In this document: positions 1-64,000 of the stretch, piece after piece
Position numbering within the stretch: the stretch's first letter is position 1
How the letters are laid out: each line of letters opens with the position of its first letter
NCBI GenBank assembly: GCA_016776635.1
Contig: JADHSZ010000007.1
Span: 1,066 to 65,065 of the forward strand
Direction of reading: 5' to 3'
Length of the DNA stretch: 64,000 bases
DNA from: Alphaproteobacteria bacterium
GTDB lineage: Bacteria > Pseudomonadota > Alphaproteobacteria > UBA11136
The notes under the pieces: generated by a model
Databases searched by the model: none
Told to the model about the DNA's origin: nothing
What the model saw: the letters and a program-made list of their open reading frames with translations, nothing else
Position numbers and translations under genes: made by a program

Positions 1-1007
1 GGCGTGTTACGGGTTCCCTGGCCAAAGCCGGAATCGGTCTCCCACTGGTTATTGATCCAGTCCTTGACGAAGGCCTTATCCTCCCAGCCGTTCTCCAGGA
101 TGATCCGTTGTATGGCCATGTGGACCACGGTATCGGTGCCGGGATCGAGGTCGATATGAAGACCCCCGTTCTCCTCGGCGAAGGCAACGCCCGCCGTGCG
201 CCGCGGATTGACCATGATGACCTTTGTCTTGTTGCCGCGGATGCCTTCGACGAACCAGCTGTTCCAGAGTACGGTCTTGGTCTCGAAAGGATCGGTGCCG
301 GAAACAAGAACGCAATCGGCAATCTTGAAGTCCTCGTGAGAGCCTCCGAAAATGTCATAACCCACATCGACCCATCCGGGCACCGAATTGACTATGGACG
401 GATGGTCGTGATGTGAGATGGCGGGGGTGTTGATGCTCTTCAGCGCCAGCCTGGTCAGCGCATAGGTGTTCTCGAAGAACTGGTAGCTAAAATACTTCAG
501 CGCCCAGGCATGCTCCCCGTGCTTGCGGATCACATGTGTGGAAACTTCAGCGGCGATGTCGAGGGCAAAATCCCAAGTCACCGGCACCAGGATGTCATTG
601 ACCCGCACCATGGGGTATTTCAAGCGGTCCTGGGTCGGTTTTTTTGGATTGTAGACTTTCTGCGCGATACAGCCGCCACGGATGCTGTGACCGCCGCGCG
701 GGTTGACGACCGTGGCTTTCGGATCGGCCACTATCACGATGTTGTGGAGTTCGCCATTGTGGACAGCCTGGGTGTACTGGTTGGGTCCGACCCAACCACC
801 CTGCAGGGGACGCAGGGGAAAGTTCAGGCCAAGGGCGTTCTCATTTTTCTTGGGCCCGCCGTCGGGACTCGTGGTCGGCCAGCGAAAGACCTTGTAGCCG
901 CAGGCCATGATGCAGTAATCGCAACATGTGGTGAAAACCTCGGCGTCTTTCGGTGGCAGAGGAGTTTTGTCTTCGGGCTGGAAAAAGGGTGTCGATTTAT
1001 TTGCCAT
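1..1007 (-). CDS. idrA: Mo-bisPGD oxidoreductase catalytic subunit of the arsenite-oxidase/iodate-reductase (AioA/IdrA) branch. N-terminal ~335 codons; the 3' end lies beyond the window start.
   Basis: Absent from the ORF track because it is truncated. My reverse translation from the ATG at 1007 (11 nt after the Rieske gene stop) gives MANKSTPFFQPEDKTPLPPKDAEVFTTCCDYCIMACGYKVFRWPTTSPDGGPKKNENALGLNFPLRPLQGGWVGP... The C-x2-C-x3-C-GY cluster motif and the ..NALGL(N/D)F.. stretch resemble AioA N-termini. Pairing with a Tat-Rieske subunit is specific to this branch. Two adjacent cytochrome c peroxidases favour Idr over Aio. Confidence 0.7.
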   Translation of the reverse strand, partial: MANKSTPFFQPEDKTPLPPKDAEVFTTCCDYCIMACGYKVFRWPTTSPDGGPKKNENALGLNFPLRPLQGGWVGPNQYTQAVHNGELHNIVIVADPKATVVNPRGGHSIRGGCIAQKVYNPKKPTQDRLKYPMVRVNDILVPVTWDFALDIAAEVSTHVIRKHGEHAWALKYFSYQFFENTYALTRLALKSINTPAISHHDHPSIVNSVPGWVDVGYDIFGGSHEDFKIADCVLVSGTDPFETKTVLWNSWFVEGIRGNKTKVIMVNPRRTAGVAFAEENGGLHIDLDPGTDTVVHMAIQRIILENGWEDKAFVKDWINNQWETDSGFGQGTRNT

Positions 1008-1018
1008 GATTATGCCCT

Positions 1019-1567
1019 CTATCCCTTCAGGTTGTCGTAGCGGCCGTAAATAAGGCCGATCATGCCAACCGCGTAGATATCGTCATTGTCGAGTTCAAGA
1101 AGAACTTGCGGAAGGCTCTCGGTGGCATGCCCGCCGATGATTATGCCGTGCCGCGTCAGGTCAAACGTGGACTGGTGGAACGAACAAGGCCCCATGGCCT
1201 GATCGGCGGGCTTATAGATGCTGGACATGTTGCCGCCCATGTGGGTGCACAGCGCGTTGAAGGCGACCACGTCGCCACCGGAACCGATACCACCGCCGGC
1301 GGGAACTCCCAACTTGACCAGAACGCTGTTGGTATTCTTCCCGTCGTCGGGATATTTGAACTTCACCGGCTTGTTCGCCTTGAGTTCACTCAACCTACCG
1401 ATCAGCATCCGCGGATAATGGGTCATCTCGGCGGCCAGGGCCTTGCCCTCCATTCCCGGTATGCCGGTAAGCACGATGGTGCCGCCGACCACGGCGCCGC
1501 CCTTGAGAAATGACCGGCGGCTGACGCAGCCGATTCCGGACTTATTTGTGTTGTCAGGGTGTTCCAT
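1019..1567 (-). CDS. idrB: Rieske [2Fe-2S] small subunit with a twin-arginine signal (AioB/IdrB-like)
   Basis: Tat motif SRRSFLKGG followed by a hydrophobic stretch. Rieske ligand boxes CTHMGG ... CSFHQSTF. Lies immediately upstream of the molybdoenzyme gene (small-then-large order, as in aioBA). Confidence 0.8.
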   Translation of the reverse strand: MEHPDNTNKSGIGCVSRRSFLKGGAVVGGTIVLTGIPGMEGKALAAEMTHYPRMLIGRLSELKANKPVKFKYPDDGKNTNSVLVKLGVPAGGGIGSGGDVVAFNALCTHMGGNMSSIYKPADQAMGPCSFHQSTFDLTRHGIIIGGHATESLPQVLLELDNDDIYAVGMIGLIYGRYDNLKG

Positions 1568-1579
1568 GAGCCTGTTTCC

Positions 1580-2809
1580 TTATTCCGTTCCGGTCGTGGC
1601 CAGATAGATTTCGAGCCCGATCCGTTTTGCTTCCGCCTGCGTCAGTTTCTCCACGCCGGGCATGGGCTCGTAGGGGGGAATCTTCGGTGTCGCCATAATG
1701 ATCTCATCACCGCTGATCTCTTCGAGAAAGACGACAAGAGCCTCTTTTTCCTCGTCACTCAGGTTCAAGGGCTTGAGAATTTTGCTCTTGTTTCCATATT
1801 CCTCCGTGAGCGCATTCTCACCGCCGCCATCGTTATAGAAGTCGATCACCTCTTCGAGAGTGAAGAACTGGCCGGCATGCATATAGGGCGCGGTATACGC
1901 CAGATAACGCAGCGGCTGGGTCCGAAATTTGCCGATATCCTGGGGCCGCTTGCTCGTGAAATAGAGGCCGAGATCGTTCTTGAAGTCCCGGTAGTACTTC
2001 TCCCTTGACCCCTTGGCGTAGAGTTCGAAACGGAAGGTGATCTCATTCATCCCGCTCTCCTCCCATTCGGGGGGACGCGGGACGCCAAGATTGTAATATT
2101 TCTGATCGCTCAGGATCGCGCCGTTATGGCATTCGATACAATTTGCCTTGCCGTTGAACAGCTTCATTCCCGCCACGGCCTGTTCGGAAAGGGCGCTCTC
2201 GTCGCCCTCCAGATAGCGGTCGAGCGGCGTGTTCATCTGTGACAGGTCGGCCCGCTCAAAGGTAGAGATAGCCCCCCAGGCATCGTTGAGGATGGGGAGT
2301 TCGGTGCCGTAGACCTCCTTGAACATCCGCACATATTCCGGAGTCTGGCGCAGGCGCTGTTCCATTACGTCCTTTTCGCCATTGCCGGAGATACCGCCGG
2401 TGGCGGCGCCCTTGGCCTGTTTTTCCAGGCTCGTCGCGCTGCCCTGCCAGAACAGCTTGCCGAGATAGCCGCTGTTGACGACGGTGTGACAGTTGCGCCA
2501 ATGAACGCCGCCGGGATAGCCGCGGCAGATGGGCTCGTCGGTGCCCCATCCCTGTTTTGGGTTGTGGCAGTCGGCGCATGAAAGACTGGCGTCACCGGTG
2601 AGCTTGGGATCGAAATAGAGCAGCTTGCCAAGCTCGGCTTTTTCCTTGGTGATCTTATTATCGGGAGGCACCGGTACCGGCGGCAACGGCGCCAGCGGCG
2701 GATCCACGTCGGGGTCGCCGGTCGCCAACGCCGGAGCGGGAGAGCCCACGGCCCAGACGGCGGCGGCTAAAACCGCCAGCAGATAGGTCCACGACCTGGT
2801 CGGATTCAT
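1580..2809 (-). CDS. Di-haem cytochrome c peroxidase (CCP/MauG family; IdrP-like by context)
   Basis: Two CxxCH haem motifs (CADCHNPKQGWG, CIECHNG). Signal peptide MNPTRSWTYLLAVLAAAVWAVGSPAPALA. I chose the ATG at 2809, preceded by GAGGAGAAGG, rather than the track start at 2878. Confidence 0.85.
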   Translation of the reverse strand: MNPTRSWTYLLAVLAAAVWAVGSPAPALATGDPDVDPPLAPLPPVPVPPDNKITKEKAELGKLLYFDPKLTGDASLSCADCHNPKQGWGTDEPICRGYPGGVHWRNCHTVVNSGYLGKLFWQGSATSLEKQAKGAATGGISGNGEKDVMEQRLRQTPEYVRMFKEVYGTELPILNDAWGAISTFERADLSQMNTPLDRYLEGDESALSEQAVAGMKLFNGKANCIECHNGAILSDQKYYNLGVPRPPEWEESGMNEITFRFELYAKGSREKYYRDFKNDLGLYFTSKRPQDIGKFRTQPLRYLAYTAPYMHAGQFFTLEEVIDFYNDGGGENALTEEYGNKSKILKPLNLSDEEKEALVVFLEEISGDEIIMATPKIPPYEPMPGVEKLTQAEAKRIGLEIYLATTGTE

Positions 2810-2825
2810 GTCCTTCTCCTCTGCT

Positions 2826-4022
2826 CTAATTGTGAACATTGAGCCAATCCTTGATGGGCTTGTATTTCTGGGGCACATTTTCCACCTTGACGGTTACAGG
2901 CGTGCTGCTGCTCAGGCTTTCGAGGAACGCCACCAGATCTTTCTTTTCCTGGTCGCCGAGGCCGAGCGGCTGAAGTTCCGTGGCAAGGGGATCGTCCTTG
3001 CCGCCGCCACCGTTGTAGAAATCGACCACATCCCCAAGTGTGGCGATCATGCCGTTATGCATGTAGGGGGCCGTGTATTTGAGCTCCCTTAAGGTCGGGG
3101 TGATGAATTTGCCGACGTCGGCATAGTCCTTGCTGACCAGGAAATAGCCCACATCACGCCGCCATATCCCCATATTGGGAACGCCGTGGTTGTGGAGAAT
3201 CGAACGGTAGGTAATGTGCCGCACCGGATCCCTGAAAATTTCCAGGTCTTCCGCCACGCCGGTGTTGTGGGGCGTGCCGTCGGAAAGATACGGGCCGTTA
3301 TGGCACTGGATGCACTTCGCCTTGCCTTCGAAAAGGGCTTGGCCCCGTTGCGCCGCGTCACTCATCTTGCCGGTGTCGAACGGCGCATCCTTGGACACCA
3401 GCGTCTTCAGAAAGGCCACCAGCGCCTTGCGGGCCTTGCCGGAGCTACATTCGCCGCCGAAGTTCTCCTGGCACATTTTCACGTAGACAGGATCCTGCTT
3501 CATGCGCTCGTGCATAATGCGCATGTCCATGTTCATGATCGCCGTCTCGGTGATCTCGTTGCGCATCACGTCGTTGAGGTTGGCCCCCATATGGCCGTCC
3601 CACGCCCAGCCCACGCTGGCGAAGTCTTCCTTGTAGGTGGTGTTGACGAGGGTCGGCGCATTGCGGAAGTGATTGGTGCCGGGATAGGCTTCGGAGAGCC
3701 GTTGCGGCTTGCCATTCTTGTCCGTGGATTTACCGAACCCCTGGGCCGGATCATGACAGAAGGCGCAACTTACGGCTCCGTCCCCAGAGATTCGCGCATC
3801 GAAGAAAAGCCGCTTGCCCATTTCGACCATGGACGCCTTGGGCGCCTTTTTCGCGGGAAGCGGCCCGATGGCTGGAACCTCGCCGACCTGCTGGATTTCG
3901 GGCGCTCCGGCCTGCTGGGTTCCGGGTGTTCCGGCCCGGTCCAGCACAGCAATGGCGATGACGACGGCAACGGCAATGGCCGCCAACACTCCCGTAGAAG
4001 CTGTAATCCTCGGCATGTTCAT
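2826..4022 (-). CDS. Di-haem cytochrome c peroxidase (CCP/MauG family; second IdrP-like paralogue)
   Basis: CAFCHDPAQGFG and CIQCHNGPY haem motifs. N-terminal TM/signal MNMPRITASTGVLAAIAVAVVIAIAVL. Start chosen at the ATG at 4022; the track start 4064 adds 14 non-signal residues. Confidence 0.85.
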   Translation of the reverse strand: MNMPRITASTGVLAAIAVAVVIAIAVLDRAGTPGTQQAGAPEIQQVGEVPAIGPLPAKKAPKASMVEMGKRLFFDARISGDGAVSCAFCHDPAQGFGKSTDKNGKPQRLSEAYPGTNHFRNAPTLVNTTYKEDFASVGWAWDGHMGANLNDVMRNEITETAIMNMDMRIMHERMKQDPVYVKMCQENFGGECSSGKARKALVAFLKTLVSKDAPFDTGKMSDAAQRGQALFEGKAKCIQCHNGPYLSDGTPHNTGVAEDLEIFRDPVRHITYRSILHNHGVPNMGIWRRDVGYFLVSKDYADVGKFITPTLRELKYTAPYMHNGMIATLGDVVDFYNGGGGKDDPLATELQPLGLGDQEKKDLVAFLESLSSSTPVTVKVENVPQKYKPIKDWLNVHN

Positions 4023-4070
4023 TTTTCGCCCCTCTCGTTCACCTGAGTTATCCACCCAGGTCATTCACGT

Positions 4071-4841
4071 TCATTTACTGGAAAAGCTGAAATCCTGCGC
4101 CACCGTTCCGCCCTCGGCGACCGTGATCTTGGCCTTCTGGACCCCGAGACGCGGATGCCATGCCTTGAGGGTGTATTTTCCGGGAGGAACGTCGCCCAGG
4201 GAGTACGAGCCATCCTCGCCGACCACCACCGCGTAGGGATGCTTGGGCACCACCATGAAGCCGAACATGAAATTGTGGGCCTCGCAGTTGATGGAGACGT
4301 AAGGAGAGCGGCGGGGCTTCAGTTGCTCCTCGATATCGCCGGGATCGGGCTGGCCGAAGTTGAACATGGTGCGTTTGACGGCGCGCCCTTTTTCGACGCC
4401 GATCATCTCACGCGCGTTGATGTTATGCAGGACACCGGCATCGCTGTTGCGGATGGTGATGGTGCCGGGCTGCACGATCTGCGCCCAGGGGCGAAAACGG
4501 CAGCCCTTCTGGTTGATGAGGTATTTGCCGTCTTTTGGCGGCGCCCATTTCTTGCCTTCCTTGACCTTGTCGAGGAAGACGAAAGCGCCCCGCAGGGTGC
4601 CGTCCTTCACGTCCACCCACACCACCTCGCGGTTGCCGGTGCCACAGACGTCCGGGTTTTTGGTAATGGGAATTTGCTCGATGGCGTCGATGGGGAGATC
4701 GCCCTCGAAGATAAGTTTTCCGGTGATACTCCCGCCATTCTTGACGTCCACTACCTTGTAGGCGGCCGCCTCCCCATCGGGAGCAAAGGCCAAGACGGTC
4801 GCCGCCACCGAAGCGGCGGCCAATACACCGATGCGTTTCAT
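4071..4841 (-). CDS. Exported cupredoxin-like protein with a C-terminal carboxypeptidase-regulatory-like beta-sandwich
   Basis: Signal peptide MKRIGVLAAASVAATVLAFA. Candidate type-1 Cu ligands ..VLHNINA.. and ..NCEAHNFMFGFM.. (H, C-x2-H-x2-M). C-terminal GSYSLGDVPPGKYTLKAWHPRLG is typical of CarboxypepD_reg-like folds. The domain call is by eye only. Confidence 0.55.
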   Translation of the reverse strand: MKRIGVLAAASVAATVLAFAPDGEAAAYKVVDVKNGGSITGKLIFEGDLPIDAIEQIPITKNPDVCGTGNREVVWVDVKDGTLRGAFVFLDKVKEGKKWAPPKDGKYLINQKGCRFRPWAQIVQPGTITIRNSDAGVLHNINAREMIGVEKGRAVKRTMFNFGQPDPGDIEEQLKPRRSPYVSINCEAHNFMFGFMVVPKHPYAVVVGEDGSYSLGDVPPGKYTLKAWHPRLGVQKAKITVAEGGTVAQDFSFSSK

Positions 4842-4911
4842 GAATTCCCCTCCCCCTTATTCTTTAGTTGTTCTTTATCTTCGATACGTGGTTTTCATCT
4901 TCCGCGAGACC

Positions 4912-5163
4912 TTAGCGCTCCCGCCTCCTTGTTTTCGGCTTCATGTGCTTCACACCTCCGAGCGGTGAAGCGGAAGACGCCGACGACAGCGGTGTGCCGG
5001 CGACGCTCTCCAGAAACCCTTCCAGTTCACCGAGATTCTTGAAATATTTTTCCTGACTCCCTTGAACATGCCGAACATGACCTCGCCATATGAGCTCCTC
5101 GTCTGGTTCTCCTTCCAACCAAATACGCGCCACGAACGAGTTCCTGGTCCCCATTCCAGCCAT
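4912..5163 (-). CDS. Small hypothetical protein; the first gene downstream of the TGACAC repeat region
   Basis: The segment MGTRNSFVARIWLEGEPDEELIWRGHVRHVQGSQEKYFKNLGELEGFLESVAG looks protein-like, while the rest of the 127-aa track ORF does not. Start (5163 or 5154) uncertain, with no strong RBS. Confidence 0.35.
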   Translation of the reverse strand: MAGMGTRNSFVARIWLEGEPDEELIWRGHVRHVQGSQEKYFKNLGELEGFLESVAGTPLSSASSASPLGGVKHMKPKTRRRER

Positions 5164-5220
5164 TCCATTCCGCAACAGCGCTACTCTCGCGTCCCCTTGC
5201 CTTCTCCACCGGGAGACAGA

Positions 5221-5385
5221 TGACACCCTGTCTCCACCTCCTCCAAAAAAGTTATGGGCCTCAGGTAACACATGCCAATGACACGGCGGTGACACAGTGA
5301 TTAATGGGTCTTTACCAATTGTTTTTACAGAGAAAAATTAGATCGTCATCATTGTAGTGACACAAAAATGACACGCCGATGACAC
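5221..5385 (-). promoter_or_regulatory. Array of six perfect TGACAC hexamers (GTGTCA on the coding strand); candidate operator for the adjacent SARP-type regulator
   Basis: TGACAC starts at 5221, 5279, 5290, 5358, 5369 and 5380. The 5279/5290 pair and the 5358/5369/5380 trio are spaced exactly 11 bp. Degenerate copies (TCACAC 5415, TGACCT 5436, TGACCC 5452) follow. The array lies between the regulator stop (5635) and the first downstream ATG (5163). Confidence 0.5.
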
Positions 5386-5634
5386 CGTTTCCGGGTGTTT
5401 CAACGGCGGAAAAATCACACCAAAATCTGGAAAAATGACCTATTGCAGAAATGACCCGATTGCGACTGTGCGCGGGTCAAAGAGTTGGGAAAAACCAAGC
5501 CGTATCGGAGACATTTCCCGCAGACGGTGCCCTCCCGGCCAGCGGAAGCGGGACCAGCGCCCGTATCTGATCGGCTTATGCCCGGGCCTTAAGGAAGCCG
5601 CGGCCGGATGGAGAACCCATCCGTTGGCAACCCG

Positions 5635-6852
5635 CTAGGGTAACGAACCGGCGGCGTGGTCCGCGTCACCCTTAAGGGAAGCGCCGGAGAGAGCTTTCTC
5701 TCCATTTCCGAGAAGCTCTTGGTAGAGGCGTAACGTCTCGGGCGTAGGCTCCAGGCCGAACTCTTCGGCAAGCACATGCTGCCATTTCTGGAACTGGGCC
5801 TCCACCAAATCATATCGTCCGAGGCGGGCTAGGTATCCGATGAGGCTCTGGAAAAAGCTCTCGCGGCAGGGCTCACGGAAAAGCGCGATACGACAAATCT
5901 GCGCCGCCTCCAGCAGGTCGCCCTGCTCGGCATGACATCGCGCCAGGCCACCCATTACTTCCAGATGGATTTCGAGCAACCGCTCCCGTTCTTCCGCCCA
6001 CCAATCCGCATAAGGGTCGCCTTCCAGAAAATCCCCGCGGTAGAGGCGTCTGGCGTTATCGAATCGCGTCAAGGCTTCCGTAATCCTTCCCTCTTTTTCC
6101 AACTCCCTGCCTTCGAAGGCGAGTTTCTCGAAGGTATCCGCATCGACCCAAACCGCATCGCGCCTCAGAAGATACGACTTATCGACCGTTTCCACCACTT
6201 CTTCCCTCAGCCCGCCGTCGCGCAACTGTTTGCGCAAAAAGCTGATGACGACCTTGAGCCGCTCCCATCCGGAAGTCATGTCGGCATCGGGCCACAGATA
6301 TTCGATAAGGCGTTCGCGGTGAAGGGGCCGGCCAAGATGGGTGACCAGGCATTTCAACAGGTCCACCGCCTTCCTGCGTTTCCACTTATCGGCAGCCAGG
6401 CCCTCGCCGGCGACGCTCAGACAGAAATGCCCAAGCGTGTAGATGCGCAGAGGCGTCGATACCAGGGGTTCCTTGAGCGCCAACCCGGCCTCGTGGAGGA
6501 AAACCACCACCATGGCGTCGCCATCGGAGCGATACTCGCTCTCGGCTGGCATGACCAAGGTGCTGATGGCCGCTGACATCATTTCTCCGTTCTTATGGCG
6601 GAGCCGGCAGGACTGAACCGACCATGGTTCACCACGCATGAAACACGACATCCCCTGGCATGAAGCCGAACAAAGGGGTTCGCCGCTGGAATAGACAGCC
6701 TGGAGGACGTCGCCGCAGTGTCGACCGGTCGCCTCGCCCGGCGTGTATCCCAGCAACCCCTCGGCGCCACTGTTCCAGCCGACGATATTCATCTTCTCGT
6801 CAATGGCGATCGCCGCTTCCGACGAAAACCGCACCAGATCAATAGCATGCAT
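5635..6852 (-). CDS. Transcriptional activator: N-terminal PAS domain, OmpR/SARP-type winged helix and BTAD domain
   Basis: PAS-like N-terminus (AIAIDEKMNIVGWNSGAEGLLGYTPGEATGRHCGDVL). The SARP DNA-binding region is LRIYTLGHFCLSVAGEGL..WKRRKAVDLLKCLVTHLGRPLHRERLIEYLWPD. The BTAD-like helical repeat region is ..YRGDFLEGDPYADWWAEERERL...LARLGRYDLVEAQFQKWQHVLAEEFGLEPTPETLRLY. Confidence 0.75.
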   Translation of the reverse strand: MHAIDLVRFSSEAAIAIDEKMNIVGWNSGAEGLLGYTPGEATGRHCGDVLQAVYSSGEPLCSASCQGMSCFMRGEPWSVQSCRLRHKNGEMMSAAISTLVMPAESEYRSDGDAMVVVFLHEAGLALKEPLVSTPLRIYTLGHFCLSVAGEGLAADKWKRRKAVDLLKCLVTHLGRPLHRERLIEYLWPDADMTSGWERLKVVISFLRKQLRDGGLREEVVETVDKSYLLRRDAVWVDADTFEKLAFEGRELEKEGRITEALTRFDNARRLYRGDFLEGDPYADWWAEERERLLEIHLEVMGGLARCHAEQGDLLEAAQICRIALFREPCRESFFQSLIGYLARLGRYDLVEAQFQKWQHVLAEEFGLEPTPETLRLYQELLGNGEKALSGASLKGDADHAAGSLP

Positions 6853-7294
6853 TATGTTTTATCCCTGCCAAGTCAGTTACACACGGGTTTCACTACGTCA
6901 CCTAACCTCCATGGCGTCAAGAGGCTGGCTTGCGCGACACGGGATAACCGATGGAACTTGCCCTTTAGCGTAAATGACCCGCCGCAAGAGTGAAAAACCG
7001 CGGATATCCAGGAGTCTCCGCGAGTCTCCGTGAATAAAACCGGAAAAAAGCGCCGGGGAGGCGATGAAACTACACATATCCGGGTATTTAACTGCGACAA
7101 TTAGCCGCGTATCTCGCCGGCAGGATTGAATCGACCGGGTGTCGCGGCCCGGGGTGGGGTTACGAAACTGGAGGATTATCAGGACCGCCTCAAGAAGGAA
7201 GAGGGTAAGGACTGAATTGGAACCGAGTTCGCAGATGTTCCCGGTTTCATTGGAACCGATTTTTTGCCCAATCCTCTGTAACCCTTGATTCCCT

Positions 7295-7340
7295 TGGGGG
7301 GCGCACGGGGATTCGAACCCCGGACCCGCTGATTAAGAGT
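7295..7340 (-). repeat. Displaced 3' half of tRNA-Lys (CCA end through the anticodon loop); island-distal att direct repeat
   Basis: tggggggcgcacggggattcgaaccccggacccgctgattaagagt is 44/46 identical to 26169-26214 in the intact tRNA-Lys. The two differences fall in the T-loop (TTCGAAT versus TTCGAGC). Confidence 0.9.
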
Positions 7341-7440
7341 TAGGAGATACGAAATTCCTCCATATTCCCCTATATTCCTAATACATTGTAATATATCACT
7401 TAATATGAAATTATCATTGCGTAAGATTCCCATAATTTCC

Positions 7441-7486
7441 TTGAATGTGCTTCCTAGTGCTCCCTATAATAGGTCTAGGAAGCACA
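7441..7486 (+). promoter_or_regulatory. Putative integrase promoter with a flanking 12-bp perfect inverted repeat
   Basis: -35 TTGAAT (7441-7446), an 18-nt spacer, then a perfect TATAAT (7465-7470). The inverted repeat is tgtgcttcctag (7446-7457) / ctaggaagcaca (7475-7486). It lies 16 nt upstream of the int ATG at 7502. Confidence 0.45.
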
Positions 7487-7501
7487 CTTGGAAGCCTTAT
7501 C

Positions 7502-8707
7502 ATGCCAACAATCAAGCTGACAAAACGCAAGATAGACACACTCAAACCCGGCCCCAAAGACGTGTTTTATTGGGATGCTGAGATTAAAGGCTTCGGCCTC
7601 AAGGTCACCCCCAAGGGTAAGAAAACGTTCCTTGTTCAATACCGACCGGGTGGACGACATACGCCCACCAGAAAAGTCTTCATTGGGCCATACGGCAAGG
7701 TTACGCCCCACAAGGCACGGAGGGAGGCCACACGCTTTTTAGGGCTGGTTGCCGATGGAAAAGACCCTGCACTTGAAAAGCGTCAGGCACGGCAGCGGGC
7801 AATTACAGATCGCCTTTCCGACGTTGTTGAAGAATTTCTGAAAAAACACGCCGCCAAGAACAGGTCCGTTAAGGAAGTCGAGCGAATCTTCCGACACGAT
7901 GTCATCCCGGAATGGGAAAAACGCAGCATTCATGACATCGGAAAGCGAGACATCATCCACCTTGTTGAGAAGATTGAAGGCAGAGGGGCTCCGGTAATGG
8001 CTAAACGCCTCCTTGCCCATCTTAGAAAATTTTTCAACTGGTGTGTATCGCGTGACTACCTGCAAGTCTCCCCCTGCTCAGGGGTGGCGACATCATATCG
8101 TGAGAAAGCCCGTCATCGCGTGCTCACCGATGATGAACTCGTGGATATCATCAATGCCGCTCGCCAGATCGGCGGGATATACGGAGGGATTGTTCAGTTG
8201 CTCGTCTATACGGCCCAACGCCGAGCAGAAGTTTCAGAACTCCGCTGGGAGGAACTGGACCTGGACCAGAGCCTTTGGACCCTGCCTGGAGAGCGAACAA
8301 AAAATGGAAAGCCGCATTTTATCCACCTGTCCGAACAGGCCATGGAAGTATTAAAAGACATACCGAAAGTGGGGGAGTTCGTTTTTACGACAAATGGGCG
8401 TACGCCTTTCAGCGGTTTTTCAAAAGCGAAACGTCAGCTGGATGAACTCAGTACCGTTTCAGACTGGCGCCTTCACGACATCCGCCGGACAGCGACGACG
8501 GGAATTGCCCATCTCGGCATCCCTCCCCACATCGCCGACAAGGTTCTGAACCATCAGGGTGGAACCATCTCCGGCGTCGCAGCGGTTTACCAGCGTCACG
8601 ATTTCCTTGAAGAACGAAAGACTGCTCTTGATGCATGGGGGAACTATGTTCAGTCTTTGCTTGACGAAACTGACCGGGATAACGTCGTGAATATCCACGA
8701 AGGGTAA
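7502..8707 (+). CDS. int: Tyrosine recombinase / P4-type integrase with an N-terminal arm-binding (DUF4102-like) domain
   Basis: MPTIKLTKRKIDTLKPGPKDVFYWDAEIKGFGLKVTPKGKKTFLVQYR is a typical DUF4102 start. Catalytic region ..RRAEVSELRW.., ..HDIRRTATT.., ..LNHQGG..AAVYQRHD (R..HxxR..Y). Start moved from 7445 to the ATG at 7502. Confidence 0.9.
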   Translation: MPTIKLTKRKIDTLKPGPKDVFYWDAEIKGFGLKVTPKGKKTFLVQYRPGGRHTPTRKVFIGPYGKVTPHKARREATRFLGLVADGKDPALEKRQARQRAITDRLSDVVEEFLKKHAAKNRSVKEVERIFRHDVIPEWEKRSIHDIGKRDIIHLVEKIEGRGAPVMAKRLLAHLRKFFNWCVSRDYLQVSPCSGVATSYREKARHRVLTDDELVDIINAARQIGGIYGGIVQLLVYTAQRRAEVSELRWEELDLDQSLWTLPGERTKNGKPHFIHLSEQAMEVLKDIPKVGEFVFTTNGRTPFSGFSKAKRQLDELSTVSDWRLHDIRRTATTGIAHLGIPPHIADKVLNHQGGTISGVAAVYQRHDFLEERKTALDAWGNYVQSLLDETDRDNVVNIHEG

Positions 8708-8767
8708 GATTACCCTTGTCGGGAACACACCCCGCCCCCTCCGGGTGGTGGAAGGAAGGTAAAGAAG

Positions 8768-9196
8768 TTGCCAGACTATCCAAGTTGGTTGACGGATGAG
8801 GTGGATAAGATGCTTCTCAGTGAAGCGAATGCCGACGGATTTTATGAGGCACTTCAACAACTCCCCGACCATACCCAGAATCTCATTAGAGAAGTCCTGA
8901 CCCGGAGGAACAATATCGAATCACGTCAGGGCCATCGAGGCTCTCCTGCATCAGATATCAATGCCCTTTATCCCACTGTCTTATTTCTTATCCTGAATGG
9001 GCTATCTGCCAATGAAGCGTGGACGTTAATTCAAGATAAAATTCCGGGGCGAGACTCAAAGAACGCAAACCGCCAGCTGAACCGCGCCAGAAGCGAGATT
9101 GAAAAGACGCTCCATACCGCCTCCAGCTCTATCGTGGCAGGCAATCCAAGCCGGTTTCGGACAGCCTACAAAAACCTCCAAAAACTTCTCGAATAG
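8768..9196 (+). CDS. Hypothetical island protein
   Basis: 142-aa ORF with a TTG start preceded by GGAAGGAAGG. AT-rich codon usage like the rest of the island. No motif recognised. Confidence 0.5.
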   Translation: MPDYPSWLTDEVDKMLLSEANADGFYEALQQLPDHTQNLIREVLTRRNNIESRQGHRGSPASDINALYPTVLFLILNGLSANEAWTLIQDKIPGRDSKNANRQLNRARSEIEKTLHTASSSIVAGNPSRFRTAYKNLQKLLE

Positions 9197-9266
9197 TGTC
9201 CCTATCTGAAGGCCTTAATCAGTAGGACCATTCTCCGTGATTCTAAACCGTTAAGGAGAAGGTCAA

Positions 9267-9506
9267 ATGATTGAGAACACTACCCCTGAATTGCTGCCCT
9301 TGCCTGAGGATGACGACACCCTGATTCGCAGGGCCGATCTCCCCCGGTACATCCCCATCGCCGCCCAGACCCTCGCCCGTTGGGCCGTAGAGGGCCAAGG
9401 GCCACGCTTCATCAAGGTAGGTCGCCGCCTGGTTGCCTACCGTGCTGGCGATCTCAGAGAGTGGCTCCAGAGCCGGACCCGAGAGAACACCATCGCCGCG
9501 ACCTAA
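9267..9506 (+). CDS. AlpA/excisionase-family helix-turn-helix protein
   Basis: LIRRADLPRYIPIAAQTLARWAVEGQGPRFIKVGRRLVAYRAGDLREWL matches the AlpA/MerR-like excisionase pattern. The position after int is typical of P4-like islands. Confidence 0.75.
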   Translation: MIENTTPELLPLPEDDDTLIRRADLPRYIPIAAQTLARWAVEGQGPRFIKVGRRLVAYRAGDLREWLQSRTRENTIAAT

Positions 9507-9630
9507 AAAGAAACCCGCACCGAGGATCGGCACTGGTTAAGACATTGATTCAACACGGATATTATACCAAGTCCGCTCTCTGCCTTCAAGCGTCCCGTGA
9601 CCTTTGGTGCCTAAATTAGGGCATTAGCAG

Positions 9631-11232
9631 ATGACCGAATTTGACAGGCTCGAGAACCTTCCCGTGATTCCAGTCGGGCATGCGGGAACCAAGACGTTCT
9701 TCTATTTCGTCCGAAGTACCCGCCAAATCGTAGCCTTGACGTGGAGAAGCCATACTCAAAACCAGTTTCTCGCTATGGCTGAGGAAGCCGATTGGCTTCA
9801 CTATGGCCGCATCCGACTGATTCATGGCTCCATTGATTGGAGTGCATTGGCCGAAAGCCTAATGGCCCATTGCCGAGAAGAGGGCATATACGATCCCTCG
9901 CTCACACGTGGCCGTGGAGCCTGGCGCGACGATAACAGCATCATCTACCACGCCGGTGACACCTTATATGTGAATGGCAAGCGCACACAATTCGAAGCCT
10001 TCACCAAAACCAAATATCGCTATCTCGGTGCGCTCAAAACCACCCATCCAGCCCAAGATGCAGCCACAATTGGAGATTGCGAGGAACTGCTGTCATTCAT
10101 AGAAACTTGGGGTTGGGAATGGCCGGTTCTCGCACCTAAAATTATTCTTGGATGGATTGGTTGTGCTTTGATTTGCGGCGCACTCAAATGGCGTCCTCAT
10201 CTCTGGATAACGGGAACCAAGGGTAGTGGCAAAAGCACCCTGGACGGCTTAATAGCCAGCATTCTGGGGGACCTAGCCGTACATGTCCAAGGCAGTACGA
10301 CTGAACCAGGTCTTCGTCAGGTCCTTAACGGTGATGCCCGTCCAGTTCTATTCGATGAGTTTGAAGCCGAGAACAGCAATGCAAAGGCCGTTATCGACGC
10401 CGCCCGTTCTGCTGCCAGCGATAACGCCGCTCCAGTCGTCAAAGGCACACCAGAAGGAAAGCCGATATTCTACAAACTCCGATTTGCAGCAATGTTTTCC
10501 GGCATCATCGCCAATGTCCAACGAGACGCCGATAAATCCCGCATGGTTATCCTCGAAATGCATCCTCTCAGGCGGGATGAGAACCAGCGAAGACGTTTAA
10601 TCATTGGTCTGGACCGCTTTGCCAACGATTTCGGGCCTAGGCTATTACGGCGAATGCTGGATTCCCTCACGAATGGTAAGTTCGACGACGCCCTCTTAAC
10701 TCTATTAACGGCAATCCGTCTAGAGGGTGGAGATGAACGGAAAGCTGATGTTTTTGCTCATCTACTTGCGGCCAACCACGTTCTAATCCGTGATGATGTG
10801 CTCACCGAAAACGAAGCCAGAGCACAAGCGGCCTTAATCACCGAACTGGATGTGGATGAACCATCTGACGAGGAAGCCTGTCTTTCCCATCTCATCGGTC
10901 ATCGCGTCACGGTGGACTACGGATACACCCGAACCTTAGGAGAATGGCTAATCAATATCCATGAAGACAAGCCCTCTGGCCCAACAGCCGATGCGGTTCG
11001 TATGGAACTCGAAAGGCATGGCGTGAAGACCGAAGGGAACACAATCAAGGTCGCCAACGCAACATTAGGAATCAAGGCTATCTACGCTGGCACCCGCTGG
11101 GCCAACGGTTCACATTGGCGCATCCTCCACCGCCTACCAAGGGCTAGGGCAGGAGGCAACGCTAGGTTCGCTGGTGACCAGAGCAAATGTACGGTCATCC
11201 CGTGGAACACGATGATGCCGGTCGAGGAGTGA
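9631..11232 (+). CDS. P-loop NTPase, putative island replication helicase (SF3 / P4-alpha / DUF927-like)
   Basis: Walker A ITGTKGSGKSTL. Walker B PVLFDEFEAEN. Motif-C-like AMFSGIIANVQ. ..GRGAWRDD..IYHAGD.. lies upstream. The position (int-alpA-helicase) is typical. Family assignment is by eye. Confidence 0.6.
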   Translation: MTEFDRLENLPVIPVGHAGTKTFFYFVRSTRQIVALTWRSHTQNQFLAMAEEADWLHYGRIRLIHGSIDWSALAESLMAHCREEGIYDPSLTRGRGAWRDDNSIIYHAGDTLYVNGKRTQFEAFTKTKYRYLGALKTTHPAQDAATIGDCEELLSFIETWGWEWPVLAPKIILGWIGCALICGALKWRPHLWITGTKGSGKSTLDGLIASILGDLAVHVQGSTTEPGLRQVLNGDARPVLFDEFEAENSNAKAVIDAARSAASDNAAPVVKGTPEGKPIFYKLRFAAMFSGIIANVQRDADKSRMVILEMHPLRRDENQRRRLIIGLDRFANDFGPRLLRRMLDSLTNGKFDDALLTLLTAIRLEGGDERKADVFAHLLAANHVLIRDDVLTENEARAQAALITELDVDEPSDEEACLSHLIGHRVTVDYGYTRTLGEWLINIHEDKPSGPTADAVRMELERHGVKTEGNTIKVANATLGIKAIYAGTRWANGSHWRILHRLPRARAGGNARFAGDQSKCTVIPWNTMMPVEE

Positions 11233-11243
11233 TGCTCAGGCAA

Positions 11244-11409
11244 AACTGTCCCAACTGTCCCGCTACCGTACCGACCACACCCATTGATTACCTTAGGCTT
11301 GGGACAGATGGGACGGTTGGGACAGGAGAATAAGAAGAAGATTGAATCGAATAGATAGGGAGTCAAACTTCAGTAGTTTCTCTCTTCAGAGTGTACCGAT
11401 TGTCCCAAG
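11244..11409. repeat. Iteron-like 9-mer cluster directly downstream of the helicase-like gene
   Basis: AACTGTCCC x2 in tandem (11244-11261). In opposite orientation: TTGGGACAG, ATGGGACGG, TTGGGACAG in tandem (11299-11325). A further TTGTCCCAAG (11400-11409) is flanked by GTGTACCG x2. Confidence 0.6.
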
Positions 11410-11465
11410 TGTACCGGGATGACACACAGGCATCGGAAAAACCATAAAATCTCAACACTTCCCTG

Positions 11466-12026
11466 CTAAAAGGCGCCAATTTTTTCCGCAGCCCTCCACC
11501 ATGAACTGCTTTTATCATCAAGAAACTTTTTTAATTTTCCCATACACGTAGAATTATCCATCAATTGTCTAATTTCTGGGTTGGCATCAAAATTAAAGAA
11601 TTTTATAGCGTTCCACCCTACCAGCTCTAAACTTCTCTCCTCACCGAGAGCTAGCCTATCGTCCTGGTATTGTATGTTTTCAAGAATAGAGCTCACTGTT
11701 GTTTTCATCGCTTCTCCAGTCGGCTCCTGCAGTCGTTGTTTCAATGCCCTAATAGATTCCGAGCCAATATCTCTCGCAAGCTCTTCGTCAAACTTATATT
11801 TAACTTTAATTAACTCGAAGCTGAATAAAGCAGAGAGTAAAACCAAATCAGGTGGAGCTGCGTTGATAACTTCCGCACTCCTTTCCGCTTCAACGTCCTC
11901 ATCCATTAACAACTGTAAGATTAATTGAACAAATTCTTTGTATGAGTTTTCCGTCTCTTCTACCATTGCTTCGACAAATTTGTCCGCCGCTCTTTTGATT
12001 TTCCCGCGCCTTCCAAACCCAAGCAT
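11466..12026 (-). CDS. Hypothetical cytoplasmic protein (helical, acidic)
   Basis: 186-aa ORF in island-type codon usage. No signal peptide and no recognised motif. Confidence 0.5.
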   Translation of the reverse strand: MLGFGRRGKIKRAADKFVEAMVEETENSYKEFVQLILQLLMDEDVEAERSAEVINAAPPDLVLLSALFSFELIKVKYKFDEELARDIGSESIRALKQRLQEPTGEAMKTTVSSILENIQYQDDRLALGEERSLELVGWNAIKFFNFDANPEIRQLMDNSTCMGKLKKFLDDKSSSWWRAAEKIGAF

Positions 12027-12086
12027 CGCGCCCTCCCATTTTACCTTCTAGAAGTTATGAGCACCTACTACAGCGTGTTTGGAAAA

Positions 12087-12239
12087 CTATTCTGACTTAT
12101 TCGAGTTTTGCGCGAACGCAACCACCGTAATCATCCCCATACAACCTAAAACAACCCAACCAACAGTCCCCCATGAGATGACATCAAAAAAGGCCAGTAT
12201 TATTGAAACTCCCGTCACCGCTGATGCCAATTGAGCCAT
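12087..12239 (-). CDS. Possible 50-aa membrane peptide
   Basis: Below the track cutoff. My translation is MAQLASAVTGVSIILAFFDVISWGTVGWVVLGCMGMITVVAFAQNSNKSE, preceded by GGAGGAGATA. It lies downstream of the 12288-12563 membrane protein on the same strand. Confidence 0.35.
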   Translation of the reverse strand: MAQLASAVTGVSIILAFFDVISWGTVGWVVLGCMGMITVVAFAQNSNKSE

Positions 12240-12287
12240 TATCTCCTCCTATCTGTCTAATTATGGAAAGTGTAGGAACCACACACT

Positions 12288-12563
12288 TCACTGATACCAA
12301 AGGTAAAATAACCAAGGGAGAAATTCGCTTGGATCCTGAATCATTACATAAATTCCATACGGCCATACAGCCCCACGAAGGAATGCAAAAAATACCCCTA
12401 GAGCAAAGCCTATAATCGAAGTGCCAAACCCAAGGTTCCAAAAGGCACCAGGACCAAATCCATAATAGACCGCGGCTGAACACATGCTTATGGAGGCGAT
12501 ACCAGCCCCAATAAGAAAGTATGCCGTAGCAATATTGCCAATTAGAGATTTTTGTTCAGTCAT
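12288..12563 (-). CDS. Small integral membrane protein
   Basis: MTEQKSLIGNIATAYFLIGAGIASISMCSAAVYYGFGPGAFWNLGFGTSIIGFALGVFFAFLRGAVW has 2-3 hydrophobic helices. Start moved to the ATG at 12563. Confidence 0.5.
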   Translation of the reverse strand: MTEQKSLIGNIATAYFLIGAGIASISMCSAAVYYGFGPGAFWNLGFGTSIIGFALGVFFAFLRGAVWPYGIYVMIQDPSEFLPWLFYLWYQ

Positions 12564-12600
12564 CCTGCCCCCCCCCAACATCACCCCTGTTTAAATAAAA

Positions 12601-13149
12601 TCACCTAGTAGGCTTAACAGAGTTATCCAGAAAATTCTCCATTGTGGCTGATGGAGAAAGCGATGCTGGCTCACCAACAGCGACCATCATCGTTGATCTC
12701 TGGCCTAAATACATCCGCGCTTGAAATGCAGCATTTATCTGCTCTCCCGCCTCAACAAGAACACGCCTACCAATCATCCTTAGCGTCACATGATTACCTT
12801 GCTCTTCCCAATACATTTGCGAGTTTTTAAGATTAGTCATCTTTAGCCACTCGGCCATAGCCCACTCGGCCATTTTTTGCTTCTGGCTCGTCGTAGCATC
12901 TGGAGTTAACCGAAACGAAGTATCACATTGGGCAACAAATAATCGGCCAGAGCGATTGTCTCCAGCCTGCACCATATAGGTATTGGAATACAGATCATTG
13001 CCCAACGCCTGGACAACCTTCTTTACGGATGGCCGAAATGGAAAATCGACTTTGAACTCGCATTCTTTGTTAGAAAATTCAAACGCAAGTGATTCGCCGG
13101 AAATAATGGTCCCAAGCAAGATAAGTGTAATAACCCCGAACAACTGCAT
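12601..13149 (-). CDS. Exported hypothetical protein
   Basis: N-terminal signal-like MQLFGVITLILLGTIISGESLA. 182 aa. No motif recognised. Confidence 0.5.
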   Translation of the reverse strand: MQLFGVITLILLGTIISGESLAFEFSNKECEFKVDFPFRPSVKKVVQALGNDLYSNTYMVQAGDNRSGRLFVAQCDTSFRLTPDATTSQKQKMAEWAMAEWLKMTNLKNSQMYWEEQGNHVTLRMIGRRVLVEAGEQINAAFQARMYLGQRSTMMVAVGEPASLSPSATMENFLDNSVKPTR

Positions 13150-13470
13150 AACTGCAAATCCACTCCCTAGGGTGTGTGTGTCTCCGACCTGCAGCCAACA
13201 GTAAGCCCCCTAGGGCCAACAAGTCATTTATTATTGAGCCGCTAGCATCGCCGTTTTCGAGGTGCACACGTATAACCGTATAACTTTCAGCCCATTTCCG
13301 ATAACCAGAACGTCTGAAAGCACCTAAACCTCAACAGAGATTCCGGTAATTGCTCCCTAATCCGGAAATTCAGGGGGAAAACTGGTAAAAAATAGTAAAA
13401 GTTACACGTGATTTGGGGTGGGCTAGTGTGTGCTGTTTTGTCCCGAAGGGACACGCCGTAAGATGGTGAA

Positions 13471-13992
13471 ATGTTAGCTAAAGCCTATTTCATAAGATCA
13501 CTTTCCTTATGTGCAGTATGTGCAGTGGCCGTTTTGCTCATCTCAGGGTGTGCAGCTACCGGCACAGCATATACAGAAGCAAAGTCTACAATCCCATCAT
13601 TGGAAGTTGGGAAAGCTCGTCTATATTTCATGCGGGAAAGCTCTTTCATAAATTCCATCATAGCGGCACGAATTCATGCCAATGGCGTTAGAGTGGTAGA
13701 GCTGAATATGAGCGGCTTTGCCTACGCCGATCTGCCTGCGGGTGAAATTCTTATTATGATTGACGATCTGCTAAACCCTGGTGAATCGAGACAAATGATC
13801 AATATAGAAAGTGGCAAGACGTACTATTTCCTGGTTGCTAACAACTCTAGCAATGTCATGGCTGGGGCGATTGGAGGTTTCATCGGTGCGGTGTCAGAAG
13901 GCGGTGGGCGTTTCGCCTTTTACAGAATTTCTGAAGAGATGGCCTTGGAACAACTCAAAATAAAGAAGCTAAGCGGAACTTCGCCACCGTAG
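13471..13992 (+). CDS. Lipoprotein (DUF2846-like by eye)
   Basis: Lipobox LLISGC after a hydrophobic N-terminus. ..GKARLYFMRESSFINSIIAARIHANG..VELNMSGFAYADLPAGE.. resembles DUF2846 lipoproteins. Confidence 0.55.
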   Translation: MLAKAYFIRSLSLCAVCAVAVLLISGCAATGTAYTEAKSTIPSLEVGKARLYFMRESSFINSIIAARIHANGVRVVELNMSGFAYADLPAGEILIMIDDLLNPGESRQMINIESGKTYYFLVANNSSNVMAGAIGGFIGAVSEGGGRFAFYRISEEMALEQLKIKKLSGTSPP

Positions 13993-14061
13993 AGAATTTA
14001 ATAGAACTGAAAAATACAGCTATTGTCCACTACTGAACGATAACAGACATCAAGCAATAGA

Positions 14062-14090
14062 CCCCGCCAGTTTCTAACAGCGGGGCCTTT
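14062..14090. terminator. Candidate hairpin terminator between convergent genes
   Basis: ccccgc (14062-14067) pairs with gcgggg (14080-14085) across a 12-nt loop, followed by cctttgtg. The stem is weak and the loop long. Confidence 0.3.
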
Positions 14091-14141
14091 GTGGGGAGAA
14101 AATTAAAGAGCCTGTTAAGTGATTTTGCAGCTTCGGGAAAA

Positions 14142-14819
14142 CTAGAATCTCGCTCCTAGCACAGCAAGGCCGGAGAAATTCCTAAATTCAACATCTGCAC
14201 TGAATAGCGTCGCGTCCGTTAGGAAGTAGGAACCTCTTGCTCCAATGTAGACCCTATCCGTGATGTCGTAGTCCCCACCAAGAAAGACCTGTCCAGCAAA
14301 ATTAGTATCACTATCATCTGCAGAACCAGTAGCCTGAAAAGTTGTCCCGTTAACGGTAACGGTAACACCGGCACTAATATCAGCGGAGGATTTTGCGAAG
14401 CCAATACCGCCCCCGATGTAAGGGTGAAATTTTGCGTTGAACAGTTTCCCCTTGTTATCACGAAGAGCAGCATTAACGAGAAACGCATCAATTTCGGGAT
14501 CAATATCAAGAAATCCCGTCAGAGTAGCGTTGAGAAAGGTCGCCGATGCAGTTTCACTGTAGTCCGAGTCCTGAAGACGAAGATATTGCAGCCCAAGGGA
14601 CAGGTTCTCATGAAAAGCATTATCAACCCAGAGACCCAAGCCTAGAGCCAGGCCAGTATCCGTATCGAGATCATCGGTGACACCCGCAAACTCGACCTCG
14701 GGGTCTCCTCCATGAAATCCCAACTCGAATTCAGCCCTTATATCTTTAGCTTGCACAAAATGTGTGTTTGCCGCGAAGGCCACAAAAAATAGTGCGGGGA
14801 GCAGGTAATTATATTTCAT
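14142..14819 (-). CDS. Small outer-membrane beta-barrel protein (OmpA-N/OmpW-like porin family)
   Basis: Signal peptide MKYNYLLPALFFVAFAANTHFVQA. Alternating hydrophobic beta-strand pattern, Gly/aromatic rich. C-terminal ...LAVLGARF ends in Phe, as in OMP sorting signals. Start moved to the ATG at 14819. Confidence 0.65.
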   Translation of the reverse strand: MKYNYLLPALFFVAFAANTHFVQAKDIRAEFELGFHGGDPEVEFAGVTDDLDTDTGLALGLGLWVDNAFHENLSLGLQYLRLQDSDYSETASATFLNATLTGFLDIDPEIDAFLVNAALRDNKGKLFNAKFHPYIGGGIGFAKSSADISAGVTVTVNGTTFQATGSADDSDTNFAGQVFLGGDYDITDRVYIGARGSYFLTDATLFSADVEFRNFSGLAVLGARF

Positions 14820-15038
14820 AGGCTTATTAATTATTAAGCGCCTAGTTGTAACCACCTATGGTGGCATGCGGCACATACCATTAATACCTAAAATATATAA
14901 AGGTGATCTTTTTTTTCGAGGGTGTGTCCAACAAAGCACAGCACCTAACGGGGTCAGGCCAAGTCGGAACTAACACAAATGAACAACTTTCTGCGGTCAC
15001 GATTTCATACCAGTGGGTATCCTGCTAAGCTAGTTTCT

Positions 15039-15302
15039 ATGAATCGTCTGCTGTACATTCCCTGCACTGCTGCTGCTGCTGTTGTTCTTCTTATTGGATG
15101 CTCGACTTATGGCCCCTACACCGGGTCCTCTACCTATGGAGGCGGTGATGCGAATGGCGTGACAGTGTATAAAACCATCCATAGCACTCAAGATCAGGTG
15201 GATACGGAGGCGGTGCTTCATTGCAAGAAATTTAACAAAGTGTCACGCCAACTAAGCTGCAGCGATATTCTAGTAAATAGTTGCACCTATGTTTGCGAGT
15301 AG
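15039..15302 (+). CDS. Small lipoprotein
   Basis: MNRLLYIPCTAAAAVVLLIGCSTYG contains the lipobox LLIGC. 87 aa with four further Cys. Confidence 0.45.
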   Translation: MNRLLYIPCTAAAAVVLLIGCSTYGPYTGSSTYGGGDANGVTVYKTIHSTQDQVDTEAVLHCKKFNKVSRQLSCSDILVNSCTYVCE

Positions 15303-15446
15303 CCTGCCGGAAAAAAAATACCGAGATGGCCAACTCAGTGTGAAGCTTGGCTTGTACACTAAGTGCTTTTATTCACTAATTTGAAACTGCGAGCGTCGGC
15401 CGGCCATTAATTAGGCCAGCCACGCAGCTAAGCAAAGCCTGCTTGA

Positions 15447-16391
15447 TTATCTTGGCAAGGCTAAAAACGTCCCACCGTTTCTTTTAGCCACTTCCCTCAT
15501 CAAGATAGGGAATCGGTTTGTTGAATACCGTGAACTAAAGCCAATACCGTGGATCTTAGCTAACCGCTTTCCGGTCCTTTTGTTGGTATTAAGGCCCCTT
15601 AAGGTTTGAATGACTGAATCATATGAAGAACCCGTATAATCATCGCCAAATACGTATATTGATAAGCTGATATTGGGGTTCGCATATTTTCTAAGCGCCA
15701 CTGTTAGCCCCTCAACAGGACTACTGTTAGACGCACTGTTCCAATTTTTAAAAACCCCAGAAATTCTCTTTCGTCTTTGTGGGGTGTCAGGAATCCATTT
15801 TCCAGCATAGCCTGATATTAAGTGGGTGCCATTATCATTCAAAACCTGAAACCCCTTCACCTTCGGGTGAATATCTAAGACCTTGATAAACTCGGCCATT
15901 ACCCGAGACCAAATATCTTTCATGCTGCCAGATGTATCGACAATGAAAATTACGTAATCACTGTCAACGGGAATGCCGCCAACTTCCTCATCTCTTTTCA
16001 CCGCTGTATTTTGGGAAATTGATGCTCTTTTGAGTGACGATTGAACAAGCTCTAAGCCTACAATGTCACTTTCAAGTTTTTGTTTTTTGTCAGCACTCTG
16101 CTCTGAGGTCTGGTCACTTTGCTCCACCTGTTCGGTGAGTTCGGCCCTTAAAGCCTGTTCCTGATCCAGACGTTTTTTTTCAGCTTCGAGCTGCTGGGTA
16201 AGTTCGGTTATTTTCGTTTCGGCAGCAATTACCTTCCTTAGAAGAGCCTGGCTATCCTCCTGTTCGGAAGGAGCTGCAGCTTCTGGTGGTTTATAAAGCA
16301 GCACCAACAAAACAACTGCGCCAAACCCACATGAGACAACATCTAGGAAAGATATGTTGAAGATTTCAAAACTGCGTTTGGGGCGTTTCAT
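15447..16391 (-). CDS. ExbD/TolR-like TM segment + coiled coil + von Willebrand factor A (vWA) domain protein
   Basis: N-terminus MKRPKRSFEIFNISFLDVVSCGFGAVVLLVLL resembles the Asp-containing ExbD/TolR helix. A Q/E/K-rich heptad region follows. vWA MIDAS DTSGSM ... VFGDD. The ATG at 16391 overlaps the upstream stop as ATGA. Confidence 0.75.
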   Translation of the reverse strand: MKRPKRSFEIFNISFLDVVSCGFGAVVLLVLLYKPPEAAAPSEQEDSQALLRKVIAAETKITELTQQLEAEKKRLDQEQALRAELTEQVEQSDQTSEQSADKKQKLESDIVGLELVQSSLKRASISQNTAVKRDEEVGGIPVDSDYVIFIVDTSGSMKDIWSRVMAEFIKVLDIHPKVKGFQVLNDNGTHLISGYAGKWIPDTPQRRKRISGVFKNWNSASNSSPVEGLTVALRKYANPNISLSIYVFGDDYTGSSYDSVIQTLRGLNTNKRTGKRLAKIHGIGFSSRYSTNRFPILMREVAKRNGGTFLALPR

Positions 16392-17401
16392 GGCCAATTC
16401 TCAGCCGGGCTGATTAACAGGCCCCCAGTAGCTGAAGTCCAAGACCAAAATTCAGGCGAAGCTTCAGGATCTCCTTCAATAGGTAACAGGATTACATGAA
16501 CTTTAACGCCTGATCGGGGCGCACTCTCCTGAATGGTTTGACGAAACAACATAACCCTACATGGGCCTGAAATATTGTTGCCCCTTCCAAGAAGAGAACT
16601 GCAGCTAGCAAATGGGTTAAGACTCCCATAACTAGATTCCCCTGATGTGGGCAGGCCATCCGTAATTACGTATAAATCTGTCGGGTTCAGGCCTGATACT
16701 TTTTGGAGTCCCTTTTGAAGGTTGGTTGTACCTTGTGGGACTAGGACCTCTACCTCCTGGAAAGCCTTAGCTATAGCCCTTGGGTTTCTATTATCTAGCC
16801 AGTCGGCGTTACCCAGTGTCTTTACCTTTTGATTAAAAGCTAGGATTGACACTTGGCCAGTCTGTGGAAGCCTTGCTAACAGCCAACGAACTATTTTCTT
16901 CGTTCGAATCCATTTTGGACCATTTTTTTTAATTCGTTCCGAACCGTTCTTTCTGCGGATGATTTCAATCAATTTCTCATCTGTCATTGATGCACTAGCA
17001 TCGATTAGTAGAGCAATTTTCCGCCCTTCGACTTTTAATCCCATAAGATAGTTCTCTTCACCAATTCGATCGTCACTAACGACATCTGAGGTCTGAGCGA
17101 TTGGTGTTTTTTTGATCAATTCTTTCAAGGCATCAAGGCGCGCCTGCTGCGCCGCAATCTGATTTTGGTCGTCAGAAACTCCTTTCTGAATTTTCTTGAG
17201 CATCGCCTGCAATATGGCAATACGTTCTTTTTCTTGATCCGTTAAGGCCTGCAAGCTTGAGATGCCTTCAGCTAATTGATGTTTCTGCAGCTCTAGGGAA
17301 TCCAATTCTGATTGCAAAAAATCAGTTTCTACCACCGGCGCCTCTTCATGCAGCTTAATCAGCATGAAGATAAGAATAACGGCCCCAAGCCCGCATGACA
17401 T
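16388..17401 (-). CDS. ExbD/TolR-like TM segment + coiled coil + vWA domain protein (paralogue). The true start is probably upstream of the listed ATG.
   Basis: vWA MIDAS DASASM ... GTTNL ... ITDGLP. A coiled-coil region is present. Homology to the paralogue continues upstream of the ATG (..RRHRKTEGFNLAFIDI-MSCGLGAVILIF..) in an open frame back to 17476 that has no ATG/GTG/TTG. Confidence 0.7.
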   Translation of the reverse strand: MSCGLGAVILIFMLIKLHEEAPVVETDFLQSELDSLELQKHQLAEGISSLQALTDQEKERIAILQAMLKKIQKGVSDDQNQIAAQQARLDALKELIKKTPIAQTSDVVSDDRIGEENYLMGLKVEGRKIALLIDASASMTDEKLIEIIRRKNGSERIKKNGPKWIRTKKIVRWLLARLPQTGQVSILAFNQKVKTLGNADWLDNRNPRAIAKAFQEVEVLVPQGTTNLQKGLQKVSGLNPTDLYVITDGLPTSGESSYGSLNPFASCSSLLGRGNNISGPCRVMLFRQTIQESAPRSGVKVHVILLPIEGDPEASPEFWSWTSATGGLLISPAENWP

Positions 17402-17459
17402 GATGTCAATAAATGCGAGATTAAAGCCCTCTGTTTTTCGGTGCCGTCTCAGCTCCCGC

Positions 17460-18215
17460 CTACTTGCTAATACGGTTTAGAAGGAACTTCTCACAATAGG
17501 ACTGGGTATCGACTACCAACCCATCCTGAAGCCTTTGGAGCTGATGTAGTAAAAACATCAAAAAAATACTGATCAACAAAGCGACAAAAGTTGAGTTAAA
17601 CGCAACACCTAGGCTGTCCGTCATGCCCGAAATATCACCCGCCAAGGCTTGGTCAGCTTGCGACAAGGCCTGCCCAATCCCTCGAACTGTCCCAATGAAA
17701 CCAATAGATGGAATGGCCCAAATTAGATATCGAATCATTGAGTTCTCAGCCTCTTGCTTAAGGGCCAACGCATTCATACTAGATTCGATGGCATCAGAGG
17801 TGTTCTGAACATCCCCAGTTATTGAAAACCGCCGCAAGCTAGCCATCAGGGCGGTAACAAGCGGGGTTTCTCTTATGTTTTCAGGTAGCTCACCTAAAGA
17901 AGTAAGGGCGCCTTCTAGGCTCGAGGAGTCTGCCGAAGATTCTTCAAGCAGGTCTACGGTGAAAAGATAGCGGTCTTTGAGAATCGCTAGACATTTACTG
18001 AGAATTAAGAAAACACCCCAGCCCATAAGGATGATGCAAATTTCCTGCTCATAATCTTTCAGAATCACGAACAGGTCTCGTGGAGAAGATTGCCCCGCTT
18101 CCTTAGCGGCTTCAATGAGAATGGCCGCCTCAGGCCTGACCAAGCCGATATAAGTTAGGTGGGTAATGGCAATGAAGAAAATAAGCGCCATAATGCTTTT
18201 AAGCATCTGTAACAT
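17460..18215 (-). CDS. MotA/TolQ/ExbB-family proton channel protein
   Basis: 251 aa with two N-terminal TM helices and a cytoplasmic loop. Family signature ..IRYLIWAIPSIGFIGTVRGIGQALSQA...SLGVAFNSTFVALLISIFLMFLLHQL. Confidence 0.85.
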   Translation of the reverse strand: MLQMLKSIMALIFFIAITHLTYIGLVRPEAAILIEAAKEAGQSSPRDLFVILKDYEQEICIILMGWGVFLILSKCLAILKDRYLFTVDLLEESSADSSSLEGALTSLGELPENIRETPLVTALMASLRRFSITGDVQNTSDAIESSMNALALKQEAENSMIRYLIWAIPSIGFIGTVRGIGQALSQADQALAGDISGMTDSLGVAFNSTFVALLISIFLMFLLHQLQRLQDGLVVDTQSYCEKFLLNRISK

Positions 18216-18216
18216 T

Positions 18217-18351
18217 TTATATATCCACGGGGAATGAAGCGGGGGCGTTTAAGCTGAGTGACGGTGTACTGGTTTGAGCAATAGCTAATTTTATAACCAC
18301 CCCACAAACCAAAATGAAAGCGGCAATAAACACTGCTTTTCTGTATGACAT
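18217..18351 (-). CDS. Possible 44-aa single-pass membrane/exported peptide filling the gap between the PEGA/FGE gene and the proton channel gene
   Basis: Below the track cutoff. My translation is MSYRKAVFIAAFILVCGVVIKLAIAQTSTPSLSLNAPASFPVDI. It starts 1 nt after the upstream stop and ends 1 nt before the MotA-like ATG. Confidence 0.45.
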   Translation of the reverse strand: MSYRKAVFIAAFILVCGVVIKLAIAQTSTPSLSLNAPASFPVDI

Positions 18352-18352
18352 T

Positions 18353-20386
18353 TCAATTTTTGGCATTGGTTCCTCCGTATAAATATCTTGCTATCCTAAA
18401 TCCAAGATCATCACGGCTTTCGGCCAAGCCCTCCCTAAAAGATGCGCGTAATTCAGTCAATGTCCCTGAGCGCCAGTTAGAACCTTTTAGAACATGAAGC
18501 CCCTCTCTTTTAGGGCCCAATGGGTCAACTTCGGCTTTTTTCCCATCGGGAGGCACTAACGAATAAAAGTCATGAACCCACTCACTGACATTCCCAACCA
18601 AATCGGAAAGCCCCGATTTCTCAGGATGAAAGCTCCCAACAGGGGCAATATCTGGAAAACCATCGTCGTAATTTGGCACATAAAACTGAACGAGCCCTTT
18701 GGCATTTTCATCAGCAATATTGCCTGTCATTGGAGGGAGCGTCGTATCATCTCCCCACGAAAATCTAGTTTGCGTAGAACGTAACGCTTTGCGGCTAAGC
18801 CATTCCCACTCTGCTTCCGTCAGCAATCGATAGCCGTCAGATGTGGGGTTAAACCCTCGAAGCTTGTTACTAGCGATAACATAAAATGGCCTCAGGCCTT
18901 CCTTAGAGCTAAGCCAATTGCAAAAGGAAATCGCTTCCAACCAACTTATAGAGGTTACAGGAATATTTGGAGTAGATGCCAATGGTGCTGTCTTTTTAAA
19001 TTTTGAAAATTGTTCCTGTGTCACCTCAAATTTGCCAGCATAGAAGGGCTTTTCTAGTACGATATTTCTTAGAAACTCATTCGCTCGTTGCCCTGGTTCC
19101 CCCCGCGGCGCGCCCATTAAAAACTTTGTTGGAAAAAACAACTTTAATTCCACTCCTACCGAATTTTTGTACTCCTTAGGTGCCTCAGCTAGTCGGGCCT
19201 GTAATTCACTTTGTAAAGATACCGTGATTTGTTGAGCCATTTTAGGAGACGGCGTGACTTTTTTTTTGACCGCACGATAGCCTGGCTTCTTAATTTCGAC
19301 ATCATGCTGGATTGCCATCAGTTCGAGAATAATCGGCGTCTCTCCAACTATCGCGCCATCAATGTAAACATTGGCTTTCGGTTGGGATTGAATGTTGACC
19401 TTTCCAAGTTCTGGCTTGAGCTGAAAAGATAAGTTTCTCTCTTGATCTGGCTTTAGAGAAATTTTCTGAGTTTCAGAAAGAAAACCATTCTTGGAATAGT
19501 ACAAGGTGTTGGTTTTTGTGGACGGGACAGCCAACCTTTTTTGGCGCCATTTAGAGGACTCTATTTTCTTTCCGTTTAGGAAAAAATCGCCGCCTGGTGG
19601 ATCAAGTGTAATTTTTAAGAATGCAGTTTTCAGAGATAGTTTGTAATTTCGGCTGATCTCAGATTGCTCATTAGTGATTTCGATCGCATCAGAAGCAGCC
19701 ACATAATTAGGGTGGGTAATTTCCACCTGATAGAGCCCTCCATTTTTCTCAATCTGAAGGGGCGTTGATCCAACCTCTACGCCATTTAAATTCACCGTAG
19801 CTCCGTCAGGCTCAGAGTCGATGTTTAGACTCCCCACTGCAGGCACTAAGTTCACCCGCAATTTTTTTTCCTCCTGACGCTGAATATGAATTTCGTGTTT
19901 TTGCTTTTGAAAATGAGGGTTATTGATTTCTAAATTGTAGCTTCCTGACTCTAGTTCACTATCAAATTCCTTGGCTGTGGCCACATGCTGACTATTAACG
20001 AACCAAAGAGTTTGATCGCTATCGGTATTTGTTTGAATTATTAACCGCCCCGGGATCTCCTCCAAAATTACACTGACTTTGCCCCCAATTTCATATGGAG
20101 GGATTGTTCTTTTCTCAGTCCTATACCCCTTAGCCGAGACAACAATTTCCGGATTACTGGTTAATGAATAAACCTTGTTCCCCACAGTGAAGCCCAACCC
20201 AGTTTGTAGGCGTACTGTTGAGGAAGAGGCGGCTTCTGCGGGCAACACTTCAATTGAAGTGCCCTCCATGATGCCCAACAAGGCAAATAGGAATAAAAAA
20301 GACCCGAAAAGACCAATCGCAAAGAGCAGGTACAGTCGCTTCTGTCTGGCCGCAGCAATTTTTAGATCAAGATTAGAGTTGTTCAT
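18353..20386 (-). CDS. Membrane-anchored protein with PEGA repeats and a C-terminal FGE-sulfatase (SUMF1) fold domain
   Basis: N-terminal TM LYLLFAIGLFGSFLFLFALLGIM. PEGA-like repeats (LNIDSEPDGATVNLNGVEVGSTPLQIE; VNIQSQPKANVYIDGAIVGETPIILE). FGE fold motifs SWLEAISFCNW, GYRLLTEAEWEW, GNVSEWVHDFY, VLKGSNWRSG, GFRIARY. First ATG at 20386; the track start 20422 is TTG. Confidence 0.8.
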   Translation of the reverse strand: MNNSNLDLKIAAARQKRLYLLFAIGLFGSFLFLFALLGIMEGTSIEVLPAEAASSSTVRLQTGLGFTVGNKVYSLTSNPEIVVSAKGYRTEKRTIPPYEIGGKVSVILEEIPGRLIIQTNTDSDQTLWFVNSQHVATAKEFDSELESGSYNLEINNPHFQKQKHEIHIQRQEEKKLRVNLVPAVGSLNIDSEPDGATVNLNGVEVGSTPLQIEKNGGLYQVEITHPNYVAASDAIEITNEQSEISRNYKLSLKTAFLKITLDPPGGDFFLNGKKIESSKWRQKRLAVPSTKTNTLYYSKNGFLSETQKISLKPDQERNLSFQLKPELGKVNIQSQPKANVYIDGAIVGETPIILELMAIQHDVEIKKPGYRAVKKKVTPSPKMAQQITVSLQSELQARLAEAPKEYKNSVGVELKLFFPTKFLMGAPRGEPGQRANEFLRNIVLEKPFYAGKFEVTQEQFSKFKKTAPLASTPNIPVTSISWLEAISFCNWLSSKEGLRPFYVIASNKLRGFNPTSDGYRLLTEAEWEWLSRKALRSTQTRFSWGDDTTLPPMTGNIADENAKGLVQFYVPNYDDGFPDIAPVGSFHPEKSGLSDLVGNVSEWVHDFYSLVPPDGKKAEVDPLGPKREGLHVLKGSNWRSGTLTELRASFREGLAESRDDLGFRIARYLYGGTNAKN

Positions 20387-21818
20387 CGCAAACGAGTTCG
20401 ACGTAAATACGTTCTTGGTCAATTGGAATTTTGACCTTCATCAGTTTGGCCTTAAACCCAGGCCTAATACCCTCAAATATGTAGGTTCCCGGTTTTAATA
20501 GAATAACCTTCTCTTTAACCAGCCCCACCCTGCCAACACCCCTAACAAGAATACTAGTTTGGCTATCAGATCGGATGGTTACATTTGCATCTATCTCAAA
20601 CTTACTAATCAAGGTTTTGAGTTCTGAGGCTAGTGATTTTAAAGCTATGCTTTTTTGGGAAAGCTTTCCCGCTTGGGCAAGGGTCTGTAAGGCCAAAGTC
20701 TCTACGTTGTCGGAAGCCAGCCTATGCGGGTTATGCAGATAGCTAGATATTTCTTGCGTTAAAGAAATAATCTCTACCGCTAACTGTAGGCCTTCCTGGA
20801 TGTCTTGATTGTTTGGGTAGGCTTTGGCAGCGCCAGAGTAAACTTTATGTGCGGTTACCCAATCATCAATCAAAATTGCCGCATGGGCGTTATCAATTGC
20901 CTGCTCCAATTGTATCTCCTTCCCCAAGGCATCAATTTTATTTTTTAAAACGCTAATTTCTTGTCTTTTAGGGAAAATTTTAGCGGCTTGGCTCAAGCTT
21001 GTTTGGGCTTCTTTTAATTTACGGTGCTCGACATAAGCCAACCCATTTTCGACGAACTGGCTGAAGTTATTTTCATCAATTTTATTTTTTAGAGATTGGA
21101 GGATTGGGGTTAATTCTGTGCGTTTTGGATCAATCTGAAGAATCTCATTTAGCACAGTATATTCTTTTTTGATGTCATTTTCTGCCCGAGCGATTTTGGC
21201 CTTCTCCAAGAGAGGCAAAATCTGAGGCAAAATTGAAATTCTCTGTTGAAGCTCTAAGGCTACTGGGTCATCAGCTTTGATCGCTAATGCTTTGTTTATG
21301 TGAAAATTTGATTTTTTATAATTGTTCTGTCGAAAAAACTCAGCCGCACTAGAAATAGCTGATTCAAAAATCGAATCTTTTTCCTCCAGTGCAGCCTCAG
21401 CCAAATCCCTTGCTTGCTGTAGTTCAGCAATCGCCATCTTATAATCTCCCACATTGAAAGATGAGATTGCACGATTCTTTAGGACAATAATTTGGTTAAA
21501 TTTCTCAGGGCTCCACTGGGACAGATCGGCGCCAGAAATTTTAGACTCAAGTTGAGAATCAAACTCCTTAATCCCCTCCTTAAATAAGGCGAGGTCATTC
21601 GTTGGGTCATAAATGGTCGGTTCTGCCTCCGGCTTTTGTGAGGAAGGCGAGACAGGTAAGGCAAGCAACGGCTTTGATGGCTGTTCGCTGTCCCGTAAGG
21701 GGTGCAACACACTAAAAAATAACAAAGACAGACTGATCACGCTGATGAAAACCAGTATGACAATTGTGCGTTGTCGAGAATTTTCCTTATATGCGTGCTT
21801 GAGCTTTTCTTCGAGCAT
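20373..21818 (-). CDS. Membrane-anchored TPR-repeat protein with a C-terminal beta-sandwich-like domain
   Basis: N-terminal TM TIVILVFISVISLSLLFFSV. Several TPR-like units (..GDYKMAIAELQQARDLA.., ..NNYKKSNFHINKALAIKADDP.., ..KLKEAQTSLSQAAKIFPKR.., ..DWVTAHKVYSGAAKAYPNN..). Confidence 0.7.
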   Translation of the reverse strand: MLEEKLKHAYKENSRQRTIVILVFISVISLSLLFFSVLHPLRDSEQPSKPLLALPVSPSSQKPEAEPTIYDPTNDLALFKEGIKEFDSQLESKISGADLSQWSPEKFNQIIVLKNRAISSFNVGDYKMAIAELQQARDLAEAALEEKDSIFESAISSAAEFFRQNNYKKSNFHINKALAIKADDPVALELQQRISILPQILPLLEKAKIARAENDIKKEYTVLNEILQIDPKRTELTPILQSLKNKIDENNFSQFVENGLAYVEHRKLKEAQTSLSQAAKIFPKRQEISVLKNKIDALGKEIQLEQAIDNAHAAILIDDWVTAHKVYSGAAKAYPNNQDIQEGLQLAVEIISLTQEISSYLHNPHRLASDNVETLALQTLAQAGKLSQKSIALKSLASELKTLISKFEIDANVTIRSDSQTSILVRGVGRVGLVKEKVILLKPGTYIFEGIRPGFKAKLMKVKIPIDQERIYVELVCDEQL

Positions 21819-21835
21819 TCTTCACACAGATCTTC

Positions 21836-23089
21836 TCACAGAAGCACGTCTGGTGTCGCCTCTTGAGCATAAATCTGTTTTAGAAATGCTCGCCACTGTG
21901 CAAATTGTTCCTTGGCCGTGCCAGTCAGCTCAACGGTCTTCTTCTCAAACTCAATAACCTGAGGGGCGAGTTCTACATCAACAGACTTTCCAAGCTCCGC
22001 GAGAGCGTCACGATGAACCTTAGCTTCCTCACTAGTCTGAAAACTACTACTCAACACGGATGCTCCAGCAGCGCCTGCAACAGTGGCCCCTGCCATCCCT
22101 AAGGAGGCATCGTTTGGATTGTCTGATTGTGCGCCGGCTACTGCTGCCGCTACGGCAAGAGCAATAAGAAGAACCCCGACAATAGCTTCACCCGCAGCTT
22201 TTGCGTTTGCCTCACCTTCAGCTTTCATCTCTTGGAAGCTTTGCTCTTGCCACATTTTATAACTGTCATCCATTTTTTGACTAAAGGCTTCATAGTCTGT
22301 CTGCAGTCGGTCCACAAACAGCTGGTCTCTTACTCGTATGGCTTTCACACGGGTTAGCATTAAGTCACCATCACTGGGATAACTGACTAAAGAAATACGA
22401 CCGTCTTCATTTTTCATGTGCTGAGCAAAAGCATCTTCGGAGAAGCTGGCCCCAAAACGTAAATCTGTGAGTTTCGCCAATTGATTCAATTGCTTTGAAT
22501 CATAATCGCTGAGCTCTTCAACTATGTAAGCTGCAGCTGAGTCAAACATGGGGTCATATGGGTCTGTCCCCTGATTTCTAACGTTGTTGTAAAATTCCTC
22601 TTCAACGGTGTGATCGAATGATTTGCTTAGCCAACGCTGGCCTGAAATGTCTACAACATCCAACCCCATTTCCACGTCTTCACCGTTGGATTCAATAATT
22701 TTTCCTAGAATGTACAGGTCCCCCGTTGCGGATTTGTCTGGAGTTACCCTTACTGCACCAAATGCCCCTGTTTTTTCCAAAGCCACTTTCAATTTATATG
22801 CGAATCGATTTGCTTCAGCCCGCCTCAATTCAGGCCAAACTCTTTCTTCCTCATAATCTTTTGGGTCTTCAGGCAGTCCTGGGTCAAAAGTCGGAATAAT
22901 GACTTCAAGTTTGGGCTTTAATTCTGCAAGTTCCTCGCCCTCATCTCCCTCATAAGAAGAGGATGTAGCAGGACCAATATTTAATGCCTTAAAAAAGGCA
23001 CTGTCAGTAGCACAGCTTGATAAAAAGAAAGTGCAGCTAACAACAAGCACAACTGTTTTTTTAAAAAACACCCTGATCCCCAAAGCCAT
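21836..23089 (-). CDS. Lipoprotein with a C-terminal hydrophobic segment, function unknown
   Basis: Lipobox FFLSSC after a hydrophobic N-terminus. A late hydrophobic stretch AIVGVLLIALAVAAAVAGA. 417 aa. Confidence 0.6.
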   Translation of the reverse strand: MALGIRVFFKKTVVLVVSCTFFLSSCATDSAFFKALNIGPATSSSYEGDEGEELAELKPKLEVIIPTFDPGLPEDPKDYEEERVWPELRRAEANRFAYKLKVALEKTGAFGAVRVTPDKSATGDLYILGKIIESNGEDVEMGLDVVDISGQRWLSKSFDHTVEEEFYNNVRNQGTDPYDPMFDSAAAYIVEELSDYDSKQLNQLAKLTDLRFGASFSEDAFAQHMKNEDGRISLVSYPSDGDLMLTRVKAIRVRDQLFVDRLQTDYEAFSQKMDDSYKMWQEQSFQEMKAEGEANAKAAGEAIVGVLLIALAVAAAVAGAQSDNPNDASLGMAGATVAGAAGASVLSSSFQTSEEAKVHRDALAELGKSVDVELAPQVIEFEKKTVELTGTAKEQFAQWRAFLKQIYAQEATPDVLL

Positions 23090-23103
23090 GCTGGCTTTCC
23101 TAC

Positions 23104-23760
23104 CTATTCGTCAACTGGCAAGCCTTTATATTTTCGATACTCATTCCAAAGTTTTTCTTTTGTAGCTGGGTTTTTTTCGTTTATCGCAGCGTGACGAATC
23201 TGCGCCTCCAACACACTATCATTATCTGACGGAGGAATATCGTCTGGCAATTTTCCATTACCACCAGAATTTTCACCCGCCAAAGACAGGCTATTCTGTG
23301 ACAACACATCTCCCTGTTGGCCATCAGATAGTTCTGCTGACTCGCTGCCCTCAACACTAGTTACATTTTGATCTTGGGAACTTTCTGTTCCAGATAGCTC
23401 TGAACTGGCAACAGACCCGCCACCACCTAAAGCCCCGCCACCACCTGAAGATCCCCCAGTGCCTGAAGATCCCCCAGTGCCTGAAGCACCTCCAGCGCTG
23501 TTTTGAGTTGATTGCGCATGCTGACAAGCATCAAATTTACTCAAGGAATCAAAAAATGCCTCGTCCATACGAGTAATTTTTTCTTCTTTTGTGAGAGATG
23601 CATCATCCACAAATTCGACGCTGATCTCGGTACAATCAGCAGTCAAGCTAAGGCTCTCCCCATCTTGGGGTTGCTTAACAGTTTGTGCTCTAATCTCATC
23701 CGGCATAGCAAAACAGCTAACGCCATATAACAGTATGATGAAAAATCTCTGGAAAAACAT
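23104..23760 (-). CDS. Secreted Gly/Ser-rich acidic protein; first gene of the operon
   Basis: Signal-like MFFQRFFIILLYGVSCFA. Low-complexity core GGASGTGGSSGTGGSSGGGGALGGGG encoded by an 18-bp tandem repeat. 218 aa. Confidence 0.55.
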   Translation of the reverse strand: MFFQRFFIILLYGVSCFAMPDEIRAQTVKQPQDGESLSLTADCTEISVEFVDDASLTKEEKITRMDEAFFDSLSKFDACQHAQSTQNSAGGASGTGGSSGTGGSSGGGGALGGGGSVASSELSGTESSQDQNVTSVEGSESAELSDGQQGDVLSQNSLSLAGENSGGNGKLPDDIPPSDNDSVLEAQIRHAAINEKNPATKEKLWNEYRKYKGLPVDE

Positions 23761-23793
23761 ATGACCCCCAGAAGGATTTTCGCTCGACTCTGG

Positions 23794-23809
23794 GCTATCT
23801 AATGATAGC
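23794..23809. promoter_or_regulatory. 16-bp palindrome in the divergent promoter region
   Basis: GCTATC-TAAT-GATAGC, 34 nt upstream of the ATG at 23760 and ~145 nt upstream of the divergent YHYH gene. Confidence 0.3.
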
Positions 23810-23954
23810 TCAATTGGTTGCTAAGCCGCTGCCTGATACTTTCAGACAAGCTTATTACAGCCATGTTAGAATACAGCCATACATTGTAAACTATTTGCTT
23901 GCTACATCAATAATTTAAGAATCAGAACCGGTACTCTATTTTTGGCTGTGCCTA

Positions 23955-24275
23955 ATGAAATGGCTACTTGCAATCATGCTTCTCACCATTCCGCTTACCG
24001 CCCATGCTCATGGCGGCGGACTAGACGGCCTCGGCTGCCACCACAATCGCAAGCAAGGCGGCTATCACTGTCACAGAGGAGAATTGTCCGGGCAAAGCTT
24101 CTCCTCAAAGCAAGATGCCCTTAACGCGCTTCCTGGATCTTCAGCAGAGAGCGTGGATCCGCCAAAATCACAACCCCGCCAGTGTTGTAAGGTATGTAAA
24201 AAGGGGAAGCCCTGCGGGAATAGTTGCATTTCAAGAGCCAAAATCTGCCACAAGTTACCAGGCTGCGCATGTTGA
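23955..24275 (+). CDS. Secreted YHYH-domain protein with a Cys-rich tail
   Basis: Signal MKWLLAIMLLTIPLTAHA. HGGGLDGLGCHHNRKQGGYHCH is the YHYH motif. The tail is CCKVCKKGKPCGNSCISRAKICHKLPGCAC. Confidence 0.7.
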   Translation: MKWLLAIMLLTIPLTAHAHGGGLDGLGCHHNRKQGGYHCHRGELSGQSFSSKQDALNALPGSSAESVDPPKSQPRQCCKVCKKGKPCGNSCISRAKICHKLPGCAC

Positions 24276-24736
24276 TATATAGAGCCGTTATTCTTTCTTT
24301 AATGCTCATAGCTTTCAGCGTTCCTGTTTATGCTGACGTAACCGGCAAGCCTCGAATAATTGACGGAGATACCATTGAAGTGGCTGGCCAGCGTATCAGG
24401 CTGCATGGAATTGATGCTCCCGAATGGGGCCAGACTTGCGCCAGGGGAGACGAGGAATATTCCTGTGGACAGGCAGCAACCGAAGCCCTCAAGGAGATGG
24501 TGGCCGACAGAAAGATAAATTGCCAAGGTAAGGACGTGGACCGTTATAGACGAATTGTGGCGGTGTGCTTCGTCGGCGAGACTGACATCAACGCTCGCAT
24601 GGTTGAGCAGGGCTGGGCGCTGGCCTATCGTCAGTATTCAAGTGACTACGTGGGACAGGAAGAAGCCGCCAAGGCTTCACGGGCCGGGATGTGGGCTGGG
24701 AAGTTTGTGAAGCCGTGGGAGTGGCGGCAAAAATGA
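24269..24736 (+). CDS. Secreted thermonuclease (staphylococcal nuclease, SNase fold)
   Basis: Signal MLIYRAVILSLMLIAFSVPVYA. ..IIDGDTIEVAGQRIRLHGIDAPE.. and ..RYRRIVAVC..DINARMVEQGWALAY are SNase hallmarks. The ATG at 24269 overlaps the YHYH stop by 7 nt. Confidence 0.8.
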   Translation: MLIYRAVILSLMLIAFSVPVYADVTGKPRIIDGDTIEVAGQRIRLHGIDAPEWGQTCARGDEEYSCGQAATEALKEMVADRKINCQGKDVDRYRRIVAVCFVGETDINARMVEQGWALAYRQYSSDYVGQEEAAKASRAGMWAGKFVKPWEWRQK

Positions 24737-25473
24737 AGGGGGGTGAGATGAAGGCTCGACGTAATCCTTCATGGAGCCGTGATGAGTTGATCTTGGCGTT
24801 GGACCTCTACATGCAAAACCTAACAACTCCGCCACGTAAAACCAGCCGTGAAATACAAGAACTATCTGATTGCCTGAACCGTCTCGGAATTCAAATAGCG
24901 GGGCAATACGAGAAGTTCCGAAATTCGAACGGCGTCTACATGAAACTTATGAACTTCAGGCGGTTTGATCCTGCGTTCCAAGAAGCCGGTAAGGTTGGAC
25001 TTCAGCGCGGGGGCAAACTTGAAGAAACTATCTGGAATGAATTTTCAAGTGATCCTGTCCGTCTGAGGCAAGTCGCATCTGCAATCCGAACGGTGGTCAT
25101 TAACGGTTCTGTCCCAAACTATTCACCGGAAGAGGATGAGGATACTAGCGAGGCTTCTGAGGGACGTTTACTAACGCGATTACACCGAAGTCGTGAGCGA
25201 AGTCGGAAGCTGGTTGATCAGCGCAAATCGAAGACGTTTAAAGAAAAAGGGAAGCTGACATGCGAGGCATGCGGTTTTGACTTTGAGACAACATACGGCG
25301 AGCGTGGCAAGGGTTTCATCGAGTGCCACCATCTCAAGCCAGTCCACGAACTTGCTGAAGGATCAAGGACAAAACTGGAAGACCTCGCTCTACTCTGCTC
25401 GAACTGTCACCGAATGGTCCACTCCCAAAAACCTTGGCTCACTGTGGAAAAATTGAAGGATCTGATACGTTAG
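24733..25473 (+). CDS. McrA-type HNH endonuclease with an N-terminal recognition-type domain (possible modification-dependent restriction nuclease)
   Basis: HNH/zinc core CEACGFDF...IECHHLKPVHE...LALLCSNCHRMVH. N-terminus ..NPSWSRDELILALDLY....KFRNSNGVYMKLMNFRRFDP. The ATG at 24733 overlaps the SNase stop as ATGA; the ATG at 24748 is an alternative. Confidence 0.75.
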   Translation: MKGGEMKARRNPSWSRDELILALDLYMQNLTTPPRKTSREIQELSDCLNRLGIQIAGQYEKFRNSNGVYMKLMNFRRFDPAFQEAGKVGLQRGGKLEETIWNEFSSDPVRLRQVASAIRTVVINGSVPNYSPEEDEDTSEASEGRLLTRLHRSRERSRKLVDQRKSKTFKEKGKLTCEACGFDFETTYGERGKGFIECHHLKPVHELAEGSRTKLEDLALLCSNCHRMVHSQKPWLTVEKLKDLIR

Positions 25474-25487
25474 AGTTTAGGATAAAA

Positions 25488-25685
25488 TTGACCTCGAAAA
25501 TCGACATATACCGCACTGCCAACCTCTTCATCCAACAACACGGAGAGGAAGCCGCTATTCAGGCAGCTATGAAGGCGGATGAAATGCTTGCCAGGGGGGA
25601 TATGGATGGGAAGGCTGTATGGATGCGGGTGATAGAGGCGATAGAGGAATTATGGGATACAGAGTCGGAAGGAACGGTTCATTAG
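25488..25685 (+). CDS. Small conserved-looking hypothetical protein
   Basis: TSKIDIYRTANLFIQQHGEEAAIQAAMKADEMLARGDMDGKAVWMRVIEAIEELW. I prefer the TTG at 25488 (TAGGATAAAA upstream) to the track start 25434, which overlaps the HNH gene by 40 nt. Confidence 0.45.
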   Translation: MTSKIDIYRTANLFIQQHGEEAAIQAAMKADEMLARGDMDGKAVWMRVIEAIEELWDTESEGTVH

Positions 25686-26101
25686 GTTGGGAACTCACAA
25701 AACGCTAGAGCTAATCCTGATGTCCGCTTATGGCTAACAGCAGACGTTGGGTGAAGCCCGATCTGAATTAAGGCCAGAAGCAAACATATAACACCCCCGT
25801 TTTTAAATCGGCGGGGGGAGTGTTTAGACTTCAAATACCCCACCCCCATAGCATCAAGGGGGTTTCACCCCCTTAACAAACCCCCGACCAACGTTCCGTT
25901 GGATCACTAAAAACACTCGCCGTTGGGCAGACCGGAAAGACATTACTTTCCGGTTGTATTCAAGCGTGATGAAGTTGCCGCCGCCTCAAGGCCGCGCCGC
26001 ACCAGTAACCGTGCGCGGCCTTGACCCGGACGTCTGTGGTGAAAAATCGTCTGTAACCGTGGAGTTACGCTGAGATTCGCAGGGTAAATGCGCCCTACCC
26101 C

Positions 26102-26124
26102 GTGCTCCCTATGTGCTTCCTAGG
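26102..26124. repeat. Tandem 11-mers GTGCTCCCTAT + GTGCTTCCTAG, also present at the int end of the island (candidate arm-type recombinase sites)
   Basis: gtgctccctat (26102-26112) and gtgcttcctag (26113-26123). The same two 11-mers occur at 7447-7457 and 7457-7467 in swapped order. Confidence 0.45.
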
Positions 26125-26130
26125 TATATC

Positions 26131-26160
26131 AATGGCCTAGCGATTTCTCGCTAAGCCATT
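26131..26160 (-). other. 13-bp hairpin with a GAAA loop just 3' of tRNA-Lys (transcript end/processing or att-arm structure)
   Basis: On the minus-strand RNA, AAUGGCUUAGCGA-GAAA-UCGCUAGGCCAUU pairs fully (one G-U). On the plus strand the same position would be a C-A mismatch. No U tract follows. Confidence 0.3.
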
Positions 26161-26168
26161 GATTTTAA

Positions 26169-26244
<76 letters not shown>

Positions 26245-26261
26245 ACAGGGGAATGCCGGGC

Positions 26262-26289
26262 ATATAACACCGGCCCAGGGTTTTGTCGA
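26262..26289 (-). promoter_or_regulatory. Putative sigma70-type promoter of tRNA-Lys
   Basis: On the minus strand: TCGACA (26289-26284), a 16-nt spacer, TTATAT (26267-26262), ~18 nt before the tRNA 5' end. The 12-mer ttttgtcgagat containing the -35 is duplicated (26281-26292 and 26298-26309). Confidence 0.35.
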
Positions 26290-26316
26290 GATCAGGATTT
26301 TGTCGAGATTCCCCTT

Positions 26317-27471
26317 TTATTCCACCTGGCTGGCCCAGCGCCGGCCGATGCGCTGGTCGCGGTGCACATAGACCCCCATGATGATGCCAAACGAGAACAT
26401 GAGCGTCAGCATGGCCGTGCCGCCATAGGAGACCAGAGGCAGCGGCACCCCCACCACGGGAATCAGCCCTGTCACCATGGCGATATTGATGAAGAAATAG
26501 AGGAAAAAGGTTGTGGTCAGGCCCAGCGCCGCCAGCCGCCCAAAATGGCTGCGCGACTGCAGGGCAATGGCAAACCCGTAGACCACCAAAAGCAGATACA
26601 GTCCGATCAGGCCAAGCCCGCCCACCAGGCCAAATTCTTCCGCCAACATGGTGAAAATAAAGTCGGTCTGTTTTTCCGGCAGGAAATTAAGGTGGCTTTG
26701 CGACCCCTGAAGAAAGCCTTTGCCGAAAATTCCCCCCGACCCCAGCGCAATTTTCGACTGCATGATGTGATAGCCCGCGCCCAGAGGATCGGATTCGGGA
26801 TCGAGAAATACCAGAATGCGCTTTTTCTGGTAGCCATGAAGGAACTGCCATGCCACGGGAATCACCGCCAGCGCACCGAAGAAAAGAAAGGCGAATTTCC
26901 AGAGCCGCACCCCGGCCAAAAGAAACAGTGCGCCGCCGCCAAAAAGCAGCAGGATCGCCGTGCCCAGATCGGGCTGACGCAGCACCAGCCCCGCCGGCGC
27001 AAGGATCAGTGCCAGGGGCACCACAAGATAGGTGATCTTCCCCACATCCTCGGAATCAATACTGTGGAAATAGCGGGCCAGGGCGAGCACCAGGGTCACC
27101 TTCATGATCTCCGAGGGTTGCAGCTGAAACAGGCCAAGATCGAGCCACCGTTGCGCACCCATGCCGATGGTGCCCATTATCTCCACTGCGGCGAGAAGAA
27201 ACAGCGAGACAAAGTAGAAAACATAGGCGTAGCGCAGCCAGAACCGTATATCCACAACCGCCACGGAGAGCAGAATCACCATCCCCACGGCAAACCGGAT
27301 CGCCTGCCGTATGGCCCAGGGCTCCCAGCTGCCATTGGCCGCGGAATACAGCATGGCAAACCCCACCGCGGCCACAAGACACAACAACAGAATCATGGAC
27401 CAGCTCACCTGCCAGAATTTTTCCGACAGGCGCATTTCCGAAGGATCAGAACGCCGAACCGCCATGCTCAC
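26317..27471 (-). CDS. rodA: Peptidoglycan glycosyltransferase RodA (SEDS family)
   Basis: ~10-TM protein with ..GAQRWL.LG.FQLQPSE..K..LVLALA.. and C-terminal ..LPLVSYGGTAML... Position after mrdA. Starts at the GTG at 27471, or the ATG at 27465. Confidence 0.9.
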   Translation of the reverse strand: MSMAVRRSDPSEMRLSEKFWQVSWSMILLLCLVAAVGFAMLYSAANGSWEPWAIRQAIRFAVGMVILLSVAVVDIRFWLRYAYVFYFVSLFLLAAVEIMGTIGMGAQRWLDLGLFQLQPSEIMKVTLVLALARYFHSIDSEDVGKITYLVVPLALILAPAGLVLRQPDLGTAILLLFGGGALFLLAGVRLWKFAFLFFGALAVIPVAWQFLHGYQKKRILVFLDPESDPLGAGYHIMQSKIALGSGGIFGKGFLQGSQSHLNFLPEKQTDFIFTMLAEEFGLVGGLGLIGLYLLLVVYGFAIALQSRSHFGRLAALGLTTTFFLYFFINIAMVTGLIPVVGVPLPLVSYGGTAMLTLMFSFGIIMGVYVHRDQRIGRRWASQVE

Positions 27472-29349
27472 TCACCCATCCCGCCGCGCCGGTTCGTCCC
27501 CGGCTACGGCAGTTTGACCTTCCCCCCCGATCCGGCGCTGGGTCTCAAGAAGGATATCCCGGCCCACCGGAGCGGCCACTTTCGAACCGCCGCCGCCGTG
27601 CTCCACCACCACCGAAACCACAAAGCGTGGATTTTGATAAGGCGCGTAGCCGACGAACAACGCGTGGTCCCTTTCCTCCCAGGGCCGCTGCCGGTTTTTG
27701 AGAACACCCGATTCCCGCTCCCATTTGCTGATGCGCCGTACCTGCGCGGTACCCGTCTTGCCCCCCATCTCCTTCCCCTTTTCATTAATGCGGGCGCGGA
27801 AAGCCGTTCCCCGGGGGGTATTGGCCACCGCATCCATGCCTTTCTTGACAACCGCAAGAGAGGCCGAGGAAATACCAAGATCGGGAAAAGCGGGATCAGG
27901 ACGCCGCAGCGCGGATTCTCCGTCCACAAGGTCATGGGTTACGTGGGGCTCCACCGCGACCCCGCCATTGACGAGCCGGGCCGTCATGACCGCCAGTTGC
28001 AGAGGCGTGGAAAGCACGTATCCCTGGCCGATGCCGGCCAAAAGGGTTTCCCCCAACTGCCAGGACGATCCGATAACCGCCAGCTTCCAGTCACGGGTAG
28101 GTATCAGCCCGTCGCGTTCGGAGGGAATATCTATCCCCAGCTTGGTCCCCATCCCAAAGCGCCGTGCCATCTCGGAAATACGATCGATGCCGGTGCGCCG
28201 CGCCACCTCGTAGAAATAGACGTCACAGGACTGTTGCAGCGCCGACACCATGTCCACGGAGCCATGTCCTTTCTCCTTCCAGCAATGGAATCGGCTGTCG
28301 CCCAACTCCACATAGCCTTCGCAGAAAAACCTTTGATCGGGGGTGACGATCCCGCCTTCGAGAGCAGCCAGGGCGACCATCATCTTGAAGGTGGAGCCGG
28401 GTGCGTATTGCCCGGAAATGGACTTGTTGATAAGCGGGCTCCTTGAGTTGGAAACCAGATCGCGCCAGGTCTCTTCACTCAATCCCTTATTAAAAGCGTT
28501 GGGATCGAAACCGGGCGTGGAGACCAGAGCCAAAACTTCCCCACTCAGCGCATCCATGACCACGGCGGAGGCGGAGAGGCCCTCCAGCCGATGGACAATG
28601 TAATCCTGGAGTCCGGAATCGATGGTCAGAACAAGCTCTTGTCCCGACTGTCCCTCGTCGCGCTCCAGTTCTCTGATGACCCGGCCCAGGGCATCCACTT
28701 CGATATGGCTGCTTCCCGCCTTGCCCCGCAATGCAAGATCATAGGTTTTTTCCACACCGTTTTTGCCGATGCGGAACCCCGGCAACTCCAACAGGGGATC
28801 GGCGCCCTGCTCTTCCTCCGATACGGCGGCCACATAACCCAACACATGCCCCGCGGCCTCGGCAAAGGGGTAATAGCGGCTTTGTCCCACCTCGATGGAA
28901 ACCCCGGGCAGAGACGGCGCGTTGACCTCGATTCTGGCCACGTCATCCCAATCCAAATTCTCCTTGATGGTGACAGGAACGAAGCTGCGCTTGCGTCTGA
29001 TTTCACGCAGAATACGCCGCCGTTCGCGCTCGGAAATAGGCAGCACGTTTTCCAGCGAGGAAAGGGTCGCCCCAAGATCCGGCGTCAGTTCCGAAACAAG
29101 AACCGCGCGGTAATTAAGCTGGTTAAGGGCAATGGGCACACCGTGGCGGTCCACGATACGCCCCCGTGGCGGCGGCAACAGGCGCAGGCTGATACGGTTA
29201 TCTTCCGCCAGCATGGTGTAGCGGTCGGCTTCGGTTATCTGAAGATAATAGAGGCGCCCCACAAGGGCGGAGAACAGCAAGGCCTGTCCCCCTCCCAGCA
29301 ATGCCGCGCGACGCGAAAATCCCTTTACCCGGGCATGCTCACGCTGCAT
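27472..29349 (-). CDS. mrdA: Penicillin-binding protein 2 (elongasome transpeptidase)
   Basis: ..LRLLPPPRGRIVDRHG.., the transpeptidase motif PGSTFK, and a KTGTA box. The ATG at 29349 lies 1 nt after the mreD stop. The track start 29400 is TTG and overlaps mreD. Confidence 0.9.
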   Translation of the reverse strand: MQREHARVKGFSRRAALLGGGQALLFSALVGRLYYLQITEADRYTMLAEDNRISLRLLPPPRGRIVDRHGVPIALNQLNYRAVLVSELTPDLGATLSSLENVLPISERERRRILREIRRKRSFVPVTIKENLDWDDVARIEVNAPSLPGVSIEVGQSRYYPFAEAAGHVLGYVAAVSEEEQGADPLLELPGFRIGKNGVEKTYDLALRGKAGSSHIEVDALGRVIRELERDEGQSGQELVLTIDSGLQDYIVHRLEGLSASAVVMDALSGEVLALVSTPGFDPNAFNKGLSEETWRDLVSNSRSPLINKSISGQYAPGSTFKMMVALAALEGGIVTPDQRFFCEGYVELGDSRFHCWKEKGHGSVDMVSALQQSCDVYFYEVARRTGIDRISEMARRFGMGTKLGIDIPSERDGLIPTRDWKLAVIGSSWQLGETLLAGIGQGYVLSTPLQLAVMTARLVNGGVAVEPHVTHDLVDGESALRRPDPAFPDLGISSASLAVVKKGMDAVANTPRGTAFRARINEKGKEMGGKTGTAQVRRISKWERESGVLKNRQRPWEERDHALFVGYAPYQNPRFVVSVVVEHGGGGSKVAAPVGRDILLETQRRIGGEGQTAVAGDEPARRDG

Positions 29350-29350
29350 C

Positions 29351-29857
29351 TCATGACTGCCGCAGGAAGGCCTGCTGGGCGCGGAAGAAAAGCCACGCAA
29401 AACAGGGGAACAAAGAGAGGGTCAGGAAAACCTGGAAAGCCACCCCTGACGGGCTGATGAGTGTCATGCTCAACAGCGAAGTAATCTCCCAAACCAGGGC
29501 CTGGGAGCCGACGGCCACGAGCATGAATCCCCACCACATGACCACAAACGAATTACCGATGAAGAACCGCCGTCGGGAAACAACGGTCAAGCGAACCAAC
29601 AGGAAGACAAGGGCAAACGCCCCCAGCGGCGTACCGGAAAGAATATCCTGGAAAAGACCGGCGCCGAAAACCGCAACCGACGGCATCAGGTCGGGCCGGA
29701 AGATAGACCAGTAATAGACGGCCATAAGGGAAAGCACCGGCGATACCGCCCCGAAGGAGGGAATCTGCATGGGCAGGACACTGATCACCGCCAGAAGAAG
29801 AGTTATGGCCATGGGCGTAAGGCTGCGGGCCACAAGGTCAAGCCGGCTCCAGAGCAT
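29351..29857 (-). CDS. mreD: Rod shape-determining protein MreD
   Basis: 168-aa polytopic membrane protein between mreC and mrdA. Its start overlaps the mreC stop (TGATG). Confidence 0.8.
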   Translation of the reverse strand: MLWSRLDLVARSLTPMAITLLLAVISVLPMQIPSFGAVSPVLSLMAVYYWSIFRPDLMPSVAVFGAGLFQDILSGTPLGAFALVFLLVRLTVVSRRRFFIGNSFVVMWWGFMLVAVGSQALVWEITSLLSMTLISPSGVAFQVFLTLSLFPCFAWLFFRAQQAFLRQS

Positions 29858-30741
29858 CAGGGCTTAACCTCTCCCCCGCCGGAACCACGCGCCATGGGTA
29901 AAAAACCGTCGAGGCCAAATTCCACCGCCCGTACATATTCCATGCGGCTCATATCCACAAAAGGCTGGATGCGGATGTCGCCCTCGGCGACGGAAATCAC
30001 CTGGCCCACGGGAAGCCCCGGCGGAAAGGCCCCGCCATGTCCGGACGTCACGATGCGTTCGCCCACCGAGACCCTGGCAACCGAGGACAGATGAGCAAGC
30101 TGGGGCCGGTCGGAATTATCCCCGGCAAGGATGGCCCGGGACTGGGAGGTCTCGGTGACCACGGGAATGCGGGAGTTGATATCCGTAATCAGGAGAATGC
30201 GCGACGATCGCTGGCCGACGCCGCCAACCCGGCCCACAAGCCCGTCCCCGGTTACGGCGATCTGGCCTTCCCGGATTCCGTCACGGCTCCCTGAGTTAAT
30301 AAGCATACTGCGGGCAAAGGCTCCGCCGGAATCCGAAATCACCCGGGCCGAAATAAAGCTCAGCGCCGAAGACGGCACGAAGTTGAGTAGTTTCTGCAAT
30401 TCCCGGTTTTCCGTCTCCAGCTGAAGCGCCACGTTGCGCCAGCGCTTGAGACGGTTGTTTTGCTGCTTTAGGAGAGTATTTTCCCGATCGAGGGCGATCA
30501 GCCCCTGCACCCGGTCAACCGTCTGGGAAATGGTGGCCGCCGGACGGGACAGGGCATCGAGAATAGGCGCCACCGCATCAACGGCCGCGATGCGGGCCTG
30601 TTCCACGAAACGCACGTCGGCGCGGCCCACGACCATCAGGCCCAGCGCAGTCCCCACAAGGGCGAGAAAAGTAAAGCGCTGGACCAGCACCTTAAAAGGC
30701 GTGGTCAGACGTAATACGGAATTTGCCCGGCTCTTAAACAT
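29857..30741 (-). CDS. mreC: Rod shape-determining protein MreC
   Basis: N-terminal TM, a coiled-coil (..LLKQQNNRLKRWRNVALQLETENRELQKLL..), then beta-rich repeats ..GQIAVTGDGLVGRV.. ..GLPVGQV... Context mreB-mreC-mreD. Confidence 0.85.
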   Translation of the reverse strand: MFKSRANSVLRLTTPFKVLVQRFTFLALVGTALGLMVVGRADVRFVEQARIAAVDAVAPILDALSRPAATISQTVDRVQGLIALDRENTLLKQQNNRLKRWRNVALQLETENRELQKLLNFVPSSALSFISARVISDSGGAFARSMLINSGSRDGIREGQIAVTGDGLVGRVGGVGQRSSRILLITDINSRIPVVTETSQSRAILAGDNSDRPQLAHLSSVARVSVGERIVTSGHGGAFPPGLPVGQVISVAEGDIRIQPFVDMSRMEYVRAVEFGLDGFLPMARGSGGGEVKP

Positions 30742-30873
30742 TTCTTTTCCTCATGCCCGTGAAAGAGAGCGGAAAAGCGAGGCAGTGGATCGAAAGTCTA
30801 GCCTCTAAAGTATCTACCTATTCAATTATTATATAAAGAAATCAAGGAACAATGAAGAAATCCATGAAACAGG

Positions 30874-31941
<1,068 letters not shown>

Positions 31942-31983
31942 TCACAAGTAAGTTTCCCACAAGGCCATTCCTGCCCCGCGGAT

Positions 31984-33537
31984 TCAAGCGGAAAGCGCCG
32001 CCGGGGCGGACTTTTCACGTTTAACGATGAGTTTGTTGAGGGCCTTCACATAGGCCCGCGCCGAGGCCACCATGGTGTCCACGTCGGCGCCCTGGCCGTT
32101 AACCGATTTGCCGTTTTCTTCCAACCGCACCGTCACCTCGGCCTGGGCGTCGGTGCCCTTGGTCACGGCATGCACCTGATAGAGCTGCAGCGTGGCCTCA
32201 TGGGGAAACAGCTCGCGGATGGCCCGGAAGGTGGCGTCCACGGGGCCATCACCGGTGGCCTCGGCGGCTTTAACCTGGCCGTCGATTTCCAGCTCCATGG
32301 TCGCCTTCTGGGGGCCGGTTGAGCCACAGATAACCTGCAACGAGACGAGCTTGATGCGCTGGTCGCCGCTCGCCACCTGGTCGTCCACCAGGGCGATGAT
32401 GTCTTCCTCGAAGATGTCCTTTTTGCGGTCGGCCAGTTCCTTAAAGCGGGCGAAAATCTCCTGCACGGCGTTATCACCCAGGTCGAAGCCCATTTCCTTG
32501 AGCTTCTCGATGAAGGCGTGGCGTCCCGAATGCTTGCCCAGGACCAGCTTCGACTGGGTCAGGCCCACCGATTCTGGGGTCATGATTTCATAGGTGCCGG
32601 CATGTTTGAGCATACCGTCCTGATGAATCCCGGCCTCATGGGCAAAGGCGTTGGCGCCGACGATGGCCTTGTTGGGCTGGACCACGAAACCGGTAATGGT
32701 GGACACCAGATGGGAGGCCCGCGTGATCAACTCGGTGTTAACGCCGGTAGTCAGGGGCAGGATGTCACTGCGGGTGCGCAGGGCCATGACGATCTCTTCC
32801 ATGGCCGCGTTTCCGGCGCGCTCGCCGAGCCCGTTTATGGTGCATTCCACCTGGCGGGCGCCGACGTCCACGGCGGCCAGGGAATTGGCCACCGCCAGCC
32901 CCAGATCGTTGTGGCAGTGCACGGAAATAACCGCCTTGTCTATGTTGGGCACGCGCTCGAACAGCATGGAGATGAGCGCGCTGAATTCCATGGGCAGGGT
33001 ATAGCCCACCGTATCGGGGATGTTGATGGTGCCGGCCCCGGCATCAATGGCCGATTCGATACAGCGGCACAGGAAGTCGTGATCGGAGCGGGTGGCGTCC
33101 TCGCACGACCATTCCACGTTATCGGTAAAGCTGCGGGCATAGGTGACGCTGTCGATGACCGCCTGATGCACGTCGTCGGGCTCCATCTTCAGCTTGTGCT
33201 TCATATGCAGCGGGCTGGTGGAGATAAAGGTGTGGATGCGCCTGTTATCGGAGGGTTTCAGGGCTTCCGCCGCGCGCTCGATATCGCCGCGGGTGGCCCG
33301 CGCCAACCCACAGACGGTAGTATTTTTCAGTTGTTTGGCGATGCTCTGCACGGCCTCGAAATCGCCCTTGGAGGCGAACGGAAACCCGGCCTCGATCACG
33401 TCCACGCCCAGTTCCTCGAGCATGGCGGCGATGCGCAGTTTTTCCTCCAGAGTCATGGAGGCGCCCGGCGATTGTTCGCCGTCGCGTAAGGTGGTGTCGA
33501 ATATGACGACCCTGTTCTTATCCGGTTTTGCATTCAT
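31984..33537 (-). CDS. leuA: 2-isopropylmalate synthase
   Basis: MNAKPDKNRVVIFDTTLRDGEQSPGASM.., ..HCHNDLGLAVANSLAA.., and a C-terminal LeuA dimerisation/regulatory domain. Start moved to the ATG at 33537. Confidence 0.92.
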   Translation of the reverse strand: MNAKPDKNRVVIFDTTLRDGEQSPGASMTLEEKLRIAAMLEELGVDVIEAGFPFASKGDFEAVQSIAKQLKNTTVCGLARATRGDIERAAEALKPSDNRRIHTFISTSPLHMKHKLKMEPDDVHQAVIDSVTYARSFTDNVEWSCEDATRSDHDFLCRCIESAIDAGAGTINIPDTVGYTLPMEFSALISMLFERVPNIDKAVISVHCHNDLGLAVANSLAAVDVGARQVECTINGLGERAGNAAMEEIVMALRTRSDILPLTTGVNTELITRASHLVSTITGFVVQPNKAIVGANAFAHEAGIHQDGMLKHAGTYEIMTPESVGLTQSKLVLGKHSGRHAFIEKLKEMGFDLGDNAVQEIFARFKELADRKKDIFEEDIIALVDDQVASGDQRIKLVSLQVICGSTGPQKATMELEIDGQVKAAEATGDGPVDATFRAIRELFPHEATLQLYQVHAVTKGTDAQAEVTVRLEENGKSVNGQGADVDTMVASARAYVKALNKLIVKREKSAPAALSA

Positions 33538-34147
33538 GGCTAAAATCCTTTGCAAATGACGAGATTTGAAAGCTGCTTGACGATTCACCCCTGAACGGCT
33601 GCGCACGCCCTAACGGCGGCAGAGCTCAGGGGCGAATAAGTCGAAGCGACTCGTCATTGCAAGGCAGGGCGGGGCAAGACTGTGGGGCAACAGCACAGGC
33701 AAAGGCGCCGCCACGGCGGGTCGCCGGGGGGGTGCCTTTTCCTCTCGGAACAAAGGGGATCGGACTGGCCGATTTCCCATATGTGATCAACTGTTCCACG
33801 GTTTACTTCGCCCAAATTACAAGGACACGTACAAACACTGCACAATTAAGGTTAACAAGGAATGAATGCCAAGGCGCACCGTCCCTTGCAGGGGGGTATA
33901 ACTACGGCTTTTTACCCGGATTCCGCAATCCTTTTATGGGGCTTTAGCGTCTCCCGGTACTTTTTTGCCGCCAGCCTGTGCATGAGGTCCGGTCGGAGTT
34001 CCGATCCCGCATCGCGGAGCGCAATCTCCCATCGTTCTGACTAAACATACTGCCACCCGGACTTGAAGGCAGTGGCGGTGTGTGAAACCATGGCAATCAA
34101 AGCGCACGAAATCATGAGGCTGGCGCGCCTATAAACGGGAGAGACTG

Positions 34148-34888
34148 ATGGTATCTCACCGTATTTCCTTGCTCCCTGCACTGTTGCTCATGGCCCTGTG
34201 GACGGGGCCGGTTCACGCCGGTCTCGAAGAGGCGGCCGCCGCTTACTATCGTGGCGATTACGCCGTTGCCCTGGAGGGAATTCTCCCCGCGGCCAAAGAG
34301 GGCGACTTGGAGGCCCAGGCCATCCTCGGCCTCATGTACGACAGAGGCCAGGGTGTCGCCAGGGACGACGCACAGGCTGTCTTCTGGTACCGCAAAGCCG
34401 CTACGCAGGGACATGCGGGAGCCCAGAACGCTCTCGGCCTCAAATACACCAATGGCGAGGGGGTGGCCAAGGATGACGCCAAGGCCGTGACACTGTTCCG
34501 CAAAGCCGCCGAACAGGAATATGCCGTGGCTCAGTATTCTCTTGGCTACGTCTACGAACATGGCCGGGGGGTCGCCAAGGACGAGGCGCAGGCTGTGCTT
34601 TGGTACCGTAAGGGCGCGCAGCAGGAAAATGTTCAGGCCATCGTCGCACTCGGCTATATGTATGCCGTTGGCCGGGGCGTGGCCAAGGACTATGCCCAGG
34701 CTGTCTTTTGGTACCGCAAGGGCGTGGAGTTAGGGGACACGTCGGCCATGGTCGCCCTCGGCAGCATGTATGAAGATGGCCTGGGGGTGGCCAAGGACGA
34801 AGAGAAAGCCATTGACCTGTATTTCAGAGCCGCCGAACTGGGAGATCTCTTCGCCCAGGACATCCTGGAATACGAATTCGGATACTGA
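34148..34888 (+). CDS. Secreted Sel1-like repeat (SLR) protein
   Basis: Signal peptide followed by about six repeats of ..A..WYRKAA.QG.A.AQ..LG.MY..G.GV.KD... Confidence 0.85.
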   Translation: MVSHRISLLPALLLMALWTGPVHAGLEEAAAAYYRGDYAVALEGILPAAKEGDLEAQAILGLMYDRGQGVARDDAQAVFWYRKAATQGHAGAQNALGLKYTNGEGVAKDDAKAVTLFRKAAEQEYAVAQYSLGYVYEHGRGVAKDEAQAVLWYRKGAQQENVQAIVALGYMYAVGRGVAKDYAQAVFWYRKGVELGDTSAMVALGSMYEDGLGVAKDEEKAIDLYFRAAELGDLFAQDILEYEFGY

Positions 34889-34914
34889 CGTCCCCTTCGG
34901 GAACCACCATTGCC

Positions 34915-35946
<1,032 letters not shown>

Positions 35947-36015
35947 TCACATCCAATTCCATTTCGCCCGCCCGCGGCTCCGGCGGCGGCGAGTCGTTAC
36001 TTCAGGGGGTGGTTA

Positions 36016-36531
36016 TTACAGGGGCTCCGTGCCGCGTGCAATAGCCACCACGCCGGTGCGGCAGGCATCCACGAGGCCCAGAGGAGTCATGAGATCGATA
36101 AAGGCGTCAATCTTGTCGCTGGAGCCCGTCATCTCGAAAACAAAAGAGCGGATGGTGCTGTCCACCACGCGGGCGCGGAAGATATCGGCAATACGCAGGG
36201 CTTCCACACGTTTCTCGCCGCCACCCTTGACCTTCACCAGGGCCAGTTCACGCTCCACGCTGGAGCCTTCCAGGGTGAGATCGGCGACCCGGTGCACCGG
36301 CACCAGCCGTTCAAGCTGGGCCTTGATCTGTTCGATGATCATGGCCGTTCCCGAGGTGACGATGGTAATACGCGAGATAATCTCCACCGGGTCCACCTCG
36401 GACACGGTCAGGCTCTCGATATTATAGCCACGCCCTGAAAACAGACCCACCACACGGGCGAGAACACCGGGCTCGTTGTCCACGAGTACGGCGATGACGT
36501 GTTTGTTGATGTCTTCTTCCGTTTCAGCCAC
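36016..36531 (-). CDS. ilvN: Acetolactate synthase small (regulatory) subunit
   Basis: ACT domain start HVIAVLVDNEPGVLARVVGLFSGRGYNIESLTV. Lies downstream of the large subunit. Confidence 0.9.
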   Translation of the reverse strand: MAETEEDINKHVIAVLVDNEPGVLARVVGLFSGRGYNIESLTVSEVDPVEIISRITIVTSGTAMIIEQIKAQLERLVPVHRVADLTLEGSSVERELALVKVKGGGEKRVEALRIADIFRARVVDSTIRSFVFEMTGSSDKIDAFIDLMTPLGLVDACRTGVVAIARGTEPL

Positions 36532-36563
36532 TTGCTTACGCTCCGTTTAATCAGGTTTTCGCT

Positions 36564-38333
36564 CTAAACCAGAACCATGCCGTTTTCCCGTCCCTTGCCC
36601 TTGCCTTTGCCCTTGCCGTGGTCGGGGGCGAAAATAATCTCGTTATGGGCCGCGCCCGAGGGAATCATGGGGAAACAGTTTTCGTCGGGATCAATACAGA
36701 CATCGGCGATTACCGCGCGGTCTTCCTTGATCATCTCACGAATCAGATCATCCACCTCTTCGGGCTTGGTGGCCCGCAGGCCCAGCGCACCAAAGGAATC
36801 CGCCAGTTTGACGAAGTCGGGAAGGGATTCCATATAGGATTCCGAATAGCGCCCGCCATGCATGAGCTCCTGCCATTGGCGCACCATCCCCATGTAATGG
36901 TTGTTGAGGATAAACACCTTCACCGGCAGCCGGTACTGCATGATGGTGGACAGCTCCTGCATATTCATCATGATCGAGGCCTCGCCGGACACGTCCACCA
37001 CCAGCGCCTTGGGATGTGCGATCTGGACGCCCATGGCCGCCGGCAAACCGTAGCCCATGGTACCGAGCCCGCCCGACGTCATCCAGCGATTGGGTTTGGT
37101 GAATTCGAGGAACTGCGCCGCCCACATCTGGTGCTGGCCCACCTCGGTGGTGAAATAGACATCCTTTTTGCGCGTCAGCTCGCGCAGACGCTCAAGCGCA
37201 TATTGCGGTTTGATGAGCTTCTTCGACTGCCTGTAGCTGAGGCTGTCGCGGTCCCGCCATTTGTCGATGGCCCGCCACCAGGACTTCAGGGCCTTGGCGT
37301 TGGGCTTGACTTTCCGCGCCTTCCACTCCCGCGTCAAATCACGCAGCACGGAACCCACATCGCCGACAATGGGCAGGTCCACCATCACATTCTTGTTGAT
37401 GGAGGAAGGATCGATGTCGATATGGATAATCTTCGACTTGGGCGAGAAATCGGCGAGCCGTCCCGTCACCCGGTCGTCGAAGCGGGCGCCCACGGCCACC
37501 ATCACATCGCAATCATGCATGGCGAGATTGGCCTCATAGGTGCCGTGCATGCCCAGCATGCCGAGATATTGCTTATCGGTGGTGGGGAAACATCCCAGCC
37601 CCATCAAGGTCACGGTACAGGGATAGCCGCTCTTGCGCACCAGCTCGGTCAGCGCCTTGGAAGCGGCGGGACCGGAATTGACCACGCCGCCGCCGGCGTA
37701 AAAGATGGGGCGCTTGGCCTTGGCCAGCATCTCCACCGCCTGCTTGATCTTTTTCGGATCGGCCTTGGTGCGGGGCTGATAGCTCTTGCGGCGCACCTTA
37801 TGCTTGGCCACATACTGGCCCTTGGTGATCTGAACGTCCTTGGGAATATCCACCCCCACCGGGCCGGGGCGGCCGCTGCGCGCCACGAAGAAAGCCTCGT
37901 GTATGGTATTGGCGAGGACGTTCACATCCTTCACCAGATAATTATGCTTGGTACAGGGGCGGGTGATACCAACCGTGTCGGCTTCCTGAAAGGCGTCGTT
38001 ACCGATCATATGGGTGGGCACCTGGCCGCTGAGACAGACGATGGGAATGGAGTCCATCATGGCGTCGGTCAGGCCGGTCACGGCATTGGTGGCGCCGGGA
38101 CCAGACGTCACCAGAACCACGCCCACCTTGCCGGTGGAACGGGCATAGCCCTCCGCCGCATGGACCGCGCCCTGTTCATGACGGACCAGGATATGGCGAA
38201 TCTTGTTCTGCTTGAACAGTTCGTCATACAAGGGCAGCACGGCGCCGCCGGGATAGCCGAAAATGACATCCACGTCCTGATCCCGCAGCGCCTTGAGAAC
38301 GATTTCAGCGCCGGTTAATTGGCCACTCGCCAT
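36564..38333 (-). CDS. ilvB: Acetolactate synthase large (catalytic) subunit, with an unusual [10 protein letters not shown]-terminal tail
   Basis: [31 protein letters not shown].., the ThDP motif ..[15 protein letters not shown]..., and ..[10 protein letters not shown]... Confidence 0.93.
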
Positions 38334-38490
38334 TGTTTGTTCCTTCTTCCTGTCGTCTTGTTATTACGTCGAATTATTGCGTCGAACGGCGCCATGCTTC
38401 CGCGCGGCCTCGCCCGTTCCCCATAACATATGGTGAGAGCCCGGGCTAAGAAAGCAGAGAATGTCCCGCAGAGCGGTGAAAAACCAGACT

Positions 38491-39483
38491 TTATTCTCCG
38501 CCAGGGGTCAATAAAAAGCGGTGCAGAAAGGAAAATATCTCCGCCAGCCGGGTTTCCTCGTACAGACCTTCGATCACCAGGCGTTCCATCTCTTCACTGT
38601 CGAGCTGGTGGCGGAGCCACGTCATCTGCCGTTTGGCGTAACGCCGGGTGGCCTGCTGGGCATTAAGAACCGCCGTCTCCAGGCCGGTCTCGCCGTGGCA
38701 ATGACGCAGCATTTCCCGCAACCCCACCGCCTTCATGACGGGAAGGGAAGGATCGAGTCCACTGGTGTTCCCGTGGGCATCCCCACTGGCGTCAAGAGTC
38801 CGCACTTCGTCCACGAGACCCGCCTCTATCATCTGCTGAAAGCGCGCGTCACAGGCCCCATAAAGCGCCTCGCGGGGCGGCATGAGGACAATCATGGCGA
38901 GTCGCACTCCCGCCGCCGCCAGTCCTTCCTGCGGAGTTTGCCGTTTTTGCCACTCGCTTAAGCTTCGCCCCGTGGCCTCCAACACCTCCCAGGCGCGGAT
39001 CAGGCGTTGGCGGTCATTCACATGCAGCCGCGCCGCCGTCTCCGGGTCGCGGGCTGCCAACTCCACGTGAAAGGCCTCGCCCCCCAGCTCCTTGTGACGG
39101 GCGCGGGCCGCACCACGCACCGCCTCGGGGATATCCGGGATGGCGGCCAGCCCCCGTATCAGGGCGCGCAGATAAAGTCCGGTGCCGCCGACACAGACCG
39201 GCAACCGTCCCTCACCCGCCGCTTCCGCGATTTCTTCCAGCGCCATCTCCCGCCAGCGCGCCGCCGAACAGGGGGACTCGCCGTCGAGAACACCATAAAG
39301 CCGGTGGGGAACGCTGGCCGTTTCATCCACGCCGGGGCGGCTGGTGAGAATAGCGAGATCACGGTATACCTGCATGCTGTCGGCATTGATGATGGTGCCG
39401 TCGAACTTTTCAGCCACGGCCAGGGCAAGGCTCGATTTGCCGCTTGCGGTGGGACCGGCGATGATGACGAGTGGGGACTCCAT
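38491..39483 (-). CDS. miaA: tRNA dimethylallyltransferase
   Basis: P-loop IIAGPTASGKSSLA, ..INADSMQVYRDL.I.T..P, ..GGTGLY..AL... Confidence 0.9.
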   Translation of the reverse strand: MESPLVIIAGPTASGKSSLALAVAEKFDGTIINADSMQVYRDLAILTSRPGVDETASVPHRLYGVLDGESPCSAARWREMALEEIAEAAGEGRLPVCVGGTGLYLRALIRGLAAIPDIPEAVRGAARARHKELGGEAFHVELAARDPETAARLHVNDRQRLIRAWEVLEATGRSLSEWQKRQTPQEGLAAAGVRLAMIVLMPPREALYGACDARFQQMIEAGLVDEVRTLDASGDAHGNTSGLDPSLPVMKAVGLREMLRHCHGETGLETAVLNAQQATRRYAKRQMTWLRHQLDSEEMERLVIEGLYEETRLAEIFSFLHRFLLTPGGE

Positions 39484-39519
39484 GCCCCCCGCTTACCACG
39501 GTTTACAGGAAAACTCATA

Positions 39520-40719
39520 GTGGCTGAGACACCACCCCCCTCCCCTCAACGCCCAGACAGACGTCCAGCCGACCCTCGTTTTTCCTCGGGCCCCTGCGTC
39601 AAACGTCCGGGCTGGAACCCGCAGGCTCTGGATGTCCTCAGCGCAGAGACCGCCGGACGCTCGCACCGCTCGCCCGCCGGGCGGGAACAGCTGGCGCAGG
39701 TCATCAAAAAAAGCCGCGCCCTGCTGGAGCTTCCCGAGAGCCATCTGCTGGCCATCATTCCCGCCTCCGATACCGGCGCCATGGAGGCCGCCCTATGGTC
39801 GCTGCTGGGCTCCCGCGGCATTGACGTTCTGGCCTGGGAGACCTTCGGCATGGACTGGCTTACCGATATCCGCGACCAGCTCAAACTCACCGACCTGCGC
39901 GCACTCACCGCCGAATACGGGAGCCTGCCTGATCTGGAAGAGGTGGATTTCTCCCGCGACGTGGTGTTTCCCTGGAATGGCACGGCATCGGGGGTCTGCG
40001 TTCCCGGCGGCGAGTGGATCGCCGAAGACCGCCAGGGGCTGACCATCTGTGACGCCACTTCGGCTGCCTTCGCCATGGACCTGCCCTGGGACAGGCTCGA
40101 TGTGGCCACCTATTCCTGGCAAAAGGTGATGGGCGGCGAGGCCCAGCACGGCATACTAATCTTAGGACCGCGCGCGGTACAAAGGCTGGAAAGCCACATC
40201 CCGCCCTGGCCGCTGCCGAAGATTTTCCAGCTCACGGTGGACGGCCGCCTCAACCAGGCTCTGTTCGCCGGTGACATCATCAACACCCCCTCCATGCTGG
40301 CGGTGGCAGATGCCCTGGACGGTCTCGACTGGGCCTTGTCCCTGGGCGGGCTTAGCACGCTGATGGAGCGTTGCCGTGATAATTTCGATCTCATCGCCCA
40401 ATGGGTAGTGAACAGCGATTGGGCCGGTTTCGTGGCCGAGGACCCGGCCACGCGCTCGATCACGTCGGTGTGCCTGAAGATCACCGCGCCCTGGTTTCTC
40501 GATCTCGATCCCTCGCAACAGGCCGCCGTCACCGAACGCATGACGGCGCTGCTGGAGGAAGAAAAGGCGGGCTATGACCTGGGGGCCTATCGCAAATCGC
40601 CGCCGGGATTACGAATTTGGGCCGGAGCCACGGTGGAAAAGGAAAACATCTCGGCCCTTCTTCCCTGGCTCGACTGGGCCTATGCCACAGTAAAAAGCGA
40701 GACTCCCCACCCAGAATAA
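39520..40719 (+). CDS. serC: Phosphoserine aminotransferase (alphaproteobacterial type)
   Basis: ..PADPRFSSGPCVKRPGW.. is the typical N-terminus. I propose the GTG at 39520 (AGGAAA 8 nt upstream). The 570-aa track ORF from 39007 overlaps miaA antisense and is Arg/Gly-rich junk there. Confidence 0.8.
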   Translation: MAETPPPSPQRPDRRPADPRFSSGPCVKRPGWNPQALDVLSAETAGRSHRSPAGREQLAQVIKKSRALLELPESHLLAIIPASDTGAMEAALWSLLGSRGIDVLAWETFGMDWLTDIRDQLKLTDLRALTAEYGSLPDLEEVDFSRDVVFPWNGTASGVCVPGGEWIAEDRQGLTICDATSAAFAMDLPWDRLDVATYSWQKVMGGEAQHGILILGPRAVQRLESHIPPWPLPKIFQLTVDGRLNQALFAGDIINTPSMLAVADALDGLDWALSLGGLSTLMERCRDNFDLIAQWVVNSDWAGFVAEDPATRSITSVCLKITAPWFLDLDPSQQAAVTERMTALLEEEKAGYDLGAYRKSPPGLRIWAGATVEKENISALLPWLDWAYATVKSETPHPE

Positions 40720-40750
40720 AAAAACAGCGCCGGTGCAACGGCGCTGTTTT
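40720..40750. terminator. Bidirectional rho-independent terminator between convergent serC and degP
   Basis: An A-run, the stem acagcgccg / cggcgctgt (9 bp) with loop gtgcaa, then tttt. The complementary strand reads the same stem followed by ttttttt. Confidence 0.75.
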
Positions 40751-40813
40751 AGGTTGGGGAAGAATTATTACTTATGTGCTTCCGGGGCTGAAATTTCTCA
40801 CTGACCGGTGGCG

Positions 40814-42385
40814 TTATTCCTCCTCCGCCAGGGGAACGCTGATGAAACGGCGGTCGCCGCTGCGTTCCACGAGAAACAGAACAATTTTCCGCTTCTTTGA
40901 AACCAGGTCCTCGATCTTCGCTTCCACCTCTTCGGGGGTGACCACGGGCACCTGATTAACCTCGACGATCAGGTCTCCCGCGCGCATGCCCCGCTCCGAG
41001 GCAAAGCCCTGTTCATCGACACCGACGATCACCACGCCCTGGTCTTCATCGGAAAGCTCGAAACGTTTCCTCAGTTCCGGCGTCAGGGCCGACAGACTCA
41101 GCCCCACCGAGGCGAGAGTCATTTTTTTGGTTTCCTTGTCGGCGCCGGGTTTGCCGGGCGCGGCGTCGGCCGTTTTCTCGAATTCCTCGAGCTGGCCGAT
41201 GCTGACCTCGAAGGTCTCCTCCTTCTCGTCGCGCCAGACCGTCACCTTCACGGTCTTGTCGATGGGCGTCTCGGCGACGATACGCTGAAGGCGGCGCACA
41301 TTGGGCACCTTCTTGCCGTCGAAGCTCAAGATCACATCCCCGGCCACGAGCCCGGCCTTTTCCGCCGGCTCGCCTTCATTGACCTTGGCGATCAACGCAC
41401 CCTTGGGCTCATCGAGGCCCAGGCTTTCGGCGATCTCCTCGGTAACGCCCTGGATTCGCACGCCCAGCCAGCCACGGCGGGTCTCGCCGAACTCTCGAAG
41501 CTGGGAAACCACTGCCTTCGCCAAGGCGGAAGGAATGGCGAAGCCGATGCCCACACTGCCGCCCGAAGGCGAGAAGATGGCGGTGTTAATGCCGACCACA
41601 TCACCCTCCATATTGAACAGAGGCCCGCCCGAATTACCCCGGTTGATGGAGGCATCGGTCTGGATATAGTCGTCATAGGGGCCGGAATTGATGTCACGGG
41701 CGCGCGCCGAAATGATGCCGGCGGTCACCGAACCCCCAAGACCGAACGGATTGCCGATGGCCATCACCCAGTCGCCGACGCGTGCCAGATCGGAATCGCC
41801 CCACTTGATGGCGGGGAGCTTCTTCTTTGCCTCCACCTTGAGAAGGGCGAGGTCTGTCTTGGCATCGCGGCCGACGATTTCGGCCTTGAGTTCCGTATTG
41901 TCCTGAAAAATGACCGTAATCTCTTCGGCCTCGGCGATGACGTGGTTGTTGGTGACGATATATCCTTCCGCGTCAATGATGAATCCCGATCCCAGCGACA
42001 TGCCCTTACGCGGCTGGTTGGGTTTCTGACGCTTGCGGTATTCACGGAAAAATTCCTCGAAAGGCGAACCGGGAGGAAACTCAAAGGGCTCGAGACCGCC
42101 GGCGCCGCCTTCGATCATCTGGGTACTGGAAATATTGACCACCGCCGGCGAAAGTTTCTCCGCCAGATCGGCGAAGCTCTCGGGCGCGCCGCGGGCCACC
42201 GCCGCCACCGACCACAACATGATGCAGGCGGCCATGAAAACCGCCCCAACATAAGAAGCCACGAAAGGAGAGGTGAAAGAAGCAGTGGAAGGGGCTGAGT
42301 GATCCCGGCCGCGCCGGAGCGAAGGCCCGGATTCCGTAATCCCGTGGGCGGGGATACCGCCGGCGAGGCTTGGGTTGGTATTCAT
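40814..42385 (-). CDS. degP: Periplasmic serine endoprotease, DegP/HtrA family with two PDZ domains
   Basis: Catalytic triad contexts TNNHVI, D.ALLKV, GNSGGPL, followed by two PDZ-like regions. Start uncertain (ATG at 42385 chosen; the track gives 42523). Confidence 0.85.
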   Translation of the reverse strand: MNTNPSLAGGIPAHGITESGPSLRRGRDHSAPSTASFTSPFVASYVGAVFMAACIMLWSVAAVARGAPESFADLAEKLSPAVVNISSTQMIEGGAGGLEPFEFPPGSPFEEFFREYRKRQKPNQPRKGMSLGSGFIIDAEGYIVTNNHVIAEAEEITVIFQDNTELKAEIVGRDAKTDLALLKVEAKKKLPAIKWGDSDLARVGDWVMAIGNPFGLGGSVTAGIISARARDINSGPYDDYIQTDASINRGNSGGPLFNMEGDVVGINTAIFSPSGGSVGIGFAIPSALAKAVVSQLREFGETRRGWLGVRIQGVTEEIAESLGLDEPKGALIAKVNEGEPAEKAGLVAGDVILSFDGKKVPNVRRLQRIVAETPIDKTVKVTVWRDEKEETFEVSIGQLEEFEKTADAAPGKPGADKETKKMTLASVGLSLSALTPELRKRFELSDEDQGVVIVGVDEQGFASERGMRAGDLIVEVNQVPVVTPEEVEAKIEDLVSKKRKIVLFLVERSGDRRFISVPLAEEE

Positions 42386-42504
42386 GGCTGTCACGTGGTT
42401 TCTCCTTGTTTGCACACTCGTTTCTGCCCCCGCAGAAGGCATCATGTGACAGGCAAATATGGTGCAAATATGGCGCGGATGGCTTTTTCTCCGCCGCGCC
42501 GGCC

Positions 42505-42690
42505 CTATCCCCGCAACAGCCATACCAGCACCACGCCCACCACCGCCGAGACCAGCCCGGTCTGGCGCAAAGTGGCGGCGGGAATATCAAGGGCCACCGC
42601 GATCACGCGCTTCATGCCCTCGGGAAAAAGTGCATAGAGGGCGCCCTCGATCACCAGAATCAGCGCCAGCGCCGTGAGAAGGTCTTTCAT
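42505..42690 (-). CDS. DUF2065-family small membrane protein (YjeT-like)
   Basis: MKDLLTALALILVIEGALYALFPEGMKR... Typical position between hflC and degP. Confidence 0.7.
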   Translation of the reverse strand: MKDLLTALALILVIEGALYALFPEGMKRVIAVALDIPAATLRQTGLVSAVVGVVLVWLLRG

Positions 42691-42879
42691 CCCCTCATAT
42701 CCCGCTTACCTAATGTACAACCGGCCCCAGAGTCATCCAGAAGAGCCGGATGGAAGGCCCATCGGGCGTTTATAATTGTGACGAGGCCCAACTTGTGAAA
42801 TCCTGCCTTTGACCATGCGGGTTGCCCCTTGGAATTCCCCGTTGCGGGAACCGTTCCCCCCAAAAAGAGGAGAGGGAAA

Positions 42880-43119
42880 ATGCTTAAATGCCTGACGACC
42901 AATATGTGTATCATCCTCGCCGGAATCGCGGCCAACAATTATGTCTATCTTCACGACCTGCTCTGGAATACCAACGAGGGCTGGATTTTTCTTGGCCCCA
43001 AGAGCTACGCCGGGATCGTCATATCGGTCCTGGTCATCCTCTACGGCCTCAAGCGCATGGCATGTCCGGGGACGGGCTCATCGGAAGAATCCTCCGGGGA
43101 AGAATCTTCCGGCGGCTGA
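42880..43119 (+). CDS. Small membrane protein with a Ser/Glu-rich tail
   Basis: ATG preceded by AAGAGGAGAGGGAAA. MLKCLTTNMCIILAGIAANNYVYL...YAGIVISVLVILYGL has two hydrophobic helices. Confidence 0.4.
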   Translation: MLKCLTTNMCIILAGIAANNYVYLHDLLWNTNEGWIFLGPKSYAGIVISVLVILYGLKRMACPGTGSSEESSGEESSGG

Positions 43120-43144
43120 CCGGCGCACGGCTTTTTAACGAGAC

Positions 43145-44035
43145 CTATTGCGCGCCTGACATCTCCGGCGCGCCGGGAGTCTCTCCGAAATAGCGGAGGA
43201 ATTCGCTGCCCGGCGCCAACACCATGGTTGTGTCTTCCCTTTCCATGGAACGGCGGAAGGCCAACAGCGAACGATAGAAATTATAGAACTCCGGATCCTG
43301 ATTCGCCGCATCGGCGTAGATGCGCGTGGATTCGGCCTCGCCCTCACCGCGCAGAATTTCTCCGCCCCGGTTAGCATCGGCAAGAATCACTATCTTATCC
43401 TTATCGGCCGCGGCGCGGATGCGTTGCGCCGCCTCGGAACCTTCCGAACGGATTTTCTTAGCCGCCTGCTCGCGCTGTGATTTCATCCGTTCATAGATGG
43501 CCTGGCTGTTGGCCTCGGGCAGATCGGCGCGGCGGATACGCACATCGATAACTTCGATGCCCAACTCCGCGGTCTCGGCGTTCACCTGGTCGCGAATGTC
43601 GCGCATAATCCGTTCGCGCTCTTCCGACAACAACGAGGTCAGGGGCACCTGGCCCACCACGCTACGCATGGCCGAATTAATCAGGGGGGCGATACGCTGA
43701 CGGATCACGGCTTCAGTACGCACCGTCTGGAAGACCTTCAACGGGTCGGTAATACGATAACGGGCGAAGGAATCGATCAGCATTTTCTTCTGATCGGCGG
43801 CGATGGGCTCTTCCAAGGGAAGATTAAAATCAAGAACCCGCTTGTCGTAATACACAACCTCCCAGACGAAAGGCATCTTCCAGTGCAGCCCCGGGTCTTT
43901 CACAACGTCCACCGGCTTGCCGAACTGCAAAATAATCACCTGCTGAATCTGGTTGACGGTGTAAAGGGAGCTGGAGCCGACGACGGCCAGCACGCCCAGA
44001 AGAATCCCCATAATCATCATCATTCGGGCGCTCAT
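43145..44035 (-). CDS. hflC: Protease modulator HflC (SPFH/band-7)
   Basis: N-terminal TM plus an SPFH domain. Its start overlaps the hflK stop (ATGA). Confidence 0.9.
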   Translation of the reverse strand: MSARMMMIMGILLGVLAVVGSSSLYTVNQIQQVIILQFGKPVDVVKDPGLHWKMPFVWEVVYYDKRVLDFNLPLEEPIAADQKKMLIDSFARYRITDPLKVFQTVRTEAVIRQRIAPLINSAMRSVVGQVPLTSLLSEERERIMRDIRDQVNAETAELGIEVIDVRIRRADLPEANSQAIYERMKSQREQAAKKIRSEGSEAAQRIRAAADKDKIVILADANRGGEILRGEGEAESTRIYADAANQDPEFYNFYRSLLAFRRSMEREDTTMVLAPGSEFLRYFGETPGAPEMSGAQ

Positions 44036-45189
44036 TTGCCGCCCTCCCCGCTTCTGTTCTGGGATGGCGCCGGGCGCGTGGTCCTCTTCGAGGAAGACCC
44101 CGCCGCGCCACTGCCCTGCTTGAGAAGCTCGGAAAGCGGCAGATAGGGCAGAACGCCGGTGCCATCCCCGGCGGGAATGTCAATGATGACCTTGTTGAGA
44201 TCGCCCACCACTTCCTCCATGGCTTCGAGATACATGCGCCTTCTGGTGACGTCCTTGGCCACCTTGTAGGCGTTATAGACCGAGAGAAAACGCTTGGCGT
44301 TACCGGTGGCGCGGGCAACGATTTCCTGTTTATAGGCCTCGGCCTCCTGGGTGATCTGCGCCGCCTCGCCGCGCGCCTTGGGCACCAGATTATTGCGATA
44401 GGCCATGGCCTGGTTCTGCAGAGTTTCCTGATCAGCCTTGGCCGCCTGGACATCGCGGAAGGCATTAAGCACCGGCTCGGGAGGATCGACCTTCTCCAGC
44501 TTCACCTGACTGATTTCAACGCCGGCGCCATAGTCATCGAGGACGCCCTGCATGAGCCCCTTGGTATGTTCCTCGATCCCGCCGCGTCCCTTGGTCAGGA
44601 TCGGCTCCAGCCTGTCCTGGCCGATGGTTTCGCGCATGGCGCTTTCGGCCACGCTTTTCACCGTGGCTTCGGGGTTGCGGATATTAAACAGGAACTGTCC
44701 GGCATCCTTGATGCGCCAGAACACCGTGAAATTGATATCGACGATATTCTCGTCCCCGGTCAGCATCAGGGCCTCTTCGGGCACTTGGCGCGTGGGAGAA
44801 TTTTTCCCCGCCTTGAGGGGAGAACGGAACCCCACTTCAATCTTGTTGATGCGGGTCACGGCCGGGGTAATCACGCTTTCGATGGGTCCGGGCAGATGAT
44901 AGTGCAGTCCGGGCTGGGTGGTGCGCACCCATTTGCCGAAACGTAAGACCACGCCTTGTTCGTCGGTGTCCACCTTGTAAACGCCGCTGAACAGCCATGC
45001 CGCCACGGCAATCAATAAAACAATCAGAATACTGCGCCCGCCACCGCCGGGTATTAAACTGCGGAACCGGTCCTGGCTCTCACGCAGGATATCCTCGAGA
45101 TTGGGGGGCTGCGGCCCGCCCGGTCCCCGGCTTCCCCAGGGTCCGGAGCCTCCGCCACCTGGGCCTCCTCCTTGATTCTTCCACGGCAT
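44032..45189 (-). CDS. hflK: Protease modulator HflK (SPFH/band-7)
   Basis: Gly-rich N-terminus MPWKNQGGGPGGGGSGPWG, a TM, then an SPFH domain. Confidence 0.9.
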   Translation of the reverse strand: MPWKNQGGGPGGGGSGPWGSRGPGGPQPPNLEDILRESQDRFRSLIPGGGGRSILIVLLIAVAAWLFSGVYKVDTDEQGVVLRFGKWVRTTQPGLHYHLPGPIESVITPAVTRINKIEVGFRSPLKAGKNSPTRQVPEEALMLTGDENIVDINFTVFWRIKDAGQFLFNIRNPEATVKSVAESAMRETIGQDRLEPILTKGRGGIEEHTKGLMQGVLDDYGAGVEISQVKLEKVDPPEPVLNAFRDVQAAKADQETLQNQAMAYRNNLVPKARGEAAQITQEAEAYKQEIVARATGNAKRFLSVYNAYKVAKDVTRRRMYLEAMEEVVGDLNKVIIDIPAGDGTGVLPYLPLSELLKQGSGAAGSSSKRTTRPAPSQNRSGEGGK

Positions 45190-45397
45190 AGGGTCTGACT
45201 CTCTTTCTCTCTTTAGTTTATTCCCGGAAAGGACCGGAGAACCGCCTGAATTCCCGCCACTATCGGAACGCCATCTCGTCTAGGGCTTTGCATTCGTCGT
45301 CATCAGCTATATATGAAATTAACGTCCCCACTGCAATCGGGGGCGAGCATCATATTCCCTAAGCAAGCATACGGCAAACAGGCGGAGAATAAAATCC

Positions 45398-46513
45398 ATG
45401 GCCGAGGTCACGGAAGAGCAAGTTCGGGGCGCCCTCTCAAGCGTAGCCGCCCCCGGCGGAGACAAGGATTTAGTGGCCCTGGGGCTGGTTTCGGGCGTGG
45501 TTGTCCGCGACGGCAACGTAGGCTTCACCATCGAAATCACGCCTGAACAGGCTGGGGCCTTCGAGCCCGTGCGTAAACAGGCCGAAGAAATCGTAGCCGC
45601 CCTGCCCGGCGTGCTTTCGGTGACCGCGGTGCTCACCGCCGAACGCGTCCAGCAACAGCAACGGCCCCAACAACCCCCCCAACAGGGACAGCGCCAGCCC
45701 CCCTCGAAGGAACTGGTTCCCGACGTGGGCGCCATTGTCGCCGTGGCCTCGGGCAAGGGTGGCGTCGGTAAATCCACGGTTTCCATCAACCTCGCCATGG
45801 CCCTGCTCGCCAAGGGCCTGAAGGTGGGGCTGCTGGATGCCGATATCTACGGCCCGTCCATGCCTAAAATGCTGGGGGTATACGGCCGCCCCGATTCCGA
45901 GGACGGTAATATGCTGGAGCCCAAGGAAAACTATGGACTCAAATGCATGTCCATCGGCTTTCTGGTGGCCGAGGACACGCCCATGATCTGGCGCGGCCCC
46001 ATGGTCATGAGCGCCATCGAACAATTACTGCGCGACGTCAACTGGGGCACGCTTGACATCATGGTGGTGGACCTGCCGCCGGGAACCGGCGATGCCCAGC
46101 TCACCATGGCCCAGAGGGTGCCGCTGACCGGCGCCATCATCGTCTCCACGCCCCAGGACATCGCTCTGTTGGATGCCCGCAAGGGGCTCAACATGTTCCG
46201 CAAGGTAGAGGTGCCGGTGCTGGGCATCATCGAGAATATGAGCTATTTCGCCTGTCCCCATTGCGGCGAGCGCACCGATATCTTCAGCCATGGCGGCGCC
46301 AAGGCCACCGCCGAAGAGATGGGCGCCGACTTCCTCGGCGAGATTCCCCTCGATATGGCCATCCGCGAAGCCAGCGATGCGGGCAAGCCCATTACCGCCG
46401 CCGATCCCGACAACCCCCATTCGCAAGCCTTCATGGCCATAGCCGACCAGGTCTGGGAAAAAGCGCAGGCCCTGAAAGGTGACTCCCAAGGCCCCAAAAT
46501 CGTCGTGCAATAA
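45398..46513 (+). CDS. apbC: Fe-S cluster carrier ATPase ApbC/Mrp (NBP35 family)
   Basis: N-terminal DUF59-like region, deviant Walker A ASGKGGVGKST, and the CPHCG motif. Confidence 0.9.
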   Translation: MAEVTEEQVRGALSSVAAPGGDKDLVALGLVSGVVVRDGNVGFTIEITPEQAGAFEPVRKQAEEIVAALPGVLSVTAVLTAERVQQQQRPQQPPQQGQRQPPSKELVPDVGAIVAVASGKGGVGKSTVSINLAMALLAKGLKVGLLDADIYGPSMPKMLGVYGRPDSEDGNMLEPKENYGLKCMSIGFLVAEDTPMIWRGPMVMSAIEQLLRDVNWGTLDIMVVDLPPGTGDAQLTMAQRVPLTGAIIVSTPQDIALLDARKGLNMFRKVEVPVLGIIENMSYFACPHCGERTDIFSHGGAKATAEEMGADFLGEIPLDMAIREASDAGKPITAADPDNPHSQAFMAIADQVWEKAQALKGDSQGPKIVVQ

Positions 46514-46567
46514 GATGCGGCGAGGCACGGCCGAGGCCCCGTCCCGCGAAACTGGAACGAGCCTGGT

Positions 46568-46990
46568 TTAACCGCCGAAAATCTTTCTCAGATTCTCAAA
46601 ACCAACGTCATAGATGCCCTGGATGATCTTGACGGCGTCATCGTTGGATGCACCCTCGGCCTCGAAATCACTCGACCATTCCACTTCACTGCCGTTGCCG
46701 TCCTCGCGCACCCGGATGGTGGCCTTGTAGCCTTTCACCGGAAGCGGACTTTCGAGAATTTCGTAGGAATAGACTTTCTCGTCGTCGTCCATCTCCGTCA
46801 GTTTCTCGACCACGGTACCGCCCCCCAAGAGGTGCAATTTGCGGATGGTGGTGCGGTTGGTTTTGTCCTCTTCCACCTCGCTACACTCGACGATGGGATG
46901 CCAGTTGGGCAGAGCGTTGAAACTGCCGATCATATCCCAGACCTGTTTGGCGGAGACGGGAAGCGGCGTCGAAAGGGTTACGTTGGGCAT
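46568..46990 (-). CDS. SRPBCC-superfamily (polyketide cyclase/START-like) protein
   Basis: 140 aa. ..VWDMIGSFNALPNWHP..VE... is typical of the SRPBCC fold. Called by eye. Confidence 0.55.
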   Translation of the reverse strand: MPNVTLSTPLPVSAKQVWDMIGSFNALPNWHPIVECSEVEEDKTNRTTIRKLHLLGGGTVVEKLTEMDDDEKVYSYEILESPLPVKGYKATIRVREDGNGSEVEWSSDFEAEGASNDDAVKIIQGIYDVGFENLRKIFGG

Positions 46991-47078
46991 GGCGGAATCC
47001 TCCCTTTTAGAGCGGTTCCCTTATCTTAAGCCTTAATTCGATGTTTTGTCGCAGCCTTTTGTCGCAGCCGGGCGCTCT

Positions 47079-48020
47079 CTATTCCTCTGGGCGCTCCAGC
47101 AGTTCCATCAGTTCGCGCCATTCACGTTTTGAAAGGCCGCTGGAGTCCTGAGTCGGCTCCTTGCCGCCGATCAAATCCTTCACCACCCCCATGGCCGCCG
47201 CCGAGAAAAAAGCGCCGCCCGTTCGATAGTCGGTGAAGGCCTCGTGAACCAGCGGCACCCACCGCTTCAACTGATCCAGCATAATTTCGGCATAGACGCG
47301 GATTTCATACTGGGCGTGGGGATCGGCGCGCAGGGAAAGGAAATGCATGAGGTTGTGGAGGTCGATCTTCCAGTACCACTGGGTATAGGTGTTGAGGGTT
47401 AAATTCATGCGCGCCAGTTCCCGCGCCAACCCCTTCTTTCCCGGGTCCACGGAATTGCCGTCTTCATCCTCGTTGAGCATTTCCGCGTAATGGCGGTAAC
47501 AGGTCTCGGCGTCCTCGCGCAAAAGCTCCAGGGCGCGGGCGGCTTCGTCGCCTTCCAGCACCTCGCCGCGGCCCTGATGGTTGGCGCTCGACTGCATGGC
47601 CATCTGTTCGGGCGCGGGGATATAGAATTCCTTATCGAGAATGGAATAGCGCGCCGAATACTCGTTGACGTTGGCGGTACGGTGCCTGATCCACTGGCGC
47701 GCCACGAAGATGGGCAGCTTGACGTGGAACTTGATCTCGCACATCTCAAAGGGCGTGGTGTGGCGGTGACGGATGAGATAGCGGATCAGCCCCCGGTCCT
47801 CACTCGCCTTCTTGGTGCCTTTGCCATAAGAAACACGGGCCGCCTGCACCACCGCCCCGTCATCGCCCATATAATCAATGACACGGACAAAGCCGTGATC
47901 GAGCACGTGGGTGGGCTGGTAGAGGATTTCCTCCAGGGCGGGAACGGTAACGCGGCGGGTTTCGGTGCTTTGCGCGCGCGCGCGCGCCACGTCTTCCTGC
48001 TGTTCCGGCGTCAGAGGCAT
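47079..48020 (-). CDS. thyX: FAD-dependent thymidylate synthase ThyX
   Basis: ThyX signature ..[18 protein letters not shown]... Start moved to the ATG at 48020 (AAGGAG upstream). Confidence 0.88.
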
Positions 48021-48211
48021 AATCGTCTTCGCTCCTTGGGGGTGAGAGAGGCGGTTTCCGGGAAGGCTCCAGAGAAGGCCCAGAGAAAAACCCAGGGCCA
48101 TGACTCTACCCCCTCATCTCCCCTCTTTCCACAGCGGAAAAACCCAACCCGGCACAAAATTCTCCCTTCGGGGCACTTTCAATAGAAGCCGGATGCGCTT
48201 ATATTATGGAT

Positions 48212-48505
48212 GTCGGGCGACCGACTATGGCGATAAACGTCATACTCACTACCCGTTACGGACCCGGGGGCAGTACCCGGCGCCTCCACCATTTCCCGGC
48301 CACGATTTTGCGGGCCACAGGTGGGCCTTGTTATGGGGGCGATACAGGATCGACGTGCGTGGAAACGGTATGACTTTTGCTCGGCATGGTACCACCGTTA
48401 TCGGGCCGATCGTCAATTGCGAACGATAATCAAATCGCACTCGCTGCCTAACAATAGGTAAGCGCGGTTCGGGGGGCACCGGGCAACAGAAGCCCCCCAC
48501 TTTGC
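48212..48505 (+). ncRNA. ssrA: Two-piece (circularly permuted) tmRNA gene: acceptor piece ending in CCA at 48291, ~43-nt intervening segment, coding piece from 48335
   Basis: T-arm CCGGG-GGCAGTA-CCCGG (48264-48280). The 3' acceptor strand CGCCTCC-A-CCA (48281-48291) pairs perfectly with GGGGGCG (48335-48341), including G3-U70. The tag ORF is at 48419-48451. Terminal hairpin ggggggc/gcccccc (48471-48498). The 5' end (~48212) and 3' end (~48505) are approximate. Confidence 0.85.
48419..48451 (+). other. tmRNA tag reading frame: ANDNQIALAA-stop
   Basis: gcg aac gat aat caa atc gca ctc gct gcc taa. ANDN..LAA is the alphaproteobacterial tag style. Confidence 0.8.
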
Positions 48506-48523
48506 CAGACCGGCCCTACAGGA

Positions 48524-49048
48524 GTGGACCCACAGGACATGACGGACGAATTGTTGCAATACGATCAGATGGTCGAAAATGCGCTTCGCTCCGTGGTCCG
48601 CGAGTCCCTGACCCAGGTTGCCGAACACGGCTTTCCCGGCAAACACCATTTCTACATCACCTTCCGTACCGGCCATGGCGAGGTAGAGATTCCCGAACAT
48701 CTGAAAAAACAGCATCCCCAGGAAATGACCATTGTTATCGAACACCAGTTCTGGGGGCTGGAAGTGGAAGAGGATTTCTTCGAAGTCACCCTGAGCTTCA
48801 ACAAGATACACGAACGCCTGCATATTCCTTTTGCCGCCGTTACTGGATTCGCCGATCCCTCGGTTAAGTTCGGCCTCCAGATGACCTCCTCCGGGGGAGA
48901 CGAACCCATCCCCATGGAGATCAAGGACAGCGACGCGCAGGAGGCGGAAACCGATGCCGATACCGACGCCGATGATGACACCCTCCCGGCGGGCGGCGGC
49001 GAGGTGGTGACCCTGGACGCCTTCCGCAAGCGGCCGGGCAAGAGTTGA
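48524..49048 (+). CDS. sspB: ClpXP adaptor SspB (alphaproteobacterial type)
   Basis: ..[18 protein letters not shown]...G.PG.HHFYITF.T.H..V.IP..L...YP.EMTIV..HQFW.L.V.... plus an acidic tail. Start is the GTG at 48524 or the ATG at 48539. Confidence 0.75.
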
Positions 49049-49100
49049 CCTCACCCCCCGGCATCTAGCCCCCCTTTTCGGCCCTTTCCCGGACAGTTCC

Positions 49101-50731
<1,631 letters not shown>

Positions 50732-50732
<1 letters not shown>

Positions 50733-50983
50733 TGACCGCCCCACCCACCGAAAACAGCGACGGCGCGCGCATGGGCAAGCATTCGGTGGTCATCGCCGGT
50801 CACCGCACCAGCGTGTCTCTGGAAAACGCCTTCTGGGAAGTCTTAAGCGAGATCGCGGCGCGCCAGAACCTGTCACGCAACCGCCTTATCGGCATGATCG
50901 ATTCGCGCCGCACTGGCAATCTCTCCAGCGCCATCCGCCTTTACGTGCTCGAAGAACTGCGGCGCCCGACGCCATCCGTTTAA
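50732..50983 (+). CDS. Ribbon-helix-helix (RHH_4-like) small protein
   Basis: ..HSVVIAGHRTSVSLENAFWEVLSEIAARQNLSRNRLIGMID..R.GNLSSAIRLYVLE.. The start may instead be the ATG at 50771. Confidence 0.65.
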
Positions 50984-50999
50984 AGCCCTCCGTCTGGGG

Positions 51000-53900
51000 C
51001 TATTTGAAAATTCCCTTCAAAATCCCCTTCAATGCCTTTTCCGGTTCCTTGAGGGGATCGACGGTTTCGGGCTGTTGCGTCGGTGCTGGCGCGGGCGCGG
51101 TCTGACCTTCCGTGGGTGCTGGCGCGGTCTGGGTCGCCCCGCCGCCGCCGAGGATTTTATCGAGAATTTCTCCCGCGCCGCCTTCACCCTCCTTCTTGGG
51201 GATCACTTTGCGCAACAGGGAACCCACGCCGCGCTGCAACAGATAGGCCTGCATGCGTTCGATGTCGAAGACCCGCTTGGGCTGATCTATGGAGCCGCTG
51301 AGATGCATGCCGAAGGGCGGCGCCTTGGGATGTTCGGTAAGGAAAAAATTGGCCTTGATATCCAGCACCCAGCGCGGCAGGTCGATGATCCCGGTGGCCC
51401 GGCCCTCCCCGGCATGGGCCAGCAACAGGATATCATCGGTGCGGACCACGCCCTTTTCGATATTGAAGGTACCGTCGAGGCGCGAGAACCGGGTCTGCCC
51501 CCCCGACATGGAGCTCTGAAGCAAAGACAGGAAGCCCATGGCGTTATCGAGTTTTTTCAATCTCTCGCTGACGGCGGTGAGGTTGAAACCATCCACCACG
51601 CCCTCGGTCACCTTCATCACCCCCTTGCCGGAAAGGGCGGAGATCATTTCCAGGGAAGAACGGCCCGAGGTGGCGGTATTAAGGGTGAACTGCAGCCGTC
51701 CGTCGGCCACGTCGATGTCGCCGGCGGTGAACAGGGCTTGTTTGATATCGGCATTGGCCACGGAAATATTGCTGGTGAGGGTGGGCACCGCGGCCGCCAC
51801 CAACTGGCTCTGCATGTTGAAATCGCCCTCGAACATCTTTCCCGAAAGCTGGGAAACGGTGAGTACCGATTCTTTCAAATTCATCACCAGCTGCGGCTGG
51901 TCCACCCGGTATTTGTCATAGGCCAGCGCCGCGGCCGCCAGCTTGATATCGGCGTCGAAGGCGGTGAGCCCGGACAGATCGAGGGGCGCCCTGGACCACG
52001 GCACAGAGGGCGCGGGGGGCGCCCGTTTTTTGCCCTTGGTTGCGGCGAGAACGGGTCCGGCGCGCCACTCTGGGGCCAGCCCCAGTGACTTGGAAGCCGC
52101 GGGCAGGAACAGGTCGGTAACGATTTCGCTTCCCGAAAGGGTGGCGGTCACATGAGGCCGCGCGCCGCCAAGGGCAATCTGGGCCTCTCCGGCAAGGGCC
52201 ACCGGACCCACCTTGCTGTCCATATTGGACAAGGTGAGGCGGTTGGCGTCGCCGTGGACCTGGCCGCGAAAGCTGAATCCCCCCAGCTTGACCGCCGCCG
52301 GACGATAGTCGGGGGCAAAGACCCGGGCCAGCTTGACGACGCTGGAATGGCTCGCATCCACGATCATGTTTATTTTCGGATTCAGGATCGTGTCCTCCAC
52401 CACCCCGGCCAGGGTCGCCTTGGCTCCGGCCAGGTCGAGACCGGCATCAATACGAACAGAAGAAAACGAGCCCGTCAGTTTTCCAGCAAAACCAAGTGCT
52501 CCCATGCGGGAGGCATAGTCCGGGGGTTCGGCACCGCCAAGACGGAACAGCGCGGGAATATTCTTGGTCTTGAGGTCAAAACCGAGATTCACCTGCGGCG
52601 CCGAATCCAGCTTATCAAGCGAACCCGTGACCTTGATCCCGGCCCCGGCAAGGTCGCTGATTCCGGCATCGTGCAGAGTCAGTTTTCCGCCCTGGATGGT
52701 GCCGTCGAGACGCGCCCCCTTGATGGCCGTCTTGTTGTAGTCGAGGATGCCCGCCGTAATCTTGAAATTGGCGTCGAACCCGCCCAGCGCCGCAAGCGCG
52801 CCCGGTGACCCTTTGCCGTTACTTTTTAGGGGGGCGGGTTTTTTCGCTCCCGCATCTCCTCCGATATCTCCCCTGGCCTTGCTCACGGCTTCAAGGCCCT
52901 TGGCTGCCCCTTTTCCGGCATCCCCGGCAACGGGCAGATAGGCATTGAGATTGAGACGGTCGAGATCGAGACTGAGCCCAAAGGCCGGACGCTCGCGCAA
53001 GGCAATGACAAGACCACCGGTCATCTTGGTGGCGTCGAGACGTATGGCCAGATTGGTCACATTCACCTGCTGGCGCGATCCCGCGACCTGTCCCGACAGG
53101 CTGAGCCCGCGCAGGCGGTCGGCGGGAACTCCGCCGGCGTCGATCTTCAACCAGTCAAGCAGGGCGCGCAGGTTCTTCGACGCCGCCTTGAAACTTCCGG
53201 CGAAAACCGGCTGCCCCTTGCTCGCGCCCAGCGTCCCCGACAGGGCATAGCTGGTGCCGCCGGGAAGCTGCGCCGTGGCCTTGCGCACCGACAACTGCCC
53301 CTTCTCAAGGCCCGCCTCCACAACCGCCTCGCGGATCACCTTGCCGTTATAGACCAGCACCTCGGTGGAGAGGTTGAGGGAAGCGGCGACACCTGAAGGC
53401 AGAGCGAACCCGGAATCGGAGGAGGCCTTTTTCTTGTCCCCCTTGTCCCCCTTGGTTCCCGTGGCGGCGGAGGACTCCTTGCCCCGTTTCTCGCCATCGC
53501 CGGAGGCGGGTTTTGCCTTGGTGCTCGCCATGGCCAGCCATTCGTCGAGATCAATGCGGCCGAAGTGCAGGGCGCCCGCCACCCGCGGGGAGGGCGACAA
53601 CGCAACGGTGACGGCCCCGCCGGCCTTGATGTCACCCAGTTGCAGGGAAAGGTCGTTCACGCCCAGCTTTTCAGCCGAAGCGCTCAATGTGCCCTCCACC
53701 GTCACCGCCTGGGCGAGGAACCCGGGCAGGGCCGGCATGGCGCCGGGGGCCGAGAAAGAGATAGCCTCGCCAAGGTCATCACCTGTCACCTTAAGAGTGC
53801 CAGTAAATTCCCCCTCGGCGGACAGCTTCGACAGCGATCCGGTAATTCGCGCCGTGACTCCTGCCGGATCGAGACCCGCTTCCAGTATCACGGGAAGAGG

Positions 53901-54611
53901 ACGGGCGGGATCGAGAGGCCCCACCCTGGCGGAAAAACTCAGCGGCAGGCCGTGGGTGACCATATCCCCCTCGGCCTCGAAGGGGCCTTGCAGGGATTTG
54001 GCGGTGATATCGGCATTGAGGCCGGCGATCTTCTCAAAGGTTCCCGAACCCGCATCGCGATAACTCAGGGTGCCGTTTTCGATGGCGAAATGGTTGAGCG
54101 TTACCATCACATCGGGGCTGCTCCCAGAATCAGTCCCCGAATCAGCCCCAGGCCCGGCTCCCGAATCCCCGTCCTTGGCGGCGGGAATGGTGGGGTCCAT
54201 TTCCTCTCCGGTAGAGGTCTCCAGCGCCGCGAAGGTCCAGTTATTGAGGCCGTTTTTCAGAACTTCGAGATGAATGACTGGTTCCACCAGGGAAATGGAT
54301 TCCACCTCCACCTCTCCTTCGAACAGGGGCCGCAGCGCCACCCGCACGGTCAGAGCCTTGAGGCTGACCATATCGGGCTCGACAGCGCCTTCCACATTGG
54401 CGAGATGAAGGTCGCGGACCGACAAAGCGGGCGTGGGAAATACCGAGAGCTTAAGGTCGCCGCCGATGAAAACATCACGACCCGTGGCCTTCTTGGCCTG
54501 GCTGGCGATGGCGCCCTTGTACTCGTTCCAGTCTATGAAACTGGGCACCACCAGGGCGGCGGCGATAAAGATCACAATCAGGCCCAACAGGCCCGTCAAC
54601 AGCTTCCGCAA
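51000..54611 (-). CDS. AsmA-family large envelope protein
   Basis: 1203 aa. AsmA-type N-terminus MRKLLTGLLGLIVIFIAAALVVPSFIDWNEYKGAI...GRDV.I.GDL.L..FP.P.L...D. Long beta-rich repeats and a Pro/Ala/Thr-rich tail. Confidence 0.85.
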   Translation of the reverse strand: MRKLLTGLLGLIVIFIAAALVVPSFIDWNEYKGAIASQAKKATGRDVFIGGDLKLSVFPTPALSVRDLHLANVEGAVEPDMVSLKALTVRVALRPLFEGEVEVESISLVEPVIHLEVLKNGLNNWTFAALETSTGEEMDPTIPAAKDGDSGAGPGADSGTDSGSSPDVMVTLNHFAIENGTLSYRDAGSGTFEKIAGLNADITAKSLQGPFEAEGDMVTHGLPLSFSARVGPLDPARPLPVILEAGLDPAGVTARITGSLSKLSAEGEFTGTLKVTGDDLGEAISFSAPGAMPALPGFLAQAVTVEGTLSASAEKLGVNDLSLQLGDIKAGGAVTVALSPSPRVAGALHFGRIDLDEWLAMASTKAKPASGDGEKRGKESSAATGTKGDKGDKKKASSDSGFALPSGVAASLNLSTEVLVYNGKVIREAVVEAGLEKGQLSVRKATAQLPGGTSYALSGTLGASKGQPVFAGSFKAASKNLRALLDWLKIDAGGVPADRLRGLSLSGQVAGSRQQVNVTNLAIRLDATKMTGGLVIALRERPAFGLSLDLDRLNLNAYLPVAGDAGKGAAKGLEAVSKARGDIGGDAGAKKPAPLKSNGKGSPGALAALGGFDANFKITAGILDYNKTAIKGARLDGTIQGGKLTLHDAGISDLAGAGIKVTGSLDKLDSAPQVNLGFDLKTKNIPALFRLGGAEPPDYASRMGALGFAGKLTGSFSSVRIDAGLDLAGAKATLAGVVEDTILNPKINMIVDASHSSVVKLARVFAPDYRPAAVKLGGFSFRGQVHGDANRLTLSNMDSKVGPVALAGEAQIALGGARPHVTATLSGSEIVTDLFLPAASKSLGLAPEWRAGPVLAATKGKKRAPPAPSVPWSRAPLDLSGLTAFDADIKLAAAALAYDKYRVDQPQLVMNLKESVLTVSQLSGKMFEGDFNMQSQLVAAAVPTLTSNISVANADIKQALFTAGDIDVADGRLQFTLNTATSGRSSLEMISALSGKGVMKVTEGVVDGFNLTAVSERLKKLDNAMGFLSLLQSSMSGGQTRFSRLDGTFNIEKGVVRTDDILLLAHAGEGRATGIIDLPRWVLDIKANFFLTEHPKAPPFGMHLSGSIDQPKRVFDIERMQAYLLQRGVGSLLRKVIPKKEGEGGAGEILDKILGGGGATQTAPAPTEGQTAPAPAPTQQPETVDPLKEPEKALKGILKGIFK

Positions 54612-54785
54612 AAGGCACCCTCCCCGGCAACCTCACACCATGGCGCTAGCACCCCATGACGGACGTTGCATTGGTTCCCCGTAATCTGGAAAATCGTAAT
54701 CTGGAAAGTCACTGCGGGGATCACACTATTCACCCGGGCACTCTAGAGCACCCTCCGATCAAATGAAATCATTTGACCGGAATAA

Positions 54786-54877
54786 TTTTACGCCGTGACG
54801 TCGTTGCGCTTCTTTGCCCATATCCCGTATCGTCATGCGAAGCGCTGCCCAGAGTCTCTCTGAGTCACGGCGTAAAA
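54786..54877. repeat. 92-bp unit bounded by perfect 14-bp inverted repeats (MITE-like element or 5' leader structure)
   Basis: ttttacgccgtgac (54786-54799) and gtcacggcgtaaaa (54864-54877), separated by a 64-nt spacer. Lies upstream of the aldolase gene. Confidence 0.45.
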
Positions 54878-54929
54878 GAACCCTGCTGATGTCCCCCGCT
54901 GACACCCCCAATATCAAAGAGGATCCAAG

Positions 54930-55703
54930 GTGCCCCACCCTCCCTTCAAGACACGGCTGAAAAAAGGCCGCCCCGCCCTGGGATGCCTGTCCAATATGGG
55001 CAGCCCCGTGGCCGCCGAGATTCTCGCCGCCAGCGGTTATGACGCCGTGATGACGGATATGGAACACGGCCCCGGCGATTTCGCCAACGCCGTGCAACAG
55101 TTCCAGGCCATCACCGCGGGCGGCGCAGTGCCCCTGATCCGGGTGCCCGCCAACGACCCGGTGGACCTCAAACGGGCGCTTGATTCCGGGCCCGCGGGCG
55201 TCATGGTGCCGGCGGTAAGTTCCGCCGCCGAGGCCGCCGCCGCCGTGGAGGCCTGCCGCTATCCGCCACAAGGTATTCGCGGGGTCGCCCATTCGGTGGC
55301 GCGGGCCTCTGGTTACGGCACGGATGTGGAAGGTTATCTGCGATGGCTGGAGACGGAGTTCCTGCTCATCTGCCAGATCGAAACCATGGAGGGGCTGGGC
55401 GATGTGGACGCCATCGCCGCCGTGGCGGGCGTGGACATGCTGCTGGTGGGGCCCATGGACCTGTCGGCCAGCGCCGGCCATTTCAACGATCCCGACTGCG
55501 CGGAAATGGACTCCCTTATGGCGCGGGTGGCCGAGGCCGCCGGCAGTGAGGACATCTTGCTCGGCACCATGGCCACCGCCGGGAGAGCCGCGCCCGATCT
55601 CTTCAAGGCGGGCTATGACTTCGTTCTCGATACCGTGGATATTGCCCTGTTGCGCGAGGCGGCGCGGGCCAAGGTGGCGGCGAGCCGCGACTACACAAAA
55701 TAA
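54930..55703 (+). CDS. HpcH/HpaI-family aldolase
   Basis: ..LGCLSNMGSPVAAEILAASGYDAVMTDMEHGPGD.. and ..QIETMEGL.NVDAIAAV.GVD.L.VGP.DLS... GTG start. Confidence 0.8.
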   Translation: MPHPPFKTRLKKGRPALGCLSNMGSPVAAEILAASGYDAVMTDMEHGPGDFANAVQQFQAITAGGAVPLIRVPANDPVDLKRALDSGPAGVMVPAVSSAAEAAAAVEACRYPPQGIRGVAHSVARASGYGTDVEGYLRWLETEFLLICQIETMEGLGDVDAIAAVAGVDMLLVGPMDLSASAGHFNDPDCAEMDSLMARVAEAAGSEDILLGTMATAGRAAPDLFKAGYDFVLDTVDIALLREAARAKVAASRDYTK

Positions 55704-56031
55704 GGACTGGGATTCGCTCTAGAGAAGCGACGCGACAAAGGCCGCCAGCACCAGAACCGGGGCAAAAAAGCGGATCTTCTGGTCGGAAACGATAACCAGT
55801 CGTTTTGCAAAGGTGGCGTTACGAACGGTTTTCATAGGGGCACTCCCTGTCGTGTAAAGGGGATAACGGAAGTTGACGCCTACCTTAGCAAACAAAGGTT
55901 TGCGGGCCGTTAACGATGGCAACAATTTGATGCAAATGCGTGAAACTCCTCCCGCCATCGCATCATTTTCCCCATCCGCCACCTGCTATCGCTTTTACTA
56001 GAAATCCGCCTTAATAAAAAATTAAAGACCC

Positions 56032-56047
56032 TGTGACCCTGGTCACA
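56032..56047. promoter_or_regulatory. Perfect CRP-type palindrome TGTGA-N6-TCACA
   Basis: tgtgaccctggtcaca, extended to ctgtgacc/ggtcacag. Sits in an AT-rich region ~120 nt upstream of the response-regulator ATG at 56169. Confidence 0.5.
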
Positions 56048-56168
56048 GACATTTTTACTTTAGAATTTTACAAGAATTAAACTCTACACGCTTGGTTGTG
56101 GAGGGAGCCGGGTATTACGGCGATAACAGCCCCTAAAAAGCCGCCCCCAGAAGCCCCCCCGGACGACG

Positions 56169-56561
56169 ATGATAAAAATGACGAAAAAAATTCTCATTGC
56201 CGAGGACGATCCCGTCGGCCAGCTCGTTCTGGAGAAATTTCTCAAGGATGAACGCGTTCGCATTTCCTGTGTCGATAACGGGGAGGACGCGGTGACGCTG
56301 CATGAACTTCATGGCTTCGACCTCATTTTCATGGATATAAGAATGCCGCGAATGGACGGCCTTTCGGCAATCAAGCGCATCAGAAAACTCAATGACGAAA
56401 AGGCCAGGGTTCCCATTATCTGCGTAACCGCCTATGCCATGGACGGGGATGATAAAAAGTTCCTGAAAGCCGGCGCCGATGCCTATATTGCAAAGCCCTT
56501 CAACAAGGAACAGATCACCGCCGCCACCGCCACCTACCTGGCTTCCGCACAAACGGCGTAA
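56169..56561 (+). CDS. Single-domain response regulator (CheY-like receiver)
   Basis: KILIAEDDPV.., the phospho-acceptor context FDLIFMDIRMPRMDG, and ..ICVTAYA...AGADAYIAKP... Confidence 0.88.
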   Translation: MIKMTKKILIAEDDPVGQLVLEKFLKDERVRISCVDNGEDAVTLHELHGFDLIFMDIRMPRMDGLSAIKRIRKLNDEKARVPIICVTAYAMDGDDKKFLKAGADAYIAKPFNKEQITAATATYLASAQTA

Positions 56562-56604
56562 CCGCACCCGTCACGCGGAACGGGGAACACCCTGGGAATA
56601 CCCA

Positions 56605-57405
56605 ATGAAAAACCGGGCCCTCCCGCGCCATAAACTGATTCATCGGGGACTAACCAGCCGGATACTGATGGTCCTGGCGCTGCTGCTTGCCGGGCCGCTG
56701 GCGGCGGTGGCCGGGGGTGCTGTAAATCTAGATGCCGACTGGCGCACGGCAAGCCGGGACAGCACCGGGCTCGCCCCCGACCCGGCCACGACACCCGAAG
56801 CCATCGTCCAGGTCTATGCCGCCCGCGCCTTCGGCTGGCGCGGCCTGTTCGGGGTCCATAGCTGGATCGCCGCCAAGCGGGAACACGCCCCGGCCTACAC
56901 GGTCTACCAGGTGATCGGCTGGCGCGCCCTGCACGGCGGATCGGCGCTCACCGTGGGGACGGGCGTGCCCGACCGCGAATGGTTCGGCAACGCGCCGGAG
57001 ATTCTCGCCGACTTCAGGGACGGCCGTGACGGGGTGGATGTGACGGCCATGATCGACGCCATAGACACCGCCGTGGCCGCCTACCCCTATGCCGGGGAAT
57101 ACCGCCTCTGGCCCGGTCCCAATTCCAACACCTTCACCGCCTTCGTGGGACGCCGGGTGCCGGCCATGAACCTCCACCTTCCCGTCACCGCCATCGGCAA
57201 GGATTACCTCGCCAATGGCAGCCTGCTGGCCAGCGCCCCCAGCGGCACCGGAGTCCAGCTTTCCCTGCTCGGTGTGGCTGGGCTTACACTGGCACAGCGC
57301 GAGGGCGTGGAGATTAATCTTCTGGGGCTTGGTTTCGGTGTGGACTTCCTGCGCCCGGCGCTGAAACTTCCCGGCATCGGCCGCATCGGTATGGACAGGG
57401 AATGA
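56605..57405 (+). CDS. DUF3750-like exported protein
   Basis: The ATG at 56605 gives MKNRALPRHKLIHRGLTSRILMVLALLLAGPLAAVAG... and ..VQVYAARAFGWRGLFGVHSWIAAK...YTVYQVIGW... Family call is from memory. Confidence 0.6.
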   Translation: MKNRALPRHKLIHRGLTSRILMVLALLLAGPLAAVAGGAVNLDADWRTASRDSTGLAPDPATTPEAIVQVYAARAFGWRGLFGVHSWIAAKREHAPAYTVYQVIGWRALHGGSALTVGTGVPDREWFGNAPEILADFRDGRDGVDVTAMIDAIDTAVAAYPYAGEYRLWPGPNSNTFTAFVGRRVPAMNLHLPVTAIGKDYLANGSLLASAPSGTGVQLSLLGVAGLTLAQREGVEINLLGLGFGVDFLRPALKLPGIGRIGMDRE

Positions 57406-57416
57406 CCCCGGCCTGA

Positions 57417-58733
57417 TTATCCGGCAGGCCCCATCAAACCGTCGGGCAGCGCCGTGGCCAGTTGCGGATAGAGACAGAGCAACACGATCCCCGCCGCCAT
57501 ACACAGCATGAAGGGCCAGGCCCCGCGCAGCACCGACTCGCGCGGCACCGCCGGGGCCAGGGCGTGCACCACCTGAAGGTTGAGCCCCACCGGCGGTGTG
57601 ATGAGGCCGATCTGCATATTGAGGGTCATCATCACCGCCAGCCATACCGGATCGAAACCGGCATCCACCGCCAGGGGGATGAGCAGGGGCACGGTCATGA
57701 GAATCACCGCCACGGGGGGCAGGAAACATCCCAGCGCCAACAGCACAACGTTGATCCACAGGATCAGGGTCCAGCGCCCGAGATCCATATCCACCACCCA
57801 CAGCGCCACCGCCTCGGGGATGGAAAGCTCCAACAGCATGGAGCCGAACATGGCGGCACCGGCGATAATCATCAGGATCATCACCGATTCCCGCGTCGCG
57901 GCGCGCAGGATGGAAAAAAGATGCCCTCTCTGGCGCAGGCCATAAAGGGTGACCACCAGGGCGAGGATAAGAATGGCTCCCACCCCCGCCGCCTCCGAGG
58001 CTTCCACCACCCCCTTCACCAGAACCACCACCACACCGGCCACCACGGCCAGGGCGGGCAGCAGGCGCGGCAGGGTATGGAGCCGCTCGGCCAGGCTATA
58101 GCGCCGTACTTCGCCGTGGAAACGCTCGCGGCCGCCGTAAAGAAGCGCCAGCGATACCGCCATGAACAGCACCAGCAACAACACCCCCGGCACCAGACCG
58201 GCGAGGAACAGGCGGCCGATATCGGTATCGGTGGCGATGCCGAACACCACCATGGTGAGGCTCGGCGGAATCAGGATGGCCAGGGTGCCCGACGCCGCCA
58301 GCGAGCCCGTGGCCATGTCCTGGGGATAGCCGTCCGCCAGCATGCCGGGCAGTTCCTCGCGTCCGATCCCGGAAACCGTGGCCGGCGAGGAACCCGACAA
58401 ACCGGCGAAGATTCCCGCCGCGCCGATGCCCGACAACACCCGCCCGCCGGGGAAGGGATGGAGCCAGCGCTTCACCGCTTCGCTGATATCACTGCCCAGA
58501 TGCGAGGCCGAGGCCGCCGCCCCCATCAGCACGAACATGGGGATCGCCACCAGGGTGAACTCCTCCAGGGAACCGAAAAAGGTGGCCGCCACCGAGGCCA
58601 GCTCGCCGCCTTCCCCCACCCAATAGAGAAAGATCGCTGCCACCCCGCCGAGCGCAAAGGCCACCGGCACGCCGATGGCAAGCACGGCCAGGGTCACCAC
58701 GGCGATAACGGCGCCAAGAGCCAGGGTGGTCAT
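57417..58733 (-). CDS. dctM: TRAP transporter large permease (DctM family)
   Basis: MTTLALGAVIAVVTLAVLAIGVPVAFALGG... 438-aa polytopic protein. The ATG at 58733 overlaps the dctQ stop as ATGA. The upstream 192 codons of the track ORF are Arg/Gly junk. Confidence 0.85.
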   Translation of the reverse strand: MTTLALGAVIAVVTLAVLAIGVPVAFALGGVAAIFLYWVGEGGELASVAATFFGSLEEFTLVAIPMFVLMGAAASASHLGSDISEAVKRWLHPFPGGRVLSGIGAAGIFAGLSGSSPATVSGIGREELPGMLADGYPQDMATGSLAASGTLAILIPPSLTMVVFGIATDTDIGRLFLAGLVPGVLLLVLFMAVSLALLYGGRERFHGEVRRYSLAERLHTLPRLLPALAVVAGVVVVLVKGVVEASEAAGVGAILILALVVTLYGLRQRGHLFSILRAATRESVMILMIIAGAAMFGSMLLELSIPEAVALWVVDMDLGRWTLILWINVVLLALGCFLPPVAVILMTVPLLIPLAVDAGFDPVWLAVMMTLNMQIGLITPPVGLNLQVVHALAPAVPRESVLRGAWPFMLCMAAGIVLLCLYPQLATALPDGLMGPAG

Positions 58734-59260
58734 GGCGCATCCTCCCCGGTTTCTTCCGCTTGTGCCGGGAACGGCGCTTCCATCCCCTGAGCCAGGCTCA
58801 CCACGTTGGCCAGATATTGCAGGGACAGCACCGCCAGTCCGAAGGGCAGCGAGAGATAGGGAATCCACAGGGAAATGCCCCAGGCCATGTCCGAGGTCCA
58901 ATGCTCGCCATAGGCCTCGCGCCACAGGTCGAGCCCGTCCCAGGCCAGCACCAGACAAAAGGCCAGGGAAAACAGCGCCGCGGCCAGGGAAAGCAGATGC
59001 CGGGCCTTCGGCGTCAGACTGGCGGGCAGCACGGCGACACGGATATGGCCGCGGGTCTGCATCACGTAGGGCGCGCCGACGAAGGCGATGGCGATCATGA
59101 AATAGGTGGCCACCTCGCTCTGCCAGGTGGTGAACTCGCCCATGCCGTAGTGCTGGATCACGAGCTGGCACAGCACCAGCATCACCGCCACCACCATGCA
59201 TGCGGCGAGCCAGCCGCAGAAATTCGATAATTTCGTCACCGCCCGGATGAAGCCCGGCAT
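58730..59260 (-). CDS. dctQ: TRAP transporter small permease (DctQ family)
   Basis: The ATG at 59260 gives MPGFIRAVTKLSNFCGWLAACMVVAVMLVLCQLV... 176 aa with four TM helices. Confidence 0.8.
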   Translation of the reverse strand: MPGFIRAVTKLSNFCGWLAACMVVAVMLVLCQLVIQHYGMGEFTTWQSEVATYFMIAIAFVGAPYVMQTRGHIRVAVLPASLTPKARHLLSLAAALFSLAFCLVLAWDGLDLWREAYGEHWTSDMAWGISLWIPYLSLPFGLAVLSLQYLANVVSLAQGMEAPFPAQAEETGEDAP

Positions 59261-59560
59261 GGCGTCTCCCCTGCTGAACCTGAACCGCGGCGCGCCCTGA
59301 ATTGAGCAAAGCGCGTCACATCCCGGATAGTACCGATGATAGGCAACTGCGCGCCGCCCCGCACCCCTCTTTTTTCGTGAAGCCCGCCTTTCTTTGCGCG
59401 CCGTGGCCGGTAATTCCCCCATTGCCTTTATCACCTGCATCCATACTGCTTTGCCGCCCCCTCCCTCCGCCATAACCGCCACTCGGTGTTTACGGGAAGG
59501 AACAACGCTGTTTATAGTGACGGCCCCGGTAACGGAACCGGACAGGAAGCGCGGACGGAC

Positions 59561-60550
59561 ATGGAAAGTTTTCTCGCCATCGGCCTTATCGTCGGCAAGC
59601 TCGCCGTGGTCATCGCTATCCTTCTCATCCTGCCCATCCCCCTGACCTGGATCGAGCGTAAGATCGCGGGCCACATCCAACAGCGGCTGGGCCCCATGCG
59701 GGTGGGCTGGCACGGCCTGTTACAGCCCCTGGCCGACGGCATCAAGCTGTTGTTCAAGGAAGACCATATCCCTGTCGAGGCCGACCGTTTCCTCTTTACG
59801 CTGGCGCCCATCATCGCCCTGGTGCCGCCGTTCCTGGTCTTCGTGGCGATCCCCATCGGCGACAGCATCACCCTCTTCGGCACCGAGATCACGCTCTACC
59901 TCGCCGACATGAACGTGGGCCTGCTCTATATCCTCGCCGTGGCCGGGATCGAGGTCTACGGCGTGATTCTCGCGGGCTGGGCCTCCAACAGCAAATACGC
60001 CGTGCTGGGCAGCCTGCGCACCTGCGCACAGATGATCAGCTACGAGATTCCCATGGGGTTCTCGGTCATCGGCGTGGTCATGCTGGCCCAGTCCATGAGC
60101 CTGCTCGACATCGTCGAGTCCCAGGCCGGGCTGTGGAATATAGTCACCCAGCCGCTCGGCTTTTTCGTGTTTTTCGTCTCCGGTCTCGCCGAGGCCCAGC
60201 GCATCCCCTTCGACCTTCCCGAGGCCGAGGGCGACCTCGGCGCCGGATACCACACCGAATACAGCGGTATGCGGTTTTCCTTCTTCATGATCAGCGAATA
60301 CCTGATCGTGGTCTTCCTCTCGGCGCTTATGGTGCTTCTGTTTTTCGGCGGCTGGCACGGCATAGCGATGATTCCCCTGCCGCCGGTGGTGTGGTTCCTG
60401 CTCAAGCTCTCCTTCTTCATCTGGATGTTCATGTGGCTGCGCTTCACCTTCCCCCGCTACCGCTACGACCAGCTCATGAGCATCGGCTGGAAGGTGCTGT
60501 TGCCGCTGTCCCTGGCCAATATCCTGATCAGCGGAGTCTTTATGTTATGA
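59561..60550 (+). CDS. nuoH: NuoH/ND1-like membrane subunit of a complex-I-type module
   Basis: The ATG at 59561 gives MESFLAIGLIVGKLAVVIAILLILPIPLTWIERKIAGHIQQRLGPMRVGWHGLLQPLADGIKLLFKED.., ..YAVLGSLR..AQMISYEIP.., ..PFDLPEAE.EL.AGYHTEYSG... Confidence 0.9.
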   Translation: MESFLAIGLIVGKLAVVIAILLILPIPLTWIERKIAGHIQQRLGPMRVGWHGLLQPLADGIKLLFKEDHIPVEADRFLFTLAPIIALVPPFLVFVAIPIGDSITLFGTEITLYLADMNVGLLYILAVAGIEVYGVILAGWASNSKYAVLGSLRTCAQMISYEIPMGFSVIGVVMLAQSMSLLDIVESQAGLWNIVTQPLGFFVFFVSGLAEAQRIPFDLPEAEGDLGAGYHTEYSGMRFSFFMISEYLIVVFLSALMVLLFFGGWHGIAMIPLPPVVWFLLKLSFFIWMFMWLRFTFPRYRYDQLMSIGWKVLLPLSLANILISGVFML

Positions 60551-60575
60551 GCCGGAGCAAACGGAGAGACGGGAC

Positions 60576-61148
60576 ATGATCGCGAGAGTGGCGCAACGGA
60601 TGTCGGGCTGGATCGGCTGGGTCTTCTTCCTCGACCTGCTCGACGGCCTGTCCCTGACCCTGAGCTACATGTTTTCGAAAACCGTTACCGAGCGTTATCC
60701 CGATAACGAGAAATGGATGCCCTTCCCGCGCTACCGCGGTCACCATTTCCTCAAAAGCAACGCCGAGGGCAAGACCAACTGCGTGGCCTGTGAACTCTGC
60801 GCCAGGATATGTCCCTGCCGCTGCATCACGGTGGTGCCCCATGAGGACGAGGACGGCGAGCGCCACCCCCGGGTCTTCGAGATCAACCTCGGGCGCTGTC
60901 TCTATTGCGGGCTGTGCGAGGACGCCTGTCCCGCCGACGCCATCGCTCTGGGCCGCCATTACGAGTTCAGCGACTACGATAACAAGGCGCTGGTGGTGGG
61001 GCGTGACGCGTTGATGGCCATGCCGGGGAAGGCTGTGAGAGGGGGCGAGGTGGTGCCCGCCCGGCTTTCCACCGAGGACGGCGTCACCGTGCCCGCCATC
61101 GCCGGCGGCGAGGGCGCCGACTGGTGGCGCAACATCCGCCGCCGCTAG
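60576..61148 (+). CDS. nuoI: NuoI-like 2x[4Fe-4S] ferredoxin subunit
   Basis: CVACELCARICP and CLYCGLCEDACP motifs. ..TERYP... is N-terminal. A longer-than-usual C-terminal extension. Confidence 0.85.
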   Translation: MIARVAQRMSGWIGWVFFLDLLDGLSLTLSYMFSKTVTERYPDNEKWMPFPRYRGHHFLKSNAEGKTNCVACELCARICPCRCITVVPHEDEDGERHPRVFEINLGRCLYCGLCEDACPADAIALGRHYEFSDYDNKALVVGRDALMAMPGKAVRGGEVVPARLSTEDGVTVPAIAGGEGADWWRNIRRR

Positions 61149-61395
61149 AACATTTCACTACAGAGACAAATCAGAGACAAATCATTCCGGTCAAATGGTT
61201 TCCTGTTAGCCCTGAACCGCTCTAAACAAAAAATCGCCGGAATCTTTGTCAGCCCGTGCGTTTGACGGTTGATCCCGTGCACGCGCCTCTCTACAGTTTC
61301 CCCCGGCGCGGCTCGGGGGGGATGAGCCGGCCATGGCCCGAACGCCGCGCACCGATTCCGGAGCGGCGATCCGGATCGTCTTTCAGGGGGGGACG

Positions 61396-61896
61396 ATGGA
61401 AACGGCGTTCTTTCTTCTCTTCGCGGGCATGGCCGTGCTCTCGGCGCTGGTGGTGGTGGTCGCGCGGAACCCGGTCCACAGCGCGCTCTCACTCATGGTC
61501 TGCTTCGTCCAGATCGCCGCCCTCTTCATCCTTCTCGGCTCCCCCTTTCTCGCCGTCATCCAGATATTCGTCTATGTGGGGGCGGTGATGGTCCTGTTCC
61601 TGTTCGTGATCATGATGCTCGACGTGCGCAAGGACGTCCATGTGAGGTTCCGCGCCAGCGCTGTCCCGGCTTTGATCGTGCTCGTTATTCTCGGCGCCGA
61701 GATGCTGGCCCTGCTGTTGGGAAGCGGGCACATTCCGGCGCTTTCCGCCGCCGCTGGGCCGGACGTGGCGGGCAGCGTCAAGGAACTGAGCCTGACCCTT
61801 TTCGCCGATTACCTGCTTCCCTTCGAGGTCGCCTCGGTGGTTCTTCTCGTGGCCCTGGTGGGCGCCATCGTGCTGGCGAAAAAGGAGACCGGGTAA
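61396..61896 (+). CDS. nuoJ: NuoJ-like membrane subunit
   Basis: The ATG at 61396 gives [37 protein letters not shown]...[20 protein letters not shown]. Confidence 0.85.
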
Positions 61897-62198
61897 TGGT
61901 CCCCCTGTCGTGGTACGTGGCTCTTGGCGCGGGCCTGTTCGTGATCGGCGCGGCGGGCGTGCTGCTGCGGCGCAACGTTCTCGTGGTGCTCATGTCGCTG
62001 GAGCTGATGCTCAACTCGGCGAACATCAACTTCATCGCCTTCTCCCGTTTTCTCGGCGATCTCGGGGGGCAGGTATTCGCTATCTTCGTGATTACCGTCA
62101 CCGCCTGCGAGGTGGCTGTCGCCCTCGCCATCCTGGTCACCGTGCTGCGCAACAAGGCGACGCTCGAAGTCGATGAAATCGCCATCATGAAAGGGTAA
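61896..62198 (+). CDS. nuoK: NuoK-like membrane subunit
   Basis: 100 aa. ..[22 protein letters not shown]...[15 protein letters not shown]... Its start overlaps the nuoJ stop by 1 nt. Confidence 0.88.
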
Positions 62199-62202
62199 GG
62201 GA

Positions 62203-63711
62203 GTGGACGCCGCAGTATCCGCAGCATCCGCCGAGGCCGTCGAATCCGTCAGGCCGCTTCTCGCCGTCGTCGTGGCGTTGGCGGCGGCGGCGGCCATCCT
62301 CCTGCTCCATGGCCGTGACAACCTTCGGGACGCAGTCACCCTCTGCGCCTCCGTGGTCATGTTCCTCATCGTCGCCTCCATGGCGCCGGTGGTGCTGGCC
62401 GGGGGTACTATCGAATACAACATGTTCCAGATTCTGCCCGGCGCCGATTTCGCCTTCCGGGTGGATGCCCTGGGCATGGTCTTCGCCAGCGTCTCGTCCT
62501 TCCTGTGGATGGCGGCGGCGGTTTATTCCATCGGTTATATGCGGAGCCTGGAGGAACACGCCCAGACGCGCTTTTTCGCCTGTTTCGCGGTTTCCCTGGC
62601 GGCCGCGGTAGGCGGCGCCTTCGCCGCCAACCTGTTCACGCTGGTGATTTTCTACGAGGCCCTGAGCCTCGTCACCTATCCCCTGGTCTATCATCACGAA
62701 AACGAGGAGTCCTGGCACGGCAGCCGTACCTATCTGGTCTATCTGGCGGGCGCCTCGAAGACCGCCCTGCTCGCCGCCCTGGCGCTCACCTACTATCTGG
62801 CGGGGTCGTTCGATTTCGTGCCGGGGGGGCTGCTTAACGGGGTCACCGCCTCGCCGCTCCTGCTGAGCGTGGTCTATCTGTGCTATCTGGCGGGCTTCGC
62901 CAAGGCCGCCATCATGCCGCTGCATGCCTGGCTGCCCTCGGCCATGGTGGCGCCGACGCCGGTGAGCGCCCTGCTGCACGCGGTGGCGGTGGTCAAGATG
63001 GGCGTGTTCTGCGTGCTGCGGGTGATCTTCAACGTCTTCGGCGTGGATCTGATGGAGACTCTGAGTCTCGGCATCGCCACCGCCTATGTGGTCTCCTTCA
63101 CCATCATCACCGCCTCCATCTACGCCCTGACCCGTGACGACCTCAAGGCGCGGCTTGCCTATTCGACGGTGAGCCAGCTCTCCTACATCATCCTCGGGGC
63201 GGCCATGCTTTCCCCCGCCGCCATAGTCGGCGGCATCGTCCATATCGCCGGCCACGCCTTGTCGAAAATCACGCTCTTCTTCTGCGCCGGCTCCATCTAT
63301 TGCGCCTCGCGCCGCAAAAAGATCAGCCAGCTCGCCGGGATCGGCCACAAGCTGCCCTGGACCATGGCCGCCTTCTTCATCGGTTCGCTGGGCATGATCG
63401 GTGTCCCGCCCTCGGGTGGATTCATCAGTAAATGGTATCTCGTACTGGGGGCGGTGGAAGCCCACGAGCTGGTCTTCCTGGTGGTGCTGCTGGTGAGCAC
63501 GGTACTCAACGCGGCCTATTTCCTGCCTGTCACCTATACCGCCTTCTTCAAGAAGGAAAGCGCCGCGCGCGACCGCGCCGAGGGCGAGCCGAAGGAAATC
63601 CGCGAGATTCCCATGGTCGCCATACCCCTGGTGGTGACCGCCCTGCTGTCCCTGCTGATGGGGCTCTATCCCGGCTATTTCCTCACCTTGGCGCGGGGGG
63701 TGGTGGGATGA
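62203..63711 (+). CDS. Antiporter-like proton-translocating subunit (NuoN/NuoM / Mrp MnhD family)
   Basis: 502 aa, about 14 TM helices. ..FYEALSLVTYPLV.., ..PLHAWLPSAMVAPTPVSALLHAVAVVKMGV.., ..GFISKW... Confidence 0.8.
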   Translation: MDAAVSAASAEAVESVRPLLAVVVALAAAAAILLLHGRDNLRDAVTLCASVVMFLIVASMAPVVLAGGTIEYNMFQILPGADFAFRVDALGMVFASVSSFLWMAAAVYSIGYMRSLEEHAQTRFFACFAVSLAAAVGGAFAANLFTLVIFYEALSLVTYPLVYHHENEESWHGSRTYLVYLAGASKTALLAALALTYYLAGSFDFVPGGLLNGVTASPLLLSVVYLCYLAGFAKAAIMPLHAWLPSAMVAPTPVSALLHAVAVVKMGVFCVLRVIFNVFGVDLMETLSLGIATAYVVSFTIITASIYALTRDDLKARLAYSTVSQLSYIILGAAMLSPAAIVGGIVHIAGHALSKITLFFCAGSIYCASRRKKISQLAGIGHKLPWTMAAFFIGSLGMIGVPPSGGFISKWYLVLGAVEAHELVFLVVLLVSTVLNAAYFLPVTYTAFFKKESAARDRAEGEPKEIREIPMVAIPLVVTALLSLLMGLYPGYFLTLARGVVG

Positions 63712-63965
63712 TCGCGAAGATCGTCAATTTCTTCGGAGACCCGGCCTACAGGAAACGCCGCTGGCGGCTGTTCATTGTGGTTCTGGCGCTGGTTTTCGCC
63801 GCCGACTTTTTTGTGCCGCGCCATCATGTGGAATTTTTCTGGGACGCCATACCCGGCTGGGCGGCCGTGTTCGGTTTGGTCTCCTGCGTTCTCATCATCG
63901 TCGTCTCCAAGTTCCTGGGTCACCAGGGGGGGCTTATGAAGGACGAGGGCTATTATGATGAGTGA
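63708..63965 (+). CDS. Small membrane protein embedded between antiporter-like genes
   Basis: The ATG at 63708 overlaps the upstream stop (ATGA). MIAKIVNFFGDPAYRKRRWRLFIVVLALVFAADFF....WAAVFGLVSCVLIIVVSKFLG. Confidence 0.55.
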   Translation: MIAKIVNFFGDPAYRKRRWRLFIVVLALVFAADFFVPRHHVEFFWDAIPGWAAVFGLVSCVLIIVVSKFLGHQGGLMKDEGYYDE

Positions 63966-64000
63966 ATGGGTCCATCCGGGACTGCTCTTCATCCTCGGGG
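63954..64000 (+). CDS. Start of a further membrane-subunit gene, truncated by the window end
   Basis: ATGATGAGTGAATGGGTCCATCCGGGACTGCTCTTCATCCTCGGG translates to MMSEWVHPGLLFILG. It overlaps the preceding stop. Too short to classify. Confidence 0.3.

Follow-up and report, generated by a model that had tools for sequence, protein, structure and literature searches.

An idr operon with a probable iodate reductase and an extended accessory module in an uncultured marine alphaproteobacterium

Locus and gene layout

Does a gene pair labelled arsenite oxidase in the databases, a Rieske protein followed by an AioA-like molybdoenzyme, belong instead to an iodate reductase system when two peroxidase genes accompany it? 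The question is raised by a locus from an uncultured marine alphaproteobacterium, located at positions 1-6852 of the 64,000-nt stretch of DNA analysed here (the window). All genes of this part lie on the minus strand. The Tat-Rieske and AioA-like subunits (the latter partial), two di-haem peroxidases, a cupredoxin-like protein and a PAS + SARP regulator named in the original prediction are all present, together with an 83-aa ORF:

1-1007, minus strand: 5' part of idrA, codons 1-335 of 896 (translation, Pfam, tree, signatures, HMM scores)
1019-1567, minus strand: idrB, Rieske [2Fe-2S] small subunit (TIGR02694, Tat signal)
1580-2839, minus strand: second di-haem cytochrome c peroxidase, idrP1 position, 419 aa (CCP_MauG)
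2826-4022, minus strand: first di-haem cytochrome c peroxidase, idrP2 position, 398 aa (CCP_MauG)
4071-4841, minus strand: exported two-domain copper protein "X256", 256 aa (alignments, AlphaFold2, Foldseek)
4912-5163, minus strand: small conserved ORF, ~83 aa (synonymous-site conservation against L007, tblastn)
5265-5385, minus strand: GTGTCAY heptamer direct repeats, two sets (pattern search)
5635-6852, minus strand: PAS-SARP regulator (Pfam PAS, Trans_reg_C and BTAD domains)

The idrA gene runs past window position 1. The ENA contig L001, identical to the window locus (0 mismatches over 11,567 nt), supplies the complete 896-aa IdrA (L001:10561-13251) and the genes downstream of the window. 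The spacers are 11 nt between idrB and idrA and 12 nt between the second peroxidase gene and idrB; the two peroxidase genes have 14 nt in common, and the cupredoxin gene is separated from the first of them by 48 nt (from the start codon giving a signal peptide) or 6 nt (longest ORF). The predicted arrangement on one strand thus stands but tight linkage does not extend to the regulator, which lies 793 nt from the cupredoxin gene. The nearest genome to that of the host is a Rhodospirillaceae MAG. The host sequence also contains a permuted tmRNA, which is typical of Alphaproteobacteria. We put at about 0.8 the probability that this part of the window is the 5' two-thirds of an idr operon that encodes an IdrAB iodate reductase with an accessory module.

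Family placement of the catalytic subunit

IdrA is a catalytic Mo-bisPGD subunit with an N-terminal 3Fe-4S domain and without a signal peptide. Its N-terminal part, MANKST...TTCCDYCIMACGYKVFRWP...NALGLNF, matches Pfam Rieske_3 (3Fe-4S), Pfam Molybdopterin and TIGR02693. In a tree of 104 sequences, built by neighbour-joining rather than maximum likelihood, Idr-like proteins are monophyletic (bootstrap 100) with respect to AioA of NT-26, pSinA, Thermus HB8 and others, and the complete window protein falls inside this peroxidase-linked group with 100% bootstrap, away from bona fide AioA. The group includes IdrA of Azonexus hydrophilus NCP973, an iodate respirer (PMC13455634), and the proteins of Labrenzia alba, Moritella dasanensis and Ruegeria halocynthiae, idr carriers according to Reyes-Umana et al. 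The tie of the window subclade to validated enzymes runs through Azonexus NCP973 and these listed carriers, because the tree was built without IdrA of Pseudomonas sp. SCT, D. iodatirespirans IR-12 and R. azorensis. The window subclade is a distinct, well-supported group (bootstrap 100) of marine and groundwater MAGs, nested above a basal Azonexus/Sedimenticola clade (bootstrap 93); the marine clade joins it as sister with weak support (bootstrap 54). When the 335 aa encoded in the window were used alone, both Idr-like monophyly and the window subclade were recovered in 50/50 bootstrap replicates. The window IdrA is 58% identical to the Labrenzia and Moritella proteins and 52% to that of Azonexus NCP973, and Azonexus and Labrenzia IdrA share only 51% identity between themselves.

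These results bear on the reading of the cluster as a classical arsenite oxidase (AioBA), the one implied by the automatic annotation "arsenate reductase (azurin) large subunit". The full protein does exceed the TIGR02693 equivalog cut-off (385.8 versus 359.05 bits), the small subunit lies above the TIGR02694 cut-off as well, AioA structures are the best PDB matches, and the 3Fe-4S cysteines, His200, Arg438 and His442 are common to both enzymes. True AioA, however, scores 1468-1500 bits on TIGR02693, whereas IdrA of Azonexus (425.6 bits) and of the two listed carriers Moritella (402.3) and Labrenzia (447.3) score much like the window protein. Identity to AioA is only 26-30% (29% to NT-26 AioA), and the Idr and AioA groups lie on either side of a long stem with 100% bootstrap. 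An Idr HMM built without the window subclade gives the window protein 1481 bits versus 353-408 bits for AioA; on an Aio HMM the window protein scores 396 bits and AioA 1393-1628 bits.

The active site gives the same picture. The AioA motifs "IHNRPAYNSE" and "GGHQEG" have the counterparts "HHDHPS...NS" and "GGHQRG" in the window IdrA, so that the Glu of "NSE" is lost. At 42 positions, at least 97% of Idr-like sequences agree on a state other than that of the AioA consensus; all 42 are kept in the window IdrA, D201, R444 and the lost Glu of "NSE" among them. The signature is thus of the Idr type, not of the Aio type. AioBA (A. faecalis 1G8K; NT-26 4AAY) likewise pairs a Rieske protein with a 3Fe-4S/Mo-bisPGD subunit in small-then-large order and relies on Tat export, but the aioXSR, cytC and moeA context known from NT-26 and pSinA was not found at the window locus, which has two peroxidases instead. 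The arsenite oxidase reading is contradicted by identity, bit scores, tree, motifs and context alike, and we consider it highly improbable; the database label is a mislabel.

Rieske subunit, peroxidases and core gene order

IdrB has SRRSFLKG as its twin-arginine signal and contains the motifs CTH...CSFH. Its TIGR02694 score of 116.9 bits (cut-off 95.65) is close to that of Azonexus IdrB (115.7) and well below that of NT-26 AioB (231.7). Both CCP_MauG proteins contain two CxxCH motifs and are 37% identical to one another. These motifs read CAFCH and CIQCH at the idrP2 position, where the protein starts with a signal or anchor, and CADCH and CIECH at the idrP1 position, where it has a Sec signal. 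The paralogs are orthologous by position in 84/84 loci, the second being the ortholog of the window's second. Among the 80 genome loci, CCP-CCP-B-A is present in all 78 whose contigs reach that far, and the gene order differs in L038 only.

This is the published idrP2-P1-B-A order of Pseudomonas SCT and Denitromonas IR-12 (PMC10989891). The IdrP2P1BA clusters of Pseudomonas sp. SCT, Denitromonas iodatirespirans IR-12, Azoarcus sp. DN11 and Azonexus NCP973 (Yamazaki 2020; Reyes-Umana 2021, PMC8692401; PMC13455634) resemble the window locus in their four core genes and physical order, in carrying a Tat signal on the Rieske protein only and Sec signals on the peroxidases, and in a catalytic subunit that belongs to one monophyletic group and shares the signature residues of the window IdrA. 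Together with the tree and the signature, the order upholds the original assignment of the cluster to idr rather than to arsenite oxidation; all computational checks suggested with that assignment gave results on the side of idr. The locus on the Azonexus NCP973 plasmid (L087) agrees in its CCP-CCP-small-large order but differs in its surroundings as well as in subclade: a sensor kinase and a sigma-54 regulator lie upstream and a soluble cytochrome c and moaA downstream, whereas the window locus has the PAS-SARP regulator, the small ORF and the cupredoxin, along with a HEAT-repeat protein and a module of bd-like, cytochrome c and NxrC-like proteins.

An exported cupredoxin and a membrane module

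X256 had been called cupredoxin-like from its sequence. Searches of Pfam and PDB with the sequence gave no cupredoxin support, but the AlphaFold2 model (pLDDT 94.1) finds amicyanin and other cupredoxins as its best PDB folds in Foldseek (probability 1.00), and the predicted type-1 Cu ligands H139, C186, H189 and M192 (C-x2-H-x2-M) form an H/C/H/M set that is invariant in the alignments. The label is verified and the amicyanin-like cupredoxin fold confirmed at the level of the predicted structure. The C-terminal part is a CarboxypepD_reg-like beta-sandwich.

Downstream of the window, L001 encodes a module of a bd-like protein, di-haem and mono-haem membrane-anchored cytochromes c and an NxrC-like protein (cytochrome c plus Pfam EB_dh). 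The bd-like protein has 14-16 helices, and its CydA match is confined to the first ~130 residues. Within the window subclade, the cupredoxin gene is present in 13/13 loci, the gene for the cytoplasmic HEAT-repeat protein in 12/12 and the bd-like gene in 9/9. Because the subclade always adds the cupredoxin, the HEAT-repeat protein and the bd-like module, these accessory components are real and conserved; of the two additions first suggested to be new, the cupredoxin therefore holds, and the regulator, found in 1 of 11 and 2 of 56 loci, does so only weakly.

The marine idr clusters of the Roseobacter group, Labrenzia/Roseibium, Pseudovibrio, Moritella and SAR324 (Reyes-Umana 2021 Table S3; Kine 2024, PMC11445184; OMZ MAGs, PMC13455634), with IdrA 57-61% identical and likely the sister clade, share the core order. 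Their accessory genes are optional: a HEAT-repeat gene follows idrA in 21/61, and the bd-like/cytochrome c module occurs in 8/54, mostly with a cupredoxin as well, which lies downstream with the bd-like gene. In the window subclade none of these genes is optional, and that for the cupredoxin has shifted to the operon head. Across other subclades the bd-like/cytochrome c module adjoins idr in nine loci, with cupredoxin-bd-like-cyt c-cyt c as one block in six of them.

We found no description in the literature of a membrane electron-transfer module with an iodate reductase. The parts list matches the gene set beside nitrite oxidoreductase (NXR) in Kuenenia, Nitrospira and Nitrospina (Lucker 2013, PMC3578206), in which a bd-like oxidase, mono- and di-haem cytochromes c, cupredoxins and an alternative NxrC also accompany a periplasmic DMSO-reductase-family enzyme and are proposed to function in the manner of an alternative complex III. 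There, too, the bd-like protein has at least 14 helices and a CydA match in the first ~130 residues only, and its family has no canonical quinol-binding Q-loop (PMC3578206). The partner differs: Idr is of the Rieske type, whereas NXR belongs to the type II enzymes and has an FeS beta subunit. By analogy, the module at the idr locus may play the role proposed, no less tentatively, for that of the NXR clusters.

Upstream region, regulator and expression

The 793-nt gap between the regulator and cupredoxin genes contains the small conserved ORF and the GTGTCAY repeats, both overlooked previously. The ORF is the first gene after the promoter region; its product (motif FVARIWLEG...WRGHVRHVQG..YF.NL..FLE) has no Pfam match, and tblastn finds counterparts directly upstream of the first peroxidase gene in L007, L031, L036, L051 and L067. 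One heptamer set comprises three copies at an exact 11-nt period (5357-5385), and the other (5265-5295) a pair and a third copy (GTGTTAC) 13 nt further on. The pattern search returned 3 matches versus 0.03 expected, all within this region; the heptamers are kept in L007, and L051 has another pattern match. They are candidate SARP binding sites in a putative promoter region; a sigma-70 consensus promoter was not found on the coding strand. The regulator belongs to the SARP family: its PAS domain, which is rich in Cys, is combined with a winged helix of the OmpR type and a BTAD domain. It has orthologs only in L007 (87%), L021 (52%) and L067 (47%). We propose that it would bind the 11-nt-spaced heptamers upstream of the small ORF and drive expression. 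Metatranscriptome contigs with 100% identity cover idrA, idrB, both peroxidases, the cupredoxin, the leader/small ORF and the regulator; they are assembled contigs without strand information, in which DNA carry-over is possible.

Proposed mechanism and physiological role

In the proposed route, the Tat signal of IdrB would carry the signal-less IdrA along to the periplasm, where the IdrAB heterodimer would reduce IO3- at the molybdenum centre to HIO and then I-. Electrons would pass from a cytochrome c or copper carrier to the IdrB Rieske [2Fe-2S] cluster, the IdrA [3Fe-4S] cluster and Mo; the membrane module and the cupredoxin shuttle may connect the quinol pool to IdrAB, and the di-haem peroxidases P2 and P1 would clear H2O2 or other reactive by-products.

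The subclade is distinct, and there is room for a shifted substrate range at 52-58% IdrA identity to the other Idr clades compared, among which one sequence only comes from an iodate-respiring isolate. In the literature we found no report of iodate reduction by any member of the window subclade. The enzyme might act on another halogen or chalcogen oxyanion, or run in the oxidising direction and feed electrons into the chain through the NXR-type module. The module that always accompanies the subclade is otherwise known from the neighbourhood of an oxidising enzyme, the closest characterised cousin, Aio, is an oxidase, and an extra Cys beside the first 3Fe-4S ligand ("TTCCDYC" versus "TACDYC") is clade-specific. 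Yet every Idr-versus-AioA position is kept, and the peroxidases are retained as positional orthologs, which fits by-products of iodate reduction. The module is not exclusive to the window subclade, since the bd-like/cupredoxin block also adjoins marine-clade idr (L031, L036, L055, L067, and L079 of SAR324). Moreover, E. coli became able to reduce iodate when given OMZ idr clusters from Alphaproteobacteria and SAR324 (PMC13455634); the heterologously tested OMZ cluster Fu_MAG_99 may or may not belong to the window subclade. A different substrate or direction thus appears quite unlikely.

Partly overlapping with iodate reduction by IdrAB as proposed above is the idea that iodate serves as an electron sink, or is detoxified, under oxygen limitation rather than respired with energy conservation. 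R. azorensis and other aerobic marine Alphaproteobacteria with idr reduce iodate only in static, oxygen-limited culture, and an electron-sink role was discussed by the authors (PMC11445184); the host here is a marine alphaproteobacterium too. Against this, on grounds of plausibility, a fixed multi-subunit membrane module with several cytochromes c exceeds what a sink would seem to need, and we regard a sink or detoxification role as a minority prospect, less doubtful than a different substrate. The cluster is a known kind of system in an extended form, in which the core idr genes are joined by a cupredoxin, a HEAT-repeat protein and a module that may link iodate reduction to the membrane.

Organization of the idr locus

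The locus lies on the minus strand. Its features are listed below in the direction of transcription, with the regulator first and idrA, the gene of the catalytic molybdenum subunit, last.

Features of the idr locus (window coordinates)
5635-6852, minus strand: regulator of the SARP family with PAS, winged-helix (OmpR-type) and BTAD domains (domain matches)
4842-5634, minus strand: 793-nt gap between the regulator and the cupredoxin gene (sequence)
4912-5163, minus strand: small ORF of 83 aa within the gap (protein-level conservation against the nearest genome's locus, L007, with synonymous changes)
4071-4841, minus strand: exported 256-aa protein (cupredoxin)
2826-4022, minus strand: first di-haem CCP_MauG protein with two CxxCH motifs, idrP2 position (domain and motif)
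1580-2839, minus strand: second di-haem CCP_MauG protein with two CxxCH motifs, idrP1 position (domain and motif)
1019-1567, minus strand: Rieske protein with a Tat signal, idrB (TIGR02694, 116.9 bits, cut-off 95.65)
1-1007, minus strand: Rieske_3 (3Fe-4S) and Molybdopterin protein, first 335 codons, idrA (domain matches)

All genes claimed for this cluster by the original prediction are present, and the sequence strings quoted there were found in the translation. The Rieske and catalytic genes are separated by 11 nt and the second peroxidase and Rieske genes by 12 nt, the two peroxidase genes overlap each other by 14 nt, and the spacer between the cupredoxin and first peroxidase genes is 48 nt, or 6 nt if the longest ORF is taken. 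The description of the cluster as a single tight gene set thus holds for the closely spaced idr core, but not for the regulator, which stands 793 nt away and is not tightly linked. The two peroxidases share 37% identity. The catalytic subunit has no signal peptide, the Tat signal being carried by the Rieske small subunit. This Rieske protein was found encoded on 15 public contigs. A public ENA contig (L001) matches the window across 11,567 nt without a single mismatch and runs ~9 kb past window position 1, which allowed recovery of the complete 896-aa catalytic subunit.

Among the best 80 of at least 585 genome loci, which formed our comparison set, the peroxidase-peroxidase-Rieske-catalytic gene set was present in all 78 with enough upstream contig; L038 is the sole locus in which the peroxidases are placed after instead. 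The first and second peroxidases are orthologous by position to the first and second of the window in 84/84 loci, and the annotated Azonexus locus has the same gene order as the window. The two adjacent peroxidases had been taken as the mark of an idr locus, and the window order is indeed the published physical order idrP2-P1-B-A of Pseudomonas sp. SCT and IR-12 (PMC10989891). None of aioXSR, cytC and moeA/glp was found among the neighbours in the window locus and L001.

The catalytic subunit belongs to the IdrA clade

The window IdrA shows 26-30% identity to bona fide AioA (NT-26, pSinA, Thermus HB8 and others, compared together with their aioXSR/cytC/moeA contexts), 56-61% identity to a large set of marine-bacterial proteins and 52% identity to the protein encoded on a plasmid of Azonexus hydrophilus NCP973, one of five isolated dissimilatory iodate reducers (PMC13455634). 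In a distance-based tree (neighbour-joining, Kimura distances, 888 columns, 104 sequences, 100 bootstraps, AioA root), in which Azonexus NCP973 stands for the iodate-respiring isolates, all peroxidase-linked proteins form a single monophyletic group (bootstrap 100) on a long stem. The first split separates an Azonexus/Sedimenticola/Sulfurivermis clade (bootstrap 100) from the remainder (bootstrap 93), and the window protein falls within a 25-member subclade (bootstrap 100) whose hosts are marine and groundwater MAGs of Alpha-, Gamma- and Betaproteobacteria, Phycisphaerales, Entotheonella and others. The sister group of this subclade, weakly supported at bootstrap 54, is a marine clade that holds Labrenzia, Ruegeria, Moritella and SAR324 (bootstrap 100); the window protein is 58% identical to this clade, compared with 51% for the isolate Azonexus. 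This placement nests the window protein in the Idr crown group. Table S3 of Reyes-Umana et al. includes Labrenzia alba, Moritella dasanensis and Ruegeria halocynthiae among the idr carriers. The 335 aa encoded in the window alone gave both the Idr-like monophyly and the subclade in 50/50 bootstrap replicates. The phylogeny therefore bears out the proposed position of the catalytic subunit in an Idr-like group apart from bona fide AioA.

Profile scores agree with the tree. A surrogate Idr HMM, built without the subclade and used in place of the published IdrA profile (Reyes-Umana et al.; threshold at least 640), gave the window protein 1481 bits and bona fide AioA 353-408 bits, its own training members Azonexus and Labrenzia scoring 1493 and 1773. 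With an Aio HMM the window protein scored 396 bits, Azonexus 436 and Labrenzia 449, against 1393-1628 for bona fide AioA. A classical arsenite oxidase (AioBA) would be the reading of NCBIfam TIGR02693, whose cut-off of 359.05 the window protein formally exceeds with 385.8 bits; this score is, however, far below the ~1500 bits of AioA (1468-1500), and the other Idr-type proteins scored fall in the same range (Moritella 402.3, Azonexus 425.6, Labrenzia 447.3; 386-447 for the four).

The signature residues also depart from AioA. At 42 positions at least 97% of the Idr-like sequences share a residue unlike the AioA consensus. The AioA motif 'IHNRPAYNSE' reads 'SHHDHPSIVNS' in the window protein, with the His kept, Asn replaced by Asp (D201) and the Glu of 'NSE' lost, and 'GGHQEG' reads 'GGHQRG', with Glu replaced by Arg (R444). 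From the arsenite-binding set, which we take to be His195, Glu203, Arg419 and His423 (A. faecalis numbering), the window protein retains His, Arg and His, and the Glu is replaced, a change shared by at least 97% of the Idr-like sequences. The active site is thus of the Idr type and not of the Aio type. In the 3Fe-4S motif of IdrA, C29, C32, C36 and S108 are conserved. An extra Cys (Cys28, window 924-926) stands directly before the first 3Fe-4S ligand; 'TTCCDYC' occurs in 3/3 subclade members inspected and 'T/S-T-A-CDYC' in five IdrA of other clades, and the Ser that AioA has in place of the fourth ligand is also kept in the IdrA with the extra Cys.

Arsenite oxidase was rejected on the 26-30% identity, the stem with bootstrap 100, the replaced signature residues and a locus devoid of aio context, and we regard it as extremely improbable. 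These lines agree with the claim of an idr rather than an arsenite oxidase locus. The operational definition in the field is an IdrA-clade protein with adjacent peroxidases (PMC8692401), by which the window carries an idr locus. Among the closest database relatives, about twenty are named arsenate reductase (azurin) or arsenite oxidase, as is the gene of Azonexus NCP973; that Idr proteins just clear the TIGR02693 cut-off accounts for the 'arsenate reductase (azurin) large subunit' names. As a result, arsenic-cycle surveys probably over-count and iodine-cycle surveys under-count.

The cupredoxin and the bd-like module

The exported 256-aa protein belongs to a family of 2,555 representative clusters at E <= 1e-10. 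Sequence searches (Pfam, NCBIfam, PDB profile) match the C-terminal sandwich only, which is CarboxypepD_reg-like; the first 200 residues gave no Pfam, NCBIfam or PDB sequence match. Across alignments of 24 and 66 family members, C186, H189 and M192 never vary; H139 is fixed in the smaller alignment and at least 90% conserved in the larger. The resulting ligand pattern, 'HN...47 residues...C-x2-H-x2-M', is what we take to be the amicyanin-type pattern of type-1 copper. An AlphaFold2 model from the 66-sequence alignment, obtained by a representative-library search, reached a pLDDT of 94.1, and its best PDB fold matches in Foldseek are all cupredoxins (probability 1.00, target-normalised TM-score 0.6-0.7), including amicyanin, the Nitrosopumilus purple cupredoxin, Cupredoxin_1, pseudoazurin and plastocyanin. 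By modelled fold and predicted ligands it is a type-1 blue-copper-like cupredoxin, so the label 'cupredoxin-like' given to it was right.

Contig L001 extends the locus downstream of idrA with the following genes.

Genes downstream of idrA on L001
L001:13339-15663: cytoplasmic HEAT-repeat protein (HEAT/PBS-lyase-like), 774 aa, directly after idrA
L001: cytochrome c, 104 aa
L001: bd-like protein, 708 aa, ~14-16 hydrophobic helices
L001: membrane-anchored di-haem cytochrome c, 348 aa
L001: membrane-anchored mono-haem cytochrome c, 321 aa
L001: protein with two cytochrome c domains and an EB_dh haem-b domain (NxrC-like)

The first ~130 residues of the bd-like protein match CydA (Pfam Cyt_bd_oxida_I; PDB 5doq, E = 3e-8). 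Counting only loci with enough flanking sequence, the cupredoxin gene is present in 13/13 subclade loci versus 10/63 in other Idr clades, the HEAT-repeat gene in 12/12 versus 21/61, the bd-like gene in 9/9 versus 8/54 and the PAS-SARP regulator in 1/11 versus 2/56. The cupredoxin and the regulator had both been suggested as accessory parts beyond the idr core; the cupredoxin is fixed in the subclade, whereas the regulator occurs in few loci. A block of cupredoxin, bd-like protein and two cytochromes c is found in six loci of other clades (L031, L036, L055, L067, L079 and L038), and in L051 the same block starts before the contig ends. The position of the cupredoxin gene directly before the bd-like gene in these six loci suggests that it is functionally part of the module. 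The HEAT-repeat protein, for which we found no discussion in the idr papers cited here, could be an assembly or maturation factor.

A set consisting of a bd-like protein of at least 14 helices, mono- and di-haem cytochromes c, a cupredoxin and an NxrC-like protein is conserved beside nitrite oxidoreductase (NXR), where it was proposed to act like alternative complex III (Lucker et al., PMC3578206). The NXR clusters of Kuenenia, Nitrospira and Nitrospina have the same list of part types as the module of the subclade. Our literature search linked neither the bd-like module nor the cupredoxin with iodate, the one co-mention, of cupredoxin in a paper on cold-seep nitrogen loss, being judged unrelated by title. 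The kind of system is already known: idr clusters in marine genomes have been known since 2021 (PMC8692401), and a 2026 study added a 'new clade' from OMZ MAGs, two clusters being expressed in E. coli (PMC13455634). What appears to be new is the fixed architecture of the subclade, comprising the cupredoxin, the HEAT protein and the NXR-type bd-like module; the SARP regulator and the small ORF, confined to few loci, also appear to be new.

Regulation and expression

The 793-nt gap contains three GTGTCAY heptamers with an exact 11-nt period (5357-5385) and a second set at 5265-5295. All 3 occurrences of the repeat pattern in the 64 kb (0.03 expected) fall within this gap; the pattern is kept in L007 (the 95%-related locus) and occurs once in L051. 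Classical SARP operators consist of heptamer direct repeats one helical turn (11 nt) apart, and from this layout the adjacent PAS-SARP protein is likely to be an activator of idr acting through these candidate sites. A promoter scan of the coding strand gave nothing above chance and no clear -10/-35 elements, and the 793-nt leader showed no Moco riboswitch in an Rfam scan of window 1-9000, whose sole match was a sub-threshold, tRNA-like one that corresponds to an att fragment. The small ORF has no family match in Pfam, and its homologs lie directly upstream of the first peroxidase gene in five other loci from two subclades. Both the heptamer repeats and the small ORF had been missed in the original prediction.

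The PAS domain of the regulator (window 6640-6730, residues about 42-72) has five Cys within ~30 residues (HCGDV...PLCSASCQGMSC...). These cysteines are conserved in L007, and the region could be a redox-, metal- or oxidant-sensing site.

The idr locus is present in marine metagenomes. Two metatranscriptome assemblies from one study hold contigs 100% identical to idrA, idrB, both peroxidase genes, the cupredoxin gene, the regulator gene and the leader that contains the small ORF, which, compared over the window part of the locus with unstranded contigs and possible DNA carry-over, suggests transcription in situ.

Genomic setting

The idr genes have a host-like G+C content of 56-60%, versus 60-63% in the core genes mreBC, PBP2, leuA and ilvBC. 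An island of distinct composition adjoins the regulator gene.

Features of the genomic setting (window coordinates)
7282-26244: island of 18.9 kb, 44-51% G+C versus about 60% elsewhere, adjoining the idr regulator
7282-7343 and 26156-26217: 62-nt direct repeat at the island ends, copies 87% identical
7445-8707: tyrosine integrase, inside the island
24691-25473: HNH endonuclease, in the island
48195-48542: permuted two-piece tmRNA, tag peptide ANDNQIALAA

The tRNA-Lys(CTT) gene is at 26169-26244, and the 62-nt repeat corresponds to its 3' part; the island is absent from L007. The tRNA-Lys repeat ends, the integrase and the absence from L007 identify a separate mobile element, a classical tRNA-integrated one, inserted beside the idr cluster. 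Its cargo at 14142-23760 encodes an OMP beta-barrel, a protein with a VWA domain, a MotA/ExbB-like protein, a 689-aa protein with PEGA and FGE-sulfatase domains and a TPR protein, and several island ORFs have no family match, e.g. 9631-11232 (533 aa). In L007, a third di-haem peroxidase, a dCache histidine kinase and a stand-alone receiver protein precede the regulator (L007:200-3828). Since the island occupies this position in the window, part of the original regulatory neighbourhood may have been displaced beyond the tRNA-Lys gene or lost. Permuted tmRNA is typical of Alphaproteobacteria, and the nearest genome, that of L007, is a Rhodospirillaceae MAG with a 95% identical IdrA (among the best 80 of at least 585 loci); together they point to an alphaproteobacterial host.

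Proposed role in iodate respiration

We propose that IdrAB acts as an iodate reductase in the periplasm, a reading drawn from sequence to which we assign a probability of roughly 0.8. Iodate-to-iodide reduction and induction by iodate have been studied experimentally on other idr clusters (PMC8692401, PMC11445184, PMC13455634). A different substrate or reaction direction for this Idr-type enzyme seems unlikely. IdrP2 and IdrP1 would remove peroxide or reactive iodine by-products, following published models (PMC8692401, PMC13455634). In the isolates, a bc1 complex and soluble cytochrome c are assumed to deliver the electrons; the subclade, in contrast, may possess its own module. Electrons would pass from quinol to the bd-like/cytochrome c/NxrC-like module, and from there, with the cupredoxin as a putative shuttle, to IdrAB. 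Besides the bd-like protein, the proposed complex would include the NxrC-like haem-b protein and two anchored cytochromes c, one di-haem and one mono-haem. We tentatively suggest, at somewhat short of even odds, that the locus is a self-contained, bc1-independent iodate-respiration unit, in which IdrAB is hard-wired to its own quinol-oxidising complex with a cupredoxin shuttle under PAS-SARP/GTGTCAY control. Iodate reduction as a non-energy-conserving electron sink overlaps with iodate reduction by IdrAB as proposed here, and we give it a minor share of the probability.

In low-oxygen seawater, the reduction of iodate to iodide governs iodine speciation and, as a consequence, the emission of iodine to the atmosphere, and idr genes are a marker for mapping iodate reducers. 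If the module is the point of electron entry, iodate would be respired without the bc1 and soluble cytochrome c route of current models, and work on this question would also help to explain the bd-like module found in nitrite oxidisers. If our proposal is true, the module would be a portable electron-transfer cassette for periplasmic molybdoenzymes, common to the NXR of Nitrospira, Nitrospina and anammox bacteria, and Idr would be a genetically simpler system for studying the role of this cassette.

Follow-up and report, generated by a model that had tools for sequence, protein, structure and literature searches.

An island-borne eight-gene cassette pairing a MotA/ExbB-family protein with two vWA proteins: a candidate envelope motor

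What is encoded by a block of genes in which one predicted proton-channel subunit is accompanied by two vWA proteins and five proteins of the cell envelope? The question is raised by eight closely spaced minus-strand ORFs, numbered g1 to g8 by coordinate, at 15447-23760 of the window (the whole 64,000-nucleotide stretch of DNA analysed). We think it probable that the eight genes specify one self-contained envelope machine, with a proton-driven, MotA/ExbB-type motor at its centre. The ORF list agrees with a preliminary description of this DNA, which had recognised a tightly spaced operon; all ORFs, short gaps and overlaps lie where it placed them. The ATGA overlap between g1 and g2 (16388-16391) presupposes a g1 start at ATG 16391, and the 14-nt overlap of g6 and g5 (20373-20386) a g5 start at ATG 20386.

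In the source genome, an 18.9 kb island at tRNA-Lys carries the cassette. The proximal boundary is a tRNA-Lys(CTT) gene (26169-26244, minus strand), identified using ARAGORN. A 62-nt direct repeat, 87% identical between 7282-7343 and 26156-26217, spans the 3' part of this gene. The distal, att-like copy (7282-7343, plus strand) therefore repeats the 3' part of tRNA-Lys incompletely, and a 25-mer of the tRNA has two matches, against a chance expectation of 0. A tyrosine integrase gene (7445-8707), encoding Phage_integrase, Arm-DNA-bind_3 and Phage_int_M domains, follows the distal repeat. The GC content is 44.2% for the cassette, 46.9% for the island and 60.4% for the rest of the window. Given the repeat, integrase and GC contrast, the AT-rich island is real, as originally described, and the cassette is a recent, island-borne acquisition.

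Conservation of the block was assessed by a neighbourhood survey. Of the 58 related loci with enough flanking DNA to hold the seven large genes, 52 carry all of them in the same order, and the block is thus conserved elsewhere; chance grouping is unlikely. Individually, tblastn detects g1 and g2 in 81/83 loci each, g5 in 79/83, g6 in 69/83, g7 in 66/83 and g8 in 63/83. The channel gene, g3, is followed immediately by both vWA genes in 81 of the 83. Relatives of g3 occur in at least 591 species-level genomes. The loci belong to Alpha-, Gamma- and Zetaproteobacteria, delta-proteobacterial lineages, Nitrosomonadaceae and Binatia; the hosts are hundreds of bacterial species, mostly marine, with many known from marine metagenomes. 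Among the cultured hosts are Magnetovibrio blakemorei, Aestuariispira insulae and Sneathiella.

The island, and the SNase and HNH nuclease genes adjoining the cassette on it, had prompted an anti-phage or conflict role as one hypothesis. Here, a Zorya-like MotA-like/vWA complex would sense perturbation of the envelope by phage and trigger a response, the integrase-bearing island being a defence island. Consistent with this, PADLOC returns a weak ZorA2 match for g3 (E 0.0025) and, in other genomes, a few flanking genes match MADS and restriction-modification models. However, none of the eight proteins has a convincing PADLOC defence-model match. The cassette also lacks a cytoplasmic effector or nuclease, its accessory proteins being envelope proteins throughout, and g3, with 251 aa, has no counterpart of the long ZorA tail. 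By tblastn over the 83 loci, the SNase gene is never matched and the HNH gene is matched once, in L035; this match aside, none of the island's other genes accompanies the cassette at any locus. In 54 other loci, the GC content of the cassette equals that of its flanks, as expected for a resident operon. The flanks elsewhere are varied and housekeeping in nature, mostly LysR regulators, transporters and metabolic genes, and no plasmid or phage copies of the cassette were found. Since GC is host-like and contexts are housekeeping elsewhere, the nuclease neighbours do not generalise, the defence idea has no support, and we consider it very unlikely.

If the cassette instead encodes an envelope motor, g3 (17460-18215, minus strand) should be its channel. 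This protein matches Pfam family MotA_ExbB (PF01618), scoring 51 bits (cutoff 22.9; E 1.5e-13). Its last two TM helices contain the invariant motifs PxxGxxGTVxGI and NST, and alignment of homologues shows T176, T209, P169 and G172-G181 to be invariant too. There are approximately 8000 homologues, the best 120 of which are at least 71% identical. No named NCBIfam subfamily was matched. A profile search likewise recovered no solved motor subunit; the best motor match was B. subtilis MotA, at E 0.63. Product g3 is of MotA/ExbB type and ExbB size, as first suggested, but its hydropathy profile has four hydrophobic segments, a 4-TM pattern like that of MotA. Searching with E. coli TolR and ExbD (tblastn, E up to 1e-4) identified neither in the window nor in the 83 loci with 10-kb flanks.

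The genes downstream of the channel encode the vWA pair. Product g2 (16388-17452, minus strand) is 354 aa in length if translation begins at a CTG codon. There is no ATG, GTG or TTG upstream of its conserved helix, and CTG 17452-17450, 7 nt past the g3 stop, is the sole in-frame candidate. CTG is similarly the sole candidate in 13 of 82 loci (the window and 12 other genomes), always 15 codons before the Asp of the helix; the remaining loci have ATG, GTG or TTG in the region. Behind a basic N-terminus, g2 has a TM helix in which an Asp is invariant (FNLAFIDIMSCGLGAV); a stalk, helical over roughly 100 residues, leads from it to a vWA domain (Pfam VWA_2, E 8e-8) with MIDAS residues DASASM...GTTNL...TDGLPT. 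The 314-aa product g1 (15447-16391, minus strand) is arranged likewise: basic N-terminus, TM helix with invariant Asp (FNISFLDVVSCGFGAV), 82-residue helix, linker and vWA domain with MIDAS residues DTSGSM...DT...GDD. Its Pfam vWA signal is weak (0.043). In an AF2 model (mean pLDDT 74.6), the TM helix covers residues 15-32, the long helix 41-122 and the vWA domain 146-312. Foldseek matches this C-terminal alpha/beta domain best to the vWA domains of ANTXR2/CMG2, ITIH1 and alpha2delta (E 1e-7 to 1e-5). The two proteins are paralogous across their N-terminal 160 aa (E 1e-15), and the g1 family comprises 997 clusters at 50% identity (E up to 1e-3). In both families, the MIDAS DxSxS and distal Asp are at least 97% conserved; conservation of the MIDAS Thr is 90% or more in g2 and 60-90% in g1.

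Is the N-terminal helix of these proteins a motor helix? Its Asp is invariant in a 36-sequence alignment, and the motif [FL][LI]D[VILC][VIM][STAC]C occurs in 161 of the 164 g1/g2 homologues that entered the search for it. In both proteins, this Asp lies about 6 residues into the hydrophobic segment, behind the basic N-terminus, and the N-in topology fits a motor subunit. The helices had been called ExbD/TolR-like. For this, we found no significant signal: Pfam ExbD does not match g1 or g2, and a profile of the helices found nothing in the PDB. While hhalign does place the Asp opposite TolR D23, ExbD D25 and MotB D32, the probability is below 5%, level with unrelated TM controls. The wider description, of paired vWA proteins with an Asp helix, helical stalk and intact MIDAS, holds; the likeness of the helix to ExbD is not statistically significant.

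The missing similarity would be in keeping with there being no motor. In that case, g1 and g2 would be ordinary anchored periplasmic vWA proteins, similar to BatA/BatB, with the Asp used for oligomerisation or otherwise, and g3 would work with an ExbD or TolR encoded elsewhere. Bat operons combine TM-vWA and TPR proteins without any channel, and bacteria usually have several exbBD/tolQR sets, which could supply the partner in trans. Yet a charged TM Asp that does not vary between phyla in either paralogue, and that lies as deep as those of TolR, ExbD and MotB, is otherwise hard to explain. Furthermore, the channel and both vWA genes have been horizontally transferred together as well as kept adjacent, and Pfam and locus annotation reveal no MoxR or DUF58 gene in the cassette. 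Published AlphaFold 3 models also put such helices in the pore (PMC12204202). We regard the absence of a motor as unlikely.

In the motor that we favour, g3 would form an outer ring in the inner membrane, with five copies by analogy to MotA, ExbB and TolQ. In the pore, the N-terminal helices of g2 and g1 would take the place of MotB, ExbD or TolR, presumably with a single copy of each protein, giving a 5:2 assembly. The membrane-embedded Asp in each helix would take up and release protons. The stalks, helices of 80-100 residues, would reach some 12 nm into the periplasm, each capped by a MIDAS-bearing vWA head. Proton flow would turn or ratchet the g3 ring relative to this vWA axle, so that the pmf would exert force on, or move, whatever the MIDAS sites hold. 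What this does for the cell might be upkeep of the outer membrane, display or exclusion at the surface, or uptake. The likeliest partners are the co-conserved envelope proteins g5, g6, g7 and g8. No stator-type peptidoglycan-binding domain is identifiable in the cassette proteins.

Each accessory protein has a signal peptide, lipobox or N-terminal TM anchor. The largest, g5 (677 aa, 18353-20386, minus strand), has a TM segment at residues 16-45, PEGA in two stretches (E 8e-32) and an FGE-sulfatase domain (E 4e-30). Its sequence matches in the PDB are FGE (7e-13), PvdO, TvpA and PorK/GldK (1.4e-7). Aligned with these, g5 has no Cys at either catalytic FGE position; the region reads 'GGSYLCHDSYCNRYR' in Streptomyces FGE and 'KGSNWR--SGTLTELR' in the window. 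The C-terminal domain is, judging by this alignment, a non-catalytic FGE-sulfatase (C-type-lectin-like) fold. The catalytic Cys pair is absent as reported, although 'cysteine-less' was loose wording, since one Cys remains (SFCNW).

The other accessory genes are as described at the outset: ORFs, Pfam and hydropathy confirm a TM-TPR protein, a lipoprotein, a secreted Gly/Ser-rich protein and a small TM peptide. The first, g6 (481 aa, 20373-21818, minus strand), matches TPR_2, TPR_14 and TPR_12, has one TM segment (residues 15-42) and a beta-rich C-terminal region, and is the most divergent large gene (20-39% identity among loci). Lipoprotein g7 (417 aa, 21836-23089, minus strand; lipobox LSSC) has an alpha/beta domain at its N-terminus, followed by a long helix, a hydrophobic hairpin rich in Gly/Ala (approximately residues 295-345) and a helical C-terminal region. 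Its AF2 model has pLDDT 70-95 for residues 60-300 and a low-confidence C-terminus; the best Foldseek matches, to the TolB N-domain, LptE and PqiC, are marginal (E 1e-3 to 1e-2). Sub-threshold Pfam TraT matches cover helix and hairpin in 14 of 41 homologues (at best 3.9e-6 and 27 bits; cutoff 31). Some JGI records name g7 homologues 'SlyB'. In exported protein g8 (218 aa, 23104-23760, minus strand), a signal peptide is followed by a middle part of low complexity, made up of Gly/Ser, and by a C-terminal motif, DIPxxDNDSxLEAQIRxAAxxExDPxxKxKLWNEYRKYKG, kept in most of about 60 extracted homologues. It matches nothing in Pfam, NCBIfam or PADLOC; in a distant clade, the signal-peptidase I site gives way to a lipobox-like Cys. 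Between g5 and g3 lies g4 (49 aa, 18217-18366, minus strand), with a TM segment at residues 6-35. ORFs of 48-54 aa occupy this position in loci L001 and L003, and tblastn, of low sensitivity with so short a query, detects g4 in 28/83 loci.

The FGE fold, common to g5 and PorK/GldK, and the TPR protein could mean a gliding or T9SS-type machine for motility or adhesion. The motor would then move or expose an adhesin, the vWA heads resembling CglB, a vWA adhesin that Myxococcus couples to a TolQR-like motor (PMC9946355), and g5 resembling GldK/GldJ. Against this, the cassette has no gene for an outer-membrane beta-barrel, secretin, translocon or surface adhesin, and the vWA heads, which a stalk of roughly 12 nm ties to the inner membrane, would be out of reach of the cell surface. 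Moreover, g5 is closer to generic FGE than to GldK and is TM-anchored rather than a lipoprotein, and many hosts, from marine metagenomes, have no link to gliding. We therefore find such a machine quite unlikely. In the self-contained envelope motor, g5 and g6 would be periplasmic scaffolds anchored in the inner membrane; by analogy with the PorK ring, they may form the structure acted on, or they may tie the device to the cell wall. Protein g7, with its TolB-N/LptE-like domain and TraT/SlyB-like hairpin, is probably in the outer membrane. Being exported, with an acidic conserved C-terminal motif, g8 is a further candidate partner.

How does the cassette compare with known systems? Our literature search found no experiment on any family member. 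However, an in silico study (Mol Biol Evol 2025, PMC12204202) describes tolQ-like genes, lacking tolR or exbD, followed by heterologous vWA gene pairs with Asp helices; its AlphaFold 3 model has the helices in the pore and the conserved Asp inside a Thr ring. In gene arrangement, the cassette core corresponds to this architecture, the paper's Idiomarina seed being a putative homologue of the family. Since that study independently reached the same model, it supports a g3-g2-g1 motor. The proposal of a pmf motor with vWA partners hence fits the Pfam channel match, Asp, topology, gene pairing, missing tolR/exbD, synteny and published model, but not the expected helix similarity to ExbD. The claim of a new composition is weakened, because the core pairing is already in print, though only in silico; the five accessory genes are absent from the text of PMC12204202. 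That a pmf motor can have a partner with an FGE fold is known from PorLM-PorKN (PMC12421860); in this motor, which serves type 9 secretion, the structure acted on is the PorK ring, whose chains the g5 FGE domain matches at 1.4e-7. We take the cassette to be a member of a predicted, uncharacterised motor class.

Eight open reading frames lie on the minus strand of the window between positions 15447 and 23760, with spacings of -14 to +17 nt. We number them g8 to g1, which is the direction of transcription. The first, g8 (23104-23760), encodes an exported protein of 218 aa. This is followed by g7 (21836-23089), for a 417-aa lipoprotein with the lipobox LSSC, and g6 (20373-21818), for a 481-aa TM-anchored protein assigned as TPR by Pfam. 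Next are g5 (18353-20386), for a TM-anchored PEGA and FGE-fold protein of 677 aa, and g4 (18217-18366), for a single-TM peptide. The last three genes are g3 (17460-18215), encoding a MotA/ExbB-family channel, g2 (16388-17452), encoding vWA-2, and g1 (15447-16391), encoding vWA-1. These calls, together with Pfam domains, bear out the eight-gene operon of the preliminary description, with corrections. The TM peptide reported there is present, but has 49 rather than 44 residues. Note that Pfam gives no significant family for g1, g4, g7, and g8, and NCBIfam none for g3, g4, g6, and g8. Promoter and terminator sites were found 5' of g8 and 3' of g1, which is compatible with a single operon, not proof of one. 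In the scan concerned, counts were no higher than in shuffled sequences.

Residues 125-235 of g3 match MotA_ExbB (PF01618) in Pfam, with an E value of 1.5e-13 and 51 bits, against a cutoff of 22.9. The last two TM helices contain the invariant motifs IPSIGFIGTVRGIG and AFNST, which include T176 and T209. In 10 of 10 homologues, from several classes, P169, G172, G175, T176, G179, N207, S208, and T209 are unchanged. Hence, the two C-terminal helices carry conserved Pro, Gly, and Thr residues of apparent pore type. Hydropathy indicates four hydrophobic segments in all (7-27, 58-80, ~161-185, and 201-229), the third of which is under the cutoff of the hydropathy script and was assigned by eye from the sequence. 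ExbB and TolQ have three TM helices. The predicted TM pattern of g3 is therefore MotA/PomA-like, although its size is ExbB-like. Put differently, the earlier view of g3 as an ExbB/TolQ-sized channel stands for length (251 aa) but not for the four-segment hydropathy. About 8000 homologues of g3 were detected at E <= 1e-3. The best 120 listed are all at least 71% identical and, where named, are from Rhodospirillales, Amphritea, Mariprofundaceae, or just Proteobacteria. No curated NCBIfam subfamily, including TolQ, ExbB, MotA/PomA, and ZorA, matched g3 at E <= 0.01. Similarly, the g3 family profile matched no solved motor subunit in the PDB significantly; the top motor match was Bacillus subtilis MotA, with E 0.63. 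We conclude that g3 is, as judged by these profiles, a divergent branch of the MotA/ExbB/TolQ family.

The products of g1 and g2 are paralogous, with 27% identity across the N-terminal 160 aa (E 1e-15). Each begins with a Lys/Arg-rich stretch, followed by a hydrophobic helix that contains an Asp (EIFNISFLDVVSCGFGAVVLLVLL in g1 and GFNLAFIDIMSCGLGAVILIFML in g2). We compared these with homologues at 83 related loci from other genomes (L001 to L083, each with 10-kb flanks). The motif [FL][LI]D[VILC][VIM][STAC]C occurs in 161 of the 164 g1/g2 homologues that reached the motif search. The helix Asp is invariant in a 36-sequence alignment of the N-termini, for which the helix consensus is FxLSFLDIMSCGLGAVVL; His and SHLS are both absent. 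Since the N-termini are basic, the positive-inside rule would place them in the cytoplasm, and the stalks and vWA heads in the periplasm. More widely, relatives of vWA-1 form 997 clusters at 50% identity (E <= 1e-3).

In an AlphaFold2 model of g1, made with a 41-sequence alignment (mean pLDDT 74.6), residues 15-32 form a TM helix and residues 41-122 a single helix of 82 residues; after a disordered linker, residues 146-312 fold as an alpha/beta domain. The best Foldseek matches to this domain are ANTXR2/CMG2, a bacterial vWA protein, ITIH1, and CaV alpha2delta (E 1.6e-7 to 1e-5), with target-normalised TM-scores of up to 0.67. For g2, Pfam reports VWA_2 (E 8e-8). The metal site is also conserved. 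Thus, D152, S154, S156, T203, and D250 of g1 are invariant across 41 sequences. Among 76-79 locus-derived sequences per family, the MIDAS DxSxS and distal Asp are at least 97% conserved in both the g1 and g2 families, while the figures for the MIDAS Thr are 60-90% in g1 and 90% or more in g2. The claim that both proteins have vWA folds with an intact MIDAS is therefore upheld.

The N-terminal helices had also been described as ExbD/TolR-like. At the level of significant similarity, this was not found. Neither ExbD nor MotB Pfam models matched g1 or g2 at E <= 0.1, and a helix profile (36 sequences, 40 columns) gave zero matches in the PDB at E <= 10. While hhalign registers the helix Asp on TolR D23, ExbD D25, and MotB D32, the probabilities were 0.2-4%, with approximate E. 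coli sequences. These values are in the range of unrelated TM controls, namely the anchors of g4, g5, and g6. What g1 and g2 do share with ExbD, TolR, and MotB subunits is a predicted N-in single TM helix with a conserved Asp that would be embedded in the membrane. With no detectable homology, and a different predicted periplasmic domain, g1 and g2 appear to be outside the ExbD/TolR/MotB families. Note that both also drew the NCBIfam label PRK09039 'peptidoglycan-binding protein'. We rejected this as coiled-coil noise (16-19 bits, compared to cutoffs above 300).

Upstream of the Asp helix of g2, ATG, GTG, and TTG are all absent; the in-frame sequence after the preceding stop is TVLASRRELRRHRKTEGFNLAFIDIM. 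The first canonical start is a Met codon 3' of the Asp codon. A protein begun at this internal Met would lose the Asp and half of the helix. In 68 of 82 g2 loci, ATG, GTG, or TTG is found 8-30 codons ahead of the Asp. At another 13 (the window, L002, L006-L009, L012-L014, L049, L054, L056, and L057), CTG alone is available, always exactly 15 codons ahead. The candidate CTG in the window, at 17452-17450 on the minus strand, is 7 nt after the g3 stop codon. Because the residues encoded 5' of the internal Met are conserved, this region is likely to be translated. The simplest reading would be CTG initiation, perhaps aided by termination-reinitiation coupling with g3. At locus L001, the called vWA-2 start is 14 codons inside the homology region. 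Automated calls often truncate vWA-2, starting at the internal 'DIM' Met, so that the key Asp is lost.

Turning to the accessory proteins, g5 has Pfam matches to PEGA (E 8e-32) and FGE-sulfatase (E 4e-30), with alignments of the FGE domain to the Streptomyces and human enzymes at E about 1e-12. The FGE catalytic region 'GGSYLCHDSYCNRYR' is 'KGSNWR--SGTLTELR' in g5 of the window. As first noticed, g5 is without the catalytic Cys pair: in alignments to Streptomyces FGE (2q17 and 6muj), Cys is absent at both positions of the active-site pair (C-x4-C). Among non-catalytic proteins of the same fold, g5 also resembles PvdO, PorK/GldK, and the DGR variable protein TvpA. For the FGE domain, matches have E 1.4e-7 with PorK chains and E 3e-13 with NCBIfam GldK (49.8 bits, where the cutoff is 350). 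We also considered whether the FGE domain might be diversified by a DGR; a reverse-transcriptase domain is absent from Pfam matches of the cassette proteins and the genes called in L001-L003.

The N-terminal domain of g7 was modelled well by AlphaFold2 (pLDDT 70-95). Foldseek gave marginal matches alone (E 1e-3 to 1e-2), to the TolB N-domain, LptE, and PqiC, each of them from the envelope. A Gly/Ala-rich hydrophobic hairpin, with its preceding helix, gives sub-threshold Pfam TraT matches in 14 of 41 homologues; all homologue scores are under the Pfam cutoff and g7 of the window is unmatched. With low to moderate confidence, g7 can be assigned to the TraT/SlyB glycine-zipper type and is probably an outer-membrane lipoprotein. 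Like TraT/SlyB, it has a lipobox and the helix-preceded Gly/Ala-rich hairpin. Unlike them, it is about twice as long, with an extra N-domain that is weakly TolB-N/LptE-like and a conserved C-terminal helical domain. The g8 product has a signal peptide, except in a distant clade that has a lipobox-like Cys instead. The middle of the protein consists of variable Gly/Ser low-complexity sequence, and its C-terminal acidic/basic motif is strongly conserved. An 18-nt tandem repeat (23413-23448) encodes a GGSSGT-type low-complexity segment. The length of this segment varies widely: extracted ORFs, with start codons picked automatically, range from ~160 to well over 300 aa.

In a scan of one genome per species, g3 relatives were found in at least 591 genomes. 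The 83 loci comprise the 80 best and three obtained by exact look-up. Using tblastn, g2 and g1 were each detected in 81 of the 83, g5 in 79, g6 in 69, g7 in 66, and g8 in 63. Conservation of the cassette as a block in other genomes had been set beforehand as a check on the preliminary description. Of 58 loci with enough flank, 52 have the seven large genes on one strand in constant order; at the other six, it is mostly the most divergent genes that were undetected. Hence, the block is syntenic. Among the hosts are Alphaproteobacteria (Magnetovibrio blakemorei, Aestuariispira insulae, Denitrobaculum, and Sneathiella) and Gammaproteobacteria (Methylophaga, Amphritea, Woeseiaceae, Arenicellales, and Pseudomonadales), as well as Zetaproteobacteria, Nitrosomonadaceae, Desulfobacterales-type lineages, and Binatia. 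Carriers available in culture include M. blakemorei MV-1, A. insulae CECT 8488, Denitrobaculum tricleocarpae R148, and Sneathiella sp. HT1-7. Between classes, channel identity is above 70% among the closest relatives (the best 120 listed). Copies from Binatia are 64-72% identical to g3 of the window, and some from Alphaproteobacteria just 51-53%. Because g3 identity is at odds with taxonomy in this way, the comparison indicates that the cassette has spread by horizontal transfer.

The same loci were searched for a conventional channel partner. With E. coli TolR and ExbD as tblastn queries (E <= 1e-4), there were zero matches in the window and the 83 loci. Likewise, tolR, exbD, and motB are absent from the gene lists of L001-L003. 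In a distant clade, from Pseudomonadales and Woeseiaceae, the channel is 45-49% identical and an extra gene of ~472 codons separates the channel gene from vWA-2 (L061, 10783-12201; the same gap is present in L062, L064-L071, L075-L081, and L083). The ~472-aa product has no Pfam or PDB matches, and no signal peptide or TM segment was seen. It may be a cytoplasmic motor partner. At L061, L062, and L065, two more ORFs are found 3' of vWA-1; the pair in L061 has lipoprotein-like N-termini.

An 18.9-kb integrative island at tRNA-Lys(CTT), spanning 7282-26244, carries the cassette in the window. The two island boundaries are marked by a 62-nt direct repeat, 87% identical, at 7282-7343 and 26156-26217, which corresponds to the 3' part of tRNA-Lys(CTT). 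A tyrosine integrase with an arm-binding domain is encoded at 7445-8707. The GC content is 60.4% outside the island, compared to 46.9% for the island and 44.2% for the cassette. The interval from the cassette to the tRNA contains plus-strand genes for a small Cys/His-rich secreted protein (23955-24275), an SNase-family nuclease (24224-24736), and an HNH endonuclease (24691-25473), the last of which overlaps the SNase gene. Island cargo downstream of the cassette includes a DUF2846 lipoprotein-like gene (13471-13992, plus strand) and a gene for a 237-aa OMP_b-brl outer-membrane protein (14142-14855, minus strand). The island also encodes a 533-aa protein with a weak FtsK-like P-loop match (9631-11232). 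Just outside, at 5635-6852 on the minus strand, is a regulator with PAS, winged-helix, and BTAD (SARP-like) domains, which has no evident link to the cassette.

Elsewhere, the setting is different. Except for one HNH match in L035, none of the island's other genes is beside the cassette in the 83 loci. Small beta-barrel OMP genes are near the cassette in L002 and L003; by tblastn, none of the 83 loci has a homologue of the window OMP. At 54 other loci, cassette GC equals that of the flanks (median difference +0.002). The nearest flanking genes are varied, encoding LysR regulators, transporters, TonB-dependent receptors, and metabolic enzymes, and a handful match defence models. Of 60 loci scanned, about 12 have a tRNA gene no more than 10 kb away, and in a few cases it is at the cassette edge. 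Plasmid and phage collections contained no vWA-1 homologues. On the basis of the GC, flanking-gene, tRNA, and plasmid/phage evidence, we conclude that most carriers hold the cassette as a resident chromosomal operon, whereas the window acquired it recently. As to the host, ARAGORN reports an asterisk-marked tmRNA at 48195-48542 (plus strand), with tag ANDNQIALAA, which we took as the permuted two-piece type. Such tmRNAs are typical of Alphaproteobacteria, and this type is consistent with the closest listed cassette relatives being Rhodospirillales.

Flagella, nutrient import, outer-membrane maintenance, gliding, secretion, and one anti-phage system all depend on proton-driven 5:2 motors. With every class that came to be understood, a new route emerged for delivering inner-membrane energy to the cell envelope. 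For the present locus, a motor is the best-supported reading and, we believe, probably the right one. Beyond domain identity, conservation, and topology signals, we infer every mechanistic step. The g1 and g2 helices would fill the pore of a g3 ring, the position taken by MotB, ExbD, and TolR in the known motors. We propose this because the channel gene has no tolR/exbD neighbour and is followed by two genes for predicted N-in helices with an invariant Asp. Proton flux through that Asp would drive relative movement. The periplasmic output would be a helical stalk of ~12 nm with two MIDAS heads, able to bind an acidic ligand on a partner. Candidate partners are the co-conserved lipoprotein g7 and exported g8, while g5 and g6 could be scaffolds or wall anchors. 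A larger proposal can be made tentatively, and we find it possible but somewhat doubtful. Here, the eight genes would be a complete, portable trans-envelope machine and a further functional class of 5:2-type proton motor. The MIDAS of a heterodimeric vWA 'axle' would grip a dedicated TraT/SlyB-like lipoprotein of the outer membrane or an exported acidic ligand, and work against an FGE-fold/PEGA/TPR scaffold. The output would be new for motors of this kind, such as energised outer-membrane remodelling or exclusion. In either case, the cassette is of wide occurrence (at least 591 species-level genomes from several phyla) and seems to be transferred as a complete unit.

How does this arrangement compare with known motors? 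Like ExbB-ExbD, TolQ-TolR, and MotA-MotB, the cassette pairs a MotA_ExbB channel gene with partner genes immediately downstream. The partner helix is also alike, being N-in and single-pass by prediction, with an essential-looking Asp at similar depth. In contrast, a long helix and vWA/MIDAS domain replace the ExbD/TolR-fold or OmpA-like peptidoglycan-binding domain. Furthermore, the cassette has a pair of distinct partner genes instead of a single one, and a TonB/TolA-type transducer gene is absent.

In the T9SS, the pmf motor PorLM drives a ring made from a repurposed FGE fold, which provides a precedent (PMC12421860). PorLM (GldLM) thus resembles the predicted arrangement here: a pmf motor, a long periplasmic arm borne by its inner dimer, and a non-catalytic FGE-fold periplasmic protein (PMC12421860). 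However, GldL/PorL and GldM/PorM models are unmatched in the cassette, and its arm is a coiled coil with a vWA domain, not GldM-type domains. In addition, g5 is TM-anchored with PEGA repeats, whereas PorK is an outer-membrane lipoprotein. Since PorN, Sov, and other T9SS genes are absent, the hosts are not Bacteroidota, and the likeness is that of a generic FGE fold alone, we ruled out T9SS membership.

Zorya shares with the cassette a MotAB-like pair in a non-flagellar role (predicted, in our case) and an occasional location on mobile islands. An anti-phage role, of which Zorya would be the model, was one hypothesis in the preliminary description. It is unsupported. The 251-aa g3 is without the ZorA tail, and the ZorB peptidoglycan-binding domain and ZorC/D/E effectors are absent, which rules out Zorya itself. 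Any known defence system was ruled out on the basis of noise-level PADLOC matches for all eight proteins (of the Zor models, ZorA2 alone matched, with E 0.0025 for g3); defence matches in flanks elsewhere are few. Bat aerotolerance operons also encode membrane-anchored vWA proteins beside a TPR protein. They differ from the cassette, which has a proton-channel gene, vWA anchors with an invariant Asp, and a conserved heterologous vWA pair. A Bat/MoxR system was ruled out because the MoxR AAA+ ATPase and DUF58 are absent, both among the eight proteins and in the L001-L003 block.

The closest counterpart is a predicted one. When we searched the literature, a single paper proved to be directly on the subject, 'Origin and Evolution of Bacterial Periplasmic Force Transducers' (Mol Biol Evol 2025, PMC12204202; see its section 8 and Fig. 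4c-d, with Idiomarina loihiensis as the seed), and no experiment on any family member was found. The authors report that TM-tethered vWA homologues co-occur very tightly with tolQ homologues, with no tolR/exbD gene. The vWA genes are mainly heterologous pairs, lack the SHLS motif, and encode a TolR/ExbD-like trans-pore helix with a conserved Asp. AF3 puts these helices inside the pentamer, beside a Thr ring. Proteobacteria and Verrucomicrobia account for most occurrences of these genes, which have no known function according to the authors (PMC12204202). Novelty, claimed for the whole system in the preliminary description, is thus reduced: the motor core was already predicted in silico, and the accessory set is what appears to be new. 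The text of PMC12204202 does not mention PEGA-FGE/sulfatase, TPR, lipoprotein, exported-protein, or small-peptide genes, and the full seven- to eight-gene apparatus appears undescribed in the literature. Our analysis adds this full parts list, candidate partners for the vWA heads, the CTG start, and cultured hosts. Together with the warning about truncated vWA-2, the parts list, partners, and hosts make the published in silico motor hypothesis directly testable. The window cassette resembles the predicted class in having a tolQ-like gene without tolR/exbD/motB, a vWA pair directly downstream, and a trans-pore-type helix with conserved Asp and no SHLS/His motif. It differs in being an island-borne copy, with a vWA-2 that seems to start with CTG. 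We conclude that the locus, matched by description, is an apparent island-borne member of the motor class predicted in PMC12204202, in which every sequence-level feature described for that class is present.
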